The translations under genes and the position numbers were made by a program. From positions 1-64,000 of the IMG/VR virus record IMGVR_UViG_3300014720_002243: a DNA stretch of 64,000 bases; one strand, written 5' to 3'. Below the pieces are notes generated by a model that searched no databases, was not told where the DNA came from, and saw only the letters and a program-made list of their open reading frames with translations. This DNA comes from a virus. Lineage: Duplodnaviria > Caudoviricetes. Positions 1-64,000 of the stretch are shown piece after piece. The number at the start of each line of letters is the position of its first letter. The stretch's first letter is position 1.

Positions 1-348
1 CGTTTGACTAGATGTTGGAGTTTTGGTATTTGTTGGGGTTTGTGTTTGTGCTTTTATTGATGTCCCGGTAGGTGTGGGCGCCTTAGTTTTGGTTGTGGTA
101 GGAGTTCTAGTGTTTGTAGTAGTTTGTGTAGGTGTAGCTGTTGGTGTTTTAGTGATCGATGGAGTTGGAGTTTGAGTATTTGAAGGGGTCGGAGTATTCG
201 TAGGCGTTACTGACAATGTAGGTTTTGGTAAAACCTCTGGATTACTCTCCAAATTACCAAAAGATATAGTCTTATCGCTAGCTTTATCAACAGCAAAGTT
301 AGCGTCTGTTTTAGTATTTATAGTCTTAAATAGACATTCATCCGACAT
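1..348 (-). CDS. 5' part of a Thr/Pro-rich virion or adhesin-like protein, running off the window
   Basis: ATG at 348 with GGAGGA RBS; reads MSDECLFKTINTK...PTLSVTPTNTPTPSNTQTPTPS..., open to position 1. Confidence 0.75.
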   Translation of the reverse strand, partial: MSDECLFKTINTKTDANFAVDKASDKTISFGNLESNPEVLPKPTLSVTPTNTPTPSNTQTPTPSITKTPTATPTQTTTNTRTPTTTKTKAPTPTGTSIKAQTQTPTNTKTPTSSQT

Positions 349-349
349 C

Positions 350-1546
350 CTAATCCTCCCCGACTAAGTAGAATCTTGGCCTTATAAGAGGAGGATTTAT
401 TGTTAACGGTGCAGCTGGACAATTAATGTATATACTTAAGGTATCATTAGATGCTAATACGTCATTTTCATATAAATGTACATATATAGTCAAAACATTA
501 TTGTTCAAATTATTCAGTATGTCTATATTGTTATTAATATCTATCTCTAAAAGTTGATTATTTCCATAATATAATTCTTCATTCTCAAATAATATCTTCG
601 CTTCCAAAGAACTACTAAATCTTAATCTATAATTGAAGCCTTTTCTTAAAGAGTGTAACCTAATCTTGAGTGTGGTCCCTGCTTTTTTATGAGTATCACA
701 AGCTCCGTCTATATGTTCTAGTTTTATGCTCTTTTGATTATTTTTAACATCGATATTTGAATTACATTGCTTATAAATAAACATAACTGATGGTTTATCA
801 AAGTTGTCTAAATCCTGATCTATAGTTTCATACCACAAATAATCGGGTATTTGCCCAGCCTTGTTGGATATAATAAGATATCCCTCATTAGTAGTTAATC
901 TTTTGATCTGGTTAAAAGGATCAGAAATATCGCTAGGATCAAACACTAAATAAGATCCCTTATCATCTGTAGTATAAATTTTTGTACTATTATTTAATAA
1001 ATTTGTTACTTCTGGAACAGGAACCCATGCTCCCTCCTGAGTTAAATAAGCTCCTTTGCCAGTGATCCAAACTAATCTATCTTTATCTATAGCTAAATTG
1101 CTAGTAGTCTGTGATATTACATTTAATATGATATTACCGCTAGCAGTATCGTTACCACTAGAACTCACACTATATGTGAAAGTATTAGATCCTGTTACAG
1201 TAATAGAGAACGAGCCGTTATATGCTGATGGCGAAGCCCCACTAACAACAATATTATTACCAGTAGATAAACCGTGATTAGTACTAGTAACCGTAACAAC
1301 CGTACCTGCTCTACTCATAGAAGATACTGTTTTAGGAGTGGATACTACGGGTCCTGGAACCTTGATAGACAAACCTCTTGGTAAACAAAAGTCCGGATTA
1401 GAGACAATATTACCGTCTTCAGGATCCGGTATAGGTTGATTAGCGTTCAATATAGATGATTGCTCAATTACATATGCAAATGTAAGCGGAAAAGTTTTAT
1501 TACTATATATAATTGGTTGTATATTTTGATTTATAATTTGTTTCAT
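350..1546 (-). CDS. Putative virion/tail-associated protein with a beta-barrel module
   Basis: 398 aa; the segment VVTVTSTNHGLSTGNNIVVSGASPSAYNGSFSITVTGSNTFTY is typical of phage structural proteins; lies in the fibre cluster. Confidence 0.55.
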   Translation of the reverse strand: MKQIINQNIQPIIYSNKTFPLTFAYVIEQSSILNANQPIPDPEDGNIVSNPDFCLPRGLSIKVPGPVVSTPKTVSSMSRAGTVVTVTSTNHGLSTGNNIVVSGASPSAYNGSFSITVTGSNTFTYSVSSSGNDTASGNIILNVISQTTSNLAIDKDRLVWITGKGAYLTQEGAWVPVPEVTNLLNNSTKIYTTDDKGSYLVFDPSDISDPFNQIKRLTTNEGYLIISNKAGQIPDYLWYETIDQDLDNFDKPSVMFIYKQCNSNIDVKNNQKSIKLEHIDGACDTHKKAGTTLKIRLHSLRKGFNYRLRFSSSLEAKILFENEELYYGNNQLLEIDINNNIDILNNLNNNVLTIYVHLYENDVLASNDTLSIYINCPAAPLTINPPLIRPRFYLVGED

Positions 1547-1556
1547 AATTTAATTC

Positions 1557-4500
1557 TCAATCTATAATACCTATACTAAAATTACCACCAGCAGATATAG
1601 ATAACCATGTATAAGATGCTCCTATTCTAACAGGAACATATCTTGTAACGAATGTATCATCACCTAATTGACCAATATTATTACTACCCCAAGCCCATAA
1701 TTGACCTGTGGAATTGATAGCTAGAGCATGATTAACTCCAGCTGCTATATCTGTCCAATTAGATGCAGAGCCGATTCTTACTGGTACGAATGAGTATGCT
1801 CCTACTTCTGTTCCTAACTGTCCATTTAGATTATTACCCCAGGCCCATAGTTGACCTAAGCTATTTAAACCAATCATAAATTCATTACCTATAGCTATTT
1901 TAGTCCAATTATTCTGAGCACCAACTCTAAGAGGAGCGTTTCTATTTGTAGTATCCCCCAATCCTAATTGTCCAAAATTATTATTACCCCATGTATAGAG
2001 TTCACCGTTTGTGGTAATAGCAGCAGCACTAGTTCCTTCAGTGCTAGTAAAAATGTCTCTACAAGATAATGCTACTCCTCCTACCAAGGATAAGGCTGCA
2101 AAACCTACGGCGGCGGTGGTGTTTGTACCCACACCTAAAACTCCATTAGTATTAAGACCAGCAGCATATGCTCTATCGTTAACATCTATATAAAATGAGC
2201 AATTAGCGCCTGCGGCTATTTTCTTCACATTTGTAATTATGCTAGAGGTGGTGGAAGAATTAATTCTAACTGAGGTTAAATTTATATAATTGCTAGAAGC
2301 AGGATGATAACCAGAAGATCCTCCTACAAATAAATTAGAACCTGTGTCTAAAACCAGATAGTGAGTGAATCCAGCAGCGATCTTCTTTATACCGTTAACA
2401 CTAGATAGTCTTGGACCTTGATTCGCTACGTTCGAAGAATTTGCCCCCCATGAAAACTGCTGCCCCGAACTGTTAGTAGCTATAGCAAAATTAGAACCAC
2501 TATCTATTTGTGTAAAATTATTAGCATTAACAGTACTAACATTAGAGCCATATTGAGTAAAACTATTTGTACTAGCACCTATAGTTGATTGTCCAGAATA
2601 GTATATTGTATTATTTTTAATGGTCATAGAGAATCTAAAAGGCGACATCGATAAACTATTATAATTTTGAGATGTTTCTATTCTTGTTGTTACCGGTTTG
2701 GCAGCCGAGGTGCCATCTCCTAAAAGACCCGTACTATTGTATCCCCAACCATATAATTCTCCTAAACTATTAATAGCCATACTACTATATATTGATGTGA
2801 CAATAAAATTTGGTAACCAATTCGAAGATGAGCCTACTTGTATAGGTGTAGCTCTTACATTTGTTGTTCCATCTCCCAATTGACGGTTATCGTTTCGTCC
2901 CCACGCCCACAATTGTCCAGCACTATTTACAGCTAATACATGGTTTGCATATGATCTTGATACAGCTCTAACCCAGTTCGAAGAAGAGCCAATTCTGGTA
3001 AATGAAGTAGTAACTAAGTTATTATTGAGACCTAGTCCAGTCTGTCCATAAGAGTTAACGCCCGCGGCGAATAGCTTCCCATCTGTAGAGATGGCAACAA
3101 TAAAATTGTCATAATATTTGGAGGTACCACCCAAAAGACCTCCTATAGTTACATCCGACCACCCAGTTATACCCGTTGGTGGTGTTATTTTGGTAAATGT
3201 AGGTATAACAACGGGGTTGTCGGCGCCAGTGCCAAAAAAGCCAGTACCAGCAACCCATAATTCACCAATACTATTTATCGCTGCACTAACTGTAGTTCCA
3301 ACAGAGGCTTTTACCCAATTACTTGCGGTTCCTATTCTCATAGGTGTAGCACTAGTGGAGGTGGAGCCGTTACCTAATTGACCAGCCCAATTAGATCCCC
3401 ATCCCCATAACTCCCCATTACTATTTATAGCTAAAGCATGACTATCTCCGATAAAAACTTGTGTCCAGTTACTTGCGCTCCCTATTCTCGTCGGTGAAAA
3501 TGTAGTGCCGGAGACGGAGCCTATTCCGGTTAAACCATTAGCATTGTTACCCCAACCATATAGTTTACCATCAGTAGTTAAAGCAATAATTGTTTCATCC
3601 GACAAGCCCCCTCCTAAAAATATTTGACTCCAAGATATTCCTAATGGAGCTGGTAAAGATCTGTTGGTACGAAAACCGTCTCCTAAATTACTATTACTAT
3701 TATCTCCCCAAGATAATAAACTTCCTTGTGGATATATTATTATGCTAGAACTATTAGTATATGCTCCTAAACCTATACTATTACGAGCAGCAACTCTAAA
3801 CACATATGATGGTCCAATAGCAACAGTTGGCGAAGCAATATTAATACTATTAGATACGGTATTGGTGCTTACATTTGACCAAGACACACCATTATCATTA
3901 GATATTTGGATGGTATAGTCAATAATATTACTTCCATTAGATTGCGGTGTGCTCCATGAAAGGTCTATACTATTACTAGTTATAGTACCAGAAACAGCAG
4001 ACGGAGCCGAAGGTACTGCCGCAAATAATAATGGAGATGTTGATGAACTAATGGCTCCACCTCCAACTCTATTTATAGCTGCTACTCTAAAAATATAAGA
4101 CTGTCCAAAAGTTAAACCTGTAATTGTTGCTGAAGTAGCTGAAGAGACCCCATCGTTTACTTGTACCCAGGTAGCATACGAGCTAGAGCTAGAAGCATAC
4201 TGAACCGCATAATCAGTAATAGTTGCTCCTCCATTGTTACTAGGGGCAGTCCAAGATAAATTAATATTTAATCCAGATAAATTTGCAAATAAACTCGTTG
4301 GCGCTGCGGGTAGTGTTGCTGGAATGGTACTGGCACTATTTATGCTATACTGGCCGGTTCCGGCAGAATTAACAGCTGCTACTCTAAAAATATAAGAAAC
4401 ACCATTTGTTAAACCTGTAATTGTTGCGGTTGTTAATGTTGAAGGCGCTCTAGTAACATTTGTCCAAGAAGCTCCAACATTATTCGAATATTGAATAAGA

Positions 4501-6548
4501 TAATCTGTTATAGCTGCTCCTCCATTATTTGGCACAGTCCATGAGATAGAAGCTTGAGCATCGCCTCCAGTAACCGAAGTAACAGTTGGTGCAGCAGGAG
4601 GGGATGCGATTGGGGATACTGGTGATAATGTTGTTGCATATGAACCGGATCCGGCCCCGTTTGTTGCGGCAACCCTAAAGAGATACGGAGTGCCATTAAC
4701 CAACCCTGTAACCACTACGCTGGTATTAATGCTAGTACCATCGTTAAAAGTGGTCCAAGACGATCCTGAATCAGAACTATATTGAATCGTATAGTCTCTA
4801 ATAATAGAAGCGGCCGGAGCAACCCAAGATAGATTTACTAAAGTATTGCCAGCCACGGCTACTAGATCTGTTGGTTCTCCCGGAGGGGTAAGAGGTGTAG
4901 TTGGAGTTGGGGTTGGGGTGGGAGTAGAAGTGGATGTTTGGGTTGGAGTTGGAGTTTTTGTTTTCGTAGGAGTTCTAGGAGGATATGACTTTAAAGATTT
5001 AGAAGCTGTTGGAGTTGGTGTAGTAGCGCAAAAATCTCTATCACATTTCTCTAGAGTTAGATATGATGTAGAGGTTACATAATTATCTAAATTAATAACT
5101 TTAATATATAAAGTAGTTCTTATTTTACCAATCCCCGTAGTCATCAATGTTCTAATATTTTCTGTTGTATTACCATTATTTATAATGCCATTATTAGTAA
5201 CAAAAGAGATATCATCAGTATTCGTTGTATCTCTAGGCTCGTCAGGATTAGCATTGCCATAGGCATGAACTCCAAATTCATAATAATACCTAGATTCTTC
5301 AGACATATTAGTTACTGTAGCTGATAAAAAGTCTTTATAACAGTCTTCGCAGTTATCTATTACCAATCTAGGACCAGCATCAAAAACTACTGTGTGTTTT
5401 TTACTCGAAGGAGTTGGTGTTGGAGTTGGGGTGGGTAGGTTTAACAATTGTTTTGTACTAAACTTGAACCTATCCTCACTAAGTAAAACTAGATTATCGT
5501 CATACAGTCTAACTCTAACTTCATATGGACCAGTTTTTTGAATATAAAAAGCACTATTAATATAAGTAGAGCTAGATATTCCTGGTATAGATATAATATT
5601 ATTTTGAATTAAATTTCTTTTTTCATAAACAATATTGTCAGAATCCACCTCTACAGAAAAAGGATATTTAACAACGTCTTGGGTAAGTTCTATATAGGGA
5701 TTATTGAGTGTAGCGTTATAAAAATATAGTTTAGTTTTATTTAAGCTCTTAATCAAAAAATAGTTATTGCTTAGGAAATTAGGGTCAGCAGCCGATAAAA
5801 TTCTCCAATTATTTAGCTTGCCCTGACCGTTTAATCCGTCGCTAACTAGTTGCTGATTTATAACAAGATTACCTTTGCTATCTATTGTGTAGTCGCCGCC
5901 TTCTTCTAAGTCATATTGAAAAATATTCCTATAGTCGATATCAGGAGACTGAATAATGTCTGTAATAACATGATAGGTTGATTCTGATAAAGTGTTATAA
6001 ACTTCTGATGTGAGAACTATTGGATAACTTGATAAATTATTTAAATTAAGTATTATTTCATCCGTTTTGTCATTATAAGATGTTCCAAGAGCACAAAAGT
6101 TATTTAGTATAATTTCTTGATTAAATCTTACTTTAGGATCATAAATCTTATTATAAGAGTACCACTCATAAGGAAGTGGTGCTTCGGCTTTATTAATAAT
6201 AATTATAACATCGTTTTTTGAAATAGTATAGAATTGATTAAAATTATCTGTAGGACCATTATATATTAAATATGTAGATTCTTCAGTAACCTTATATATT
6301 TTTTTAACGTTTTGAAAAAATGAAAAATAATATGGAACTAAAGATGTTCCTGTATATTTATACATTCCGTTTTCTATTATATTGTCTTGGGCTGTTAGTA
6401 GAACAACAGCATTATTATGTAAAGATAGAGTTAAATCCTCTAAATCTAAATTAGACGATGATACATAGTCCGGCACCAACAAAAGATCTTCGTCTCCGTG
6501 GTATTGAATAATCTGAATAGGTTTTGTTATTTTTTCTACTGTTAGCAT
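1557..6548 (-). CDS. Adhesin/receptor-binding-like protein: Thr/Pro linkers, about 4 fibronectin type III domains, RCC1-like repeats
   Basis: FN3 motifs (LSWxAP...DYxIQYS...YxFRVAAxN) four times; many RCC1 repeats (GxLWAWGxNxxGQLG). Confidence 0.85.
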   Translation of the reverse strand: MLTVEKITKPIQIIQYHGDEDLLLVPDYVSSSNLDLEDLTLSLHNNAVVLLTAQDNIIENGMYKYTGTSLVPYYFSFFQNVKKIYKVTEESTYLIYNGPTDNFNQFYTISKNDVIIIINKAEAPLPYEWYSYNKIYDPKVRFNQEIILNNFCALGTSYNDKTDEIILNLNNLSSYPIVLTSEVYNTLSESTYHVITDIIQSPDIDYRNIFQYDLEEGGDYTIDSKGNLVINQQLVSDGLNGQGKLNNWRILSAADPNFLSNNYFLIKSLNKTKLYFYNATLNNPYIELTQDVVKYPFSVEVDSDNIVYEKRNLIQNNIISIPGISSSTYINSAFYIQKTGPYEVRVRLYDDNLVLLSEDRFKFSTKQLLNLPTPTPTPTPSSKKHTVVFDAGPRLVIDNCEDCYKDFLSATVTNMSEESRYYYEFGVHAYGNANPDEPRDTTNTDDISFVTNNGIINNGNTTENIRTLMTTGIGKIRTTLYIKVINLDNYVTSTSYLTLEKCDRDFCATTPTPTASKSLKSYPPRTPTKTKTPTPTQTSTSTPTPTPTPTTPLTPPGEPTDLVAVAGNTLVNLSWVAPAASIIRDYTIQYSSDSGSSWTTFNDGTSINTSVVVTGLVNGTPYLFRVAATNGAGSGSYATTLSPVSPIASPPAAPTVTSVTGGDAQASISWTVPNNGGAAITDYLIQYSNNVGASWTNVTRAPSTLTTATITGLTNGVSYIFRVAAVNSAGTGQYSINSASTIPATLPAAPTSLFANLSGLNINLSWTAPSNNGGATITDYAVQYASSSSSYATWVQVNDGVSSATSATITGLTFGQSYIFRVAAINRVGGGAISSSTSPLLFAAVPSAPSAVSGTITSNSIDLSWSTPQSNGSNIIDYTIQISNDNGVSWSNVSTNTVSNSINIASPTVAIGPSYVFRVAARNSIGLGAYTNSSSIIIYPQGSLLSWGDNSNSNLGDGFRTNRSLPAPLGISWSQIFLGGGLSDETIIALTTDGKLYGWGNNANGLTGIGSVSGTTFSPTRIGSASNWTQVFIGDSHALAINSNGELWGWGSNWAGQLGNGSTSTSATPMRIGTASNWVKASVGTTVSAAINSIGELWVAGTGFFGTGADNPVVIPTFTKITPPTGITGWSDVTIGGLLGGTSKYYDNFIVAISTDGKLFAAGVNSYGQTGLGLNNNLVTTSFTRIGSSSNWVRAVSRSYANHVLAVNSAGQLWAWGRNDNRQLGDGTTNVRATPIQVGSSSNWLPNFIVTSIYSSMAINSLGELYGWGYNSTGLLGDGTSAAKPVTTRIETSQNYNSLSMSPFRFSMTIKNNTIYYSGQSTIGASTNSFTQYGSNVSTVNANNFTQIDSGSNFAIATNSSGQQFSWGANSSNVANQGPRLSSVNGIKKIAAGFTHYLVLDTGSNLFVGGSSGYHPASSNYINLTSVRINSSTTSSIITNVKKIAAGANCSFYIDVNDRAYAAGLNTNGVLGVGTNTTAAVGFAALSLVGGVALSCRDIFTSTEGTSAAAITTNGELYTWGNNNFGQLGLGDTTNRNAPLRVGAQNNWTKIAIGNEFMIGLNSLGQLWAWGNNLNGQLGTEVGAYSFVPVRIGSASNWTDIAAGVNHALAINSTGQLWAWGSNNIGQLGDDTFVTRYVPVRIGASYTWLSISAGGNFSIGIID

Positions 6549-6550
6549 AA

Positions 6551-7228
6551 TTATAATACTTCTACTTTAATAGAACCTAAATTACCATTTGGATACAATC
6601 CTGATTCAAATTTAGCAGTGAGTGGTAAGAAATTGGTCGAATTGAGATTCTGATAATACAACAATTCAAAGGACATGGATGGTTTATAATCACTGATAGC
6701 GGACATTCTGGCTATTAGAATCTCATTACCTGCTGATACATAAGAAATATTAAATGCTTTTGGTAAGCCCTCATTTGGAGTAACAGGATTAAATCTCAAA
6801 GAATTTCTGGCTCCGGACGTAAAAGATATTCCATGACCAGATACAGAGCATATATCTTCGCATGTTTCTGGAATAGATAATGAGGTGGAATAATCCATAG
6901 AAACTTGGTTTAGATCACAAACTGGACTTGGTTTATACATAACTATTCTTCCTGTAACTAATTTAGTATATAAATTTCCTGTAACAGCATTTAAAACTAT
7001 CTCTCCAACAGCCAGATCGTTGGGACACGGATGATTGGTTGTTGTCTGATCTCTTTTAAGTAGTATCCTGTTAGGTTTTTTAACGAAATTTTGAGCTAAT
7101 TGTTTAAAATTAGTATCATTCTCGTCTGGTACAGGATTTACTATGGGTGGTTGAGGCCCTAAAACGTGTACTGTTCCAGGATCCAGATTGCTCCATATAG
7201 GTTGTTTTTCGTCAGATGGCCATCCCAT
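6551..7228 (-). CDS. Tail fibre-associated protein
   Basis: RILLKR...P..DLAVGEIVLNAVTGNLYTK resembles the N-terminal motif of phage fibre proteins. Confidence 0.5.
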   Translation of the reverse strand: MGWPSDEKQPIWSNLDPGTVHVLGPQPPIVNPVPDENDTNFKQLAQNFVKKPNRILLKRDQTTTNHPCPNDLAVGEIVLNAVTGNLYTKLVTGRIVMYKPSPVCDLNQVSMDYSTSLSIPETCEDICSVSGHGISFTSGARNSLRFNPVTPNEGLPKAFNISYVSAGNEILIARMSAISDYKPSMSFELLYYQNLNSTNFLPLTAKFESGLYPNGNLGSIKVEVL

Positions 7229-7285
7229 TTACAGAACTCCCAGTAATTTTGATTGAGTATATACTTAAATTACACCATTAGCCAA

Positions 7286-10200
7286 TTACGAACATTGTAG
7301 ATTCGCGCCACTACAAGTACCTCCAAAAACAACCAATCCTCCATCAATAGTATCAAAGCTATTTAATGTATCAATATACAAGTTTTCAATTTTTGTGGAG
7401 CCCTGAATAGTTGTATCTGCAAAAATTGGTACATTACCATTGATTTTTGACGAAACCGCTCCTGAACCAATTACAGCAGGCGTATCGGTATTATATAGTA
7501 AGTGTTGATTCTTTTTATTGTCAACCAATAAATCATCATAAGTAAAGAATCTTAAATTACTTCCAAAAACCATACCGTGACGATTATATAGAACTGAATT
7601 ATGAGGAATCACAACATTACCAAGATTATCTATATTTGATAACATCAATCCGTCGGTATATGTTAGACCCTTTACAGAAAGTGAGGCTGCTAGAGGAATA
7701 TTACCTTCGGCTTTTGTTAACGTTGTATTATTTTGACCATCAACTGTAGATAAACCTAGCTGTCTTTTGATAACTTTAACCTTAATATTGTTATTCACAA
7801 TACCTGTGGTTTCTATACCTTTATTGTCTTTGACTCTCTGGATGTTTCCGATTCTATCATCAACAAGACCCGGATTAACAGCCGTCAATGATACTCTAAT
7901 ATCCCACTCTACTGGTGCGCCCTGAGTAGAGGTGGGGATGGTTTTAGTAACAATCTGTCCAAGAATTTTTTGAGTGTTATCATATATAATTTCAATTACG
8001 TCTCCAACCATAAAATCTATTGATAATGGAATAGCCGACCCTGTTAATCTCAATAGAGACGATGTTTCTTCTACTTTACCCAATAAATACTTTTCTTGCC
8101 ATCCATAATCGTAATAAATAGGACTATTAATGTCTGATTTATAATCTGATAATAAAGAACTGTTAAAAGTAATATTTTTATTATAAGCTCCATAAATAGC
8201 AGACTTAGAAGTATTAATACTCACTGTTCTATTTATACTATCAACTAAGAACGAAGGATCTGGTCTATTAACTTTGAAACCTCCATAAACAGCGAAGTCT
8301 ATTCTCTTTCCAGAAGTATTAAATAGATTAGGTACTCCGTCTCTATTACTCAATACTAATTCTGGCGTTGTTCCTGGGAAATTGAAGGTAATATAACCTC
8401 CTACTCCCTCAGACATAATAGCGACTTGTCTCAACTGATTACTAGCATCTAAAGAATATGTAGACTGATCTATTTCTAGTTTTTCGCTTAATACTATCTG
8501 AGTCTGTAATGTTTTTTCTGTTGTGGTTTTTTGACCAGATAACCAAACAGCATTAACACCCAATACTCTAACTTTAACAATTTTCTGAGGATATGGCTGT
8601 CCTTCGATATGATTATCAGGTTTGTAATAAATTACTATTCTAACAATATCTCCCATGCTAACTCTTTTTGTCGCATCTCCATCTATCCAAACTTCTGTTT
8701 TTTGTAAAGAGTTATTGTATAATAACAATCCAGCTAATGCATTACTATAACCATAGTAAAATACATTTTCGGTACCGTCTATAGTTGATTCATTAATAGA
8801 ATTGTTATCATTTTGATAAGGAGGCTCATTAAACTTGTTAGTTTTTCCAGTTCTATAGTATGTGTTGGGCGCGGGATTTTGTGCAAATAGGAGGGTGTTT
8901 CTCGTTATACCTCTTATTCTAAAAGAATTGGAGATAGATTCGGCATCTGATCTAACATTTAAGGTATCCCTAATTAATCTAGCTGATGTTAGTATATCAT
9001 TAGTTTCGACTGGGAAATTAGCTATATCGATTAATGGGTCTAATGATCCCTCTACAAGTGTTGTATCAACGCTCTTAGGTACAGTAATGATATCATTAGA
9101 TGAACGACTAACGCCGTCTGGACCCTCATCCCAAACAGCAAAACCATAAGCATCAGACCTTAGATACATACCTCTAGTAGATCTAAATAAAGGTCTACCT
9201 TTTTCATCAACCATTTCTCTTACTTTTGTAGCGTCTTGTGGATCTACTTCGACTTGTCTAGTTAATCCAGTACCTATGCGAATGCCGCTAGTACCTATCC
9301 AGCCTCTAACTGTTAGATCCGCAAACCAAACACCACTCTCTTTTGGATTACAGGGTTGGCACTCGTCTCCTGGAATTGGAACCGGTATCCAGCTTGGTTT
9401 CATAGTATGTAACATAAAGCTGTTTATAGAAGCATTATAGTAAAATGCGGGAACTTTTGTTACACACGGAATATCAATTGGTACAGCGTCTGGGTCTAGC
9501 TTCCAAACTTTATAATCCGATTCAGAACCTATTGTGAATTTCGGCACATCTACACTATCAGCTGTCCTATACTTTGAACCTGTACCATAAATAATAAAGT
9601 CTGTTTCTTGTAGACCCATATTGAATGCTGTTGGCACTGCTCTATCTAAATCTGTGTCTCCTCCGGGCACTTTGGCAGCATCGTCTGGAGCCCCTCTCTC
9701 ATCCCACCATCCCTTAATATCGTTTTGAGTTTCCATTGGCCTAAGATATGTAGCCAATTCTGTATCTATTACAGCACTAGAAGCATGTAACTGCTCGGTA
9801 TAGAATGTCATTTCGTCTTTATTAAAACGATAATGAATTTTCTTTTGTCTTGTATTTTTCTTTGGAATAGTGGACAACATATACTGTGGAGCTACCATAC
9901 CATTTGGTAGTGAGGCGGCAGCAAACGATCCTCCTATATCTGTTTCCTCTATATTATCGTTAAGAGGAGAAGGCATAGAATTTTTTCTACGACCAATTGC
10001 AAATACGCCTTCTTTATTATATCCAGCTGAAGCTAATATTCTGTCGTATGTAGAATCAGCAGTTCCTCCGATGCTTTTATATTCTTTAGTAATCAATTCT
10101 GGAACGAAGTAAAGCACATTTGCTGAGAAAGGAACGTAGTAGCTTTCTGGGTTACGTCTCTCTTCTCTTCCCAATGCTAATAACTTATTTGCATATTCTA

Positions 10201-13200
10201 ATTTATAAGGATTGACATCCGCGCTTTTTTCTAATTCTGTTAGAACTTCAGCTAGAACATTTCTTCTTAATCCATCCAAAGACATTACAGCATATTTGTC
10301 ACACCATAAATATTGATCAAATACTAAGCCGCTTCTAGCTATAACGCATCCAGAAGGATTGTATATTACTTGATTAAGTGGTACAGTGGAGGCATCTACC
10401 ACCGACCTAACCAACTGAGACATCGGCTGTATTTTACCATCAGTAAGATTTGATCCGCTCCAATACATTAATGTTCCGGGCAATCCTTGAAAATCGATCT
10501 TTAGTCCAGATTTCCACTCAACCTCTCCGTTCTCATTTTTACTAGTTAAAAAGTATCCTGCGGAAGCATTATTAGGAATTGATAGAAAATTAATAGTTCC
10601 TGAAGTAGCTAATAATGTTGTGGTTCTAGTAGAGCCAACGACATCCAAAGTATTTTGAGGAGTAGATGTGTTTATACCTACCCTATTTTCAGAACTAGGT
10701 ATGATAAGAATAGCCGGTTCGCTAACCTCAGATGTTCCCATTACTCCAACAGCAGTATCAGACTGGAATTTAGAATTAAATAAGATACCTCTTCTAAAAG
10801 AATTCCTACCTACAATTTCTTTGTTGACATTGATTCTAGTTGGAGGAACGGTGAACGGATCTATAATTTCCGACACTATGGTGTCTTGACGGCCTCCCAA
10901 ATCAAATAACTTAAATCCATGATCTACGTGTCCGAAATAAATTGAGTTAGGATCAGTATTTGTTGTTCCTAATCCGATTGCTCCTTGAAAAACAGAAAAA
11001 GAAGGATATCTCCAATTAAATCCATTTCTATCAATAAACCAACTTCTTTCAATAGTATTATTATGTCCGATAACAATACCAGAGTATGAAGTAGTACTAC
11101 CTATTTCAAATCTATTACTATTAACATCAGTACCGTATTTATTATTATTACCAAAAACACCTAAATAACGACCTTCTGTAATAAAGTTTTCATCGCCAAT
11201 TACCACTTTATTCTCGTCAGTAATAGGATAAACAAAAGCGTCTATATTGTCGGGTATAGCAGAGGTTGGGAATAGGGCCTTTACAAAATTTTGTAGTGGT
11301 ACCGGATTAAATGTATCAAATAATGGGTTGAGTGTTGTTCCGTAATTAGGGCCCTTCTCTGCAAAATACATCTGGTCGCCTCTAACAAAGGTGGCGTAAC
11401 CAGAAAAAGCAGGAAGATATGTGCCGCTTATAGCAAGTTGAACAATTAATTTCTGTGAATTAACTACTCTTCCGTCGGTAGGATAGAATCTAGCAGCGTT
11501 TTGACTAAGAACTATAGCATCTAATGAAGAATCATAAGAACCTGAAGAAAAAATTAAACTATCATTAGTATTAAAAAATTTGCCATAACCAATAATAGTA
11601 TTACTATCTCCTACGATAGACGTATTTCTATCATAGACTCTATTCCCGCTGCCAATAACATCTCCGTTGATAACAAAATTATCTGACCCTAATATAGAAC
11701 TAAATTGATATTCATTAGTATTATTAAAACCAATATTAGTTAAATCATTAGTAATTCCTTTAAAATTGTGTCCTATATTAATAATGTTGTTACCACTACT
11801 AGAAACTAGTTTGGAGCCGATATTAATAACATTATTACCAGTAATATTAGATGAAGAAGATATATTAGTAATCATATTGCCAGAAGCTTTATTTAGATTA
11901 CCAATAATAAGTCCAGACATACCAATAATAGTATTAGTATTACCTATAATAGTATTTGGATTACTATAATTATATGTAATTTCATCTTGTAATGTTTGTG
12001 ATTTAATATATAGTGTTTGATTCAACAAACTACTAGGGATAGGATTTTGAAACTCTATAGTGAATTGTGAGGATTGATCATTGGATGGTGGAATCTTATT
12101 TTCTATAACAAAGATCTCGTCTGAATCTCTTAATGATACCCTGTCTCCAACTCTGAATAGATTACTATTAGTTAAATCAGTAAGAACAGAATATTCAGAG
12201 TCATAAAAAGCTTCTACTGGCTGTACTGTTAAATCAAATATATTATCTAGCTTATTATTATCTCCTACTACATTGATATTTTGTATACCAGAACTTATAA
12301 TATTGTTTTGTCCAATGACATTAGCATCAATATATGTGCCAGATCTGAGTATATTATTATGACCATACAAATTAATTTTTAGTACATCTTCTGTTTTATT
12401 ATTATTACCAGTAATAATAGAATGAGAACCGCTAGAAAGTATATGTGAACCTATATCTATATTATTATTACCGCTTATAGATCCATGATTACCAATAAAA
12501 ATACCTGAGTTAGATAATAAATTTTGCTGGTTACCAAAAATTAAATTATTGTTCCCACTAGCACTTAAATTAGATCCTATAGCAGATATTTGTGAGCCGG
12601 TTACATTAAGTGAATTACCAATAATATTATTGTTGACGCCACTAACCCTATTGTATGATCCTAGAATATTACCACTGGATAAAACTATATTGTTATTAAA
12701 TCCTAATAAAGATGTTAAATCTATAGATCCTAAATTATTAGAACCTAAAACTATTCCAGAAACAGAGTTTACGATATTATTGTCACCTAATACCACACTG
12801 CTTATGGATCCGCTGGCTATTGTATTATGAGAACCATTTAGAACAATAGCCGACACGCCGCTAGAAGCATTATGACTACCAAAAACAATAGTCCCACTAG
12901 CATCTATAGAGTTATATGATCCAAGTATAAAAGAGTTTTCTATATCGCTACTACCAGAAGATAAAATACCTGTTAGTTTTTGTGTTTTAACATTATTATA
13001 ACTACCAAACATAAAAATATTATTGCCACTAACAGAAGAAGAATTACCTATAGCAATAACATTATTTCCAGATAGAGCATTTTCACTACCAATTAGAATA
13101 TTAGAAGTCCCTATATACGCAACAGCAACTGTATCATCTATCTTTGTCCATATACCAGTATTAGCGACATAATATCCGTTTAAAAGAGCATTATTTTCTA

Positions 13201-14008
13201 TCTTTACTATATCACCTTGTGCTAAGTCATCATTTGGACCCCAATTCAAATCAGACGGCATTCCTAGAAGTGGACTTTCCCCAACATCGTAACCTAATAC
13301 ATATACAACACTATTTTTAATTAAATCAATACTATTATCTGATCCTAGTAAATACAAATTATTACTACGATTAGCAAAATTTCCATCTCCAATAACTTTA
13401 GAATTATTTACATAAGATAAAGAATTACCTGAACCTAAAACGCTTGTGTATGTAGCATTATCAACATTATTAATACCTATTTGATTAACACTATCATCTA
13501 GTTTCAGTATAGACTTTGAGACGCCAGATGACTCAACATTAACAACAAACTGACCTCTTGTTTGTCCTTTGAGCGGATTAAGTATTTTGGATTGTACTTG
13601 TGCGAAATTTACAACATTACGATTATTATTTCTTGCGGATAGGTTTAATGATCCAGCTATGCTTCCAACTTGTGGTACCACATCTGGATTGTTATACAAC
13701 GTTAGTGCTACTCCTCCTGCTCCGCAGTTGCCTTCAAAAACAGCACATCTTCCAACCATATGAAAATTTGGGGATGATTCATATACAGGAAAACTTGGAG
13801 TATTGATGGCCACTTTACCATCTTTAGTAAGAATGAAGAAGTTTCCTTGATTAAGGCTAATTTTTAATGGGTATAGTCCTGATGAGGCTATTTGTGTGGC
13901 CCCCAATACAACACTAGCGTCTATAGGATTTGTATAAGAACCAGAATTACCAATTATCAAAGAATTATTGCCGCTACTCCAGAATAGATTTGGTTGAATT
14001 TCTGCCAT
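7286..14008 (-). CDS. Large tail fibre/spike protein with beta-helix-like repeats
   Basis: 2240 aa; long N-x-I-x-G-x-x-N repeat tract; RVGINTSTPQNTLDVVG fibre motif; directly downstream of the tape measure gene. Confidence 0.7.
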   Translation of the reverse strand: MAEIQPNLFWSSGNNSLIIGNSGSYTNPIDASVVLGATQIASSGLYPLKISLNQGNFFILTKDGKVAINTPSFPVYESSPNFHMVGRCAVFEGNCGAGGVALTLYNNPDVVPQVGSIAGSLNLSARNNNRNVVNFAQVQSKILNPLKGQTRGQFVVNVESSGVSKSILKLDDSVNQIGINNVDNATYTSVLGSGNSLSYVNNSKVIGDGNFANRSNNLYLLGSDNSIDLIKNSVVYVLGYDVGESPLLGMPSDLNWGPNDDLAQGDIVKIENNALLNGYYVANTGIWTKIDDTVAVAYIGTSNILIGSENALSGNNVIAIGNSSSVSGNNIFMFGSYNNVKTQKLTGILSSGSSDIENSFILGSYNSIDASGTIVFGSHNASSGVSAIVLNGSHNTIASGSISSVVLGDNNIVNSVSGIVLGSNNLGSIDLTSLLGFNNNIVLSSGNILGSYNRVSGVNNNIIGNSLNVTGSQISAIGSNLSASGNNNLIFGNQQNLLSNSGIFIGNHGSISGNNNIDIGSHILSSGSHSIITGNNNKTEDVLKINLYGHNNILRSGTYIDANVIGQNNIISSGIQNINVVGDNNKLDNIFDLTVQPVEAFYDSEYSVLTDLTNSNLFRVGDRVSLRDSDEIFVIENKIPPSNDQSSQFTIEFQNPIPSSLLNQTLYIKSQTLQDEITYNYSNPNTIIGNTNTIIGMSGLIIGNLNKASGNMITNISSSSNITGNNVINIGSKLVSSSGNNIINIGHNFKGITNDLTNIGFNNTNEYQFSSILGSDNFVINGDVIGSGNRVYDRNTSIVGDSNTIIGYGKFFNTNDSLIFSSGSYDSSLDAIVLSQNAARFYPTDGRVVNSQKLIVQLAISGTYLPAFSGYATFVRGDQMYFAEKGPNYGTTLNPLFDTFNPVPLQNFVKALFPTSAIPDNIDAFVYPITDENKVVIGDENFITEGRYLGVFGNNNKYGTDVNSNRFEIGSTTSYSGIVIGHNNTIERSWFIDRNGFNWRYPSFSVFQGAIGLGTTNTDPNSIYFGHVDHGFKLFDLGGRQDTIVSEIIDPFTVPPTRINVNKEIVGRNSFRRGILFNSKFQSDTAVGVMGTSEVSEPAILIIPSSENRVGINTSTPQNTLDVVGSTRTTTLLATSGTINFLSIPNNASAGYFLTSKNENGEVEWKSGLKIDFQGLPGTLMYWSGSNLTDGKIQPMSQLVRSVVDASTVPLNQVIYNPSGCVIARSGLVFDQYLWCDKYAVMSLDGLRRNVLAEVLTELEKSADVNPYKLEYANKLLALGREERRNPESYYVPFSANVLYFVPELITKEYKSIGGTADSTYDRILASAGYNKEGVFAIGRRKNSMPSPLNDNIEETDIGGSFAAASLPNGMVAPQYMLSTIPKKNTRQKKIHYRFNKDEMTFYTEQLHASSAVIDTELATYLRPMETQNDIKGWWDERGAPDDAAKVPGGDTDLDRAVPTAFNMGLQETDFIIYGTGSKYRTADSVDVPKFTIGSESDYKVWKLDPDAVPIDIPCVTKVPAFYYNASINSFMLHTMKPSWIPVPIPGDECQPCNPKESGVWFADLTVRGWIGTSGIRIGTGLTRQVEVDPQDATKVREMVDEKGRPLFRSTRGMYLRSDAYGFAVWDEGPDGVSRSSNDIITVPKSVDTTLVEGSLDPLIDIANFPVETNDILTSARLIRDTLNVRSDAESISNSFRIRGITRNTLLFAQNPAPNTYYRTGKTNKFNEPPYQNDNNSINESTIDGTENVFYYGYSNALAGLLLYNNSLQKTEVWIDGDATKRVSMGDIVRIVIYYKPDNHIEGQPYPQKIVKVRVLGVNAVWLSGQKTTTEKTLQTQIVLSEKLEIDQSTYSLDASNQLRQVAIMSEGVGGYITFNFPGTTPELVLSNRDGVPNLFNTSGKRIDFAVYGGFKVNRPDPSFLVDSINRTVSINTSKSAIYGAYNKNITFNSSLLSDYKSDINSPIYYDYGWQEKYLLGKVEETSSLLRLTGSAIPLSIDFMVGDVIEIIYDNTQKILGQIVTKTIPTSTQGAPVEWDIRVSLTAVNPGLVDDRIGNIQRVKDNKGIETTGIVNNNIKVKVIKRQLGLSTVDGQNNTTLTKAEGNIPLAASLSVKGLTYTDGLMLSNIDNLGNVVIPHNSVLYNRHGMVFGSNLRFFTYDDLLVDNKKNQHLLYNTDTPAVIGSGAVSSKINGNVPIFADTTIQGSTKIENLYIDTLNSFDTIDGGLVVFGGTCSGANLQCS

Positions 14009-14021
14009 AATAAATTACCCT

Positions 14022-17000
14022 TTAAGCCATATTTTGACTGTTTTGATTGCTGTATGCGGACGGGTTGTAGTTCATACTGATAGCGCCATCCGTTTCCCTT
14101 GCTAGTTGGGCAAAAGCATTGTTTATCTCGTTTTTAATCATGTTAGAGACATATTTATCCATATTACTAAATACACTAGCGCCATTAATATTTACATTTA
14201 CATCGTGTTTACCGGTTATAGTTATAACTGGCGGAATATTTAGCTTTAATAACTCTTTGGTAAAGTTATCAAATCTTTGAGTAAAGTTATTCAATGAGGC
14301 TAATGTTGTTTCATCCAACTTCAAAGATGGAATAGCTAAGTTAGCCAATTTATTACTAAATTCACTAAATCTTGATGTAAATTCTCTAATTAAAGATATT
14401 GATTTATCATCTAATGATAAAGAATACATACTACCCAATCCACCAGTTTGTTGAACAGGCGTTTGGGTTCCTTGCTGGTAGTATTTTACAACTCCTCCTC
14501 TTTGATAGTTCTGACTATTAATTTGTTTTAGAAGAGGTAGGTTCTTTTGTGTGGCTCGTTTATTAATTACAAATTCGCCAGGAGTTAACATTGCTGGTAC
14601 AGTATCGGTACCTTTTGGAGCAAAATTTACTAATGACCCTGATGAATAATAACTGGGCACAAAACCACCCACCGCCATATTAACTGGACCGGTTGGCTGT
14701 GTTTTTGGTTCTGGCTTTTTATTTCTAGTAAAGTAATCTACGATAGACTTTAAGTTCTTTGTTTCTCCAAAATTTAATATTCTACTTTGGTTATATTTAT
14801 TTTTTACTTTTTGAGCATACTGGTTTATCTCTGCTTCTTTAAGAATATTATCTATATTATTTATCTCTGATCCTACCGCGGTCTTTTGGAAACTTAGAAT
14901 ATTGTCTGGGTCTTCGCCAGCAAAGGCTGATCTTAAAGTACTATCTCTTCCCTCTTTATTGATGTATGCATCTACTATATCTAAAGCTTCTTCTAGATTA
15001 AAAAATAGAGTGGTTAAAAAATTACTTCTATCTTTAAGCATTTGAGCGGCTGGTTCTACCGATTGCTTTACATAATTACCCTTTGAATCTTTCAAGCTAC
15101 TCAAAAATTTAGACGAATCAATATTTTCATCGGTATATGCTTCTTTATTCTTAATTTCAAAAATATCTGGCATAGCTTTATATTCATAGGCTAATTCATC
15201 AATTAATTTTAATGCTGGATCTTGCTTACTAAAAGATGTTTTCTGGTTTCTGTATATTCCTTGACCCATTACGAGTCTGTGTTGTTTGGCATCAAACCAT
15301 GGATATTTTGTCGATGCTGCTTTTTGGGCTAACTTAGAATCATTACCATATATTGTAGCTAATTTATTCATATCGTATGTCAAAAGTTCATTTGATGGTA
15401 AAATATTACCATTAGCATCAAAAATCTTACTCGTATCACCAGCCTGTGAACCTCTACCTCTACCAGCTTTTAATGGTACAACAAACCACTGATCATTAGC
15501 TTGTGAAAGATTTTTTTGAGTCGTTAATCTACTTTGATATAAACCAGAAACCTCGGAAACCAAACCTCCTCTAGCAAAATTTACAGCAGCAACTCTTCTT
15601 GATGCTCTTTCTTGCGGATCTTCTGTATCTGGTTGAAGCTTACTTGCCTCTATAGCGTCTTTTATATCTTTTGGTAAAGCAACCGTTCCTGCGATCTCTG
15701 ACGCTTGCATAATATATCCTTGTCCCTGAACCAATCTATTATTGATTTCAGCCAATACACGTAAAACATCACTTCCTGTTTCTTCAGGTATCATTGTAGT
15801 TAAACCTTTAGCGAGCTTTATATTTCCTATCTTGCTCGCCAATGCCGCCCCACCTATGGTGCTAGCTGCTACGCTTATACCATCTAATGCTCCTAACATA
15901 AGTTCATGATCACGTCCACTGGTTCCTCCTTTCATACCTGATCTAATAGCCAAAGCCATTTTTTCTTCCCATAGTTTTTTTTGATTTCCGGTAATTGCTT
16001 GAGCCCAAGAATCTGTAGATTCTAAATTGGAACCAAAAGTAGAGTCTACAGCTCCTAATACATTATTATATAAAGAAGCGTAATTCATTACCGCTCTTTC
16101 TAACTCTAATGCCGCCCCCTCATTCATAACATTAACAAATTCTGAAGTATCAAAACCTATAGCTCTAGTAAATGCATCTTTTGATCCAGGAAAGAGGTAG
16201 TCCGTCCCAGAAAGAAGCATGTCGGGTATTGAAACTACAGAACCCACAGTTAAACCAGCTAAAGCACCAGCAGCTCTTGTTGTTCCGACAGCAACATTAC
16301 TAATCATATCTAACATGCTTGAGAAAATCTTAACAGGCTTATATCCATTTCCGTAAGGTTCCCATTCTATAGCATTATTTATTAACTCTCCTAGTTTCCC
16401 TAATCCAGATGCGACCATTCCTGGAACGGTAGCAAAAGCTTTCTGTCTTTTGAGTTCTGGATGATCAAAATAATTTATTCCACTTCTACCTTGACTCTTA
16501 ACATATTCTTCATCAGCTTTTTCTATCATTCTCCATTCAATAGGACCAATACCTCTATCGTTTCTGTCAAAATACTGAGCATCATAACCTCTACCTATTT
16601 GATAAGGAACATTTAATTTTTTTGCTTCTCTTGGTGACAAAAGCATTGATCTTGGACCACCAGCCTTATCTCTTACATATGCTCCATCAGCAGCATAAAT
16701 TATTCCTCCTCTCATATAAGATTTACTATTACTTGTGGAGTTATTGATAGATTGTAATAATGGTAAATTCTTTTGTGTAGCTTGTCTATTTACAACAAAC
16801 TCACCAGGAGTAAGCATCGCTGGTACGGTATCTGTACCTCTCGGCTGGAAATTAATCAATTGACCATTAGAAGCATAAATCATCCCGCCGGTTTGTTTGT
16901 TTACTGCGGTTATTCTTCTTTGATTTTCCCAAGCCTTAATAGTGTCTAAGTCTTCTTGGTTCATAAATTCTCTTCTGAGAATAAGACTTCCTCCAGGAAC

Positions 17001-20000
17001 ACTATTGGTATCTATCATAATTCTTTCGGCATCCAATATACGATCAATTCTACCAACTATTTTTTCTGATTCTATTCCATCATTATTAAGATCCCATAAT
17101 CTTCCTCCATACCATAATCTATCTACATTATTAAATACTTGTTGACTTTCTGGTTTATTTGTGGACGAGGTTTTAGGAGCAGGAATACTACTGCTAGAGG
17201 ACTTAACTCTATTAAGATAATTTTTATCTCCTGAACTTAGCTTATCTATAGGCACGACTATATTTTTATTATTATTTTTGTTTAATTTAACATCTCTACT
17301 TTGATTAACAAAGGACATTAATTTTGCAATTGTATTATATTTACCAGAAACATCGATCCATTTTCTAAACTCTTGACCTAATACAGATATTTCATCCGAA
17401 ACATTAGTTACGGATCTATTCTCTGGTTTTTGTGGAAATACAGGTTCAGCAGCTTTTGTAGAAGTATATGCTACCTCTGCATCCGGCACCGGTACTGCTT
17501 CTGCTGTTGGTACAGCAAACTTCTTTTGTTTTTCTAGTACATTTGATAATAAAAAGTCAGATAATTTAGAAGCGATATATCCTTGGTTTGGATCGTATAC
17601 CAAACCAGCATTAGTACTTATTTTAGAAATCCTGTCTCTGCTTCTATATTGTTTAACAAAATCTGATCCGTATTCTTTCTCTAATCTATTTAATGCCTCA
17701 TTAATACCTATTTTTTGATAGGGATAAGGATCATCTACTGATAATTCTCTATTAGATAGTAAAGAAAATACAGATTCTTGCGACGATGGACCCAATAGGT
17801 TTATCGGGAAAGCAGTAACCCCCGCCGTTTTCTTTTCGGGTTCCATTATGTCTGTACCAGCGATCTTTAGTATAGCCAAGAATTGTCTAGCTGCGTCATA
17901 TGCTACTATTCTACCGTCTGTTCTATTTTTTCTATCCCATTTTTCAAATGTCATAGTTGGTGTAGATAGATTAATACTGCTAGTTGGACCTTCTTCTAGC
18001 ATTAATTCTCTTTTAAGAATCCTCTCTTTTCTTTCTTTGTACTCTTTTTCAAATTGTTGCGAGGCATTAATAGCATCACTATCGCTAATATAAGATTCAG
18101 CGGAATATTGAGGTTTATATGATTCTCTAGCTCTTCTACTAGCTTGTGCTCTAGAAGATGGAGAATACGCAGTTGGATCTTCTGCTGGTGGCATATATGG
18201 GTTTTCTTGTCTATTCCTCTGAGAAGCCATGGATCTAGATGATGGAGTCCATGTTGTTTCAGCCACATCTCTCTTGAAGCTTACAGATGTTTGATTTGGT
18301 CTAGCAAAAGAAACATCGGCTGACACCGGTTGAGCTTTTCTTACGACTCTACCTCTAGGAATGTCTCCTCCAAAACCAGCCCAACGGCCAGCTGTTAAAT
18401 CCCATACAAATTGTTTGAATCTATCCAAAGACATTGTTTGTTTCGAATTACCATAACCTAATATATCTTCATCAGAGGCTGATCTAATATCATTGACAAA
18501 TTGACGGATCCAGTCTTGTGGAGAATCAGACGATACAGGGTTTTGCGATCCGTTTTGTAGATATTTGACAACTCCTCCGGTTTGATAATTTTGACTATTA
18601 ATAGCTTGTAATAAAGGTAGATGTTTTTGAGTAGCCTGTCTATTGATGACAAATTCACCCGGAGTCAACATAGCTGGGATAGTATCTGTTCCCCTAGGTT
18701 GAAAATTAATAATTGATCCACCATTATTGTAATATCCTACGGAGCCACCCTTTGATCTATAAATGACATTTGAATCTTCTGTTGTGCTATCTCTGAGAGC
18801 TTCTTCTTTTTTAGCTTTTTCAAATAATGTAGCATATATTGTACCAGCTAAAGCTTTATAAGATGTTGTATAAGCTCCGGTACCTTTAATAGGATCAGCC
18901 GATCTATGATCAGGGTTTTCGTATAATTTACTATCAAAAGTATTAACCGGTCCTTGATATATAGTTCTTGGATCTTGTAATGTAAATTTCCCGGCTGCTC
19001 CTATCATATCGACTAATTCATTAAAAGCATTAGAAACGTTGGTAAATGCAGCATTATCTAAAAATGTTTCATATATTGACCAAGGATTAACTCCATTAAT
19101 ACTTTCTGTATTTAATGCATAGTTTGACAATCTAGGAGCTTTAATATCTCTATCATCTCCTTGTACTTTGATACCCTGAACAGAACTAATAGGCTGTGAC
19201 AAAATAGCATCTTTAAAAGCTAAATATGTCAATAGATCACTCGATGGATCTATCATAGACTTGATTCTATCAAGATTAGGATCTTTAACACCTCCAGGCA
19301 TATTAAATTTCTGAATAGCATCAGCTATATCCAGTCTGTAACCTTCTGTATAAATTTTCGTGGTATCTAGAGCTTTAGTTAATAAATCTGTTAAATTATT
19401 AGCTGGTGTTTCTGCTCCAATAGTAGCAGATCCCGTTGCTCCTATGGATAAGGACTGTATATCTTCTGCTAGATCATTAGCGTCTTGCTGATTAAATGAA
19501 GCCTGACTAGCTTTATTAAGAATGTTTTGAATATTTTCTATCATACCTTTACGGGAAATAATAGAAAGATTATATCTAGCAAAACCTGCCCAATCTGGAC
19601 CTCCAGCTTTCCACCACTGTTTGCCTCTCTTGCCAGCCACTCTCGAATCTTCAAAAACTGATAATTTATCTAAATCTTCCGTGCCAAAGAAACTTTTTTG
19701 CAGATCATTAAACTCGCTCGATAGTGTATTTGATGCTGCTGCTGTTTTACCCCCATTAACATAGAAACCCAACTGCAACAGACTCATCAATTCTTGGAAA
19801 GCTCCGGGATATTTAGCTTCGGTGGCATTCATTAGGTCTGCTGTTTTTTGTGTTTTATCCCAGCCCAAAGTTTGCAAATAAACCTTTCTTAGATTGTCTG
19901 GGACCTCCGGACCTCCGCTAAATAAATCCCCTATTCTACTATCTTGTAAGTTTTTAACCCATGGTGCTAAATCAGATAAATTCAAATTAGATATACTAGA

Positions 20001-23000
20001 TTGATTAATAAAATCTTCTAATAATGATTCTTTAGACTTCACTAATTCATTCTTTATATTTAGTAGACCATTTGCATAAGCAGGAAACCTTTGATTGGTA
20101 GCGTTGGTGGCAAAAGCTTTATTTAAATCCACCTTATCTTTAAAATCATTAACCATAGATGGATCTAGATCTAAATTACCGAAATTAGCTTCGCCACCTT
20201 CTCTATATAGAACGCCAATGCCTGCTAATTGTTGGTACAAGCTCCCTTTTGCTCCAAAAATATCTCTTCTAGCGGCCGCCGTTTCTCTAGATAGATCGTT
20301 ATCTTCTGGAATAATATCCAAATCACTAGGTTCTAACTGTACTAATTTGGACAATAATTGTAAGTCTACAGCTTTTGTCGGAACTTGACCACCGTTACTA
20401 TTGATCCATTGTTTAATTTTATTAGATAATATAGATGATGCATCTGTTTTAGTTAATAATAATTTATTGTTATTATAATCTGTAGTGGCTAGTTTGAATG
20501 GATTTATAGTTTTATTATCACCTAACATATTAAATGTATCGGCATATAAACCAAAGCCATTGTATTCTTTGCTAATAGAACCACCATTATTAAAATCAAA
20601 AATAGGTAGTTTTTTCAAGGTCTTATATGGGAACTCTACATTGATTTTTTTATCTATAGCCCATGGAGCATCAAATGTTTCAGAAAATGTTTCATTTATT
20701 AAATATTGTTTAGGATCTAAAAATGGTTTTACACTATTAAGAAAGTCAGATCCGGTGATACTGTCAGATAAAGACCAAACAAAATTTTCTATATTATTAG
20801 TATCTATGTTTTTAATTGGAAAATCAGAACCAATATTTGTGGCATTTTTAAACCTAGGATTAGTTTTGATTTTAGAAGCATCAAAAGACCTCTTACTCCA
20901 CACATAAAGATCTGTTAGCTTACTGAGATCTATTCTATCTCCTTTTACAGATGATAAATTGGCTACTTCGTCTTGATCAAGAATATCTCTATTAAATTTA
21001 GCTTTTTCTATTAAACCTTTAGAAATATCACTAAGAGCATTCTGATAAAGAGCATATTGATTGGAATAGATAGTCTCTGGACCAAAACTATCCTTCTCTA
21101 AATCTTCGAAGTCCGATCTAATTAGTTGTAAAAATTCTAAATTTTCACTAATACTATCTCTAGATGTTCTATATATTTTAGATGGTGGCAATACTGATAG
21201 ATTTTTTTGTCCAGATCTTGAGGATCTACTAGCTATATCGACAGTAAAGCCGCCCGCTCCATAAATAGGTAATCCTGGATCCCCTGTTGTTATTTGCAGA
21301 TTATTTACATCAAATCCAACTGGCATACCAGATCTATTCAAAGCAGATATTTTTTGATTAACTACTGGATCACTGGTGCCAGGAACCAAGAATAGAGCTT
21401 TTTCACCAAAACCTTTGGTATATTCTAACTTATTAAGATCAGCTTTAGCCTTAGTAAATATAGCATTATCTATACCTCCACCAAAATCGATAACGGATTT
21501 ACCTTCCTTGTACCATATGGGTAATTGACTAGACAAGGCTTCTGTATATTTTTGTTGATTATATATTTGATATGTGTTAAGATCTAAATTCTGAAGAACG
21601 CTATCTATCACTGGTTTTAATCTTAAGGCTTCCGCTGCTTCTCTCTCTTCTAAGAATCTTTCTTTAATAGTTCCTATATTTTTGAATAGGGCTTCTGGTA
21701 TAGCTGGTCCTAACTGAGAAACCTGTACATTGTTTGGTGCGTTATCTGCTAAAACAGTACCATTTAGAGCCATCTTATATCTTGGATAAAAACCAATACC
21801 AACAGAAGTTGCAGAAACTCCATCATTAATAAAGTTTTCAAATGTTTTATAGTTTTCTGAAGATGTAGCACCTAACGGGAATGCATCAGGACCAACAGCA
21901 TTTAATCCTAATGGTATTATACTAGGATTATTTGTTAATTTCATAAGTCTTACAGTATTTGCGTCTCTCAAAGTTTCTGTTAACTGTCCAGGATCAAAGT
22001 GTCTATTTTTACTAAAATTTTTGTTTCTTTTACCAGCAGCATCTGGTGGATTCTGATAAAAATCACTCGATAAACCAAAATTCTTTGTTTCTGCTTCTGA
22101 ACTAGCAGAGGTAAAACCAGTTTCATTTTTCAATAAACTAGATACATAACCGCCAGTAGCATAATATTTTACCTTTCCTCCTCTAGCATAAGTATTAGTA
22201 TTAATCGCATTTAATACTGATCCATATTTTTGTGTTGCTGATTTATTGACAACAAATTCTCCAGGAGTCAACATAGCAGGAACAGTATCTGTTCCTTTTG
22301 GCTGGAATATCGAGCCACCGATATTTCTATAAACCACACCACCACTAGAAAGACCAGCGGCTGGGGTCTGTTTAGATAGTATCTCTTCTATCTTTTGCAG
22401 ATGAGATACCTGGGCTTCTTCAAATTTAACCAGAGTATCTGTTATGGCGTTTTTAAATGCTTCTTCTGAACTTTGTTTAAGATTTTGAGCAAAATTTGTG
22501 TTCAATTCAGCGAGCAACTCATTGGCCTTAGACTGAATCTTTATTCCTTCTTTATATTGCTCTACTAATTGGGACATCTCCGAATTATTTTCTGGATTTC
22601 TAAGAGACTTAATAACCTCATTAAACATAGGTGTCATTCCTATGCCAGCCTCTTGTAGCATAGTCTCTAAAACATTAGCCTTAATTGTATTCTGCTCTCT
22701 TGTATCTCCTAAGAAAGGAGCCAGCATATTAAATGCTTCGAGAGTATCTCTTCTATCCTGAGCTATAGCTTGATCAGCAGCCAAAACTGGATTATCGCTA
22801 TCTCTCATTGCCTCAAACACATTTCTTGAAGCGAAAGGATCATTAACCATACCCCTCATATTATTATCTAGTCTCTCAAAAGCAGAAGATAGTTTAAAAT
22901 TATCTTCTCTTGTTGACGTTAAGTATCTTTCTATTATATTTTGTCCAGCTTGAGTTTTTGCTTGAACCTCTGATATCTTTTCTAATGCTGCGGATGCTTG

Positions 23001-26000
23001 TTCGCTATTGGCCGCTAGATCTTCTAATGCTTTTTGATTATCTCTTAAGGATCTTGTGGTTCTAGATAATTGATCAGTAAAACCTAATACATCTCTAGCT
23101 CCTGACCTTCCTCTGTCTTGGGCTGATTGTAATTGGTTTTGTTGAAATGCTCTTCTATTTTCTAATCTATTAATATTGTCTAATATACCTTCAGGCGATG
23201 CTGGTCCCCCTGTCTGGTTACGAATAGTTGTGTCTCTAAAACTTTGTATAGCATTTACATCAATACTGGAACCAAAAGTTCTGCTTAATTGTGAGGCGCT
23301 ATTGAATCTAATCTCACTAGCTTTTCTTAGTAAATCGCCGGCTTGTACTAAAAGTTCTACTGAAGTATTGGTCTTATCAACTAGAATACCAACTTTTTGA
23401 GCATAGTCTTCCAAAGCCTTAATGGCAATATCTTGTGCTCCCTTGAGAGCGTCTATAGAATCTTTTAATTGTGGAATAGCTTCTTCTAGATCTCTAAAAT
23501 CTACCTTGTCATCTCCACTCTTTCTTCTTTTTTCTAATTCTATGGCTATTTGTTGACCAAGCTTATCACTTAAATCTTGAGGTAATGACGACTCCGTGAG
23601 TTCTGCTCTAACGCTTTTTCTGATAGCAGCAGCTATTGCCTCATCCGTTGTTGATCCGGGCAACGTTTGTGCTGCTTGTATAGATGCTAACACAGCAGAT
23701 TCTATTTTTGGTCCAATATTAATTAATTCTCTAATTGTACCACTTTCTGAACCAAAGAAAGAACCGGCAACACTAGCAGCTTGTGCTCTCTCTTCATTCG
23801 TCGAAGCTCTGGGATTTCTGATAATATTAGATGTTTCACTCTTAAAAACACCTATTCTAGCTTGACCTTTAACCGAGGCTTCGGCTAGTTCTACAGAAGT
23901 GTTAAAGTTTTCTAGAGCTACAGAACTTCTATTGATAGCTTCATCCATATTTGCAAACATATTTTTCAAACTTCTGGTATAAGCTTTTGTAGCATTATCT
24001 AGATCTATTAATCCTTTTTGTCTTAGCCATATCTGCTCTTGTTGCCTTAACTGTGCTGATGCTTCTATCTGTAAAGCCTCTTCTATTCTTGCTTTCTTAA
24101 CATCCTCAGTCAGTGTTGCATCAGACTGAATGCCCCTGATAATTGCTTCCACCTCAGCATTTGATCTAGCCAAAACTTGTCTTTGAGCATTCCACTCCGG
24201 CCTTCTCATAATATCTTCGCTAGTTTCGCCGGTTGTAAATCTTTGATTAAAAACTTCTAATATAGAGCTTCTGCTTCTACCAAGCAGCAATGAGCTTTCC
24301 TCGGCTGTTGTTCCAGATGTTCTATCTGCACCGAGCGATTGAGCAATAGCCGCTGCTACTGTTCCACCTATAGCTGCCCCTATAGCTGTTCCTAATCCGG
24401 GAGCAATAAAAGTACCTATTGCGCCACCAGCTATGGCTCCGGCACCCAAAGAAGTGCCTGTTGCCATACCAAAGCGTCTATCTCCAGCACTTCTAGCATT
24501 AGCTTCATTAATAGCTGCAATGCCAGCTGATGTCGCAAAAGTATTGGCTAGTTCAAGAGTTGCTCTATCTTGAACCTTGGAATATTTTTCTAAAGCTTCT
24601 GCTGACTTGGTTAATGCTCTCTCTTGCTGTTTTTGAGCTTCTTCTATTCTACTTTCTTTAAGAGCATTACTATAATCTATAAATGTCTGTGTAAGGGCTA
24701 CAGCCGCCGCAGTTCCGGCTCCAAAAGCTGTTGCTATTCCTCCAACTGTAGATGATCCAAAAATACCTCTAATCTGCTGATTAAAAAATCTGTTTAAGCT
24801 AACTGTATTTATACTTTGTGCAAATTGACCAAGAATCCTCTGTCCGAATCTAGAATCTGCAAAATTACCAATAGCTCTTATAGCTTGAGCAGCTTGGTAG
24901 AAACTTCCTGTTACGGAACCCACAGAAAAAGCTAATCCACTTAATGTTTTTCCTGCTACTGTCGTAGATCCAGCAAATCTTGATGTTGTTTCTATAGCTG
25001 TAGCTAAAGCTCCACCAAATATATTAGCTCTAGTTGATAATTGCTCAATAGATCTATTAAATACAGACGAAGAGAATCTTTGATATCTTTCTTGTATATT
25101 GGGGTCGTTTTCTCTAGTATTTCTTCTTATCCTTCTACTAACAGGATTATAATCAATACCAGATGGTAAAGTTGCTGAGTAAGGATTAGGAGCACCAGAA
25201 CCCGACATAAAAGCAAATGTTCTCTGACCACCCGGACCTGTAGGACCAGAAGGTGTTGGAGGAGCCATAAAAGGAAATGTTGTTTGAGTATTTGCATCTG
25301 TTTGGGCTTTGGTGGCATCTGTTTGGGCTTTAGTGGCTTCTATTTGCTCCATAATGCGAGCACCCAAATCTTTAAGATCAGCAGAAGATAATCTTTCTCC
25401 CGTAGTAGCGTTTCTGCCACCAGTAGCCTCCCAAGCTAAATGTCTTTGTACTATCTCTTTTTGAAGCTGTGCATCATTTAAAGGATTAGCTAAACGATAT
25501 CTATCGCTGCTTTCTCTTGGATTTTTTTCCATATGCAATTGTTTACCAATATCCCACGCTGCCCAAGATTCGCTCTTGCCCCATTTACTGATAGCTATAC
25601 CAGCGGCTCTAGCCGCATCCTCCATTTCTTTTCTAAGCTTTTCAATTAGAGCATTTACTTTTATTGGGTCTTCGCCAGCTAATGCTTTAGCGTATAATTG
25701 TCCTCTATCATTAACCCCTCTGGATGGACCAATATCGCTATAATCTAATCTACTATAATAATCTTCTGGTTTAACGACTGGTTTTGGATATATTTCGCTT
25801 CCTACACCTCCTACACTCCTAGCCATAGCTTGCATTACGTCTTTAGCATCAGAGGCTCCTGACTCGAAAACTTTTCTACCGGCTCTTGCTTTTTCAACGT
25901 CTTCATAATATTCTTTACCCGGACCTTTATAACTTGAGCTAGAACGTATAGTGTCTAACTCTATAACGTCTAACTTACGAATTCCGGCTCCTAAAATTTT

Positions 26001-29000
26001 TCTAATTCCTTCTACTACTTCTGGTCCTAAATTATCAATATTTTTTTGAGCAAATACTAGTTGTTGTCTAAGTTTTAAATTTATATCGTCAAAAGTATCA
26101 CCTGTATTTAAAGATATAGAAGCGGAGTCTAGGGACTTCTCTATAATATTTTTAATACCTTCTGGCATCTTTTGAAAGACTTCCCATGTAGCTGCTATAA
26201 TCTCGTTTAATTGAGCTTCAGAAGCAACATTGCCACCAACATTAAATCTTTGTATTCCTCCTACAGGACCACCTTTATTATATCCTTGTAATTTGTCTGC
26301 TTGATTTAGTCTGTTAAGCTTACCGTATCCTATACTTTGAGCAGCTTTCTTATTGATAACAAACTCACCCGGGGTTAATAATGCTGGAACAGTATCTTCT
26401 GGTGAGCCTCCATTTGCAAATCTTCTAATCGAACCACCCATGGCAGCTCTCTGAAAGTATTGCAGAGCCATGGCTCTACTATCTTGTTTTCTGTTTGTTT
26501 TTATAACAGCGCTTGGATCATTGATTAAAGAAGGAGATTTGCTATAACCGCTTTGTAATATCCATGCTGGATCATTGGCTGGGGGCCATGTTTCTTCTCT
26601 TCCATATAGTTTAGGATCAATATCTGCTTGATTTCTTGTCCAATCATCTGGTTTTAATGGTGTTTTTTTAACATCTCCTCTATTTTTAAAATAATATTCC
26701 CATACTCTTTTGGCATCGCCACTAACGCTACTTCTATCTGAAGTTAACATAGCTCCTTTTTCAGTAGCTGCTTCCATTACAACATCATATAATCTTGGCC
26801 CATAACCACTAGTAGCTTTGGATAAACCAACGTAATATAGATAATCTCTCATTTTATATGCATTGACATATCCAGATCTATCATCATTACTCTTAAGATA
26901 CCCTGCACTAATAGTATTTCCATCTTCAGTGATGCTTATCTTACCATAATTTTTAGAGGGCTTGTCTAAAGTAGCGGTGCCTCCATCAGCAAATTTAGTG
27001 GCTTGTAAGAATTCAGATAACGCTTGTTGTTCTGCTGTAACTCTTTGATTGGCCACAGAAGAATCTGCCACGGCATCTAAAGCGGCAAATTTAGCTCCTT
27101 TAACGCGTTTCTTTTGAGAAGCGAACAGTCTAAGCTTTTCCTCAAAATCTTTATCGCTTAATCCCATAAATTTAGCTATTTTTTTCTGTTCTTCAAATTC
27201 TGATTGTGATAATCCATACTTCTTAGCAAGAGGGTCAACTTTACCTCCCCAGAAATAACCTTGTGGCATGGTACTAGCGAAATTAGCATTTAATCCTGAT
27301 GAATAAAATATATCAGAAAGTAATTTTTGTGCTGCTGTATTTTTTTCTAAAACAATCATGTCTAATAAAGAAGGTATTATCTCATTAGCTCCTAATGTAG
27401 ATGATATTTCTTTATCTAAAGATTTTATTGTTTCTGATGATTTATATTTTTCTGGTAATATCGTAGTTAATCCTCTAAAAGAAGAACTACCTGTTTTTGG
27501 ATCAGTAAACATTTTTTCAGGCTGATATGTTCCTAATAAACTTTTACTAAGTTTAGATTTAGTATATATTTCTAAGTATCTATCTTTATTAGCTAAAGAC
27601 TGTTGTAGTAGATTGTCAAAGATTTGAGGATGATTTAAAGCTAAAAATCCCTGAATAGTATGGAAAGCTTCATGCGGTAAAAGACTCTCGGCGCCAGGAC
27701 CGAGAGTAATTGAATTTTTGGTTTGACTAAGCTTTTCTATAGCAAATTTTTCTAACTCTGAATATTCTGATTCTGTGAATTTACTTTTATTTTTACGCAA
27801 AGAATTTATCAAAACTGAGTAATTTGTACCTTTGGTATATCCAAAATTAGCATTAGGAATCATAAATTTTAAGGCTTTTAGAAACATAGAATTATTTCTA
27901 TTAATATCAACATTTGTACCGACTAAAAATCCATCATCAGCAATATACTCAGCCGGCATTATACTTTTAATAATGTCTTTATATTTTACTAATAAATCAT
28001 CTACTTTTCCACCTTTAGCAAACTGTTGTACCAGATCCCCTTCCGGTTCTGGTACTCCATAAACTCCTCTAAAGTATCTTTGAAATTCCTCCATAGCCTT
28101 AGCTCTAGATGTAGAGTCAATCGTTCTCTTAGCTTCTGTTGGTATATTGGCATCTATACCAAAAACTTTACCAGCTACTTCTCCTATTCCACTTGGAAAG
28201 TCTATAGCTCGTGTTCTAACAGCATCGTCTAGCACATCTGCTCCTAGAGTAGCTAATAATTGTTCAAAAATACCACCCTCTATATTTCCTTGATTAAGCA
28301 CTTCTCTCTTTTTAAGATCTAGACTTTTTAATGATCCTGGTTCTCCCATCATTCCAGCAGCTGTCTGAACTATACTGCCGGTTTGCTCACTAATATAATC
28401 AGCTACAGCTTTATACTTAGCTGGTAACACTCTTTCCATAATTGTAGCAGATACCGAGACCGGTTCTCCTGCTGTGTTATTACCCAAGTTCCAAGTCAAT
28501 GGGCCTTGTAAACCATTTTTACCTCTAAGGCCAACAATAGCTAACATTTGTGTTTGGGCTATTTGTTGAGCTGTGCTTTCTAATAATGATTGTTGTGATC
28601 CACTCTTTTGTTTATTAAATAAATCTATAACATAGTCTCTAGTAGCCGCATATGTGGATACGTCTTCTTCTGTAAGACCAGTAATTTCGCCGGGTCTTCT
28701 CATGAATGTCTTATAGTCGCTAAACCAATAAGGAAGATTAGTTTTTACTTTCTTTCCTAGTTTAAGATGATCATACAACGATCTACCAGCAAATTTACCA
28801 AATCTATCCTCGTTAGGAATAACACTATTCCCTAGAGCTTTTAGAACTTCTTGATTAGAAGCTGGTAATAATCCAGATCCTCTAGAAGCTGTTTCTTTTT
28901 GAACTCTAGCTAATATTGATTCTTGAATTGGAGAAAGTGTCTCAGCGGAACCTATGGACGGGAAAGAATCTCTCATACTTTCCGTAACTTGCCCCATCAT

Positions 29001-32000
29001 TATATCTCTATCTATATCCTGGGCTGCTGCGGATACGGATGCTGTCCTATTGGGATCTAAAGCATACATTTCAGGATATTGAGAAGATAAAGCTTGAATA
29101 ACATTGTATGCTCTATATCCAAAAGCTCCGCGAGCCATCATATCTCTTTGAGACCTGATTTGCCTTACCTGCTCCGCCACCTCTGGAGCATTTTCTCTGA
29201 GTTTAGCGCTAACATTCTTGTATGGACCTCCGGGAGCTGACTCCAATAATCTCTGCACTTCCGCATTAGAATTAGCTTTTTCTACTTCTACTACTTCTTT
29301 TATTTTTTCCAAAAGCATAGGAACCATCATACTTCGATTACGAAGCTGTGTTCTATTACCCATTAAGATAGAAGCAATGCTTGGGTCTAGATACTCTTGA
29401 AGTAAAGCATCATCTCCTTTGAATAGTGCATCTCTAACCTTTGTAGCACTAATATCTTCTATACGAGGAATATCTTCTACCTGAATTCCTGCTCTTTGAT
29501 ATTTGCCAAGTACTCCTTCTTCTTTACCGGATGTAACAGCCATAGCTCCTTTTAATCTAGCAAAACGTCTTCTACCTCCTGAGCCAGCGACCTCCATAAA
29601 CTTAGGCAAAGATCCGGGAGGCTGATCTTGAGTACTAATCATCGCTCCACCGAAATTTATCTGACTCAATAAAGCCCTAAAATCTGATGGGAAAATACCG
29701 TATCTTGCTGAATGCTCAATACCTTCTGATCCTTCAGTCATCGGAAGATTAGGAGCAACACTAACAACTATATCTTCTATAGAAGCATCGGGGTTTTGCT
29801 TTATCATTCGAGCTAACAAACTATTTAATGCTCCTCTATGACCTCTTGTTGGAGGAGCAAATCCACCAGTATAAAAACCTCCCGCTTGTACAATCTCTGG
29901 TAATTCACTTTCTCTTTTTCTTCTTAAACCATATGAACCATCTTTTCTTCCAAGAACCATCGCTCTAGAGCCCAATTCTTCTCTTAGAACAGTTTCGTCC
30001 AAGGCAAAATCAGTCGTTGCTCCTCTTGTGGTTCCAGGTTTACGCCCGTATAACCCTTGCCCAGTAGCGTCTCTTCTTTCTTTATTCGCTTCTATTTGTT
30101 GTCTTTCTTGAGCAGAAGACGACGATAGTACATAGGCTCGGTCTACATCTCTAAGGTAAGCATCTAGTTTAGAGTCACTAGCTGTTGATGTTAAAACTAG
30201 CACTTCATCGACGTTGGCTATATCTTGTGGCGTTAGTATTTGAGAACGGGTAGTTTTTCTTAAACTTGCATCGTCTGTTGCTCCCACTCCTGTTGCCAAA
30301 CTGCTTTTACCGCTACCAGCAGCTCCAGCGATGGCTCTTAATCTTAAAAGAGATCCAGATTTTCTCGCAGTCGCTGCTCTTTTGGCTAACTCTATACTAT
30401 ACGCACTAGTATCTGTTAATCCTAATTTCTCCATTTCTGCTGAAACAGTATCTCTATTGTTTGGATCTCTTAAAACATCTGTATCTATAATTCCAACTCT
30501 TCTTAATGCTACTTGTTTTAATCCTGCTAATCCTCCTACTGCAAATTTTTGTATTAATCCACCTAGGTTAAATCTAGGCTTTCCTTTTCTCTTTTTTACA
30601 TCTCTCCCCCACTCCCACATTGGTCCAAAACTATCTCCTTCAATATCTTCAATATTATCTTCGCTTAAATGTTTATCTATATAAGTTTTAGATAATACCA
30701 TTCCATCAATAATTGTGGGTTTACCTTTTTTATCATATCCCATATTAGATCCATGAGCGTCTATCCAATATAAACCTCTTTCTGCTAGCTTACCTTGTAA
30801 TAGTTCAGCGTCTCTCATTCCTTTGTCAGTATCATCTGTTTTAACTTTATCTTGTAAAGCAGCAGTTAATTTTCCAAATTGCTGGACTTTTCTATATCCA
30901 GATACATGTTCCAGCCCTTTTGGTAGTTGATAGTTCCCTATTTCTGCTACTTGTTTCTTTTTAAATCCAATATCTTTAGCTATTTGTTGAATGCCAAAAC
31001 CTGTGCGAGAAATTTTTAGTATTTTGTTACCTATATCGAATGCGACATTTTCTCCTCCTGATCCTATAACCTTAGCCGAACTGACACCGTAAGCTTTTTC
31101 TATTTTATCTAATATACTAGACAATCCTTGTATTTTTAAAATATCCGATAAAGAATAGTAGTCATATCTACCGCCCTTATATCCTTTTAGTGCGGACATT
31201 AGTAGTCCTTGTGTTGTAGTTTTGCCTCCTTTAGCAAATTTTTGTATTAGTCCACCAAAATTTCTACGATTAACTATTGCTTTATTTTGAGGATATAATT
31301 CAAGATATTTATCTTTAGACAGTTCAGATTCTTTCTTTCCTCCTTCGTATTGATATCCTAATCCCTTAGACAGTAGGGTATTTTTAAGTTGATCATTAGC
31401 AAAAAATGGACGACCATATTTATCTTTACCTCCACCAGTTCTTCTATATCCTTCTTTAAAGTCTTCTGTTACGTCCTGATTTGATCTGTAAAAATTTTCT
31501 GTTTCTTGTTTAGCTGCTGCTGCAAGATTTCTTCTCCATTTTGGTCCTGAGTTTAATTCGTATGTATCTATACCTAATAGTCTACTGCTACTATTATATG
31601 ATTCAGATTTTGGCGTAAATTGAATATTTAAACTATCTCCGTCCCTGACTATCTGATTAATTACTTTCTGTGGCTCAGGAGCCCTGCCTCCACCAGCAAA
31701 TCTTTTTCTTCTACTAGCTGACCCTGCTCTTATACTTCCACCACCACCATACTTATTCATTCTTTGTAAGTTTCCAGCACCAATAGTTTCAACAGCTTTC
31801 TTTCGTATAACGAATTCACCGGGCTGTAACATTGCTGGCACAGTGTCGCTGTTACCTACTCCGGGAACAACACCCCCTCTAGCAAAAGCTCTTACTACTC
31901 CGCCACTATTTATAGTTTGTGGGCCAGTTCTTCTATTATTAGTAATACTAGAATTAAGCTGCTGTACAGCTGATGTTAATGATTGTAAAGCGTTGGTATT

Positions 32001-33653
32001 TGTTGAAAGAGCCCTAGTATTATTAACCGCTGCTGCTGCATTTTGCTGATTTCTAGCTCCGCTTAAAGCTTGTCCTGCATTTTGACCAACTGATCCTGGA
32101 GATTGTCTAGCAAAGCCACCTAAAAAACCACTCCCAAATTGAAATAATGCTTCAGAACCTTTAACCGCTGCGATAGAGGTTAAAATAGGTAATAATGGTT
32201 TAGCTACAGAAGCAACCTTAATAAAGGTATTTGCTAAGGTTAATCCTACATTAACTAAAGATCTAAAACTATCACTATTACCAACATCTCTAATTAATGC
32301 TACGAAATTTTCTCTAGTTTTTACAAACTGTATGGATAGCGAAGCTTGGGCTTTGGCCGCATCGGTTGCTAATGATCCTTGTCCCGCATAAGCTACTTTT
32401 AAGGCTTCCTGTGAAGTTGCAAACTGTTGAATTAAAGGCAACACCTTACCTATTTGACGAAAACCTCCAAGTTCTTCAACTATAGAACTAAATTTCAAAT
32501 CTCTAGGATCTAAACGCCCTAATCCTTGAGCTAATAATTCAACAGCTCTATATGCTCCTACGAATTTACCTTCTACGTCGATTAATGTAACCCCATACTC
32601 TTTAAGAGCTTCAATGGTATCCGCTCTTTGAATACGCGTAAAAATTGTTCTTAAACCTGTTGCAATAGTTTCTGCGCTTTCACGAGTGGTGGCTCTAACA
32701 CTAGTAAAAATAGCTAAAAACTCATTAAGAGCATCTGTACCTTCACTAACACCTTTGCTAGCACTAGCAAACACACCACCGGTACGCTGAATAGCTGTAA
32801 TTAAGTCGCTGGATTCTACGGCAAAAGCAGCGGCTACTGAATTAATAGAGCTTAAGGCTTTTTCCAAGTCTCCTGTAGAAATGCTAAACTGTCTCATTAA
32901 AGCGATAGAGCCTTCTACCGTCTCATTTAAACTGTCGAATGATGGAGCAAGAGCACTTAGAGCTAAAGCCTTAAGAGCTTGTTCTGTTTCTCTAGCACTT
33001 AACCCTGCCTGTGCTAATGTGTCTGCAATCCCTATTAACTCACCAGAAGTAACACCTAGGGAAGTAGATAATCCTGTTATAGTTCTGGTCAATCCTCCTA
33101 ATTGTTCGTATGAATCTCCTGTAATCTGAGTTAATCTTACTATTTGTCTATCAAACTCTATAAATTCTGCCGTGGCTTTACTAACGGCATTAACTAAGCT
33201 ATAAATGGCTCCTGTTGCAAGGCTAAAGGCGGCAAAACGTCTTACTGCCAAAGCCGATTGTCTTCCGAATTCTTCTAATTCTGTTCTAGCGGCAGCGGTT
33301 TGTTGTGCTGCTCTTTGTATGTTTTGAGTTGTTTGAGCTATATTTCTAGGTAAACCGTTTAATGATCTAGAAGCAGAGTTAGCACTAGTTTGAAAAGCAT
33401 TAAGAGCATTAGCCAATTGACTAATATTGGTTGCTGTTAATCTTGATTGAGTACTAGTTGTTGTTAATACATTATTTAATCTGGTTAATGTAGTCGCTAG
33501 TTTATTTGCATTATTCGATGCTTGTGGATCTATTTTAACTGTAACAGCAGTATCTATGGTACCTAGTTGTCTACGAATGTCAGCTATAACATTCCTTACA
33601 TTTGATGGTCCTCTTAGATTAATCTCTGCTGTTAGATTAAAACCTTTAGCCAT
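14022..33653 (-). CDS. Giant tail tape-measure protein with multiple enzymatic cargo domains (polyvalent protein)
   Basis: 6543 aa; N-terminal TP901-like tape-measure region; six DTVPAMLTPGEFV repeats; SNase, kinase-like, P-loop, nucleotidyltransferase, HExxH, GNAT-like and SHD1-like motifs; follows tail tube and chaperone genes. Confidence 0.85.
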   Translation of the reverse strand: MAKGFNLTAEINLRGPSNVRNVIADIRRQLGTIDTAVTVKIDPQASNNANKLATTLTRLNNVLTTTSTQSRLTATNISQLANALNAFQTSANSASRSLNGLPRNIAQTTQNIQRAAQQTAAARTELEEFGRQSALAVRRFAAFSLATGAIYSLVNAVSKATAEFIEFDRQIVRLTQITGDSYEQLGGLTRTITGLSTSLGVTSGELIGIADTLAQAGLSARETEQALKALALSALAPSFDSLNETVEGSIALMRQFSISTGDLEKALSSINSVAAAFAVESSDLITAIQRTGGVFASASKGVSEGTDALNEFLAIFTSVRATTRESAETIATGLRTIFTRIQRADTIEALKEYGVTLIDVEGKFVGAYRAVELLAQGLGRLDPRDLKFSSIVEELGGFRQIGKVLPLIQQFATSQEALKVAYAGQGSLATDAAKAQASLSIQFVKTRENFVALIRDVGNSDSFRSLVNVGLTLANTFIKVASVAKPLLPILTSIAAVKGSEALFQFGSGFLGGFARQSPGSVGQNAGQALSGARNQQNAAAAVNNTRALSTNTNALQSLTSAVQQLNSSITNNRRTGPQTINSGGVVRAFARGGVVPGVGNSDTVPAMLQPGEFVIRKKAVETIGAGNLQRMNKYGGGGSIRAGSASRRKRFAGGGRAPEPQKVINQIVRDGDSLNIQFTPKSESYNSSSRLLGIDTYELNSGPKWRRNLAAAAKQETENFYRSNQDVTEDFKEGYRRTGGGKDKYGRPFFANDQLKNTLLSKGLGYQYEGGKKESELSKDKYLELYPQNKAIVNRRNFGGLIQKFAKGGKTTTQGLLMSALKGYKGGRYDYYSLSDILKIQGLSSILDKIEKAYGVSSAKVIGSGGENVAFDIGNKILKISRTGFGIQQIAKDIGFKKKQVAEIGNYQLPKGLEHVSGYRKVQQFGKLTAALQDKVKTDDTDKGMRDAELLQGKLAERGLYWIDAHGSNMGYDKKGKPTIIDGMVLSKTYIDKHLSEDNIEDIEGDSFGPMWEWGRDVKKRKGKPRFNLGGLIQKFAVGGLAGLKQVALRRVGIIDTDVLRDPNNRDTVSAEMEKLGLTDTSAYSIELAKRAATARKSGSLLRLRAIAGAAGSGKSSLATGVGATDDASLRKTTRSQILTPQDIANVDEVLVLTSTASDSKLDAYLRDVDRAYVLSSSSAQERQQIEANKERRDATGQGLYGRKPGTTRGATTDFALDETVLREELGSRAMVLGRKDGSYGLRRKRESELPEIVQAGGFYTGGFAPPTRGHRGALNSLLARMIKQNPDASIEDIVVSVAPNLPMTEGSEGIEHSARYGIFPSDFRALLSQINFGGAMISTQDQPPGSLPKFMEVAGSGGRRRFARLKGAMAVTSGKEEGVLGKYQRAGIQVEDIPRIEDISATKVRDALFKGDDALLQEYLDPSIASILMGNRTQLRNRSMMVPMLLEKIKEVVEVEKANSNAEVQRLLESAPGGPYKNVSAKLRENAPEVAEQVRQIRSQRDMMARGAFGYRAYNVIQALSSQYPEMYALDPNRTASVSAAAQDIDRDIMMGQVTESMRDSFPSIGSAETLSPIQESILARVQKETASRGSGLLPASNQEVLKALGNSVIPNEDRFGKFAGRSLYDHLKLGKKVKTNLPYWFSDYKTFMRRPGEITGLTEEDVSTYAATRDYVIDLFNKQKSGSQQSLLESTAQQIAQTQMLAIVGLRGKNGLQGPLTWNLGNNTAGEPVSVSATIMERVLPAKYKAVADYISEQTGSIVQTAAGMMGEPGSLKSLDLKKREVLNQGNIEGGIFEQLLATLGADVLDDAVRTRAIDFPSGIGEVAGKVFGIDANIPTEAKRTIDSTSRAKAMEEFQRYFRGVYGVPEPEGDLVQQFAKGGKVDDLLVKYKDIIKSIMPAEYIADDGFLVGTNVDINRNNSMFLKALKFMIPNANFGYTKGTNYSVLINSLRKNKSKFTESEYSELEKFAIEKLSQTKNSITLGPGAESLLPHEAFHTIQGFLALNHPQIFDNLLQQSLANKDRYLEIYTKSKLSKSLLGTYQPEKMFTDPKTGSSSFRGLTTILPEKYKSSETIKSLDKEISSTLGANEIIPSLLDMIVLEKNTAAQKLLSDIFYSSGLNANFASTMPQGYFWGGKVDPLAKKYGLSQSEFEEQKKIAKFMGLSDKDFEEKLRLFASQKKRVKGAKFAALDAVADSSVANQRVTAEQQALSEFLQATKFADGGTATLDKPSKNYGKISITEDGNTISAGYLKSNDDRSGYVNAYKMRDYLYYVGLSKATSGYGPRLYDVVMEAATEKGAMLTSDRSSVSGDAKRVWEYYFKNRGDVKKTPLKPDDWTRNQADIDPKLYGREETWPPANDPAWILQSGYSKSPSLINDPSAVIKTNRKQDSRAMALQYFQRAAMGGSIRRFANGGSPEDTVPALLTPGEFVINKKAAQSIGYGKLNRLNQADKLQGYNKGGPVGGIQRFNVGGNVASEAQLNEIIAATWEVFQKMPEGIKNIIEKSLDSASISLNTGDTFDDINLKLRQQLVFAQKNIDNLGPEVVEGIRKILGAGIRKLDVIELDTIRSSSSYKGPGKEYYEDVEKARAGRKVFESGASDAKDVMQAMARSVGGVGSEIYPKPVVKPEDYYSRLDYSDIGPSRGVNDRGQLYAKALAGEDPIKVNALIEKLRKEMEDAARAAGIAISKWGKSESWAAWDIGKQLHMEKNPRESSDRYRLANPLNDAQLQKEIVQRHLAWEATGGRNATTGERLSSADLKDLGARIMEQIEATKAQTDATKAQTDANTQTTFPFMAPPTPSGPTGPGGQRTFAFMSGSGAPNPYSATLPSGIDYNPVSRRIRRNTRENDPNIQERYQRFSSSVFNRSIEQLSTRANIFGGALATAIETTSRFAGSTTVAGKTLSGLAFSVGSVTGSFYQAAQAIRAIGNFADSRFGQRILGQFAQSINTVSLNRFFNQQIRGIFGSSTVGGIATAFGAGTAAAVALTQTFIDYSNALKESRIEEAQKQQERALTKSAEALEKYSKVQDRATLELANTFATSAGIAAINEANARSAGDRRFGMATGTSLGAGAIAGGAIGTFIAPGLGTAIGAAIGGTVAAAIAQSLGADRTSGTTAEESSLLLGRSRSSILEVFNQRFTTGETSEDIMRRPEWNAQRQVLARSNAEVEAIIRGIQSDATLTEDVKKARIEEALQIEASAQLRQQEQIWLRQKGLIDLDNATKAYTRSLKNMFANMDEAINRSSVALENFNTSVELAEASVKGQARIGVFKSETSNIIRNPRASTNEERAQAASVAGSFFGSESGTIRELINIGPKIESAVLASIQAAQTLPGSTTDEAIAAAIRKSVRAELTESSLPQDLSDKLGQQIAIELEKRRKSGDDKVDFRDLEEAIPQLKDSIDALKGAQDIAIKALEDYAQKVGILVDKTNTSVELLVQAGDLLRKASEIRFNSASQLSRTFGSSIDVNAIQSFRDTTIRNQTGGPASPEGILDNINRLENRRAFQQNQLQSAQDRGRSGARDVLGFTDQLSRTTRSLRDNQKALEDLAANSEQASAALEKISEVQAKTQAGQNIIERYLTSTREDNFKLSSAFERLDNNMRGMVNDPFASRNVFEAMRDSDNPVLAADQAIAQDRRDTLEAFNMLAPFLGDTREQNTIKANVLETMLQEAGIGMTPMFNEVIKSLRNPENNSEMSQLVEQYKEGIKIQSKANELLAELNTNFAQNLKQSSEEAFKNAITDTLVKFEEAQVSHLQKIEEILSKQTPAAGLSSGGVVYRNIGGSIFQPKGTDTVPAMLTPGEFVVNKSATQKYGSVLNAINTNTYARGGKVKYYATGGYVSSLLKNETGFTSASSEAETKNFGLSSDFYQNPPDAAGKRNKNFSKNRHFDPGQLTETLRDANTVRLMKLTNNPSIIPLGLNAVGPDAFPLGATSSENYKTFENFINDGVSATSVGIGFYPRYKMALNGTVLADNAPNNVQVSQLGPAIPEALFKNIGTIKERFLEEREAAEALRLKPVIDSVLQNLDLNTYQIYNQQKYTEALSSQLPIWYKEGKSVIDFGGGIDNAIFTKAKADLNKLEYTKGFGEKALFLVPGTSDPVVNQKISALNRSGMPVGFDVNNLQITTGDPGLPIYGAGGFTVDIASRSSRSGQKNLSVLPPSKIYRTSRDSISENLEFLQLIRSDFEDLEKDSFGPETIYSNQYALYQNALSDISKGLIEKAKFNRDILDQDEVANLSSVKGDRIDLSKLTDLYVWSKRSFDASKIKTNPRFKNATNIGSDFPIKNIDTNNIENFVWSLSDSITGSDFLNSVKPFLDPKQYLINETFSETFDAPWAIDKKINVEFPYKTLKKLPIFDFNNGGSISKEYNGFGLYADTFNMLGDNKTINPFKLATTDYNNNKLLLTKTDASSILSNKIKQWINSNGGQVPTKAVDLQLLSKLVQLEPSDLDIIPEDNDLSRETAAARRDIFGAKGSLYQQLAGIGVLYREGGEANFGNLDLDPSMVNDFKDKVDLNKAFATNATNQRFPAYANGLLNIKNELVKSKESLLEDFINQSSISNLNLSDLAPWVKNLQDSRIGDLFSGGPEVPDNLRKVYLQTLGWDKTQKTADLMNATEAKYPGAFQELMSLLQLGFYVNGGKTAAASNTLSSEFNDLQKSFFGTEDLDKLSVFEDSRVAGKRGKQWWKAGGPDWAGFARYNLSIISRKGMIENIQNILNKASQASFNQQDANDLAEDIQSLSIGATGSATIGAETPANNLTDLLTKALDTTKIYTEGYRLDIADAIQKFNMPGGVKDPNLDRIKSMIDPSSDLLTYLAFKDAILSQPISSVQGIKVQGDDRDIKAPRLSNYALNTESINGVNPWSIYETFLDNAAFTNVSNAFNELVDMIGAAGKFTLQDPRTIYQGPVNTFDSKLYENPDHRSADPIKGTGAYTTSYKALAGTIYATLFEKAKKEEALRDSTTEDSNVIYRSKGGSVGYYNNGGSIINFQPRGTDTIPAMLTPGEFVINRQATQKHLPLLQAINSQNYQTGGVVKYLQNGSQNPVSSDSPQDWIRQFVNDIRSASDEDILGYGNSKQTMSLDRFKQFVWDLTAGRWAGFGGDIPRGRVVRKAQPVSADVSFARPNQTSVSFKRDVAETTWTPSSRSMASQRNRQENPYMPPAEDPTAYSPSSRAQASRRARESYKPQYSAESYISDSDAINASQQFEKEYKERKERILKRELMLEEGPTSSINLSTPTMTFEKWDRKNRTDGRIVAYDAARQFLAILKIAGTDIMEPEKKTAGVTAFPINLLGPSSQESVFSLLSNRELSVDDPYPYQKIGINEALNRLEKEYGSDFVKQYRSRDRISKISTNAGLVYDPNQGYIASKLSDFLLSNVLEKQKKFAVPTAEAVPVPDAEVAYTSTKAAEPVFPQKPENRSVTNVSDEISVLGQEFRKWIDVSGKYNTIAKLMSFVNQSRDVKLNKNNNKNIVVPIDKLSSGDKNYLNRVKSSSSSIPAPKTSSTNKPESQQVFNNVDRLWYGGRLWDLNNDGIESEKIVGRIDRILDAERIMIDTNSVPGGSLILRREFMNQEDLDTIKAWENQRRITAVNKQTGGMIYASNGQLINFQPRGTDTVPAMLTPGEFVVNRQATQKNLPLLQSINNSTSNSKSYMRGGIIYAADGAYVRDKAGGPRSMLLSPREAKKLNVPYQIGRGYDAQYFDRNDRGIGPIEWRMIEKADEEYVKSQGRSGINYFDHPELKRQKAFATVPGMVASGLGKLGELINNAIEWEPYGNGYKPVKIFSSMLDMISNVAVGTTRAAGALAGLTVGSVVSIPDMLLSGTDYLFPGSKDAFTRAIGFDTSEFVNVMNEGAALELERAVMNYASLYNNVLGAVDSTFGSNLESTDSWAQAITGNQKKLWEEKMALAIRSGMKGGTSGRDHELMLGALDGISVAASTIGGAALASKIGNIKLAKGLTTMIPEETGSDVLRVLAEINNRLVQGQGYIMQASEIAGTVALPKDIKDAIEASKLQPDTEDPQERASRRVAAVNFARGGLVSEVSGLYQSRLTTQKNLSQANDQWFVVPLKAGRGRGSQAGDTSKIFDANGNILPSNELLTYDMNKLATIYGNDSKLAQKAASTKYPWFDAKQHRLVMGQGIYRNQKTSFSKQDPALKLIDELAYEYKAMPDIFEIKNKEAYTDENIDSSKFLSSLKDSKGNYVKQSVEPAAQMLKDRSNFLTTLFFNLEEALDIVDAYINKEGRDSTLRSAFAGEDPDNILSFQKTAVGSEINNIDNILKEAEINQYAQKVKNKYNQSRILNFGETKNLKSIVDYFTRNKKPEPKTQPTGPVNMAVGGFVPSYYSSGSLVNFAPKGTDTVPAMLTPGEFVINKRATQKNLPLLKQINSQNYQRGGVVKYYQQGTQTPVQQTGGLGSMYSLSLDDKSISLIREFTSRFSEFSNKLANLAIPSLKLDETTLASLNNFTQRFDNFTKELLKLNIPPVITITGKHDVNVNINGASVFSNMDKYVSNMIKNEINNAFAQLARETDGAISMNYNPSAYSNQNSQNMA

Positions 33654-33675
33654 ATATTATGTCCTTTGAGTATTC

Positions 33676-33719
33676 AAAAATAAAAACACCAACAAGTCGT
33701 AAAACCTGCTGGTGCTTTT
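33676..33719 (-). terminator. Rho-independent terminator-like hairpin upstream of the tape measure gene
   Basis: Minus strand GCACCAGCAGGT-TTTACG-ACTTGTTGGTGT followed by a T-rich tract. Confidence 0.55.
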
Positions 33720-33749
33720 AAAAAACAAAAAAAGTGAAGTAAACTAAAA

Positions 33750-34646
33750 TCAGCTATTTTCTGAAACAGTTGGTTCAACAGGTTCCTTGACTGGTTCCTG
33801 TGCCACAACTGGTTTGGGTGTTTCTGTTTTTGTATTTCCATTATTATTTTCATCTACAATAACTGGGTTACCATCATCATCTAGGAATGGAGCGGTTTCT
33901 ACTATATAGGAACCTTCTTCATCTACTCTATTACCAAACTTATCAACAAAATTACCTTGTTCATCAATAAATCGACCATTCTCATCAACTAGCCTACCTT
34001 CTGCATCAATCAAACGGCCTTGTTTATCAATTAGTCTTAGTTTATCATCAACAAACTTAAATTTCTTTAAGAATTTGTTTTCTGGTAAACCAGACTCATA
34101 ATCGTTATCCAAACCATACAACATTGAAGCCAAATTTTGAGCACCCTTTATCGCAGCATCTTCTCCTATCCTATTAAGATAGTCTTCCATATCTTTAAAA
34201 TATGGCTGTTTGCTATCATTATACACCAAACAGCTTGATACGAGATAGTTAAACCTAGCATTATCAGCCTGTCCTTCAGCACTATGATTATCTAGAGATG
34301 TCTTAACAGAGATAAGCTCTCTAATTTCATCTCTATTCTTTTTCATATCCATCGCTAACTGTTTGGCCTCTTTAAGACTAAAGCCACCCTTGGCTAATCT
34401 TCTTTCTCCGTCCAAAATCTGTTGTTGCAGGGTATTGAACTTGACCTGTTTTTCATCATTCCATAAACCCTGATCCTGTAATAGATCATCTAATTTAGCT
34501 CTTACTACTGCTTTGCTTTTAACCGCATCTGTAAAAGCTTGATTATAAACCTTCTGAGCCTCTCTCTGGTCGTGGATAGAGGGCGAACGAACCATCAAAT
34601 CAACCTTCTGTTCATTAACCATAGCTGTAAAAGTTTTAGTCTTCAT
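33750..34646 (-). CDS. Putative tail assembly chaperone with tandem G-R-L/F-V/I-D-x-x repeats
   Basis: Immediately upstream of the tape measure gene; C-terminal 7-aa repeats. Confidence 0.55.
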   Translation of the reverse strand: MKTKTFTAMVNEQKVDLMVRSPSIHDQREAQKVYNQAFTDAVKSKAVVRAKLDDLLQDQGLWNDEKQVKFNTLQQQILDGERRLAKGGFSLKEAKQLAMDMKKNRDEIRELISVKTSLDNHSAEGQADNARFNYLVSSCLVYNDSKQPYFKDMEDYLNRIGEDAAIKGAQNLASMLYGLDNDYESGLPENKFLKKFKFVDDKLRLIDKQGRLIDAEGRLVDENGRFIDEQGNFVDKFGNRVDEEGSYIVETAPFLDDDGNPVIVDENNNGNTKTETPKPVVAQEPVKEPVEPTVSENS

Positions 34647-34966
34647 ACTTCATCGTCCTTTCTGTTTTTATCATTAAAATAGAATTTGTAGTTGTATCTC
34701 GTAAAAGGTTTATCTTGAGCTATTTTTCGAATATCATCTATAACAGCTCTAATTTGATTATTTCCATGATTTAATATACCAGTTCTAGTATACTCCCAAG
34801 TATCTTGAAACTTTTCTTGACTTGCCGTAAGAGGCTTATCGTAGTCTTCATCATAACCCCATAGGGTGCCGAACGAACTCTCGAATCTTGCCAAACAGCC
34901 TATCATAGTGGTTTCTAGTCTTTTTGATACTAAATTTATAATAAGATCTTGTTCTTCTTTTGTCAT
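34643..34966 (-). CDS. Hypothetical protein in the tail module
   Basis: 107-aa ORF with AAGGA RBS; overlaps the next start. Confidence 0.6.
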   Translation of the reverse strand: MTKEEQDLIINLVSKRLETTMIGCLARFESSFGTLWGYDEDYDKPLTASQEKFQDTWEYTRTGILNHGNNQIRAVIDDIRKIAQDKPFTRYNYKFYFNDKNRKDDEV

Positions 34967-34977
34967 ATATTAATCCT

Positions 34978-36021
34978 TTATTTAGGAGGTGGTCCTTGAT
35001 TTAATTTCATTTTAACTTCTCTCTGAACGTCTGGTAATTGGAATTCATCAATAGCTTTATCAGAAGATAAAACAACTTTTTGTCTTTCTTGCAAGGTTTG
35101 TCTAGAGTTTTGGGAATTTAGGTCAAAAATCTCTTGAGCTTCTTGATTATCAGTAGCCATTACAAATACTTCCGCAGCATTATTAGCTTTTCCACTTTTA
35201 CTAGATAATGTTTGACTCTTCTTTTCTTTTTCTCTCTTTCTCTTCTGTGAGATCATCCACCCATCCAGAGCATCATCATCCTCTATAATATCATCATTGG
35301 GACAATCTGGGTGTTCATATACAGAATCATACATCCTGCTTAAATTAATTAATACCCTTTGCTCATCGGTATAATCGCTAGAATCTGAACCAAATACATT
35401 AGTTTTTCCACTAGCATTCCAGTACGACTTCCATATCTCTGATTTAACTAATGATTTTAAAGAATCTATACCAGGAATATTTTTAGCTATTTCATTGGCG
35501 CAATCATTCAAAAAATCTGATTCATTCTTTTTGTTTTTATTAAATACTTTGTGAGTATTAGTACTGTTATATAAACAATTCATAATAATATATTCATTAC
35601 GAATTCTAGACGCATATGCTTCTATAGTATGCTGATCTATAGAATGTTTTATATTAGATAGATTACTTGTTTGTTTTCTTATGTTTTTAATTTTATTACG
35701 ATAATCTTGTTTTTTTTTGCTAAACATAAAGTTTTCAAATAATAATACTTTGAGATCGTCTAATTGTTTATCCAATTCCTTGAGAGTGTTCTCATGGTTA
35801 TTGCTCCAAAGTCCATTTTCCATAAGAACAAATTTGGTTTTATCTAAAGTTAACCATCCATCATATATATGATCTTGGATAGTCTCTTCATATAATAAAT
35901 CTGCTTTATAATTTATTTCTTTAGAAGCTTTTCTATAGATATATTTTTTGTTGTTAATTCTAACTAACATAGAACCAAAAACAATCCTGGATAGCAGAAT
36001 ATCGTTGCTAGTCCTCATCAT
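34978..36021 (-). CDS. Putative tail assembly chaperone-like protein
   Basis: 347 aa between tail tube and tape measure genes; acidic motif YEHPDCPNDDIIEDDDALDGW. Confidence 0.45.
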   Translation of the reverse strand: MMRTSNDILLSRIVFGSMLVRINNKKYIYRKASKEINYKADLLYEETIQDHIYDGWLTLDKTKFVLMENGLWSNNHENTLKELDKQLDDLKVLLFENFMFSKKKQDYRNKIKNIRKQTSNLSNIKHSIDQHTIEAYASRIRNEYIIMNCLYNSTNTHKVFNKNKKNESDFLNDCANEIAKNIPGIDSLKSLVKSEIWKSYWNASGKTNVFGSDSSDYTDEQRVLINLSRMYDSVYEHPDCPNDDIIEDDDALDGWMISQKRKREKEKKSQTLSSKSGKANNAAEVFVMATDNQEAQEIFDLNSQNSRQTLQERQKVVLSSDKAIDEFQLPDVQREVKMKLNQGPPPK

Positions 36022-36035
36022 TTAAAGAAAATCCT

Positions 36036-36179
36036 CTAATTCTTATTAGAAAGCTGCTCCTCCAATTCCTGTATTCTTGCGTCTTTATCCTTTAATTGCT
36101 GTTGAAAATTAGATATGATTCCTTGCATCTGAACCATGTCTGTATATAGCTTTCCTATAATTGTAAATAGCTCCTCCAT
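36036..36179 (-). CDS. Small coiled-coil protein (47 aa, absent from the ORF track)
   Basis: AGGAGG RBS; MEELFTIIGKLYTDMVQMQGIISNFQQQLKDKDARIQELEEQLSNKN*. Confidence 0.7.
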   Translation of the reverse strand: MEELFTIIGKLYTDMVQMQGIISNFQQQLKDKDARIQELEEQLSNKN

Positions 36180-36212
36180 CTGTCCTCCTGTTTATTCTTT
36201 TAACTAATTATA

Positions 36213-37223
36213 TCAACCCCAATTAACCTTAAAGTCATTGTAATTACGATAACTATATGTAATTGTAGCATTTCCACCACCAGTGTCACCACCACTGTAG
36301 TTTACTGATGTTAGCTTATTCTGTGTGCCAAGGTCGATTGTTACTACTTTTCTGCCGCTAATAACATTTTCTGAGTTACCATCAGCATCTACACCAGCTG
36401 GTAGAGCACAAACTACTAGTACGATAGTTTCGTTGCTAAGATTGCTTGTGGCACCTTGTTGGCAACCACTATCAACCATGTCTGCTGCAACACCGTCGCT
36501 ATTCTGGGCTAGAACCTGGAACTCTGATGTTACTTCTACGGGGAAAGTAGCATAACGATGATAAGGTGTTCTTTGACCTAGAACGAAAATACTTTCGCGG
36601 CCCAAACTAACACTAGCACTAGCACTATTTAGCACAGCACTATTGCTTTGATTAACACTAGCTGGTATTGTCGAAGCGTCTTTATTGAAAGCCCATCTTT
36701 GAGCTACAGGAGCAATACCAGTTGATGTTGTTACTGCTGATCCGGACCATTCTTTATGGTTACCTACTAGAGTTAGTTCTTCTGTAAAATTACCGTCATT
36801 AGTTAGATTATAACTGATACTAGAAACATACATACCTGTGCATTTTACTGTGGCCTGTGCTGTTCCTGTGGCAGCAATATTTGTATCAGCAAAAATGCTT
36901 AACTGTAGTGTGGCTCTAGCGTTCTGTAGTTCTGCTAAACTCTTGTTGGCAGCACTGGCTCCGCCACATGCTTGTAAATAAACTGGCATACGACCATCAA
37001 TAATCTTACTTAGAGTAACTTCTACTTCTGGTACTCCTTCGGTAATATAATAGCTGGCCAATTGCCCCAACTGATAAGTGGGATCAAGAGCAAAAGTTGT
37101 ATTAATACCTACACTTTGCAAACCGCCCGCCTCTGTAACCGAGGGATTAGCGCTTCCGTTAATATTACCACCTAGGGCGACGTTTTGTACAGCGTAGTAA
37201 ATTCTTTTATTCTGATTTGCCAT
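36213..37223 (-). CDS. Major tail tube protein
   Basis: Position after the neck genes; beta-rich S/T/G/V composition; likely start MANQNKRIYY at 37223. Confidence 0.7.
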   Translation of the reverse strand: MANQNKRIYYAVQNVALGGNINGSANPSVTEAGGLQSVGINTTFALDPTYQLGQLASYYITEGVPEVEVTLSKIIDGRMPVYLQACGGASAANKSLAELQNARATLQLSIFADTNIAATGTAQATVKCTGMYVSSISYNLTNDGNFTEELTLVGNHKEWSGSAVTTSTGIAPVAQRWAFNKDASTIPASVNQSNSAVLNSASASVSLGRESIFVLGQRTPYHRYATFPVEVTSEFQVLAQNSDGVAADMVDSGCQQGATSNLSNETIVLVVCALPAGVDADGNSENVISGRKVVTIDLGTQNKLTSVNYSGGDTGGGNATITYSYRNYNDFKVNWG

Positions 37224-37310
37224 TTTTAAACCCTTTGTTATTTGTTGGATCGTTGACAGGAAGGAATGAAATGCATCTTCAGCATAAGTATACACCAAAA
37301 AAATTAAAAG

Positions 37311-38270
37311 CTATAATACTGTTTTGATTGTAACTCTGGTAGCATTATAGTATAAATCGCTTTGTAGTGTTTCATTATCTATACTCTTAATATCTTCAAA
37401 ACTAGAGTATTTCCAAAAATAAGCCGAATTATTAAGTAGATTTAAATAATTGATTCTATTGGAATTTAGTGATCCATTACTATTTAGTTCATAAACTTTG
37501 TCTTTGACCACTTTTTTAAGATCATATAATAATAATGTTCTATCTTTTTGTAGTTTAATAATATCTACAATATTTTGTTTATCTATAGCATTTTCTGTAA
37601 AAACATGCAACATTATATCTTGAGAAGCCAAAAAAACGGTCGAACCCAATTGATAAGGTTTGTAACTATTTCCTGGTATAACTTGCACTATTACGCAAGG
37701 CATTTGAGCGTTGGGTTTGCTTTTTAAATTTTTAGTATCTTCTGATCTTAAAAATGTGTACCTCTGTAGATCTTTTAAGTTAGACAAATTATCTGTAGCT
37801 TTATAGGTTTGAATAGCTTTGTAGGAATAATCCATTTGCACAGATGTATTGGCCGGTAATCCGCTAGTAAAAATAACTCTACCAAAATTATAATCTAAAG
37901 TATAAGAATACTGCGAGTTACCTGTTGGTCCAGGGATAAAAGTGCTATTGACATAAACTCCACTAATTTGTATTGGTGATATTCCTTTGTACTGGATACC
38001 ACTTGTCGATACCCATTGCCTCTTAGGCGTTTCCCAGATCCTTCCTGAAGACTCTATTAAAAATTGGGGATCAGACTGAAGCTTTAAATTATGAAAACCA
38101 ATAGCGTTATTAATATTTTGTGTTGGCCTATTAATATTGATAAATCCACCTATATTTAGAAAACCCCAATCTAGAAAGCTCTTAAGGTTATCCTCTAGTT
38201 GAGTTTCTAAATAATAAGAATTAAAGTCTTCAACATTTTGAAAACCAGGATTATAATTACAATTAGTCAT
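37311..38270 (-). CDS. Neck/tail-terminator-like structural protein
   Basis: Synteny just upstream of the tail tube gene; YTLDYNFGRVIF motif. Confidence 0.5.
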   Translation of the reverse strand: MTNCNYNPGFQNVEDFNSYYLETQLEDNLKSFLDWGFLNIGGFININRPTQNINNAIGFHNLKLQSDPQFLIESSGRIWETPKRQWVSTSGIQYKGISPIQISGVYVNSTFIPGPTGNSQYSYTLDYNFGRVIFTSGLPANTSVQMDYSYKAIQTYKATDNLSNLKDLQRYTFLRSEDTKNLKSKPNAQMPCVIVQVIPGNSYKPYQLGSTVFLASQDIMLHVFTENAIDKQNIVDIIKLQKDRTLLLYDLKKVVKDKVYELNSNGSLNSNRINYLNLLNNSAYFWKYSSFEDIKSIDNETLQSDLYYNATRVTIKTVL

Positions 38271-38905
38271 TATATATTACTTTCTATGGTTTCTTGAAAA
38301 ATTTTACTTATTTGATCATCTAATTGATCTATGGCTCTTGTGATCCAGTTGTCTCTTTCTGTTCCTGCGAACTCTGGAGGAACTCTCCAAGAACTACTGG
38401 TGCTAGTTCTCATTATTGCTTCACCTGTTCTAGAGAAAGTACTACTTCCAACAACCACAACGTGGTCTTTTACTAAAATCTTACCACCTTCTAATAATAA
38501 CCAATTTAACCAAGGCAAAGAATATCCTCTTATTTTATCTTCTACTTGAGCTGCTGATGTTCCTAGAACATCTGAAAAATCACTTTTTATACAATTTATA
38601 CTAAATCCTCCATATAACCCCATGTTTGTAACCTTAAACTGTTTAATCTCTACATTTATATTAGTAGTCCATACGTTTAATAATTCTTCTATCTTTGATG
38701 CTGCATCTGGTATACCAAGTTCTGCCCTTAGCTGACCAGAAACTAAAGAGGAATACTCTGGACTATTTTTAATAGCATCAATAATTAAGTTTTGTATTTT
38801 ATCTTTAATCTGAGGTATAGACTTATTAAAAGTATCTCTTACATCTTCCAATAATGCGTTAAGCATCATTTGTCTAATCGTACTATCGTTTTCTATAATT
38901 CTCAT
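38270..38905 (-). CDS. Tail completion/neck protein
   Basis: Synteny; WLLLEG...WRVPPEFAGT...WITRA resembles neck proteins. Confidence 0.45.
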   Translation of the reverse strand: MRIIENDSTIRQMMLNALLEDVRDTFNKSIPQIKDKIQNLIIDAIKNSPEYSSLVSGQLRAELGIPDAASKIEELLNVWTTNINVEIKQFKVTNMGLYGGFSINCIKSDFSDVLGTSAAQVEDKIRGYSLPWLNWLLLEGGKILVKDHVVVVGSSTFSRTGEAIMRTSTSSSWRVPPEFAGTERDNWITRAIDQLDDQISKIFQETIESNI

Positions 38906-39411
38906 TTACGTTTCCACATCATAAAAATATAGTCACTATTGCCTAATCCAGCAAATCTAGTATGTTCAAATTTAGTATATCTTTCTATAGTATTATTATT
39001 AAAATATATTTCTTTAGCATTTAATAGTTTAGGTAATAGATTTGAACGACAAATTGTTTGTACCATATTGTCAGCAACATTAATTATGTTATTGTCTGTA
39101 TTGGTCCAGTATTTACTATCAAATATAACAGCCATATATATTGTTTCTGTGGATTTTACAGTAATAAATCCTATGCCTAGACATACTGGACACACAGAAT
39201 TTTCTGGAAAAGGATTTGGTCCTGTACTGTTGTATAAACTAGAAGATTTTTGAGCAACCGGATCGTACACGCAATTATTACATAGTTCATTCTTCACATC
39301 ATACATTAGTGTAACAGGTAGAGTGAGACCCTCTTGCGAGAGCATGGAGTCTATACCTGATGCGTATATGCTTTTGAGTTCCGCATACGGAATATTAAAA
39401 CCTTCACTCAT
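38902..39411 (-). CDS. Head closure-like protein with CxxC motifs
   Basis: Synteny; CNNC and CPVCLGIG Zn-finger motifs. Confidence 0.45.
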   Translation of the reverse strand: MSEGFNIPYAELKSIYASGIDSMLSQEGLTLPVTLMYDVKNELCNNCVYDPVAQKSSSLYNSTGPNPFPENSVCPVCLGIGFITVKSTETIYMAVIFDSKYWTNTDNNIINVADNMVQTICRSNLLPKLLNAKEIYFNNNTIERYTKFEHTRFAGLGNSDYIFMMWKRK

Positions 39412-39415
39412 TGCT

Positions 39416-39922
39416 TTATACTCCTAATCCTACGGAAATAACTCTCCATTTTTGTGCTGTCTGATCATATATCAAATTAATTGAATTGTTAGGATTAAGG
39501 GTAATATTTTGACTACTATTAGTTAGAATTCTTTGATCTGTACTTATAGATGTATCATTATGTTTTATAACTATATTATTTGATCCTATATTAGTTAATA
39601 TTCTAAGCTCTCCCTCTGTTCCGGCTCCTATACCTATAATATTATTTGTTGAGCTTGATGATAATTTTATCCATGTCGCATTTATAACTGGTATGCTGTT
39701 GTTCTCAATATCTAAAGATAAAGAAGACGAGGCGAATACTGTTCTTGGAAAGAATGGTGCCGCTCTACCTCTAGGTCCTCTTGGTCCCGGAGGCCCTGGC
39801 GGACCTTCTGGCCCAGTTTTTCCCTCTGGACCAACCAAAGCCTGAATAATAGTATTAGTATAATTATTATCAGATATATTTAATATCTCTGTTTCATTCA
39901 CAAATATAGTTTGTTCTGCCAT
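39416..39922 (-). CDS. Short collagen-repeat structural protein
   Basis: GPEGKTGPEGPPGPPGPRGPRG. Confidence 0.65.
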   Translation of the reverse strand: MAEQTIFVNETEILNISDNNYTNTIIQALVGPEGKTGPEGPPGPPGPRGPRGRAAPFFPRTVFASSSLSLDIENNSIPVINATWIKLSSSSTNNIIGIGAGTEGELRILTNIGSNNIVIKHNDTSISTDQRILTNSSQNITLNPNNSINLIYDQTAQKWRVISVGLGV

Positions 39923-39924
39923 AT

Positions 39925-41394
39925 TTATACTGCACTTTCTGGATTATATCTGTCTATTTCTATAGAAACTCCACTAATGCCATCTATAGCATTATTAACA
40001 CTAAATACAGTTACATCGTCGGTGGTATCATAAGACGGACTAGTAGAAATAGTTCTTATTGTAAAAGCTTCACCAAAACCAGTATTATATTTAATAACAA
40101 CAAAATCGTTTATACTAAATTCTGTTGTTTTATCTCCGGAAAGGGTGACGCCGGTACCGCTAATCTCTCCTGCTCGTGTTACTCCTCCACAATACAAGCT
40201 ATTTGATAACTCATTGGATTGTTCATTCTTGAAGTAAATAATAAGTTTTACTGCTCCTATAGATCCAGAATTCTTTCTTTCAGTATCTAATCCATATATT
40301 CTCCATTCTCCTTGAGCATTAGTATTCTCAAAAGTAGACAGAGTATAGCCATATACGTTTATATTTTTAGTAGAATCAGTTTCATCAAAAGCTCCTTCTG
40401 GAAAAATATCTTTCGTAATTGGTTTTGGTCTTGCTGCTCCTAAATTTTTATTTGTTAATAAGGAGCTAAAATAGTGATTAACATTACCAACAGTGGGTTC
40501 TGAATCTGTTGGGTCAGCTCTTAAAGGAGTATAATCTGAAAGTATAAAAGATAAATTTCTTAATTTATTGTCAAAATTAAACTTATTGTTACTTACTAGT
40601 AATACTCCGCTACCAGCATGAGTAAGCAATAGTCTAACGTCTTGTGCAAAGTTATGGGACATGTTCTCTATCATTATGTCTATTCTTTCTATTACTTTAG
40701 ATTCTGGAACATTGAATGATAGATACTTAGGATAAGAATTACCATAAGGATTTTCTAACACGTCTAAATCCTTAAGAATTAAAGATGTGTCACCATAAAA
40801 AGAAGGATCTGGATTAGTAAGAGAATAAATATTGGCATTACCTCCTATAAACTCACATGGCGAACCAATACAACTATCCAAAGCGGAAAAAGACACCTGT
40901 TCTTCTGTTACTATTGCTGCGTTACTTCCTGTTGACAAAGAAGCTCCACATCCTGGTATATTTACAGCTGGAATAAGTCTTCTCGTTAAATTTATATCTC
41001 CTTGTAATAATCTTTTGATTGTTTTCATACTTCCTTGAAAAAAATTGTCTGGTGTTAGTATTTCCAATTCATATTTAGCGTTAGACCATTCTATTGGAGG
41101 AGATGCTCCTGGTTGTAAAAATAGATTAGTCATTTCTGCTGATAGCTTTAAAGAAATAATCCCCTCTTCTGGACTAATAGAAAATGAGTAAAAAGGAGTA
41201 ACTGTTTGTGCAACAGTTGTAAAAGTTATAACAGATAGATTCTGTGTCTCATTGTCTGGCGCTGGCAATATTCTTAATGTAACACAGTGATTAGACAGGT
41301 TTATGGGGGAGGCTGTCTCTGCGGTTAGGTATGTAAACTGAATAGAAAAAGATGTACCTTGTTCAATTGAAAAATTATATGTTGTTGCTGCCAT
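39925..41394 (-). CDS. Virion protein with an N-terminal adaptor domain and a proprotein-convertase P-domain-like module
   Basis: N-terminal YNFSIEQGTSF...PINLS...YELEI...RLLQG; P-domain-like SHNFAQDVRLLL...GEWRIY..D...SGSI. Confidence 0.55.
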   Translation of the reverse strand: MAATTYNFSIEQGTSFSIQFTYLTAETASPINLSNHCVTLRILPAPDNETQNLSVITFTTVAQTVTPFYSFSISPEEGIISLKLSAEMTNLFLQPGASPPIEWSNAKYELEILTPDNFFQGSMKTIKRLLQGDINLTRRLIPAVNIPGCGASLSTGSNAAIVTEEQVSFSALDSCIGSPCEFIGGNANIYSLTNPDPSFYGDTSLILKDLDVLENPYGNSYPKYLSFNVPESKVIERIDIMIENMSHNFAQDVRLLLTHAGSGVLLVSNNKFNFDNKLRNLSFILSDYTPLRADPTDSEPTVGNVNHYFSSLLTNKNLGAARPKPITKDIFPEGAFDETDSTKNINVYGYTLSTFENTNAQGEWRIYGLDTERKNSGSIGAVKLIIYFKNEQSNELSNSLYCGGVTRAGEISGTGVTLSGDKTTEFSINDFVVIKYNTGFGEAFTIRTISTSPSYDTTDDVTVFSVNNAIDGISGVSIEIDRYNPESAV

Positions 41395-41403
41395 GTTATT
41401 TCC

Positions 41404-41919
41404 TTATGTATACATTCGTCTATAATATGCATTATTTGTACTAATCATTCTAGGATCAAAATTATTACCGACGAAAGGACTAAGAATAGCTCTAACTGAT
41501 GTTGCATCTTGTACATTCCAATGAGATGTTAATTCTTCATAGGTTGCACACGCTCCTTTTTCAATAACCATTTTCCATCCAGTTAAACTATTGGCTATAC
41601 TTAAGCTGGCTGGGCCAAGCACGGTCTTAATTCCTTCTAGTGCTGCTTTGGTTCTTAGTGTGCTTTGATCTATAATACAAGCTGTTTTAAGGCTAACTAA
41701 ACTAATAAATATATCATCTTGGCTAACAGTAGGATCCGGAGTAATATTTGGATTTACTACATTTATATTATAGCTATTCTCTAAAGAAACATCAAATTGA
41801 ACATATTTTGCTGCGACAGAGATAACTTGTAACAATCTCTCTTCACTATATGTTGGTGGATCGGACCAATCATTTATTAATGTTCGCACAATAATGGGTA
41901 TCTCGGTTTGCCAGCTCAT
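41404..41919 (-). CDS. Head-tail adaptor protein
   Basis: Directly after the capsid gene; VRTLIND...YSEERL helical adaptor motif. Confidence 0.6.
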   Translation of the reverse strand: MSWQTEIPIIVRTLINDWSDPPTYSEERLLQVISVAAKYVQFDVSLENSYNINVVNPNITPDPTVSQDDIFISLVSLKTACIIDQSTLRTKAALEGIKTVLGPASLSIANSLTGWKMVIEKGACATYEELTSHWNVQDATSVRAILSPFVGNNFDPRMISTNNAYYRRMYT

Positions 41920-41967
41920 ATTTTGACCCTCGTGCCTTTTTTGGTTATATCAATATTAAATACACCT

Positions 41968-41997
41968 AAAAAAAAAGGCCGGCGCAAGGCCAGCCTT
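41968..41997 (-). terminator. Rho-independent terminator after the major capsid gene
   Basis: AAGGCTGGC-CTTGC-GCCGGCCTT followed by a T run on the minus strand. Confidence 0.8.
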
Positions 41998-42026
41998 ATT
42001 TTCGCTAACGAATTAGCTAATTAAAA

Positions 42027-43040
42027 TTAGAGAGCACCAAGAAGAACTCTGCGGTTGTCTAGAACAGCAAAGCCTTGCTCTGCCCAGCCGTAGAAACCGG
42101 CTCTCTTCTGACGATGTAGCGACTCGTCTTCGAAGATCTGAACCTGTTCACGAACTGGCATTATGAAGCTGTCTCTCTTGCGGAGGTCTAGACCAACTAC
42201 AACCTCTGACTTACCAGATGGTAGAGTACCATTTAGTAGGTTGCTATAGAATAGTTGGTATTCTTGACCTTCACCAAGCTCATCAACATCATGTAGATTG
42301 ATGCCGAATACACGGTTGAGGGTACCGTCAGCGGCGGTATAGATCTCACGACGAGTTACTTCGTCAACTTGATCTAGACCCCAGCTACGAATATCCTCCA
42401 TAGCCTCGGGAGAAACATAAAGATCAGTCAACATACCACGGTTTGTTGAGGCAGAGTTACCGCCACCGTTTCTACGCATAACTGTCTTCATAAGGCTAAC
42501 CAAACGCTTGGTGAATAGACCATTTGCAGCATCGTTGTCAAATACAACGATATTGCGATCTACACCGGCGGCTAATAGAGTGTGCCAACCGTCGTCATTT
42601 AGCTTCTTAACGAACGAAGCCTCTAGAACCTCCATAGCACGACCAACAACATCCCAACGAGCATCGCGGGCATACTTTAAGAGATAGTCGATTGAAGAAC
42701 CAACGTCGTAGGTTGGGACCATGACGTAATCGCCTTCAACGTGTCTCTCTGGAATATATCCATGATTTGGAACAGTATAGGCTACGAAGTCTTTTTCTGT
42801 GCCAGGAGCAAGAAAATCTAGTGGGAACTCTGGAGTGGCGCCTTGTGCCAAAGTAATAGGCTCGAAGATGCCATCTAGAATATCTCCACTAAGAATACCT
42901 TGTCTTAGCGGTAGCTCTAGGGCTTTTGCAATTTGAGCATTAGCTTCTAGAGAGACTTCTCTTACGGGTGAACCAGAACGCACAAGAAGATCTGTAAGTT
43001 CTGTTGAGGGTTGAAACTTATTTACTTTGGCTGATGACAT
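42027..43040 (-). CDS. Major capsid protein (HK97-like fold)
   Basis: 337 aa after protease and decoration genes; LYVSPE motif; C-terminal GFYGWAEQGFAVLDNRRV; strong RBS and downstream terminator. Confidence 0.8.
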   Translation of the reverse strand: MSSAKVNKFQPSTELTDLLVRSGSPVREVSLEANAQIAKALELPLRQGILSGDILDGIFEPITLAQGATPEFPLDFLAPGTEKDFVAYTVPNHGYIPERHVEGDYVMVPTYDVGSSIDYLLKYARDARWDVVGRAMEVLEASFVKKLNDDGWHTLLAAGVDRNIVVFDNDAANGLFTKRLVSLMKTVMRRNGGGNSASTNRGMLTDLYVSPEAMEDIRSWGLDQVDEVTRREIYTAADGTLNRVFGINLHDVDELGEGQEYQLFYSNLLNGTLPSGKSEVVVGLDLRKRDSFIMPVREQVQIFEDESLHRQKRAGFYGWAEQGFAVLDNRRVLLGAL

Positions 43041-43054
43041 TTTTTTCTCCCTTA

Positions 43055-43513
43055 TCAGGTAATATTGATATCTACTTTGACATAACCATCGGAATCTTTA
43101 CTACTGAGGAATCTTCCAACCTTAGTACTGTTGGTACTAACTGTTGTTAGATGCCCAGCTACGTCGTAGTAAGCATCAACGCCAGCCGATGGTGTTTGAC
43201 CAGAGGCTACCATGTTGGTTACAACTTGACCCTGACGTAGAAGAGTGACTTTGCCGCCCTTTTGGACTTCATCACGATGCCAGTTGATGTGCTGTCTTGT
43301 TAGATCAAGATCAACAACATCGTTTAACAATAGACCGGCGGGTTTTGTACCAGCGTTGACGCCTGTTGGATACATAACAACAGCACCAGCATCATCCATA
43401 GATGCGCCGGCACCCGAAGTATTATGAACAACGATGCCTCCACGCTCGGCAACTGTATTCATGAAGAATGAAACATCTGTGTACTTTTCGATACGATCTG
43501 GTTTAAGAGCCAT
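43055..43513 (-). CDS. Capsid decoration/cement protein
   Basis: 152 aa between scaffold and capsid genes; PAGLLLNDVV...GGKVTLL...G motif. Confidence 0.6.
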   Translation of the reverse strand: MALKPDRIEKYTDVSFFMNTVAERGGIVVHNTSGAGASMDDAGAVVMYPTGVNAGTKPAGLLLNDVVDLDLTRQHINWHRDEVQKGGKVTLLRQGQVVTNMVASGQTPSAGVDAYYDVAGHLTTVSTNSTKVGRFLSSKDSDGYVKVDINIT

Positions 43514-43528
43514 TTCTGTTCTCCCTTA

Positions 43529-44227
43529 TTAGTTTTTTAGAGTTTTACCTAGTCTGGAATAAACGAATTCAACCAAAGCTGCGCGAGTGTTCTCAGCAGA
43601 CGAGTCTACCTCTCCGCCTACACCAAGATTTACTTCTTCTTCAACTTCGGCTGTCTCAAGAATAGCTGGATCAGCAGCTTCGGCTTCAGAAGCTTTCTTC
43701 TTATCTTTCATTTCTTCCTCTTTGTCTTCTTCGTCTTTTTTAAGCCAAGGAGGCATTTTACCAGCAAAAAGACTGGTCATAGCTGCAAAAGCTTCGTCAT
43801 CTAATGACTCAAATTTATCTACTGTGGCCGAGGCCGTATCATTATCAATGCCTGCTTCGATTAGAGAAGCCATTCTTTTCATCTTCTTCTCTTTCTTGGC
43901 CATTTCTTCTTCTTTGTTCTTGTAAGCTGCAATGGTCTCATTAGCAGCATCAAGCTCACTTTTTACCTTCTTCATCTCTTCTTCTTTGAGCATTTCTTCT
44001 TCTGACTTTTTCTTAGCTGCTTCTTCTTTTTCAGTAGCGGCTAATTCAAGAGCAGAAGTTAGTTCTGTAATTTTGTCCTCGTGAGCTTTTATTGTGCCTT
44101 CGAGTTCGACTGTTTTATCTTTTAGAGTAGTAGCAGCTGTAAAGGCTTCTGACAAACCTTGTAAAGCTTCTAGCTTATTTTTGATTTCTGCTACTTCTGT
44201 CATAATAGGTTCAAGATCTAAACTCAT
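43529..44227 (-). CDS. Putative nested in-frame scaffold protein (MSLDLEP...)
   Basis: In-frame ATG at 44227 with GGAG RBS and a GGTGTA late-type motif 40 nt upstream. Confidence 0.55.
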   Translation of the reverse strand: MSLDLEPIMTEVAEIKNKLEALQGLSEAFTAATTLKDKTVELEGTIKAHEDKITELTSALELAATEKEEAAKKKSEEEMLKEEEMKKVKSELDAANETIAAYKNKEEEMAKKEKKMKRMASLIEAGIDNDTASATVDKFESLDDEAFAAMTSLFAGKMPPWLKKDEEDKEEEMKDKKKASEAEAADPAILETAEVEEEVNLGVGGEVDSSAENTRAALVEFVYSRLGKTLKN

Positions 44228-45055
44228 AGTATTGTTCTCCACATTATTGGTTAACTGATCATTAGATACACCTGCTGTTGATAAATCTTCGCTTTTTTCC
44301 GTAAAAATTTTAGAACCCTCAGAAATTAGCTCTTTTGTAAAAATAATACTATCAGGATTTGCGGGCTTATTGACAAAACCCTTGCCTGAAAAAGTGATAT
44401 TTCTAAGGACTCTACCAATTTTATAGTTCTGATGTTCGCCAACTCCACCGTAGGCTCTAAGGTGTTTTGTTAAGTATGCTGTTTCATTATTCCTGGCTAA
44501 TATTTTATATTCTCCAGTACTTTTATTAATTAAACCATAATCAAAACCATTAAAGAAACACTCCATACTAACGTATTTGGTTCCGTCTTCTATTTCTGCT
44601 ATAAGTTTAGCAGCTCTCTCCTTAAGCTCTGGATTGCTAAAACCCTTATAAATTACAGAACCTGTTAAAATATGATATTTATCTGGTAAATTTTCTATTG
44701 GAGTATTTTCATTAATTAATATTCCATCTTCTGTGATTGGCCAATTAGATATGATATGACCAATAATAACACTCTCATCATGCTCTAGATTGGTTGGCTT
44801 ATGTTCTGGGGTATGTTTAGCCGCCCAAACTTCATTCTTATCAAATATATCGTCATTTTTATTCCATGACGAGCTAACTAAAATAGATTGGACATAATAT
44901 AAATCACTATCACTATAAAAAGCTAAACTCTTGATATGCTTAATATCAACAGGAGTATTAGAGCATGGAGAAGCTTCGGTGGCATATGATATAGCGGCCG
45001 AAGCTTTAATTTTTTCTTCTAGACCATCGGCTATTTCTTGCTCAAAGATTTGCAT
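43529..45055 (-). CDS. Prohead protease fused to a coiled-coil scaffold
   Basis: N-terminal NKNDDIF...LEHD..IIGH...VSMEC protease-like part; C-terminal E/K-rich coiled coil. Confidence 0.7.
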   Translation of the reverse strand: MQIFEQEIADGLEEKIKASAAISYATEASPCSNTPVDIKHIKSLAFYSDSDLYYVQSILVSSSWNKNDDIFDKNEVWAAKHTPEHKPTNLEHDESVIIGHIISNWPITEDGILINENTPIENLPDKYHILTGSVIYKGFSNPELKERAAKLIAEIEDGTKYVSMECFFNGFDYGLINKSTGEYKILARNNETAYLTKHLRAYGGVGEHQNYKIGRVLRNITFSGKGFVNKPANPDSIIFTKELISEGSKIFTEKSEDLSTAGVSNDQLTNNVENNTMSLDLEPIMTEVAEIKNKLEALQGLSEAFTAATTLKDKTVELEGTIKAHEDKITELTSALELAATEKEEAAKKKSEEEMLKEEEMKKVKSELDAANETIAAYKNKEEEMAKKEKKMKRMASLIEAGIDNDTASATVDKFESLDDEAFAAMTSLFAGKMPPWLKKDEEDKEEEMKDKKKASEAEAADPAILETAEVEEEVNLGVGGEVDSSAENTRAALVEFVYSRLGKTLKN

Positions 45056-45074
45056 ATAATGCCCCTTTACTAAA

Positions 45075-47270
45075 TTATGATTCTAGTTTCGAATACACCA
45101 TAGAATAAAAAGAAGCTTTAGCCTGTTTCTGTTCTTCTACTGATAAATCTTTATTTAGATCATTTTTAATATTTTTTATCCAAACATTATAACCATTGAT
45201 AATATTATTAAAATCTTTTTCATTAGAAGTTACATTACTGAAAGAGTCTAATACTTTAGTTTCATCAATAATAGAAAAAGGATTAAAGCTAAATAATATC
45301 TTTGTTTTAACTAGATCTGCTTCTTTAGTTTCTGTACTAGATAAGCTTCTCCAGTTTTTCTTTTTGTAGAAATCTAAAAATACAGGATTTAAAACTTCAC
45401 TAATTTTATCTTGAGCATTATTTGCCCAAATTTCTAAGCTAGCACCAGTTTGAGGACTAAATTCTTTGGTTTTTCTTTTTTCTGTATCTTTAGAAAGTTT
45501 AGGACGCCCCTGCTGAGGAACGCCTTTGTTACCTTGAGGAACAGGTTGACCTCCTCCGGGTGGAGATGCGGGAACTTTCATTTCCAAAGCTGACTTCTCT
45601 CCGCTCTTTTTCTTATCTAGTTCCAGCCCAACTTGACTGGGAGCAACCGATCCGTTCTGTAGTGCTATCTTCTTTAAAGAATTTTCAAACTGAGGATCAA
45701 ACCATGGACCAGCTTTATTAACCATTCTTTCTGATTTCCTATCTCTATTTTCTCTATTAAGTCTTGTTTTTTCCATATCTGGATCTATGCCAAATCTAGT
45801 TTGTAACAACTCATCACTGATTAGATTTCTATCAACAAGCTGAACTAGTAGTGCTTTCTCTGCGTCCTCATTACTCAAGTCCATTCTATCAAATTCTATT
45901 TTTGCAGCGTACTTGAAACCCATAGTTTTTTGTACGATTGCTATCTCTTTTTCCCAAAACTCTACAAGTATATCTCTTCCATACTGTAATCTTTGTGTGA
46001 GTGTTTTTAGACTAATAAAATTATTAGTAGTTCCTGCTGCCCCGAATGTTCCTGTAAGAGTTGGAGGAATACCTAATCCAGCATAGACACTATTAAGATG
46101 TGGTATATATTTACCTTCTCCTAAAAATTGATGAACATTAGTTTTACTTTCAATAAGTTCTATATCAGGCCCCCATACTAAATCCATAGTACCACCGCCC
46201 ATATTATTCCCTAAAATCTGTGCTAGTTTTGCGGTGGCTGCTTTTGTTGGGGCAATTTTATGTTCTAGGCTTCCTAGCTTAAAAATTCTAATATTACTAA
46301 TTGCACCATCTAATGCTGCTGTATCTGCTAATTTTAGTTTTTCTATTAATACAATATCATCCATGATAGCATATATCATAGGAAAAGCCCATGTTTGCCA
46401 ATCATCTTTTTTGTAATGATATACTAGTGTTTTTTCTGGATCTAAAGGGTATGCTTTTTTTGTTTTTGCTGCTTCTATAATAGGGGATGGTAATTGTGCT
46501 ATAACTTCTTTTTCAGCATCAGTCTTAGGAGTGTTGATAATTTTTCTAAGAGCGGCTGGTAAAACCAATTCATATTTCTTATTTGAAACGAATGATGATA
46601 AAGGCCCAGCTGCAACATCAACGAAAACAGGATCTATAAAAGTATATCTCCAAGGAACTTCTCTTTTTTCTAGATTATTATTCTCTAGTTCATTGATCTG
46701 AAGATCGGATCCTGCAACAGCTTTATATAGCTGATCAGCGACTTTAAGATTTAGCTTTGCTGTTTGCCTATTGATAACAACATTACCTGTTTTGTAAATG
46801 TTATTTAGGAATCTCTCTGATCTGTCTCTTCCTTTTACCTTTTTAAACCATTGTCTATAAAATCTCTCTATTCTTTTATTTTTATGAGATAATCTTATTC
46901 CTTGTGCTGCGAAATCTCCCATAAGATCTATTACATTCTTAACTAATCCCACTCTCTGGTAAACGTCCTCTGCTTTGGCTATTATCCTTTTTATTTCAGT
47001 AGGAATACTCTCTTGAGGTCTAAAGAAATCATAATCGGATCTTGTTAATCCGGGTCGGCCGCCAGTATTAGTATCTAGTCTAGAAAAATCTACATTATAT
47101 CTACGATTACCTACTGCTCTATCTATTAACGTATATTCGTCCAGTGACTGAGAAGCTGTTTTTAAGGCTTTTTGCTTACTATCCAAATCATCGCCCCAAG
47201 AAACATAAGCCTCTTCTGACAATGGTTGAGCGTTTTTTATAGAGCTATTTCTTGTAGTTTTTTTGGCCAT
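45075..47270 (-). CDS. Portal protein
   Basis: 731 aa directly after the large terminase; VKNVIDLMGDF...YKTGNV...LGIPPTL pattern. Confidence 0.75.
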   Translation of the reverse strand: MAKKTTRNSSIKNAQPLSEEAYVSWGDDLDSKQKALKTASQSLDEYTLIDRAVGNRRYNVDFSRLDTNTGGRPGLTRSDYDFFRPQESIPTEIKRIIAKAEDVYQRVGLVKNVIDLMGDFAAQGIRLSHKNKRIERFYRQWFKKVKGRDRSERFLNNIYKTGNVVINRQTAKLNLKVADQLYKAVAGSDLQINELENNNLEKREVPWRYTFIDPVFVDVAAGPLSSFVSNKKYELVLPAALRKIINTPKTDAEKEVIAQLPSPIIEAAKTKKAYPLDPEKTLVYHYKKDDWQTWAFPMIYAIMDDIVLIEKLKLADTAALDGAISNIRIFKLGSLEHKIAPTKAATAKLAQILGNNMGGGTMDLVWGPDIELIESKTNVHQFLGEGKYIPHLNSVYAGLGIPPTLTGTFGAAGTTNNFISLKTLTQRLQYGRDILVEFWEKEIAIVQKTMGFKYAAKIEFDRMDLSNEDAEKALLVQLVDRNLISDELLQTRFGIDPDMEKTRLNRENRDRKSERMVNKAGPWFDPQFENSLKKIALQNGSVAPSQVGLELDKKKSGEKSALEMKVPASPPGGGQPVPQGNKGVPQQGRPKLSKDTEKRKTKEFSPQTGASLEIWANNAQDKISEVLNPVFLDFYKKKNWRSLSSTETKEADLVKTKILFSFNPFSIIDETKVLDSFSNVTSNEKDFNNIINGYNVWIKNIKNDLNKDLSVEEQKQAKASFYSMVYSKLES

Positions 47271-47319
47271 AATTATAATAGTATTACATTAGGATTGAAT
47301 TGCTATTAATTATACACTG

Positions 47320-49350
47320 TTATCTATGATAAACACCAAAGAAGTCAGCGTCATTAGCTCCAGAGGTAAACCACTCTGGTCCTTTATACATATCTCCTTT
47401 ATTTTCTACCATATCCCTAGTATTTCCTCCCACAATATCATAGCTCATAGGTTGCAAAGATATTCTTGCTTGCCTAGCCATCATGTTAGCTATGAGTAAA
47501 GCGCTATATCGGTCTTTTCTAAGTCTTCCCTTTTTACCATTTTGTAATTTTACTTCCGGAGTATCCCATCTGTCTCTGGCATTAGGACCCGTGCTAGTCT
47601 GAGTCATAACAATTGTGGTCAATTCGTTTTTTAGTTCTTCTATTTCTAAAATACATTCACTTAAATTATCATATATCGGAGTAAGATCAGATTCAAGTAT
47701 ATCTTTTCCTTCTTTATCTAGAGCTAAACCTAACGTTAAACTATCAAATCTAGGGAATAGTACTGTTTTATCTTCTAAATCTTTTCTTAATCCATGATTA
47801 GCTTGGGCTGTCCAGTCTGCTTTAGCAAATTGTACCAATTCTAATATGTGTTGTCCCGGTTGATTATCTGTATCTTTTGATTTATCATAATTAATTATTG
47901 GCCAAATTAATTGCTCTCCATCTTCTAGTTTAGACGGATCGTGCAAAGCTTCTTCTATTGCTACTCCTCCTCCCTGAGCATCCAACCCTATTTTTACACA
48001 CGGAAAAACTTTCATCAGATTACGTATCTTTCTAGTGCAAAACCCATAAAAATCATATTCTTTAACTAGGCCGGTTTTTTGTCTTTCTTTAAAATTGCTT
48101 CTATTAGTTGTCCAACAGTATACTACTCTAGCATGTGTTGGATGAACCTCTAAAACAACAATACTAAAGTTATCTTTCTCTGAGGCCGGGTCTATTCCAA
48201 ACACATATTGTGCAGATGAGTTTCCGATTGTCTGTGCGTCAAAAATTATTGGTTTTTCATCAAAAATTATAGGGTTAGCATCATTTACTACACAGCTTTC
48301 TATTAAACTTCTCTTAAAGAAGCCTTGACTATCTGTTACGAAACACGCTGCATATTCCATATTGTATATGCCAGTATGAATTGTAGCTTTAGCTCTTGCT
48401 ACTTGTTTATCATCCATGAATCCTTTAGGAATTAATTCATAAGGCATTCTTACTATAGAATAGTCTTTCCAATTAAACGTTTGAGGTACTTCTCCTTTAA
48501 AAATATTTTCTAGTTTTGTAGGATCTCCTTTGCTTTCTATAATAGCTTTATATCTTCTCCAATAGCTAGCAAAATGCTTAAAAGCATAGTCTGCTGTTCC
48601 AGCTATAATAGCTTGATTTCCCATTTTATAATCTAGTGCTTCTAACTGCTCATTCCATATTCCAGCTTCTGCCATTGCTTGTTTTTTAGCTTGTTCTTTA
48701 ACATTCTGAATAGGACTGGCACTAACGGCGGCGAATCCAGAAACCACAGTCTCATAAATATCTGGTGATATCGATGCAAATTCGTCTGCTATAATTATAT
48801 GCGCTCTTAAACCTCTGATTTTAGATCCATCACCCATGGGAATAGCTATAACCCAGCTATCTCCTAATCTTAATGTACAACGATCAACGTCTCTTCTTGG
48901 TCCGTCATCATTACCTGAAAATATGCTTCTTAAAACAGGGCTGGTTCTCCAGATGTTTTCCATATATTCGAAAAGAATTTTACTCTGTCTAAATGCAGCT
49001 CCAACTACAACGATTTTTGTGCCCGGCTTAAATACGCAGCGTAATATACAATATAATGACATGATAAAGCTTTTACCAAAACCACGACTAGCTATAAACA
49101 TAGGGAATGACCTAATCCAAAATTCTTGTAATATTGCGATTTGAATAGGATGCAATTCGATACCGAATAATAATTTACATGTAACACCAAAATATTTAGG
49201 ATTGCAAAGCAATCTCATAAGATGCAAGTCGGGATTTTCTATATCCTCTTTGCTTCTATGAATCATTAAGTTTTGAGTAGTAGGTATTAGAGATAAGTCT
49301 CCAAGACCTAACCACGCATCTTCAAATATCTTTTTGTTGATCTTTTGCAT
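47320..49350 (-). CDS. terL: Terminase large subunit
   Basis: Walker A ASRGFGKS, Walker B IRGLRAHIIIADE, nuclease FGIDPA and KDRYSA. Confidence 0.92.
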   Translation of the reverse strand: MQKINKKIFEDAWLGLGDLSLIPTTQNLMIHRSKEDIENPDLHLMRLLCNPKYFGVTCKLLFGIELHPIQIAILQEFWIRSFPMFIASRGFGKSFIMSLYCILRCVFKPGTKIVVVGAAFRQSKILFEYMENIWRTSPVLRSIFSGNDDGPRRDVDRCTLRLGDSWVIAIPMGDGSKIRGLRAHIIIADEFASISPDIYETVVSGFAAVSASPIQNVKEQAKKQAMAEAGIWNEQLEALDYKMGNQAIIAGTADYAFKHFASYWRRYKAIIESKGDPTKLENIFKGEVPQTFNWKDYSIVRMPYELIPKGFMDDKQVARAKATIHTGIYNMEYAACFVTDSQGFFKRSLIESCVVNDANPIIFDEKPIIFDAQTIGNSSAQYVFGIDPASEKDNFSIVVLEVHPTHARVVYCWTTNRSNFKERQKTGLVKEYDFYGFCTRKIRNLMKVFPCVKIGLDAQGGGVAIEEALHDPSKLEDGEQLIWPIINYDKSKDTDNQPGQHILELVQFAKADWTAQANHGLRKDLEDKTVLFPRFDSLTLGLALDKEGKDILESDLTPIYDNLSECILEIEELKNELTTIVMTQTSTGPNARDRWDTPEVKLQNGKKGRLRKDRYSALLIANMMARQARISLQPMSYDIVGGNTRDMVENKGDMYKGPEWFTSGANDADFFGVYHR

Positions 49351-49810
49351 GTTTTGTATGTACTCTTTTCATAATCGACATGGCTGTTTTTTCTGCCCAA
49401 CTAGGACAACCGCAAAAGATAACATGTATACCATAATACATTTGTAACTCTACTAAATATTTTAGTATATATGCTGGTTGTATTTTAATATTCTTCCATA
49501 GTTTTTGAGGAACATCCGAGCCTATGGGGTAATTCATCAATTGATCATAATCACATTCAATCAAGATAAAAGCATACTTATAACCAGACATTCTTTCTAT
49601 TACATCTTTAAATCTTTTTTCCGTAATATTATTAGCAATTTCTGCTATGCCCTTTTTTCGCTCAATGCATAAAAGATGCTCTAATCCTTCTATAGAATAA
49701 TCTCCGGTATCTAGTTTACGATTAGCTATAGAATGGTACGGAAACTCCCAAGGTTGTTGTTCTCTTGTATCTATAATAACGGTAAATTCTGAGTTTTCTT
49801 GATTATTCAT
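49322..49810 (-). CDS. ERCC4/XPF-family nuclease
   Basis: IIDTREQ, LDTGDYS and IERKK motifs. Confidence 0.85.
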   Translation of the reverse strand: MNNQENSEFTVIIDTREQQPWEFPYHSIANRKLDTGDYSIEGLEHLLCIERKKGIAEIANNITEKRFKDVIERMSGYKYAFILIECDYDQLMNYPIGSDVPQKLWKNIKIQPAYILKYLVELQMYYGIHVIFCGCPSWAEKTAMSIMKRVHTKHAKDQQKDI

Positions 49811-50087
49811 AATTTTTTTTATTATCTAGTAATCTTAATAACGTTCCAGCATAAATTTCTTCCATACCTTTAATGCTATCGTGATGATATTTACACAGTG
49901 TTATACCGTTATTGATATCAAATCTTAATCCTGGATATTGTGACCAAGATTTAATATGATGAGCATTTAGTTTTTTCTTTTGTAAACATCCAGGCCACTG
50001 GCATTGATGCTTATCTCTCGTATAAACCCGTTTTCTCCATTCTTTATAAATTGGATCTTTGAAATTTCTAAACATGTTCATTCTCAA
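49803..50087 (-). CDS. HNH endonuclease (start may be 50075)
   Basis: VYTRDKHQCQWPGC...AHHI...NGITLCKYHH. Confidence 0.85.
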   Translation of the reverse strand: MRMNMFRNFKDPIYKEWRKRVYTRDKHQCQWPGCLQKKKLNAHHIKSWSQYPGLRFDINNGITLCKYHHDSIKGMEEIYAGTLLRLLDNKKNYE

Positions 50088-51060
50088 TATCGAATTTTAC
50101 CATTTCTTCTACTAATTGATCAAATGTATATTCTGGTTTCCATCCTAGTGTTTTTCTGATTTTAGAGCTATCACCATTAAGATAATCTACTTCTGCTGGT
50201 CTATACAGATTAGGATCGACTATAACGTAATCTTTCCAGTTTAAATTAACGATACCAAAAGCTTTCATTAAAAATTCTTCTACAGAATGTACTTCTCCTG
50301 TGGATACTATATAATCATTTGGTTTTTCAGTTTGTAGCATTAAGTACATAGCTTTTACATAGTCCTTAGCGTGACCCCAATCTCTTTTTGCAGATAGGTT
50401 TCCTAGACTTAATTTATCTCTCGTTTTTCCATTGATTACTTGGCCTATATACTTAGTAATTTTTTTAGTTACAAAGCTTTCTCCTCTTCTTGGACTCTCA
50501 TGATTAAAAAGAATACCACAAGAACCATACATATCGTATGACGATCTATAAATTCTAACCAAATTATGTGATGCTAATTTTGCTGCTCCGTACGGACTTT
50601 GCGGAAACATTTGGGTTTCTTCATTTTGGTATTTTATACCTGTGTTATTTATGCTAAAATTATATCCGAACATTTCGCTGGTGCTTGCTTGGTATAATCG
50701 TGTTGCAGGAGAGGAGACTCTGATGCTCTCTAGTATGTTTACAACACCTAGAGTATTAACATTAAGCGTAAGACTAGGCTGACTAAAAGATGTACCCACA
50801 TGACTCTGTGCTGCTAAGTTATAGAATTCGTCTGGTTGATATTTCTGAATCATACAAGAGCAGGAAACAGGATCCGTTAAGTCAAATTCTTCTAATTTGA
50901 ACTCGGGGACATTTAAAATATTAGATATTCTATTAGTATTTAAATTACTTGACCTCCTAACGAGGCCCACGACGGTATAATCATGGTTTAATAAAAATTC
51001 TGCTAGGTAGGAACCATCCTGCCCAGTTACTCCTGTTACTAGTGCAACTTTTTTACTCAT
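50068..51060 (-). CDS. gmd: GDP-mannose 4,6-dehydratase
   Basis: GVTGQDGSYLA, YNLAAQSHV, YQASTSEMFG, SPYGAAK, GILFNHESPRRG, RDWGHAKDYV. Confidence 0.97.
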   Translation of the reverse strand: MSKKVALVTGVTGQDGSYLAEFLLNHDYTVVGLVRRSSNLNTNRISNILNVPEFKLEEFDLTDPVSCSCMIQKYQPDEFYNLAAQSHVGTSFSQPSLTLNVNTLGVVNILESIRVSSPATRLYQASTSEMFGYNFSINNTGIKYQNEETQMFPQSPYGAAKLASHNLVRIYRSSYDMYGSCGILFNHESPRRGESFVTKKITKYIGQVINGKTRDKLSLGNLSAKRDWGHAKDYVKAMYLMLQTEKPNDYIVSTGEVHSVEEFLMKAFGIVNLNWKDYVIVDPNLYRPAEVDYLNGDSSKIRKTLGWKPEYTFDQLVEEMVKFDIENEHV

Positions 51061-51877
51061 CTTGTTCTACGCTTTCTGGTGTTAAGAAAGGTTTATCTAG
51101 TGTGCCGTCCTCGAATGTATGGTATTCAAATAGTTTCTCTTTAGCTTTGTTAGTTGCTAAATTAAGAATTTCCATTTCTCTACCTTCTTTTTCACGAATA
51201 GCTTCGTCTTCTAACATACGAATTAATCCTACCCAACTACTTTTACCATCTTCGATTCTTTTAATTCTTTGCTCTCTTGTGGCTTTTAGATCCTTGCTAA
51301 TCTTTTGCTGTTCATTTAAAAGCTTAGTATACTCATTAGTATAATTAGCAATACTATTTCGTGCAAAACTTAATTGAGTTTCTAAATTTGCTAGTTTAGG
51401 AATATCTCTTTCTGTTTCTGGTTTAGCATATTGAGCGTCTACTAGTTTCTGAAGTTTTTCAGTATCTGTGATGTGTCTTTTTCTTTCTTTCATACTTCTG
51501 TTAATAAGAATGTCTATGGTGATAAATTGTTTAATCTGTAATTCTTCTGCTGGTAAAACATCTTCACGAAACTGTTTCATCAATCCTATCCAAGTATCTT
51601 CAAAATATTTTAATTCTCCGCTTTCTTCATCAAACTGCCTGAGAATTTCTGACCAAAAAGTTTTTAGATGTAGTCTTTTAATCAGATAATCGTCTGTTTT
51701 TTTGGTATCATCAGTAACATCCAGATTATTTTCTACTATATATCTTTGTATAGGAGCTGGACTTCTATTAAGCTCCTGAGCAATAGCTTCTATGCTAATA
51801 CTGCCAGCATTTTCAGTAATGAATTTTTCTTCATCGAGGCTTAGTTGTCCTCTTTTCTTAGGTGGTTGTTTTTCCAC
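51053..51877 (-). CDS. HTH plus coiled-coil protein, candidate terminase small subunit
   Basis: N-terminal SIEAIAQELNRSP HTH; long coiled coil; upstream of terL. Confidence 0.4.
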   Translation of the reverse strand: MEKQPPKKRGQLSLDEEKFITENAGSISIEAIAQELNRSPAPIQRYIVENNLDVTDDTKKTDDYLIKRLHLKTFWSEILRQFDEESGELKYFEDTWIGLMKQFREDVLPAEELQIKQFITIDILINRSMKERKRHITDTEKLQKLVDAQYAKPETERDIPKLANLETQLSFARNSIANYTNEYTKLLNEQQKISKDLKATREQRIKRIEDGKSSWVGLIRMLEDEAIREKEGREMEILNLATNKAKEKLFEYHTFEDGTLDKPFLTPESVEQDE

Positions 51878-52539
51878 TCTGTTGTCTCCATTAGATTAGC
51901 AATATGCTGTTGTAGTTTAACTAAATGATGTTTAGGCACTTTTGTTCCGTGTTTTATTTTTAAATAAAATTCTCTATATTCAATACCTATATTATTATCT
52001 AAAAACTCGATAATCTCTTTGCTCTGTACCCAATTTTGAAGATCACCCTTAGCGTGACTAATATCAAAACCATTATCCATATGACTTGGTTGCATAATAT
52101 TTTTCTTAGCACTATTTCTAGTATTCCAACTAGCATATAGTTCGCATTCATTCTTGTTTAAGAACTTAGAACATTGATTAGTCGAACACTGAAAATTTTT
52201 ATCAAAAAAGGGACAAGTCAAACAAGGTTTATCTGGTCTTTGATAGTTGTCTCTTTTGTAATTAAAAAGCCTGTTACGAACATGAGTCCATAAGAAATTT
52301 TCTAAAGGTCTGCTTCTGTCGTATTTTTCTAGTCCCTCTAATGCAAAAATAGCTGCTTGCTGTTTCATATCGTCAAAATCATGATATCCAAATTTAAATT
52401 TATGACCTAATCTCTTAGATATATTATCTAAAACGGTCAAAAACTCTTGTTCACTAACATTATTGGGTAAATTATTTTTGACTACTTTTTTCGGTTTCTT
52501 TTTCTTCACTATTTTCGGACGGATTTTCTTTTTGCTCAT
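51841..52539 (-). CDS. Phage sigma70-like factor with a Cys-rich insertion
   Basis: Region-2-like DDMKQQAAIFALEGLEKYD...FLWTHVRNRLFNYKRD, then CLTCPFF..C..C..C. Confidence 0.7.
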   Translation of the reverse strand: MSKKKIRPKIVKKKKPKKVVKNNLPNNVSEQEFLTVLDNISKRLGHKFKFGYHDFDDMKQQAAIFALEGLEKYDRSRPLENFLWTHVRNRLFNYKRDNYQRPDKPCLTCPFFDKNFQCSTNQCSKFLNKNECELYASWNTRNSAKKNIMQPSHMDNGFDISHAKGDLQNWVQSKEIIEFLDNNIGIEYREFYLKIKHGTKVPKHHLVKLQQHIANLMETTEWKNNHLRKEDN

Positions 52540-52654
52540 CTAATAATTCCGCTATACTTTTTCCTTCGGGTAAATTTAAATCACTTTCTACACTAGCTGC
52601 TGCTCCGCATGGATGAACTTCTAAGGTAGATTTGACAATATTAGCATCACTCAT
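52472..52654 (-). CDS. Small acidic hypothetical protein
   Basis: AGGAG RBS before MSDANIV. Confidence 0.55.
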   Translation of the reverse strand: MSDANIVKSTLEVHPCGAAASVESDLNLPEGKSIAELLDEQKENPSENSEEKETEKSSQK

Positions 52655-52742
52655 AAAAAACTCCTTGCACAAAGTTGTCAACCACATACTATTATAGTGT
52701 TAGTACACTTTTAGTCAATTTAATTTGTTAAAGGAACACCAA

Positions 52743-52973
52743 ATGGCAACATATAAGAAATGGCTTCAGACCGAACTAGACTTTATTAGATCAAATCAGG
52801 AACTATATAATGATGAACAACTTAGTGCTAAACTAAGCCAAATGACCGGCCAAAACATTACTACTGCTATGGTTCGCCGTCAGCGTAGAAAATTGGCCAT
52901 TAAGAAAAAGAGAGGTCGCCCCAGTAAAAATAAGGTTGTGGTCTCTCCGATTCAGGATAATGTTGTTTCTTGA
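52743..52973 (+). CDS. Small DNA-binding protein (Myb/HTH-like plus AT-hook)
   Basis: AAGGAA RBS; KWLQTELDFIR...LSAKL...VRRQRRKL and KKKRGRPSK. Confidence 0.65.
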   Translation: MATYKKWLQTELDFIRSNQELYNDEQLSAKLSQMTGQNITTAMVRRQRRKLAIKKKRGRPSKNKVVVSPIQDNVVS

Positions 52974-53004
52974 TCTTTTATTGTTGTGCAGCATAAAGGT
53001 CTAG

Positions 53005-53049
53005 TGGTGGGGGATTTCAGGGTAAAATTTGGAATCCCTCATCTTTTTT
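53005..53049 (+). terminator. Terminator-like hairpin
   Basis: GGTGGGGGATTTCA...TGGAATCCCTCATC followed by T6. Confidence 0.55.
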
Positions 53050-53067
53050 AACCAGGAGATTAATCTA

Positions 53068-53355
53068 ATGAAATTGTTTAGTTGTATGTTGGTTTTGTTT
53101 ATGGTCATGATGGTGGGAAATAATAGTTATGCTTGTGAGTGGGTAAGGGCTCGACCAATTCAGACAGTAGTGGTATATGCTTATCCACCTTCGGTATACA
53201 ATGTTTATCCCGTTTATATTGCTCCTCAGCCTCAACCAGTAGTAACCTATGAAACGGTTTTGGTTCCTGTGGTGCAGCAAGGGGTACAGTGGGTTTGGCC
53301 AAATTATTATCAGGTACAGCCGGTATATATTAGACCAACATTAATAAGGTACTAA
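53068..53355 (+). CDS. Secreted Pro/Tyr/Val-rich small protein
   Basis: AGGAG RBS; signal-peptide-like N-terminus; low-complexity YPPSVYNVYPVYIAPQPQP. Confidence 0.6.
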   Translation: MKLFSCMLVLFMVMMVGNNSYACEWVRARPIQTVVVYAYPPSVYNVYPVYIAPQPQPVVTYETVLVPVVQQGVQWVWPNYYQVQPVYIRPTLIRY

Positions 53356-53381
53356 GCTAATTATATAGTATAGGCCACAAA

Positions 53382-53412
53382 GAGAGACAGGCAGAGATGC
53401 TTGTCTTTTTTT
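53382..53412 (+). terminator. Rho-independent terminator
   Basis: GAGACAGGCA-GAGA-TGCTTGTCTT followed by a T run. Confidence 0.7.
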
Positions 53413-53451
53413 GTATAATTTGGTATAATAATGTATATAAAGGAGAATTTT

Positions 53452-55278
53452 ATGTGTGGTATAATGGGTTACAAGGGAAACAAGAAGTGTTTGCCAATTA
53501 TATTAGATGGACTTAAACGACTAGAATATAGAGGATATGATAGTGCTGGAGTATCCTATATAATAGGCAATAAATTAATTACATTTAAAAGTCCTGGATG
53601 TGTTAATGAGTTAATTAATAATTGGATAGATTTTGATATGCCAAGTAATATTGGTATAGGTCATACTAGATGGGCAACACACGGTCAACCATCTCAAAGA
53701 AACGCTCACCCTCATACTACTAGCGACGATAGATTAAGCATCGTTCATAATGGAATTGTAGAAAATTATGTAGCATTACAAAAAGAATTAATAGATAAAG
53801 GTTACTTATTTGTTTCGGAAACAGATACAGAAGTTTTATTATATTTAATATACGATTATTTAGTAATAGAAAATTTACCATTATTTGAAGCTGTTAAATT
53901 TGCTCTAGAAAGAGTTGTTGGGGCGTATGCTATATGCGTCATAGATAAAAAAGATCCAGAAAATATAGTAGCTGCTAGAAAAGGAAGTCCTCTTGTTGTA
54001 GGTTTGGGCGAACCGGGAGAATTTTATGTTGCTAGTGATCAATTAGCTTTAGTAGGATATACAAATGATATTGTTGTATTAGAAGATAATGTTGTTGTGG
54101 AACTAAAAGATCAATTAACTTGCTATGATATGAGAAATAAAAAAATATCTCAATGCAATATATCTAAACTATATAATCAAATATACAATATTGAAAAAAA
54201 TGGATACGATCATTTTATGATCAAAGAAATATATGAACAGCCTAGAGTTGTAGCAGACTGTTTGAGTGGTAGGATTGATGGTTATAGGATAAAACTTGGA
54301 GGTTTATTTGGTTATGAAAATATCTTAAGTACTGCGGATCATATTACTATACTTGCATGTGGATCATCGTGGCACGCTGGATTAATAGCAAAATATTATT
54401 TTGAAGAATTTTGTGGAATAAAAACTAGCGTGGAATATGCTAGTGAATTTAGATATAGAAAACCAGTTATTAATGAAGACGATATTGTAATAGCTATATC
54501 ACAAAGTGGCGAAACAGCTGATACTATTAATGCTGCAAATTTAGCAAAATCCAAAGGGGCTATTGTTATTGGAGTTTGTAATGTAGCAGATTCTTCGTTA
54601 GTTAGATTAACAGAGTGCGGAGTATATTGTAGGGCTGGCGCAGAGATAGGGGTGGCCAGTACAAAAGCTTTTATGTCTCAAGTAATAGTATTATTATTAA
54701 TAGCACTATGGATAGAACAATATAGAGACTCTAGAATGTTAATAGATTATAGACAAGCTATTATAGATGATTTAAAAAAATTACCAATAGTATTAGAAGA
54801 AGTATTAAAGTTAAATAAAAATATAAGAAAACTTGGTGCTAAGTTCCATAAATCTAAAAATTGCATTTATCTAGGAAGAGAATATAATTTTCCTGTAGCC
54901 TTAGAAGGAGCATTAAAATTAAAAGAAATATCTTATATTCATGCTGAAGGATATCCTGCTGCCGAAATGAAACATGGTCCTATAGCTTTAATAGATAAAA
55001 ATATGCCGGTAATTGTTGTGTCTAACAACAAAAAACAATATAGTAAAATTGCAAATAATATCAAAGAGATACAAGCTAGGAGCGGAGAAGTTATAGAGGT
55101 TTATGCAGAAGATAGGTTTTCTGGTGATTATGGATTAAAAGTTCCTAGTGTGGTTGATCCCGTAAGTCCTTTGATATCTAGTATGGTATTACAATTATTT
55201 GCATATTATTGTGCTATTTTGAGTGGTCACGATGTTGATAAACCAAGAAACCTAGCCAAAAGCGTAACTGTAGAATAA
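53452..55278 (+). CDS. glmS: Glutamine-fructose-6-phosphate aminotransferase (isomerizing)
   Basis: MCGI start (catalytic Cys1), LEYRGYDSAG, GHTRWATHG, HNGIVEN, SQSGETAD, PRNLAKSVTVE. Confidence 0.97.
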   Translation: MCGIMGYKGNKKCLPIILDGLKRLEYRGYDSAGVSYIIGNKLITFKSPGCVNELINNWIDFDMPSNIGIGHTRWATHGQPSQRNAHPHTTSDDRLSIVHNGIVENYVALQKELIDKGYLFVSETDTEVLLYLIYDYLVIENLPLFEAVKFALERVVGAYAICVIDKKDPENIVAARKGSPLVVGLGEPGEFYVASDQLALVGYTNDIVVLEDNVVVELKDQLTCYDMRNKKISQCNISKLYNQIYNIEKNGYDHFMIKEIYEQPRVVADCLSGRIDGYRIKLGGLFGYENILSTADHITILACGSSWHAGLIAKYYFEEFCGIKTSVEYASEFRYRKPVINEDDIVIAISQSGETADTINAANLAKSKGAIVIGVCNVADSSLVRLTECGVYCRAGAEIGVASTKAFMSQVIVLLLIALWIEQYRDSRMLIDYRQAIIDDLKKLPIVLEEVLKLNKNIRKLGAKFHKSKNCIYLGREYNFPVALEGALKLKEISYIHAEGYPAAEMKHGPIALIDKNMPVIVVSNNKKQYSKIANNIKEIQARSGEVIEVYAEDRFSGDYGLKVPSVVDPVSPLISSMVLQLFAYYCAILSGHDVDKPRNLAKSVTVE

Positions 55279-55718
55279 TGTTTTATATTAGACCCATATC
55301 TATATATGATAATTTAAATGAATATATGAGGTGTGTGGAGGATCTAAACGGTTCTGATGTTAGTGTCAGCAATGAACAAGAAATGAGGGGATGGTTATTT
55401 TCTAGACCAGACAATATTGTAACATATGTATGTGTTTATAATAGAAAAATAGTTGCTACGGCTACTTGTTTGTTTGAAAGAAAACTAAGATACAATCAGT
55501 TGTGCTGTCATTTGGAGGATGTGGGAGTTGTGCAAGAGTGTCGTTCTATGGGTTTGGGGCGATTGATAGTTAACTATTGTGTGGGCGAAGCAAAATTTAG
55601 AGGATGCTATAAGATAAAGCTTCATTGTAGCGATAAGCTTCTTGGTTTCTATGAGCATCTAGGTTTTGTAAAAATTAATAATGGAATGGAAAAAAATATC
55701 AATAAACTGGCCAATTAG
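55278..55718 (+). CDS. GNA1-type glucosamine-6-phosphate N-acetyltransferase (GNAT)
   Basis: HLEDVGV..RSMGLG...GCYKIKLHC...FYEHLGF; coupled to glmS. Confidence 0.8.
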   Translation: MFYIRPISIYDNLNEYMRCVEDLNGSDVSVSNEQEMRGWLFSRPDNIVTYVCVYNRKIVATATCLFERKLRYNQLCCHLEDVGVVQECRSMGLGRLIVNYCVGEAKFRGCYKIKLHCSDKLLGFYEHLGFVKINNGMEKNINKLAN

Positions 55719-55801
55719 TTTATGGTGTCCCTACTTCTTTTAGACCACCCCCGGTTTTTATGGAAAAAAGTGGCAGTCCTTTAGAAAATGAAAAAACCCC
55801 C

Positions 55802-55879
55802 TAAACCTTTACTCTGCAAGGGTTTACGGCGAATATTTTGGGCCACATTTTTCATAAAGCCTTGAAAATCATAGACTTA
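55802..55879. repeat. Paired-palindrome element 1
   Basis: TAAACCTTT-N7-AAGGGTTTA and, 53 bp later, TAAAGCCTT-N7-ATAGACTTA. Confidence 0.9.
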
Positions 55880-55998
55880 CGTGCATTTTACAAAAATGGC
55901 AGGACAAAATGGCAGAAACTGCAAGAATGACATAGTGCCATAATGACAGAATCATCAAAAACGCCGAGAAAATCGTGGAAAAAATATTTTTCGGCATT

Positions 55999-56014
55999 TG
56001 GCACGGTATCTGCA
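55999..56014 (+). promoter_or_regulatory. sigma54-like -24/-12 motif
   Basis: TGGCACG-GTAT-CTGCA about 30 nt upstream of ATG 56045. Confidence 0.55.
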
Positions 56015-56044
56015 CTATATATTGGTAGAAAAGAAAGGAAAAGA

Positions 56045-56233
56045 ATGAATAAGTACAGCAAAAAGGTGCTTTCCAAGCGTTTGAACAAGTTGGGCTATAC
56101 TTTGGGTCGTGATATTTTCGGATGGGTCGTGATTTCCACCCATACAGGCTTCGAATGGAAGTTCCCCACCCTAGGAGGGGTGAATAGGTTTATTCTTGAC
56201 ACGGAAAGCCTCAAGGCCATGAATACCCCATAG
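56045..56233 (+). CDS. Small early protein, paralog of 56840..57049
   Basis: AAAGGAA RBS; shares K.L.K.GYTL.R...W.F..L.GV.RF..D with the paralog. Confidence 0.7.
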   Translation: MNKYSKKVLSKRLNKLGYTLGRDIFGWVVISTHTGFEWKFPTLGGVNRFILDTESLKAMNTP

Positions 56234-56240
56234 AGGGGGG

Positions 56241-56269
56241 TTGACAAGCGATTTTTTCTAGTGTATAAT
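56241..56269 (+). promoter_or_regulatory. sigma70 promoter
   Basis: TTGACA-17-TATAAT. Confidence 0.85.
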
Positions 56270-56299
56270 CATTTCATCATCACCAAGAGGAAAAAAGAC

Positions 56300-56623
56300 A
56301 TGACCAAGTTCGCAATCATCGAAAACGCCAAGCGTCAAGCCCGTATGTGCTTTCTCGGTATCGCTATCCCGTGCGACAAGACCACTGTTGATGGTAGCGT
56401 GATTCGTTCCGAAAAGGTTTTGAAGTTCAACCGTAAGGCTCTGCGTCGAGCCAATAGCGTCAAGATGGAAAAGGTTGATCCCCGCGTTGTGGGGGGTGAT
56501 GATAGCATGATCGTAAAGGTTGGAAAGCCCGGCTCCCCCGAAAGGGTGGAAGCACTCGCTGCTCAATACTCTGCCGTAATGGCAGAAGGGATCGAAGTAT
56601 CCCCCTTTGGGTGGGATGGCTGA
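56300..56623 (+). CDS. Hypothetical early protein
   Basis: GAGG RBS; own promoter; MTKFAIIENAKRQ... Confidence 0.7.
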   Translation: MTKFAIIENAKRQARMCFLGIAIPCDKTTVDGSVIRSEKVLKFNRKALRRANSVKMEKVDPRVVGGDDSMIVKVGKPGSPERVEALAAQYSAVMAEGIEVSPFGWDG

Positions 56624-56625
56624 CG

Positions 56626-56703
56626 TAACCCGTTGAGACGCAAGGCTTTGCGTTCGACGGGGCCACAGAGGCTTGACGTAAACCCTTGCAAATCAACAAC
56701 ATA
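56626..56703. repeat. Paired-palindrome element 2
   Basis: TAACCCGTT-N7-AAGGCTTTG / TAAACCCTT-N7-AACAACATA, 53-bp offset. Confidence 0.85.
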
Positions 56704-56718
56704 GCAAATACCATGCCA
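56703..56718 (-). promoter_or_regulatory. sigma54-like -24/-12 motif (antisense)
   Basis: Minus strand TGGCATG-GTAT-TTGCT. Confidence 0.55.
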
Positions 56719-56782
56719 AACAAAGGTAAAACCGTAAAAAGTTTTGTCAAAATCTCTTGACAGAAAAATCCAAAGATTTTGC

Positions 56783-56811
56783 TTGCAACCTAAAGAATCG
56801 CCCTGTATAAT
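56783..56811 (+). promoter_or_regulatory. sigma70 promoter
   Basis: TTGCAA-17-TATAAT followed by GTCGATA. Confidence 0.8.
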
Positions 56812-56839
56812 GTCGATATAAGAAAAGAGGAGAAAAAAG

Positions 56840-57049
56840 ATGAACAGCAAAACGATTGCCAAAGAGTTGCAGAAGATGGGTTACACACTCAAGCGGACTT
56901 CCGATGTTGAAGCCCGATGGATGGTTCGCTCGGATGTGCTAACCTACCATTGGAACTTCAAGGACTTGAAGGGTGTGGAGCGTTTCATGGTTGACGAACG
57001 GGCTATGTATCGGTATGCTAAGGCGAACGGTGCTACGCTTCGCAAGTAG
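56840..57049 (+). CDS. Small early protein, paralog of 56045..56233
   Basis: GAGGAG RBS; paralogy. Confidence 0.75.
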   Translation: MNSKTIAKELQKMGYTLKRTSDVEARWMVRSDVLTYHWNFKDLKGVERFMVDERAMYRYAKANGATLRK

Positions 57050-57061
57050 AAAGGAAATGAT

Positions 57062-57244
57062 ATGATGTTTTCGGATTGCTGTGGTGTTCAGATTGTAGAC
57101 GATATTGCAGGATTGGAACTCTGCCCGCGTTGCTGGGAGCATTGTGAGGTTATCGTCGAAGATGAGGATATGGCCGCTGCTCGGGAAGAGATTGAAAATA
57201 TGTCCGTCGAAGAGTATAATAGCCTTCCTCTCTATAAGGGCTGA
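57062..57244 (+). CDS. Small Zn-ribbon protein
   Basis: SDCCG...CPRCWEHC; AAGGA RBS. Confidence 0.65.
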   Translation: MMFSDCCGVQIVDDIAGLELCPRCWEHCEVIVEDEDMAAAREEIENMSVEEYNSLPLYKG

Positions 57245-57247
57245 ACA

Positions 57248-57457
57248 ATGCAAGTTTTCGATCATAGACTTTTGGTTGCTGTGCCTGCGAATAAGTGGAT
57301 CGGGGAATGGATTCAGCGTGACCCATCCCCCATATACAGAGGTACACTTGCTGCACAGTTGCGACTGATCCGCAAGAGGCACGGTACCCCCTATGCGAGG
57401 GAGTGGCGTGACCATATGGTGTGGCTTGGCAGTTATCCTCCCAAATATAAGTACTAA
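57248..57457 (+). CDS. Hypothetical early protein
   Basis: Tightly packed plus-strand ORF ending just before element 3. Confidence 0.55.
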   Translation: MQVFDHRLLVAVPANKWIGEWIQRDPSPIYRGTLAAQLRLIRKRHGTPYAREWRDHMVWLGSYPPKYKY

Positions 57458-57460
57458 TCC

Positions 57461-57538
57461 TAAATCGTTGGCCCATAAGGCTTTGCGACTTGGGCCCTCG
57501 GCCTAGGTTGACGCAAACCCTTGGGAAACAATACGTTG
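57461..57538. repeat. Paired-palindrome element 3
   Basis: TAAATCGTT-N7-AAGGCTTTG / CAAACCCTT-N7-AATACGTTG, 53-bp offset. Confidence 0.85.
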
Positions 57539-57592
57539 CAGATTTTTTCGATTTGGCACGAAATTATATTTGAAATTTTCCAAAGATTTCGC

Positions 57593-57620
57593 TTGCAATC
57601 TAAAGAAAACTCTGTATAAT
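57593..57620 (+). promoter_or_regulatory. sigma70 promoter
   Basis: TTGCAA-16-TATAAT followed by GTCGATA. Confidence 0.75.
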
Positions 57621-57659
57621 GTCGATATAAGAAGTAGGAAAGAAAAAGGAGACGATAAA

Positions 57660-57899
57660 ATGGTTACCTTGAGCACCCGAGACGAGTTGGTTGAGTTCCT
57701 GTATGGTGCGGACAGCACTTCTCCCGATACGTTGGTTGGGGTTGCCACCATCGGTGGAGAGTTGCTGGCTGAGGCTCTTACCCACGATCTGCGGGATGGC
57801 ACCTTCCATATTGGGGATTTCTTCCCGATGGGTGATGAGGGTGAGGGAATCACCGTTGACCGTGATGGACGCATTCTGGAAGACTATCTGTACTATTGA
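57660..57899 (+). CDS. Acidic hypothetical early protein
   Basis: AAGGAG RBS; MVTLSTRDELVEFL... Confidence 0.7.
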   Translation: MVTLSTRDELVEFLYGADSTSPDTLVGVATIGGELLAEALTHDLRDGTFHIGDFFPMGDEGEGITVDRDGRILEDYLYY

Positions 57900-57905
57900 T
57901 CAGTA

Positions 57906-57933
57906 TTGACAGCATAAAAATCTGTAGTATAAT
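57906..57933 (+). promoter_or_regulatory. sigma70 promoter
   Basis: TTGACA-16-TATAAT. Confidence 0.75.
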
Positions 57934-57956
57934 AGTAGAAAAGAAAGAGAGAAAAG

Positions 57957-58181
57957 ATGCAATCCTCGATGAGCGTAAACGGTTTTCTTGCTAGCCTTCC
58001 TAGGATCGTACAGAAGAAGGTGTGGAAGGTTACGGATAAGGATGGTACGGTTGTTCAGTATGTTGGTGCTACGGATAACCGAAAGACTACTGCACAAAAG
58101 TATATCGACACCAAGTATCCCGATAAGGTACTGGTATTGACATTTTCACATTTCAATGGTATGATTACACTTCCTCGCTAA
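57957..58181 (+). CDS. Hypothetical early protein
   Basis: Purine-rich leader and own promoter. Confidence 0.65.
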   Translation: MQSSMSVNGFLASLPRIVQKKVWKVTDKDGTVVQYVGATDNRKTTAQKYIDTKYPDKVLVLTFSHFNGMITLPR

Positions 58182-58202
58182 CCCTTATGCAAGAAAGAAA
58201 TA

Positions 58203-58367
58203 ATGAATCCTCAAGCAATCAATGATTCTCGGCCTCTCGTGTGGACGGTTTCGGAGAATGTTCCCGATACTTACTGCCTGTATATTGATGGTATTCTTAT
58301 GCACGAAAACCTCTCGTTCGAGGAGTTTTACCCCCTGTATAAGGGGTATATTTCTAATAAGACGTAA
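58203..58367 (+). CDS. Hypothetical 54-aa protein whose stop codon is the first TAA of element 4
   Basis: MNPQAINDSRPLVW...YKGYISNKT*. Confidence 0.55.
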   Translation: MNPQAINDSRPLVWTVSENVPDTYCLYIDGILMHENLSFEEFYPLYKGYISNKT

Positions 58368-58442
58368 AACATGAAGCCACAAGGGTTTACAACACTTGTG
58401 AGTATAGAGGGACGATGTAAAGCCTTGTGCGACATAGACTTA
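58365..58442. repeat. Paired-palindrome element 4
   Basis: TAAAACATG-N7-AAGGGTTTA / TAAAGCCTT-N7-ATAGACTTA, 53-bp offset. Confidence 0.85.
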
Positions 58443-58457
58443 GGAATTGTGCTCTTT

Positions 58458-58491
58458 TGGCATGGCTTTTGCTCTAGCATACTCTGTGCCA
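58458..58491. promoter_or_regulatory. Head-to-head pair of sigma54-like motifs
   Basis: Plus strand TGGCATG-GCTT-TTGCT (58458-58473); minus strand TGGCACA-GAGT-ATGCT (58476-58491). Confidence 0.55.
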
Positions 58492-58555
58492 AACAGCGTC
58501 AAAATGAGAAAAAGTTTTGTCAAAATCTCTTGACATAAAAAATCCAAAAAATCTC

Positions 58556-58583
58556 TTGACTTTCAAGTTTTAGCCTGTATAAT
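58556..58583 (+). promoter_or_regulatory. sigma70 promoter
   Basis: TTGACT-16-TATAAT followed by GTCGATA. Confidence 0.75.
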
Positions 58584-58621
58584 GTCGATAATAGAAGAGA
58601 GAGAAAGAAAGAGAGAACTAA

Positions 58622-58876
58622 ATGCTTCGCAAGATTCCAAAGACTGAAACGATTCGCAAGAGTATCCGCCGGTATGCGTATATTGCTGGCTTTACGCTCC
58701 ATCCCCATAGCGTTGGGTCTATTCCTTCTGGTGTTCCCGGTACGTATAGTCTTTTCGATATCAAGATGGGCTACTATACTCATCGTAGTATTCCGATGGA
58801 TACGGTCGTTCGCGTTATAGTAGACGAACTGTATGCTATAAAGTATCGACTCGGCCCCTCTCTTGTGAGGGGTTGA
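58622..58876 (+). CDS. Hypothetical early protein
   Basis: Purine-rich leader and own promoter. Confidence 0.65.
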   Translation: MLRKIPKTETIRKSIRRYAYIAGFTLHPHSVGSIPSGVPGTYSLFDIKMGYYTHRSIPMDTVVRVIVDELYAIKYRLGPSLVRG

Positions 58877-58900
58877 CAAGGTAAAATAGTTTAGTATAAT
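58873..58900 (+). promoter_or_regulatory. sigma70 promoter
   Basis: TTGACA-16-TATAAT. Confidence 0.75.
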
Positions 58901-58928
58901 ACCTAAATCAAGAAAGAAAGAGATAAAA

Positions 58929-59105
58929 ATGAGTTGCCCTGACCCGCTTTATGATTACGAGGATTGGAACGACGAGGATTCGTCCGACGATGGATATGAT
59001 GCCATGAAGGATAACTATCTCACTAATGGTGGGTATGGTTACAATGAGCGTACCCGGCGTGAGGATCAAGAATGGGCCGATGAGTGCCGCCGTAATAAGT
59101 GGTGA
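58929..59105 (+). CDS. Small acidic protein (58 aa), N-terminus similar to 61513..61872
   Basis: MSCPDPLYDYEDWNDEDSSDDGYD... Confidence 0.65.
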   Translation: MSCPDPLYDYEDWNDEDSSDDGYDAMKDNYLTNGGYGYNERTRREDQEWADECRRNKW

Positions 59106-59109
59106 ATCA

Positions 59110-59187
59110 CATCTCTATGCTCGACAAGGCTTTGCATCGAGCAGCCCCGGCCACGCTTGACGTAAACCCTTGTGGCATAAGAAAAAA
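59110..59187. repeat. Paired-palindrome element 5 (degenerate outer arms)
   Basis: CATCTCTAT-N7-AAGGCTTTG / TAAACCCTT-N7-AAGAAAAAA, 53-bp offset. Confidence 0.7.
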
Positions 59188-59197
59188 GATTTTTTGC

Positions 59198-59226
59198 TTG
59201 ACAACCTAAAGACTGGCCTGTAAAAT
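59198..59226 (+). promoter_or_regulatory. sigma70 promoter
   Basis: TTGACA-17-TAAAAT followed by ACCGATA. Confidence 0.8.
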
Positions 59227-59258
59227 ACCGATATAAGAGAAAGAGAAAGGAACCCAAA

Positions 59259-59486
59259 ATGAAACTTTCCGGAATGTTGGTTGAGAATCGTCGGCCTGTT
59301 TATTCGTATTCTTGGCTTTGCGAAAAGATGGCTGATCGTTCGCGTGTTTTGCTCAAAACTGGAGACGGAAAAAACCATTTTGGTCTAATCAATGGTATCC
59401 GTCCCGAGGATGGTAGCGGTCGATGCTGGCTGGTGACTCTCACCGAAAACGGAAAGAATGAAACGGTTTTTATGAGAACCTCTTGA
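59259..59486 (+). CDS. Hypothetical early protein
   Basis: AAAGGAA RBS; own promoter. Confidence 0.7.
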   Translation: MKLSGMLVENRRPVYSYSWLCEKMADRSRVLLKTGDGKNHFGLINGIRPEDGSGRCWLVTLTENGKNETVFMRTS

Positions 59487-59538
59487 TTTTCTAAAGTGTA
59501 GACTGTAGAATACCGATAACACTAGAAAAGGAAATAGA

Positions 59539-59850
59539 ATGACTCACAGCGAAGCGATTAGCATGGTTCATGGTAAGCGTAATGCGAAGCGACGTAAGGT
59601 TGGAAATAACACCTACGCTGAAATCCTGCATGATAATAGTGTAGGGATTATGCTTCACAGCACCTATGTTGTGAAGATTCATCCGGACGATACATACACC
59701 CTGCAAACAGGGGGATGGCAAACGGTAACGACCAAGGATAGAATCAATCAATATAGTCCGGTTCGCGTGTATCAGCGAAAGTATGAGTGGTTTGTAAAGA
59801 TACACGGAAAGGAATACCCCTTTATGGAGGGGATGGTAGTGGGAGGTTGA
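59539..59850 (+). CDS. Phage hypothetical protein
   Basis: AAGGA RBS; promoter at 59483-59511; LHST..V...L.TGGWQTVTTKDRIN motif. Confidence 0.7.
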   Translation: MTHSEAISMVHGKRNAKRRKVGNNTYAEILHDNSVGIMLHSTYVVKIHPDDTYTLQTGGWQTVTTKDRINQYSPVRVYQRKYEWFVKIHGKEYPFMEGMVVGG

Positions 59851-59852
59851 CG

Positions 59853-59930
59853 TAAACCACGGTGCCGCAAGGATTTGCGGAAACTGTGGCCGGACTCATT
59901 TTTCATAAAGCCTTATCGTGTAAGGTTTTA
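59853..59930. repeat. Paired-palindrome element 6
   Basis: TAAACCACG-N7-AAGGATTTG / TAAAGCCTT-N7-AAGGTTTTA, 53-bp offset. Confidence 0.85.
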
Positions 59931-59952
59931 GGATTTTCTTCAGTTTTGGCTA

Positions 59953-59981
59953 TTGACAAGCCGATAATATCTTTGTAGAAT
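59953..59981 (+). promoter_or_regulatory. sigma70 promoter with CGATA in the spacer
   Basis: TTGACA-agccgataatatctttg-TAGAAT. Confidence 0.8.
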
Positions 59982-60001
59982 GATCCCATAAGGAGAAAAC
60001 G

Positions 60002-60295
60002 ATGCTTGCAACCAAAAGAGACATGGCCGAGCGGATCGCTGAGAAGGTTGGTGTTACTGGAGCCCAAGCCAAGGAGATTGTACAGGCAACTCTTGATGAT
60101 TTGGTGTTGACTCTTGCCAGTACGGGCAGAATCGAACTGAGGAACTTTGGTGTTTTTACGGTGAAAGTTCGGGCCGCTCGTAAGGCTAGGAATCCTCGCA
60201 GTGGTGCAACCGTTATGATTGGCGAGCGTCGTACCGTTAAGTTCAAGCCAGGAAAGGCTATGGAACAGGCTGTACAGAATCCTCTCCCCTCTTGA
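60002..60295 (+). CDS. IHF/HU-family DNA-bending protein
   Basis: TKRDMAERIAEK...GRIELRNFGVFTVKVRAARKARNPRSG...VKFKPGK. Confidence 0.93.
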   Translation: MLATKRDMAERIAEKVGVTGAQAKEIVQATLDDLVLTLASTGRIELRNFGVFTVKVRAARKARNPRSGATVMIGERRTVKFKPGKAMEQAVQNPLPS

Positions 60296-60310
60296 GGGGG
60301 AGCCTCTACA

Positions 60311-60388
60311 TAAATCCAATAGACACAAGGGTTTATGCTAGGTGGCTTCGGGAGCCAAAATCGTAAAGCCTTGTGTGCATTGAACTTA
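60311..60388. repeat. Paired-palindrome element 7
   Basis: TAAATCCAA-N7-AAGGGTTTA / TAAAGCCTT-N7-TTGAACTTA, 53-bp offset. Confidence 0.85.
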
Positions 60389-60408
60389 GATTTTTTTAAA
60401 GAATACGC

Positions 60409-60437
60409 TTGACAAATGACGATAATAGATGTAGAAT
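60409..60437 (+). promoter_or_regulatory. sigma70 promoter with CGATA in the spacer
   Basis: TTGACA-aatgacgataatagatg-TAGAAT. Confidence 0.8.
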
Positions 60438-60463
60438 GGATCAGAAACCTATTGGAGAGTAAA

Positions 60464-60655
60464 ATGGAAACCTTGTTTGTTCCTGTTCGTCATGATGTTG
60501 TTTCTTTCGCCTATAAGGGTAAGTCCTATACCGGGGAAGTTCGTAGAGTTTATGAAAAGCCCAAGGGTCATCTGATGATCGTGAAGATTGCGGAAGGTAA
60601 GTATCGCTCCTGCTATCTGGAAAACTGCGAAAACTTTTCATTCATTAATAAGTGA
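60464..60655 (+). CDS. Small beta-barrel-like hypothetical protein
   Basis: GGAG RBS; VSFAYKGKSYTGEV...KYRSCYL. Confidence 0.65.
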   Translation: METLFVPVRHDVVSFAYKGKSYTGEVRRVYEKPKGHLMIVKIAEGKYRSCYLENCENFSFINK

Positions 60656-60661
60656 GGAAAA

Positions 60662-60880
60662 ATGTCTACAATCTCTGTCTGGTTGGCTGGGGTTTCTGTA
60701 GTTTTTCTTGTAGGAGGCTTTGCCTGTTGGGCTATTGAGTCTTGTAAGAATAACTGGAGAAATAGAATCACAGTAGAGGATCTGGAAGAACTTGGTCGAT
60801 TATTTGAGCAGGAAGGCTCTTTCATTGGTTTTAATGATCGTGGGGAAAAGTTTTTAGTTGGTTTCACAAAGGATAAATAA
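60662..60880 (+). CDS. Small membrane-anchored protein
   Basis: GAGG RBS; N-terminal hydrophobic helix. Confidence 0.65.
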   Translation: MSTISVWLAGVSVVFLVGGFACWAIESCKNNWRNRITVEDLEELGRLFEQEGSFIGFNDRGEKFLVGFTKDK

Positions 60881-60894
60881 ACAAAGGAAAAAGG

Positions 60895-61002
60895 ATGTTC
60901 GGTATTAATATAGACTGGATGTGGATGGGTGTGGGATTTATTGTGGGTATTGGTTGTTCTTGGGCTGTTTGCGATCTTGTTTTTCCGATAAAGAGGCAAT
61001 AA
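60895..61002 (+). CDS. 35-aa hydrophobic peptide
   Basis: AAGGA RBS; MFGINIDWMWMGVGFIVGIGCSWAVCDLVFPIKRQ*. Confidence 0.5.
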   Translation: MFGINIDWMWMGVGFIVGIGCSWAVCDLVFPIKRQ

Positions 61003-61082
61003 TGAATCTTTACGATAAGATTATCTTGTCGAGTTCTTTTATCCTTGGCTGTGTGGTGAGCTGGATTATTAATCACTAAACA

Positions 61083-61160
61083 TAAGTCCTTGTCTAGCAA
61101 AGATTTGCGGCAAGGCTATGCGGCCACGAAAATCATAAACCGTTGCCAATAAAAGACTTA
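61083..61160. repeat. Paired-palindrome element 8
   Basis: TAAGTCCTT-N7-AAAGATTTG / TAAACCGTT-N7-AAAGACTTA, 53-bp offset. Confidence 0.9.
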
Positions 61161-61190
61161 GGCAAAATCCGATTTTTTCAAGAACCCCTC

Positions 61191-61218
61191 TTGCATTAGC
61201 CGATAATGACTGTATAAT
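61191..61218 (+). promoter_or_regulatory. sigma70 promoter with CGATA in the spacer
   Basis: TTGCAT-tagccgataatgactg-TATAAT. Confidence 0.7.
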
Positions 61219-61240
61219 CGGTGCAACACTAGGGAGAAAA

Positions 61241-61429
61241 ATGATGAGCATCTTCGAAGATACAGATACGATCAACGCTATCCTCTCCGATCTTGCGGAG
61301 CGTGAGATTCTTGAACCTATGGCTGAACCGATTGACGATCCCGACTGTCATCCTCTGGATTGGGCGGAAGTTGTTGGGGTTGCCGATGAGATTTTCGATG
61401 AAATCTACCCAGAATCAAACAGGAGTTGA
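61241..61429 (+). CDS. Small acidic protein
   Basis: GGGAG RBS; D/E-rich. Confidence 0.7.
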   Translation: MMSIFEDTDTINAILSDLAEREILEPMAEPIDDPDCHPLDWAEVVGVADEIFDEIYPESNRS

Positions 61430-61454
61430 CAAATAAAATGTTGAACGGTATACT
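61426..61454 (+). promoter_or_regulatory. sigma70 promoter
   Basis: TTGACA-17-TATACT. Confidence 0.75.
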
Positions 61455-61512
61455 CTTTATTGTCGGATATATCGGTTTGTTCTATATCGCTGTAACCTTG
61501 AAGGACTGAAAG

Positions 61513-61872
61513 ATGAGCCATCCTGACCCGTTGTATGATCCCGAAAACTCTTATGAGGATGATGATATGGACGCAAACTATGACGATTACAATGATTTCC
61601 ATGATGGCGTTGATGGTGATGATCGTACTAATGAGTATTGGCCCAACCTAACTACCGGCGGTGATGACGATGAGGATGGCTGGAATGAATTTGATAGTTG
61701 GGATGAGGATTATGATGATAGTATGGACGGCGACCATGATAGCGGTATGGCTTCTGCAGGATGGGGAACCGACGAGGATTACGGTTATTACGGGGACGAT
61801 GTAGAAGATTTTCATACAGATGAGGCTGTGGGTTTTGTAGATTACGACGAAGACGGCCCATATTACGATTGA
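61513..61872 (+). CDS. Extremely acidic Asp/Tyr-rich protein, candidate DNA mimic
   Basis: 119 aa dominated by D/E with aromatic residues; a single Arg and no Lys. Confidence 0.75.
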   Translation: MSHPDPLYDPENSYEDDDMDANYDDYNDFHDGVDGDDRTNEYWPNLTTGGDDDEDGWNEFDSWDEDYDDSMDGDHDSGMASAGWGTDEDYGYYGDDVEDFHTDEAVGFVDYDEDGPYYD

Positions 61873-61875
61873 ACC

Positions 61876-61953
61876 TAAAGCCTTATCGCACAATGGTTTG
61901 CGATTAGGCTCTCCGAGAGCATATGTCTTAAACCCTTGTGAGGCAACGCTTTA
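61876..61953. repeat. Paired-palindrome element 9
   Basis: TAAAGCCTT-N7-AATGGTTTG / TAAACCCTT-N7-AACGCTTTA, 53-bp offset. Confidence 0.9.
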
Positions 61954-62007
61954 GAAAAAATAAAGATTTGCTATTGCAAAAGCCGATTATAGTGGTAGGA
62001 TACGAGT

Positions 62008-62187
62008 ATGAGCAAGCGAAACAGCAAAAAGACGATCACGATTAGCCTGAATCTAAAAAAGGTTTGGGAGGTTCCTCGCGGACATTGTGAACATATTAGT
62101 GGTACCGGTGTCCACGATAATAGGGCTAGGCGTGAGCGTACCCGTGGTACTGCTAACCGTAAGGCTTTTAGAGACTATGAGGACTGA
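62008..62187 (+). CDS. Small basic protein (59 aa), probably leaderless
   Basis: MSKRNSKK...GTGVHDNRARRERTR...; ATG 6 nt after the TAGGAT -10 box (promoter 61974-62001). Confidence 0.6.
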   Translation: MSKRNSKKTITISLNLKKVWEVPRGHCEHISGTGVHDNRARRERTRGTANRKAFRDYED

Positions 62188-62272
62188 GTCTCTGCTAATC
62201 CTAAAGGATTGACTAGAGTGGCTGTAGTCAGCGAGAATTTCTTGTATAGACATTATCAACATAAAGGATAAA

Positions 62273-62443
62273 ATGCTAAAATCTTCTAATGTTTTGATTT
62301 CTTTGTCTGAGATCGAAGTTTGTTTGATTATTGCTGGTTTGTATACTGTAAAGGGTAAACAGGCTGATGAATCTTATAAGATTTTTGTCCAACAACTAAT
62401 CGACAAGGTATCGAAGACTCAACCGGAAACATCGATTTGCTAG
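62273..62443 (+). CDS. Hypothetical 56-aa protein
   Basis: AAGGA RBS; MLKSSNVLISLSEIEV... Confidence 0.55.
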   Translation: MLKSSNVLISLSEIEVCLIIAGLYTVKGKQADESYKIFVQQLIDKVSKTQPETSIC

Positions 62444-62478
62444 TTGACAAACTCTTACAAGAAAGGTAGAATGTTGCT

Positions 62479-62778
62479 ATGACTGGTATGACGCTTAAGG
62501 ATTGGATTAACGCTTATATTCCAAAAGGAAAGACTGAGGATAATATGGTAAAAGTGGTGGTTACGCAAACTGATACGTTCTGTGGTGAGCCTAACTATGG
62601 CTGGGCTAACCGATATGAGTTTATTATTCACAAACAGGCATCTCAGCGTAATGTGGTGCGTAAGGCTAAGGCTTTGGCCGGAATGACTGGTGTTAAGGCC
62701 GATACCTACGATTATGGTGATGGTTATACTGTAAAGCCTCGTGGATATAATCAGGTTATTTTTGTGGATTTTGAATAA
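62479..62778 (+). CDS. Phage hypothetical protein (alternative start 62545)
   Basis: Promoter TTGACA-17-TAGAAT at 62444-62472; TDTFCGEPNYGW.NRY motif. Confidence 0.7.
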   Translation: MTGMTLKDWINAYIPKGKTEDNMVKVVVTQTDTFCGEPNYGWANRYEFIIHKQASQRNVVRKAKALAGMTGVKADTYDYGDGYTVKPRGYNQVIFVDFE

Positions 62779-62912
62779 TGAAACTTTTTAAAAAGAAAAA
62801 CCCATATGAAAAAGCTAGAGAAAGAATGGAGCGTGAAACAGCTAGGGCTCTTGCTCATGTTCAGAATCTAGAAAAAATGTATCAAGAAATGAAAAAGAAG
62901 CATAAGACGTAA
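62778..62912 (+). CDS. 44-aa basic protein whose stop codon is the first TAA of element 10
   Basis: TAATG coupling; MKLFKKKNPYEKARE...KKKHKT*. Confidence 0.55.
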   Translation: MKLFKKKNPYEKARERMERETARALAHVQNLEKMYQEMKKKHKT

Positions 62913-62987
62913 CCTCTTGATAATCAAGGCTTTGCAAAAAGCCTCATCAATAGAAGAACTCATAAACCATTGTCCAGAAAGGACTTA
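62910..62987. repeat. Paired-palindrome element 10
   Basis: TAACCTCTT-N7-AAGGCTTTG / TAAACCATT-N7-AAGGACTTA, 53-bp offset. Confidence 0.9.
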
Positions 62988-63018
62988 AAGATTTTTGAAA
63001 AATCACTACAGAGACCCC

Positions 63019-63047
63019 TTGACAGATACCGATAAAGATAGTAGAAT
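63019..63047 (+). promoter_or_regulatory. sigma70 promoter with CGATA in the spacer
   Basis: TTGACA-gataccgataaagatag-TAGAAT. Confidence 0.8.
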
Positions 63048-63072
63048 ACGACAACAACAGGAAAGGAAGTTT

Positions 63073-63270
63073 ATGCTCTACCGTTTTTATGATATTGTGG
63101 CCGAAAACGATGAAACCGAATACTCTTTGGATAAGGAATACACTCTAGATATTCCAGAACATGATATGTCTACCGCTGTTGAGCGGCAAGAATACCTCGG
63201 TAAGATGTTTGATGCTCTGATTGCTGCTACTGGTTGCAATATTTCCTCTTTTAGTTGCGACCCATCGTAA
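63073..63270 (+). CDS. Small acidic hypothetical protein
   Basis: AAGGAAG RBS; MLYRFYDIVAENDE... Confidence 0.65.
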   Translation: MLYRFYDIVAENDETEYSLDKEYTLDIPEHDMSTAVERQEYLGKMFDALIAATGCNISSFSCDPS

Positions 63271-63287
63271 GCAGACACCCGTTTTCA

Positions 63288-63365
63288 TAAATCCTTACCA
63301 GATAAGGGTTTGTGAACTTCGGGACCGGCATAGATATGCGTAAAGCCTTGCAACGTAAGAACTTG
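63288..63365. repeat. Paired-palindrome element 11
   Basis: TAAATCCTT-N7-AAGGGTTTG / TAAAGCCTT-N7-AAGAACTTG, 53-bp offset. Confidence 0.9.
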
Positions 63366-63454
63366 CATCAAAAAAAGATTTTTTCAAGATTTGCTCTTGC
63401 TTTTGTCGATAATAGAGGTATACTTAGAGAATACCACTCGAAGGAGATGCTAAA

Positions 63455-63718
63455 ATGAGTCCTGACGGAACCTACAACGGATATGCGAATCGTGAGACTT
63501 GGAATGTTTGTCTTTGGATTTCTAATGATGAAGGTCTGAACGAGTTTGCGGCCGTTTGCCAAAACTACAATGATTTCAAGGCTAGGCTTCGTGAAGTTGA
63601 TCCCGATTCGGCTATCGCATATGAAACGCCCGACAATGTGGCTTGGAACGATAGTGCCGTGAATCTTGCAGAAATGCAGGACTATTGGGAAGAAAACTTT
63701 TCTAAGGTTTGGGGTTGA
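63455..63718 (+). CDS. Phage hypothetical protein
   Basis: AAGGAG RBS; promoter at 63397-63424; YNGYANRETWNVCLWISNDEG motif. Confidence 0.75.
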   Translation: MSPDGTYNGYANRETWNVCLWISNDEGLNEFAAVCQNYNDFKARLREVDPDSAIAYETPDNVAWNDSAVNLAEMQDYWEENFSKVWG

Positions 63719-63743
63719 CAAACGACGATACAGAGTGTAAACT
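63715..63743 (+). promoter_or_regulatory. sigma70 promoter with CGATA in the spacer
   Basis: TTGACA-aacgacgatacagagtg-TAAACT. Confidence 0.75.
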
Positions 63744-63782
63744 GTAAGCAAGTGACGATAACAATAGAAGAAAGGGAATGAT

Positions 63783-64000
63783 ATGAGCGATTGGATTCTG
63801 ATTGGCGGTGTTTTTACGGCTGTGATGGTGTCTATTATGGCCTTTGTTGTCTATGGTGTTTATGGTGGTGTTCATGCTTCGCTGTCGAACGCGAAGAAGG
63901 GAGAGGTTTACAACTTCCTTTATGAGCAGCCACTTCATGGTGATCCTGAGAGATTTATGGCTAGAGTTCTTACTGTGAATATTATGACTGACGAAGACAT
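63783..64000 (+). CDS. Membrane-anchored hypothetical protein, 3' truncated by the window
   Basis: MSDWILIGGVFTAVMVSIMAFVVYG..., open to the window end. Confidence 0.6.
   Translation, partial: MSDWILIGGVFTAVMVSIMAFVVYGVYGGVHASLSNAKKGEVYNFLYEQPLHGDPERFMARVLTVNIMTDED

What the first reader, a model, noticed from the sequence alone, without database searches (positions are those of the whole stretch)
55802..63365. Eleven 78-bp paired-palindrome elements with invariant 53-bp phasing divide the early region into cassettes
Seen: 11 intergenic elements start at 55802, 56626, 57461, 58365, 59110, 59853, 60311, 61083, 61876, 62910 and 63288. Each has two imperfect inverted repeats of consensus TAAA(C/G)CCTT-N7-AAGG(G/C)TTT(A/G). 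In all 11 the two repeats start exactly 53 bp apart (about 5 helical turns), although the 7-bp spacers and the 28-bp, often GGCC-containing linkers differ. Elements recur on average every ~750 bp (range 378-1034). Most sit just after a stop codon (twice supplying the TAA) and just before a promoter, so they bound cassettes of 1-4 small genes. Established: inverted arms around a 6-8-bp spacer is the geometry of tyrosine-recombinase core sites (lambda Int 7-bp overlap, XerCD dif 6 bp). Inference: a site-specific cassette-shuffling system, or a regular array of same-face binding sites for a protein that coats, protects or translocates the first-injected DNA. No recombinase is encoded in this window.
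Basis: partly seen in the sequence, partly recalled or inferred. Interest (0 to 1): 0.92.

Follow-up and report, generated by a model that had tools for sequence, protein, structure and literature searches.

The report
Phased double-palindrome early-promoter modules
A rigid 78-base pair of mirror-symmetric protein docking sites, most likely for a DNA-bending protein of the IHF type, punctuates the early genes of an uncultured lake phage just upstream of its promoters; it does not look like a recombinase site.

Summary
All 11 elements lie at the stated coordinates with 53-bp phasing. The 84.7-kb record holds 21, all inside a G+C-richer early-gene island (55.8-75.3 kb); the rest of the record has none.

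The tyrosine-recombinase and cassette-shuffling reading is not supported.
- No tyrosine recombinase in this record, four complete relatives or one 73%-complete relative; no serine recombinase or Y1 transposase in this record, three of those complete relatives or that partial one.
- Gene order is conserved among relatives.
- Every cassette has its own promoter.

The arms behave as DNA protein sites, not as RNA or attC-like stems.
- There is no within-genome covariation and no common fold.
- There is no terminator signature.
- The distance to the next -35 box is quantised in steps of about 10.5 bp.

The invariant bases are YAA-N4-TTR, mirrored so that two AA/TT steps lie 9 bp apart. That is IHF-site geometry. 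An IHF-beta-like gene sits inside the array, and its 16 homologue loci all carry this element type.

Relatives carry a second type (CTGCCAAAATGGCAG twice, 29-bp phasing) at the same syntenic junctions, with no IHF-like gene.

The closest known systems are PeSL promoter/stem-loop cassettes, IHF-assisted promoters and stoperator arrays. I class it as a new variant of a known kind. Binding is untested. This scan has already noted the same family in other genomes.

The parts
55802..55879 (+). Element 1, at the left edge of the G+C-rich island. No sigma-70-type promoter within 200 nt. A sigma-54-type box lies at 55999-56013.
56626..56703 (+). Element 2. Starts 2 nt after a TGA stop. Promoter at 56783-56811.
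57461..57538 (+). Element 3. Starts 3 nt after a TAA stop. Promoter at 57593-57620.
58365..58442 (+). Element 4. Its first TAA is the stop codon of the upstream gene. Promoter at 58556-58583.
59110..59187 (+). Element 5. The left outer arm is degenerate. The -35 box starts 10 nt after arm 4 (promoter 59198-59226).
59853..59930 (+). Element 6. The -35 box starts 22 nt after arm 4 (promoter 59953-59981, which drives the IHF-like gene).
60002..60295 (+). IHF-beta-like HU-family gene (97 aa), a one-gene unit between elements 6 and 7. It is a candidate ligand of the elements.
   Evidence: PF00216 at E 4e-28. IHF alpha and beta models score 74 and 70 bits against HU models at 43 and 42 bits, all below the curated cut-offs. 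The RIELR motif aligns with RIEIR of IHF beta. All 16 homologue loci carry type I arrays.
60311..60388 (+). Element 7. The -35 box starts 20 nt after arm 4 (promoter 60409-60437).
61083..61160 (+). Element 8. Starts 3 nt after a TAA stop. A weaker promoter (TTGCAT...TATAAT) lies about 30 nt downstream, read by eye.
61876..61953 (+). Element 9. Starts 3 nt after a TGA stop. Promoter TTGCAA...TAGGAT lies 20 nt downstream, read by eye.
62910..62987 (+). Element 10. Its TAA is the stop codon of the upstream gene. The -35 box starts 31 nt after arm 4 (promoter 63019-63047).
63288..63365 (+). Element 11. Promoter TTGCTT...TATACT lies about 31 nt downstream, read by eye. Ten more elements follow beyond the window, at record positions 64222, 65735, 67086, 68243, 69071, 70189, 71213, 72953, 74071 and 75213.
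55888..55949 (+). Three degenerate copies of the relatives' type II palindrome (3 mismatches each), just after element 1.
   Evidence: 7 matches in the window against 1.42 expected

Best explanation
Each 78-bp element is a rigid architectural DNA module read as double-stranded DNA by a protein. It consists of two 25-bp mirror-symmetric docking sites of the IHF/HU-family type (YAA-N4-TTG-N5-CAA-N4-TTR). The sites lie 53 bp (five helical turns) apart around a G+C-rich core.

The module sits at the end of one early transcription unit. It lies in helical register, about 10, 20, 31 or 42 bp, upstream of the next host-type (sigma-70-like) early promoter.

Inferred mechanism: host IHF, or in this phage its own IHF-beta-like homodimer, or both, put two sharp in-phase bends into the DNA. 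The folded complex then sets the geometry of the upstream promoter DNA and separates neighbouring strong promoters. It could act as an activator, an insulator or a roadblock. Because the module recurs about every kilobase, it also offers homology for occasional cassette gain and loss, as PeSLs do.

Shown here: the array, its confinement to the early island, rigid phasing, absence of covariation, promoter register, the IHF-type geometry of the invariant bases, and co-occurrence with the IHF-like gene.

Inferred only: that any IHF-type protein binds, and what binding does to transcription.
For: 1. DNA site rather than stem.
- Within G000 (21 elements) and within relatives (59), Watson-Crick complementarity between arms equals that obtained with arms of other elements. 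For arms 1:2 it is 0.653 against 0.649 shuffled; for 3:4, 0.515 against 0.532; for 2:3, 0.771 against 0.817.
- On alignment A1 (62 of 80 non-redundant elements) the two-hairpin structure pairs 69.2% of cells against 69.9% shuffled; 441 of 500 shuffles are at least as high.
- Predicted RNA folds differ from copy to copy.
- There is no Rfam match.
- Terminator-like sites number 9 against 6.9 expected, and only one falls inside an element.

2. Register with the promoter.
- Of 159 unique elements, 129 had a promoter within 200 nt. Of these, 104 put the -35 box 9-44 nt after arm 4, in classes 9-10 (2), 17-22 (25), 29-35 (70) and 40-44 (7).

3. Rigid geometry.
- Phasing is 53 bp in 144 of 159 elements, 52 in 12, 54 in 2 and 51 in 1.

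4. IHF-type anatomy.
- The near-invariant columns are AA and TT of every arm, separated by N4. N4 and N5 drift between phages.
- The inner TT and AA steps of each palindrome are 9 bp apart.
- Passages of PMC1874591 define the IHF site by WATCAA, a TTR 4 bp 3' of it, two AA steps 9 bp apart and an A-tract.

5. Candidate ligand.
- The window encodes an HU-family protein that scores higher on IHF models than on HU models. It shares RIExR with IHF beta.
- All 16 IMG/VR loci with a homologue carry 2-13 type I elements and no type II pair. In most of them the gene is flanked by elements.
- None of 93 loci with type II pairs (929 kb) has a homologue, and none of 4 complete type II genomes has one.

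6. The N4 variants differ between phages whose IHF-like proteins are nearly identical. That fits indirect read-out of only the AA and TT positions.
Against: - The WAT of WATCAA is not conserved: the N5 spacers carry under 1 bit.
- The A-tract of canonical IHF sites is absent.
- Inner arms carry about 15 bits, and N4 is strongly conserved within a genome (GGsT here, GGAC or GACT elsewhere). IHF itself would not demand this. It could point to another reader or to gene conversion.
- Type I arrays exist without a phage HU/IHF gene. G005 is 73% complete with its array internal and has no such gene. Five further type I fragments (24-48% complete) also gave none.
- The host is unknown, so it is unknown whether it has IHF.
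- The type II palindrome occupies the same junctions but has no IHF-like consensus and a 29-bp, not whole-turn, phasing. The family as a whole therefore cannot depend on IHF.
- Promoters without elements are as close to consensus as those with them, so the element is not needed for promoter recognition.
- The long-hairpin pairing (arms 1:4 and 2:3) exceeds shuffles on the mixed alignment: 74.4% against 72.8%, with 1 of 500 shuffles as high. This comes from the consensus differing between lineages, so a stem is not formally excluded.
- No binding or expression data exist.
Confidence: 0.5

Rival explanations
1. Operator array for another, unidentified sequence-specific regulator. The regulator would be a dimer of dimers encoded by the phage or carried in the virion. 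It would shut off, insulate or block read-through of early units, in the manner of stoperators. Type I and type II would then be two specificity groups.
For: - The same DNA-level evidence applies as for the best explanation.
- N4 is strongly homogeneous within a genome.
- Type I and type II occupy the same syntenic junctions in phages with near-identical gene order, for example G000 and G002. This resembles heteroimmune Cluster A phages, whose stoperators have distinct consensus sequences matched to cognate repressors (PMC6550527, passages read).
- Type II shows strict polarity (25/0, 25/0, 15/0, 26/0) and is confined to one 9-16-kb region in four complete genomes.
Against: - No protein family was found that tracks element type. 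Comparison of loci around the DUF932 gene gave at most 6 of 11 type I loci sharing a type-specific family.
- Whole-record comparison of G000, G005, G001 and G002 gave only small ORFans and spurious antisense frames.
- The sites lie upstream of the -35 box rather than over the core promoter.
Confidence: 0.22
2. RNA-level element. The transcribed palindromes and G+C-rich core would form a terminator, attenuator or processing hairpin at the 3' end of each early unit. Parallels are the stem-loop of PeSLs and the RNase III sites between T7 early genes.
For: - Elements begin 0-4 nt after a stop codon or overlap it in 13 of 21 cases, and 0 and 6 nt after two tRNA genes.
- The 90-nt segments fold better than shuffles on both strands. 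Mean z is about -2.3 on the + strand and -1.9 on the - strand, my average of the printed values for 20 of 21 elements.
- The PeSL stem-loop often has polyG followed by polyC and terminates transcription (PMC2839356, passages read). Relatives have GGGGCCGGCCC-type cores.
- No canonical terminators exist elsewhere in the early region.
Against: - No compensatory changes occur within genomes.
- Outer arms pair in only 52-65% of positions by Watson-Crick pairs.
- The predicted fold differs between copies.
- G.U against A.C mismatches favour opposite strands in the two palindromes: 13.1% against 5.1% in arms 1:2, and 4.2% against 23.4% in arms 3:4.
- Only about 8 of 21 copies have a T-run after arm 4, while others have A-runs (read by eye).
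- The element keeps register with the downstream promoter, not with the upstream stop.
Confidence: 0.12
3. The repeats have no trans-acting reader. They would be selfish or neutral repeats (MITE- or REPIN-like), or merely homology patches, kept uniform by gene conversion. Their only effect would be homologous recombination that shuffles cassettes.
For: - N4 is uniform within a genome but drifts between genomes.
- Junctions disrupted in another phage carry an element in 110 of 180 cases, against 136 of 270 conserved junctions. The odds ratio is 1.55 with p 0.027, and the pairs are not independent.
- One of three indels between the close pair L012 and L017 abuts an element edge exactly.
Against: - Positions are syntenic across phages that differ by 10-30% in protein sequence.
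- The invariant 53-bp and 29-bp phasing and the promoter register imply selection on geometry.
- No Y1 transposase was found.
- Half of the disrupted junctions have no element.
- The mobile gene seen moving is an HNH endonuclease, which needs no element.
Confidence: 0.06
4. One reading: core sites of a tyrosine recombinase, forming an integron-like or dif-like site-specific cassette system.
For: - The geometry is two inverted-repeat pairs around short spacers with a variable centre, placed at cassette 3' ends.
- A central S.S mismatch occurs between the inner arms in most copies.
Against: - No PF00589 match in G000, G001-G004 (all four complete) or G005. No PF00239 or PF01797 match in G000, G001, G002, G004 or G005.
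- Cassettes carry promoters.
- Order is conserved.
- There is no within-genome covariation.
- The paired motif is absent from host-type genomes. The type II pair matched only 2 MAG contigs among genomes of 185,579 species.
Confidence: 0.02
5. One reading: sites for a protein that coats, protects or translocates the first-injected DNA.
For: The sites form a regular array on one face of the helix in the early region.
Against: - In complete relatives the array lies at 22.8-35.7 kb of 138 kb, at 137.5-151 kb of 159 kb, at the end of one record, and across the arbitrary ends of one record with terminal repeats. No link to a physical end is shown.
- Spacing between elements follows gene ends (378-1740 bp), not a regular lattice.
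Confidence: 0.03

Closest known systems
PeSLs (promoter-early stem-loops) of T4-type phages (Arbiol et al. 2010, PMC2839356, passages read; Comeau et al. 2014, PMC4122927, abstract read)
   Same: - A composite repeated module fills the gap from an upstream stop codon to the next start codon.
- It combines a G+C-rich palindromic part, an AT-rich tract upstream of -35, a sigma-70-type early promoter and a Shine-Dalgarno site.
- It is concentrated in a region of small ORFan early genes.
- No dedicated recombinase is present.
- Some indels between relatives are bounded by the module.
   Different: - Here the upstream part is not one stem-loop. It is two sequence-conserved 25-bp palindromes at an invariant 53-bp phasing.
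- There is no covariation and no terminator signature.
- Gene order is largely conserved.
- Mini-circles were not tested.
- The phage is an uncultured long-tailed lake phage, not a T4-type myovirus.
IHF-assisted promoters and canonical IHF sites (site definition from PMC1874591, passages read; examples such as lambda pL, Mu Pe and sigma-54 promoters are recalled, not checked here)
   Same: - CAA-N4-TTR core.
- Two AA steps 9 bp apart.
- Placement upstream of promoters in helical register.
- An IHF-like gene in the array.
   Different: - The sites are mirror-symmetric, with the consensus on both halves, and lack WAT and the A-tract.
- They come in rigid pairs, 21 pairs in 20 kb.
- Relatives use a non-IHF-like palindrome at the same places.
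Stoperators and operators of Cluster A mycobacteriophages (PMC6550527, passages read; PMC9283540, abstract seen in a search listing)
   Same: - 20-30 sites per genome, oriented with transcription.
- Syntenic sites across relatives.
- Distinct consensus sequences in related phages.
   Different: - Stoperators are single asymmetric 13-bp sites bound by a monomeric immunity repressor. They are spread over the whole genome of temperate phages.
- Here the sites are paired palindromes found only in the early region, and neither a repressor nor an integrase was found.
Integron attC sites and tyrosine-recombinase core sites (features recalled)
   Same: Two pairs of inverted boxes around short spacers with a variable centre, at the 3' end of gene cassettes, all in one orientation.
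   Different: No integrase, no R-box consensus, no covariation. Cassettes have promoters and a conserved order.

Membership tests
Integron attC / tyrosine-recombinase core site | A tyrosine recombinase (IntI, Xer or Int) encoded with or acting on the sites | tested here: not met
   PF00589 gave 0 matches in G000 (57% complete), G001-G004 (100% complete) and G005 (73% complete). It rang in 14 of 14 control genomes. A recombinase in the missing part of G000, or a host enzyme, is not excluded.
Integron attC / tyrosine-recombinase core site | Folded single strand with paired R and L boxes, so that pairing is kept by compensatory change | tested here: not met
   Within-genome pairing equals the shuffled-partner control. 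The two-hairpin model scores 69.2% against 69.9%. The long-hairpin excess of 74.4% against 72.8% is due to the consensus difference between lineages.
Integron attC / tyrosine-recombinase core site | Promoterless cassettes in variable order downstream of one promoter | tested here: not met
   There are 17 promoter-like sites scoring at least 10 of 12 on the + strand in 8.5 kb. Cassette order is conserved among 13 phage regions.
PeSL (promoter-early stem-loop) | Sigma-70-type early promoter with an AT-rich upstream tract, followed by a Shine-Dalgarno site and a start codon | tested here: met
PeSL (promoter-early stem-loop) | Stable stem-loop upstream that terminates transcription | tested here: inconclusive
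   G+C-rich palindromic cores occur in relatives and are weak in this phage. The folds are stable but inconsistent. There is no terminator signature. Termination cannot be tested here.
PeSL (promoter-early stem-loop) | Indels between close relatives bounded by the motif; mini-circles | tested here: inconclusive
   Enrichment is modest: 110 of 180 disrupted against 136 of 270 conserved junctions. One of 3 indels in L012 against L017 lies at an element edge. The joints in laid contigs came from higher-depth relatives and cannot be read.
Canonical IHF binding site | WATCAA element | tested here: inconclusive
   CAA or TAA is conserved in all four arms. The preceding WAT lies in the N5 spacer or flank and is not conserved, at under 1 bit.
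Canonical IHF binding site | TTR four base pairs 3' of CAA | tested here: met
   The AA and TT columns carry 1.9 bits each and are separated by N4 in the inner arms. The outer arms are weaker. R is A or G.
Canonical IHF binding site | Two AA steps nine base pairs apart at the centre of the site | tested here: met
   In alignment A1 the inner TT lies at columns 17-18 and the AA at columns 26-27. In the second palindrome they lie at columns 71-72 and 80-81. Both steps are intact in 49-52 of 62 rows.
Canonical IHF binding site | A-tract in the 5' half; asymmetric 34-bp site | tested here: not met
   The other half carries the mirrored consensus instead.
Canonical IHF binding site | Binding and bending by IHF | not testable with these tools
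   No binding assay is available, and the host is unknown.
Stoperator array | Single asymmetric 13-bp sites with a cognate immunity repressor, spread over the whole genome | tested here: not met
   The sites are paired palindromes confined to 55.8-75.3 kb. No type-linked protein was found.
Intrinsic terminator | G+C-rich stem followed directly by a T-run | tested here: not met
   9 sites against 6.9 expected in 55.5-64 kb. Only 61908-61920 lies inside an element.
Any Rfam RNA family | Covariance-model match | tested here: not met
   0 matches up to E = 1 in 52000-64000.

The most novel reading that the evidence does not exclude
These phages punctuate their early region with a chromatin-like system of rigid double-bend nucleoprotein modules. 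Each module folds about 80 bp into a fixed shape in register with the next promoter, which makes every early cassette its own transcriptional and topological domain.

The docking sequence can be swapped wholesale, from type I read by an IHF-type protein to type II read by an unknown protein, at all roughly 20 syntenic junctions. That would create specificity groups analogous to immunity groups, but in apparently lytic phages. Some lineages bring their own IHF-beta-like homodimer to run the system.
Probability: 0.3. Interest if true: 0.78.

Novelty: new variant of a known kind. Interest (0 to 1): 0.6.

Why it matters
How large lytic phages organise dozens of strong early promoters is poorly understood outside a few model phages. 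Open questions are how they avoid read-through and interference, and how they keep swapping small host-takeover genes.

This element family is abundant. There are 159 unique type I copies in the loci I held and 75 IMG/VR stretches with exact type II pairs. It is geometrically rigid and simple to test: a 78-mer, a 97-aa protein and a reporter fusion.

If the IHF-type reading holds, the system would combine three things:
- a phage-borne homodimeric IHF with a natural symmetric site;
- a portable promoter-insulator part;
- a marker for finding early regions and cassette boundaries in metagenomic phage contigs.

The switch of site type at syntenic junctions would be a clean system for studying co-evolution of a DNA reader and many dispersed sites.

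Tried and rejected
Cultured relatives and host genomes.
- Nucleotide search of the region against 50,697 phage records gave no match.
- The closest terminase is 23% identical, to Bacillus phages.
- A type II module as query gave only one E = 0.3 hit. No cultured relative exists to borrow knowledge from.
- An exact inner-arm pattern of this phage gave 0 stretches in IMG/VR; the phage's own record may be left out.
- The type II pair in genomes of 185,579 species matched only 2 MAG contigs. It is therefore not a host chromosomal repeat.

Sequencing runs.
- No RNA holder was listed among the 8 runs found. All are lake, lagoon or freshwater DNA metagenomes kept as contigs.
- Laying the contigs of 4 runs on the whole array at 85% likeness gave many joints with short sides (26-56 letters) at depths 5-15 times that of this phage. 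They come from related phages in the same samples. I draw nothing from them about excision or rearrangement.

Search for a reader protein that tracks element type.
- No convincing candidate emerged from 20 loci around the DUF932 gene.
- None emerged from the whole records of G000, G005, G001 and G002.
- The GP88-like protein looked type-linked against G005, but other type I phages are only about 69% identical. I rejected it.

N4-like hairpin promoters read by a virion RNA polymerase.
- PF00940 found nothing in 5 records, but the control genomes did not ring either, so this is uninformative.

Early proteins.
- Pfam and PHROGs on 20 early proteins gave only DUF or unknown families: DUF932, GP88, DUF7249 and Kyano_Gp96.

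Earlier view that I revised.
- I first set the phage HU gene aside as irrelevant because 10 relatives lack it.
- I revised this after all 16 homologue loci proved to carry type I arrays.

Literature.
- Five searches found no description of phased paired palindromes in a phage early region. Subscription journals and supplementary files are not covered. I did not try to open supplements, and the PeSL papers' supplementary figures might hold closer parallels.

Full report
**Observation.** All matches lie in 55802-63365. Printed in register, the 11 elements have the two palindromes exactly 53 bp apart. A profile built from the 11 finds 21 elements in the whole 84,699-bp record, which CheckV rates 57% complete and linear. 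All 21 lie between 55802 and 75290. There are none in the late, minus-strand half (1-55.8 kb) and none after 75.3 kb. Twenty of the 21 keep 53 bp; 71213 has 54.

The array coincides with a compositional island: 42.7% G+C against 35.0% for the rest. The same contrast holds in three relatives: 45.2/34.3, 44.3/33.7 and 42.2/34.8.

Thirteen of the 21 elements start within 4 nt of a stop codon or overlap it. Two start 0 and 6 nt after a tRNA gene.

**Anatomy.** Each element has four 10-bp arms (1, 2, 3, 4), two 5-bp spacers and a 28-bp linker with a GGCC-type centre. Inner arms 2 and 3 carry about 15 bits each, outer arms about 10, and the spacers under 1. The near-invariant columns are the AA and TT of each arm, four bases apart. 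Every arm therefore reads YAA-N4-TTR or its complement. Within each palindrome the inner TT and AA steps are 9 bp apart.

**Relatives.** The DUF932 protein at the end of the array has 24 homologous loci in IMG/VR at 71-92% identity.
- About half carry the same kind of element with another N4 (TAAGTCCTTA-N5-TAAGGACTTA) and a GGGGCCGGCCC-like centre.
- Over all loci held, 159 unique full-length type I elements have phasing 53 in 144, 52 in 12, 54 in 2 and 51 in 1.
- The other relatives carry a different element at the same places: CTGCCAAAATGGCAG, a 14-bp core that is G+C-rich in most of these phages (not in G003), then CTGCCAAAATGGCAG.
- This type II element has 29-bp phasing in 49 of 49 pairs in four complete genomes. 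It shows strict single-strand polarity (25/0, 25/0, 15/0, 26/0) and is confined to one 9-16-kb region of genomes of 138-210 kb.
- Exact type II pairs occur in 75 IMG/VR stretches, in only 2 MAG contigs among genomes of 185,579 species, and in no cultured phage record.
- Cassette maps show type I and type II at the same syntenic junctions in phages with nearly the same gene order. In G000 the order is | 58 7 6 | 0 | 2 59 | 26 3 | 16.. | 4 38 | 1 |. In G002 it is the same string with type II marks and two fewer elements.
- Three degenerate type II-like copies survive just after element 1 of this phage.

**DNA site or folded strand?**
- Within G000 and within relatives, complementarity between arms is no higher than when each arm is paired with the partner arm of another element. 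The same holds for type II.
- On alignment A1 (62 of 80 elements), the two-hairpin model is matched or beaten by 441 of 500 shuffles.
- The long-hairpin model beats the shuffles (1 of 500 as high). The signal is one consensus change between lineages, at columns 31/67 (CG 29, UA 21), which any mirrored site would show.
- Predicted RNA folds of 20 of the 21 elements are better than shuffles on both strands, as expected for palindromic DNA, but they take different shapes from copy to copy.
- There is no Rfam match. The terminator scan finds 9 sites against 6.9 expected, with one inside an element.
- G.U and A.C mismatches favour opposite strands in the two palindromes.

I conclude that the arms are matches to a sequence consensus read in duplex DNA.

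**Register with promoters.** The early region has 17 promoter-like sites scoring at least 10 of 12 on the + strand in 8.5 kb. For type I, 129 of 159 elements had a promoter within 200 nt. In 104 of these the -35 box starts 9-44 nt after arm 4, in classes 9-10 (2), 17-22 (25), 29-35 (70) and 40-44 (7). For type II the classes are 12-16 (15) and 21-24 (62) of 79 scorable elements. The steps of 10-11 bp correspond to one or two phased T or A tracts. The copies are related by descent, so these counts are descriptive. The element is thus tied to the downstream promoter, whereas its distance to the upstream stop varies from overlap to 34 nt.

**IHF-type reading.** Passages of PMC1874591 define the IHF site by WATCAA, TTR four bp 3' of it, two AA steps nine bp apart and an A-tract. 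The elements meet the second and third features, meet the first only as CAA/TAA, and replace the fourth by a mirrored consensus.
- The window encodes a 97-aa HU-family protein between elements 6 and 7. It scores 74 and 70 bits on IHF alpha and beta models against 43 and 42 on HU models, all below the curated cut-offs.
- Its GRIELRNFG stretch aligns with ERIEIRGFG of IHF beta. That these residues read TTR is my recollection, not a tool result.
- A search for homologues found 16 IMG/VR loci. All 16 carry 2-13 type I elements and no type II pair, and in most the gene is bracketed by elements.
- Conversely, 0 of 93 loci with type II pairs and 0 of 4 complete type II genomes have such a gene.
- Phages with nearly identical IHF-like proteins use different N4 (GGAC, GACT, GGsT). 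This fits read-out of the AA and TT positions only.
- Against a simple dependence on the phage protein, G005 has 13 type I elements and no HU-family gene in 100 kb, and five further type I fragments also lack one.
- Type II has no IHF-like consensus.
- N4 is more uniform within a genome than IHF would require.

**Recombination reading.**
- No tyrosine recombinase was found in this record, in four complete relatives or in G005. No serine recombinase or Y1 transposase was found in this record, in three of those complete relatives or in G005.
- Order is conserved. The gene that moves between cassettes is an HNH endonuclease.
- Junctions broken in another phage carry an element somewhat more often: 110 of 180 against 136 of 270. 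Per junction the figures are 42 of 86 ever-broken against 16 of 73 never-broken.
- Element junctions are also operon boundaries, where insertions are tolerated anyway.
- Between the close pair L012 and L017, one of three indels abuts an element edge exactly. Between L021 and L023 none does.
- The elements are therefore at most occasional homologous exchange points, as described for PeSLs.

**Comparison and novelty.** The module as a whole runs from stop codon to palindromic G+C-centred part, AT tract, sigma-70-type promoter and Shine-Dalgarno site. In that it parallels PeSLs. It differs in having two sequence-conserved, rigidly phased palindromes in place of one terminator stem-loop. The many oriented sites and the change of consensus at syntenic sites parallel stoperators, but geometry, distribution and lifestyle differ. 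Five literature searches found no description.

This scan has already noted the same family in other genomes and in another reading of this genome. Those notes gave me the IHF and sigma-54 leads, which I checked here. They are not independent evidence.

**Limits.** The host is unknown. The runs that hold the phage are lake-water metagenomes, and no RNA holder was listed. No binding, bending or transcript data exist. The record is 57% complete.

Noticed in passing
window 55999-56013 (+), 56704-56718 (-), 58458-58472 (+), 58477-58491 (-); also 56847-56861 (-) inside a coding start: Sigma-54-type -24/-12 boxes (TGGCAC-N5-TTGC, at most 1 mismatch) number 9 in the window against 1.96 expected. Five of them cluster in the first 2.7 kb of the array. 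One abuts the right end of element 2 and points backwards. The box at 55999 points into the first early gene, which has no sigma-70-type promoter.
   Followed up: partly
window 55800-64000 and record to 75300: The element array coincides with a G+C-richer island (42.7% against 35.0%). Three relatives show the same contrast, so it is a standing property of the early module, not a recent insertion.
   Followed up: yes
window 59953-59981, 60409-60437, 63019-63047 and relatives (L013, L018): The early promoters share a conserved spacer motif (TTGACA-AGCCGATAAT...-TAGAAT) in both type I and type II phages. It may be a second recognition element inside the promoter.
   Followed up: no
record 64518-73367 (beyond the window; L116 9018-17867): Eleven tRNA genes lie inside the early array. 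Elements start 0 nt after tRNA-Tyr and 6 nt after tRNA-Arg.
   Followed up: partly
window 58929-59105 and 61513-61872: Two paralogous, extremely acidic small proteins both begin MS.PDPLYD. They have homologues in relatives. They look like DNA mimics, but this was not tested.
   Followed up: no
L012 8260, and relatives L014, L017, L025, G001: An HNH-type endonuclease gene (144 aa) sits in a different cassette in different relatives. It is the clearest mobile gene of the array.
   Followed up: partly
window 50068-51060, 53431-55278, 55278-55718: A GDP-mannose 4,6-dehydratase matches Pfam. A GlmS-like amidotransferase and a GNAT-like acetyltransferase are named from reading the translations only. 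All lie just left of the array, in low-G+C DNA.
   Followed up: no
window 1557-6548 (-): A 1663-aa protein with four fibronectin type III stretches and an RCC1-like beta-propeller, probably a tail fibre or receptor-binding protein.
   Followed up: no
window 52725-52973 (+): A small basic protein (82 aa, KKW...MVRRQRRK motif) lies just upstream of the array and is conserved in both type I and type II phages. It has no Pfam or PHROG match. It could be a DNA-binding regulator common to both types.
   Followed up: partly
L116 16676-18009 (record 72176-73509): Contig depth in four lake metagenomes is 5-50 times that of the rest of the array across the tRNA cluster. Higher-depth related phages are present in the same samples.
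   Followed up: no
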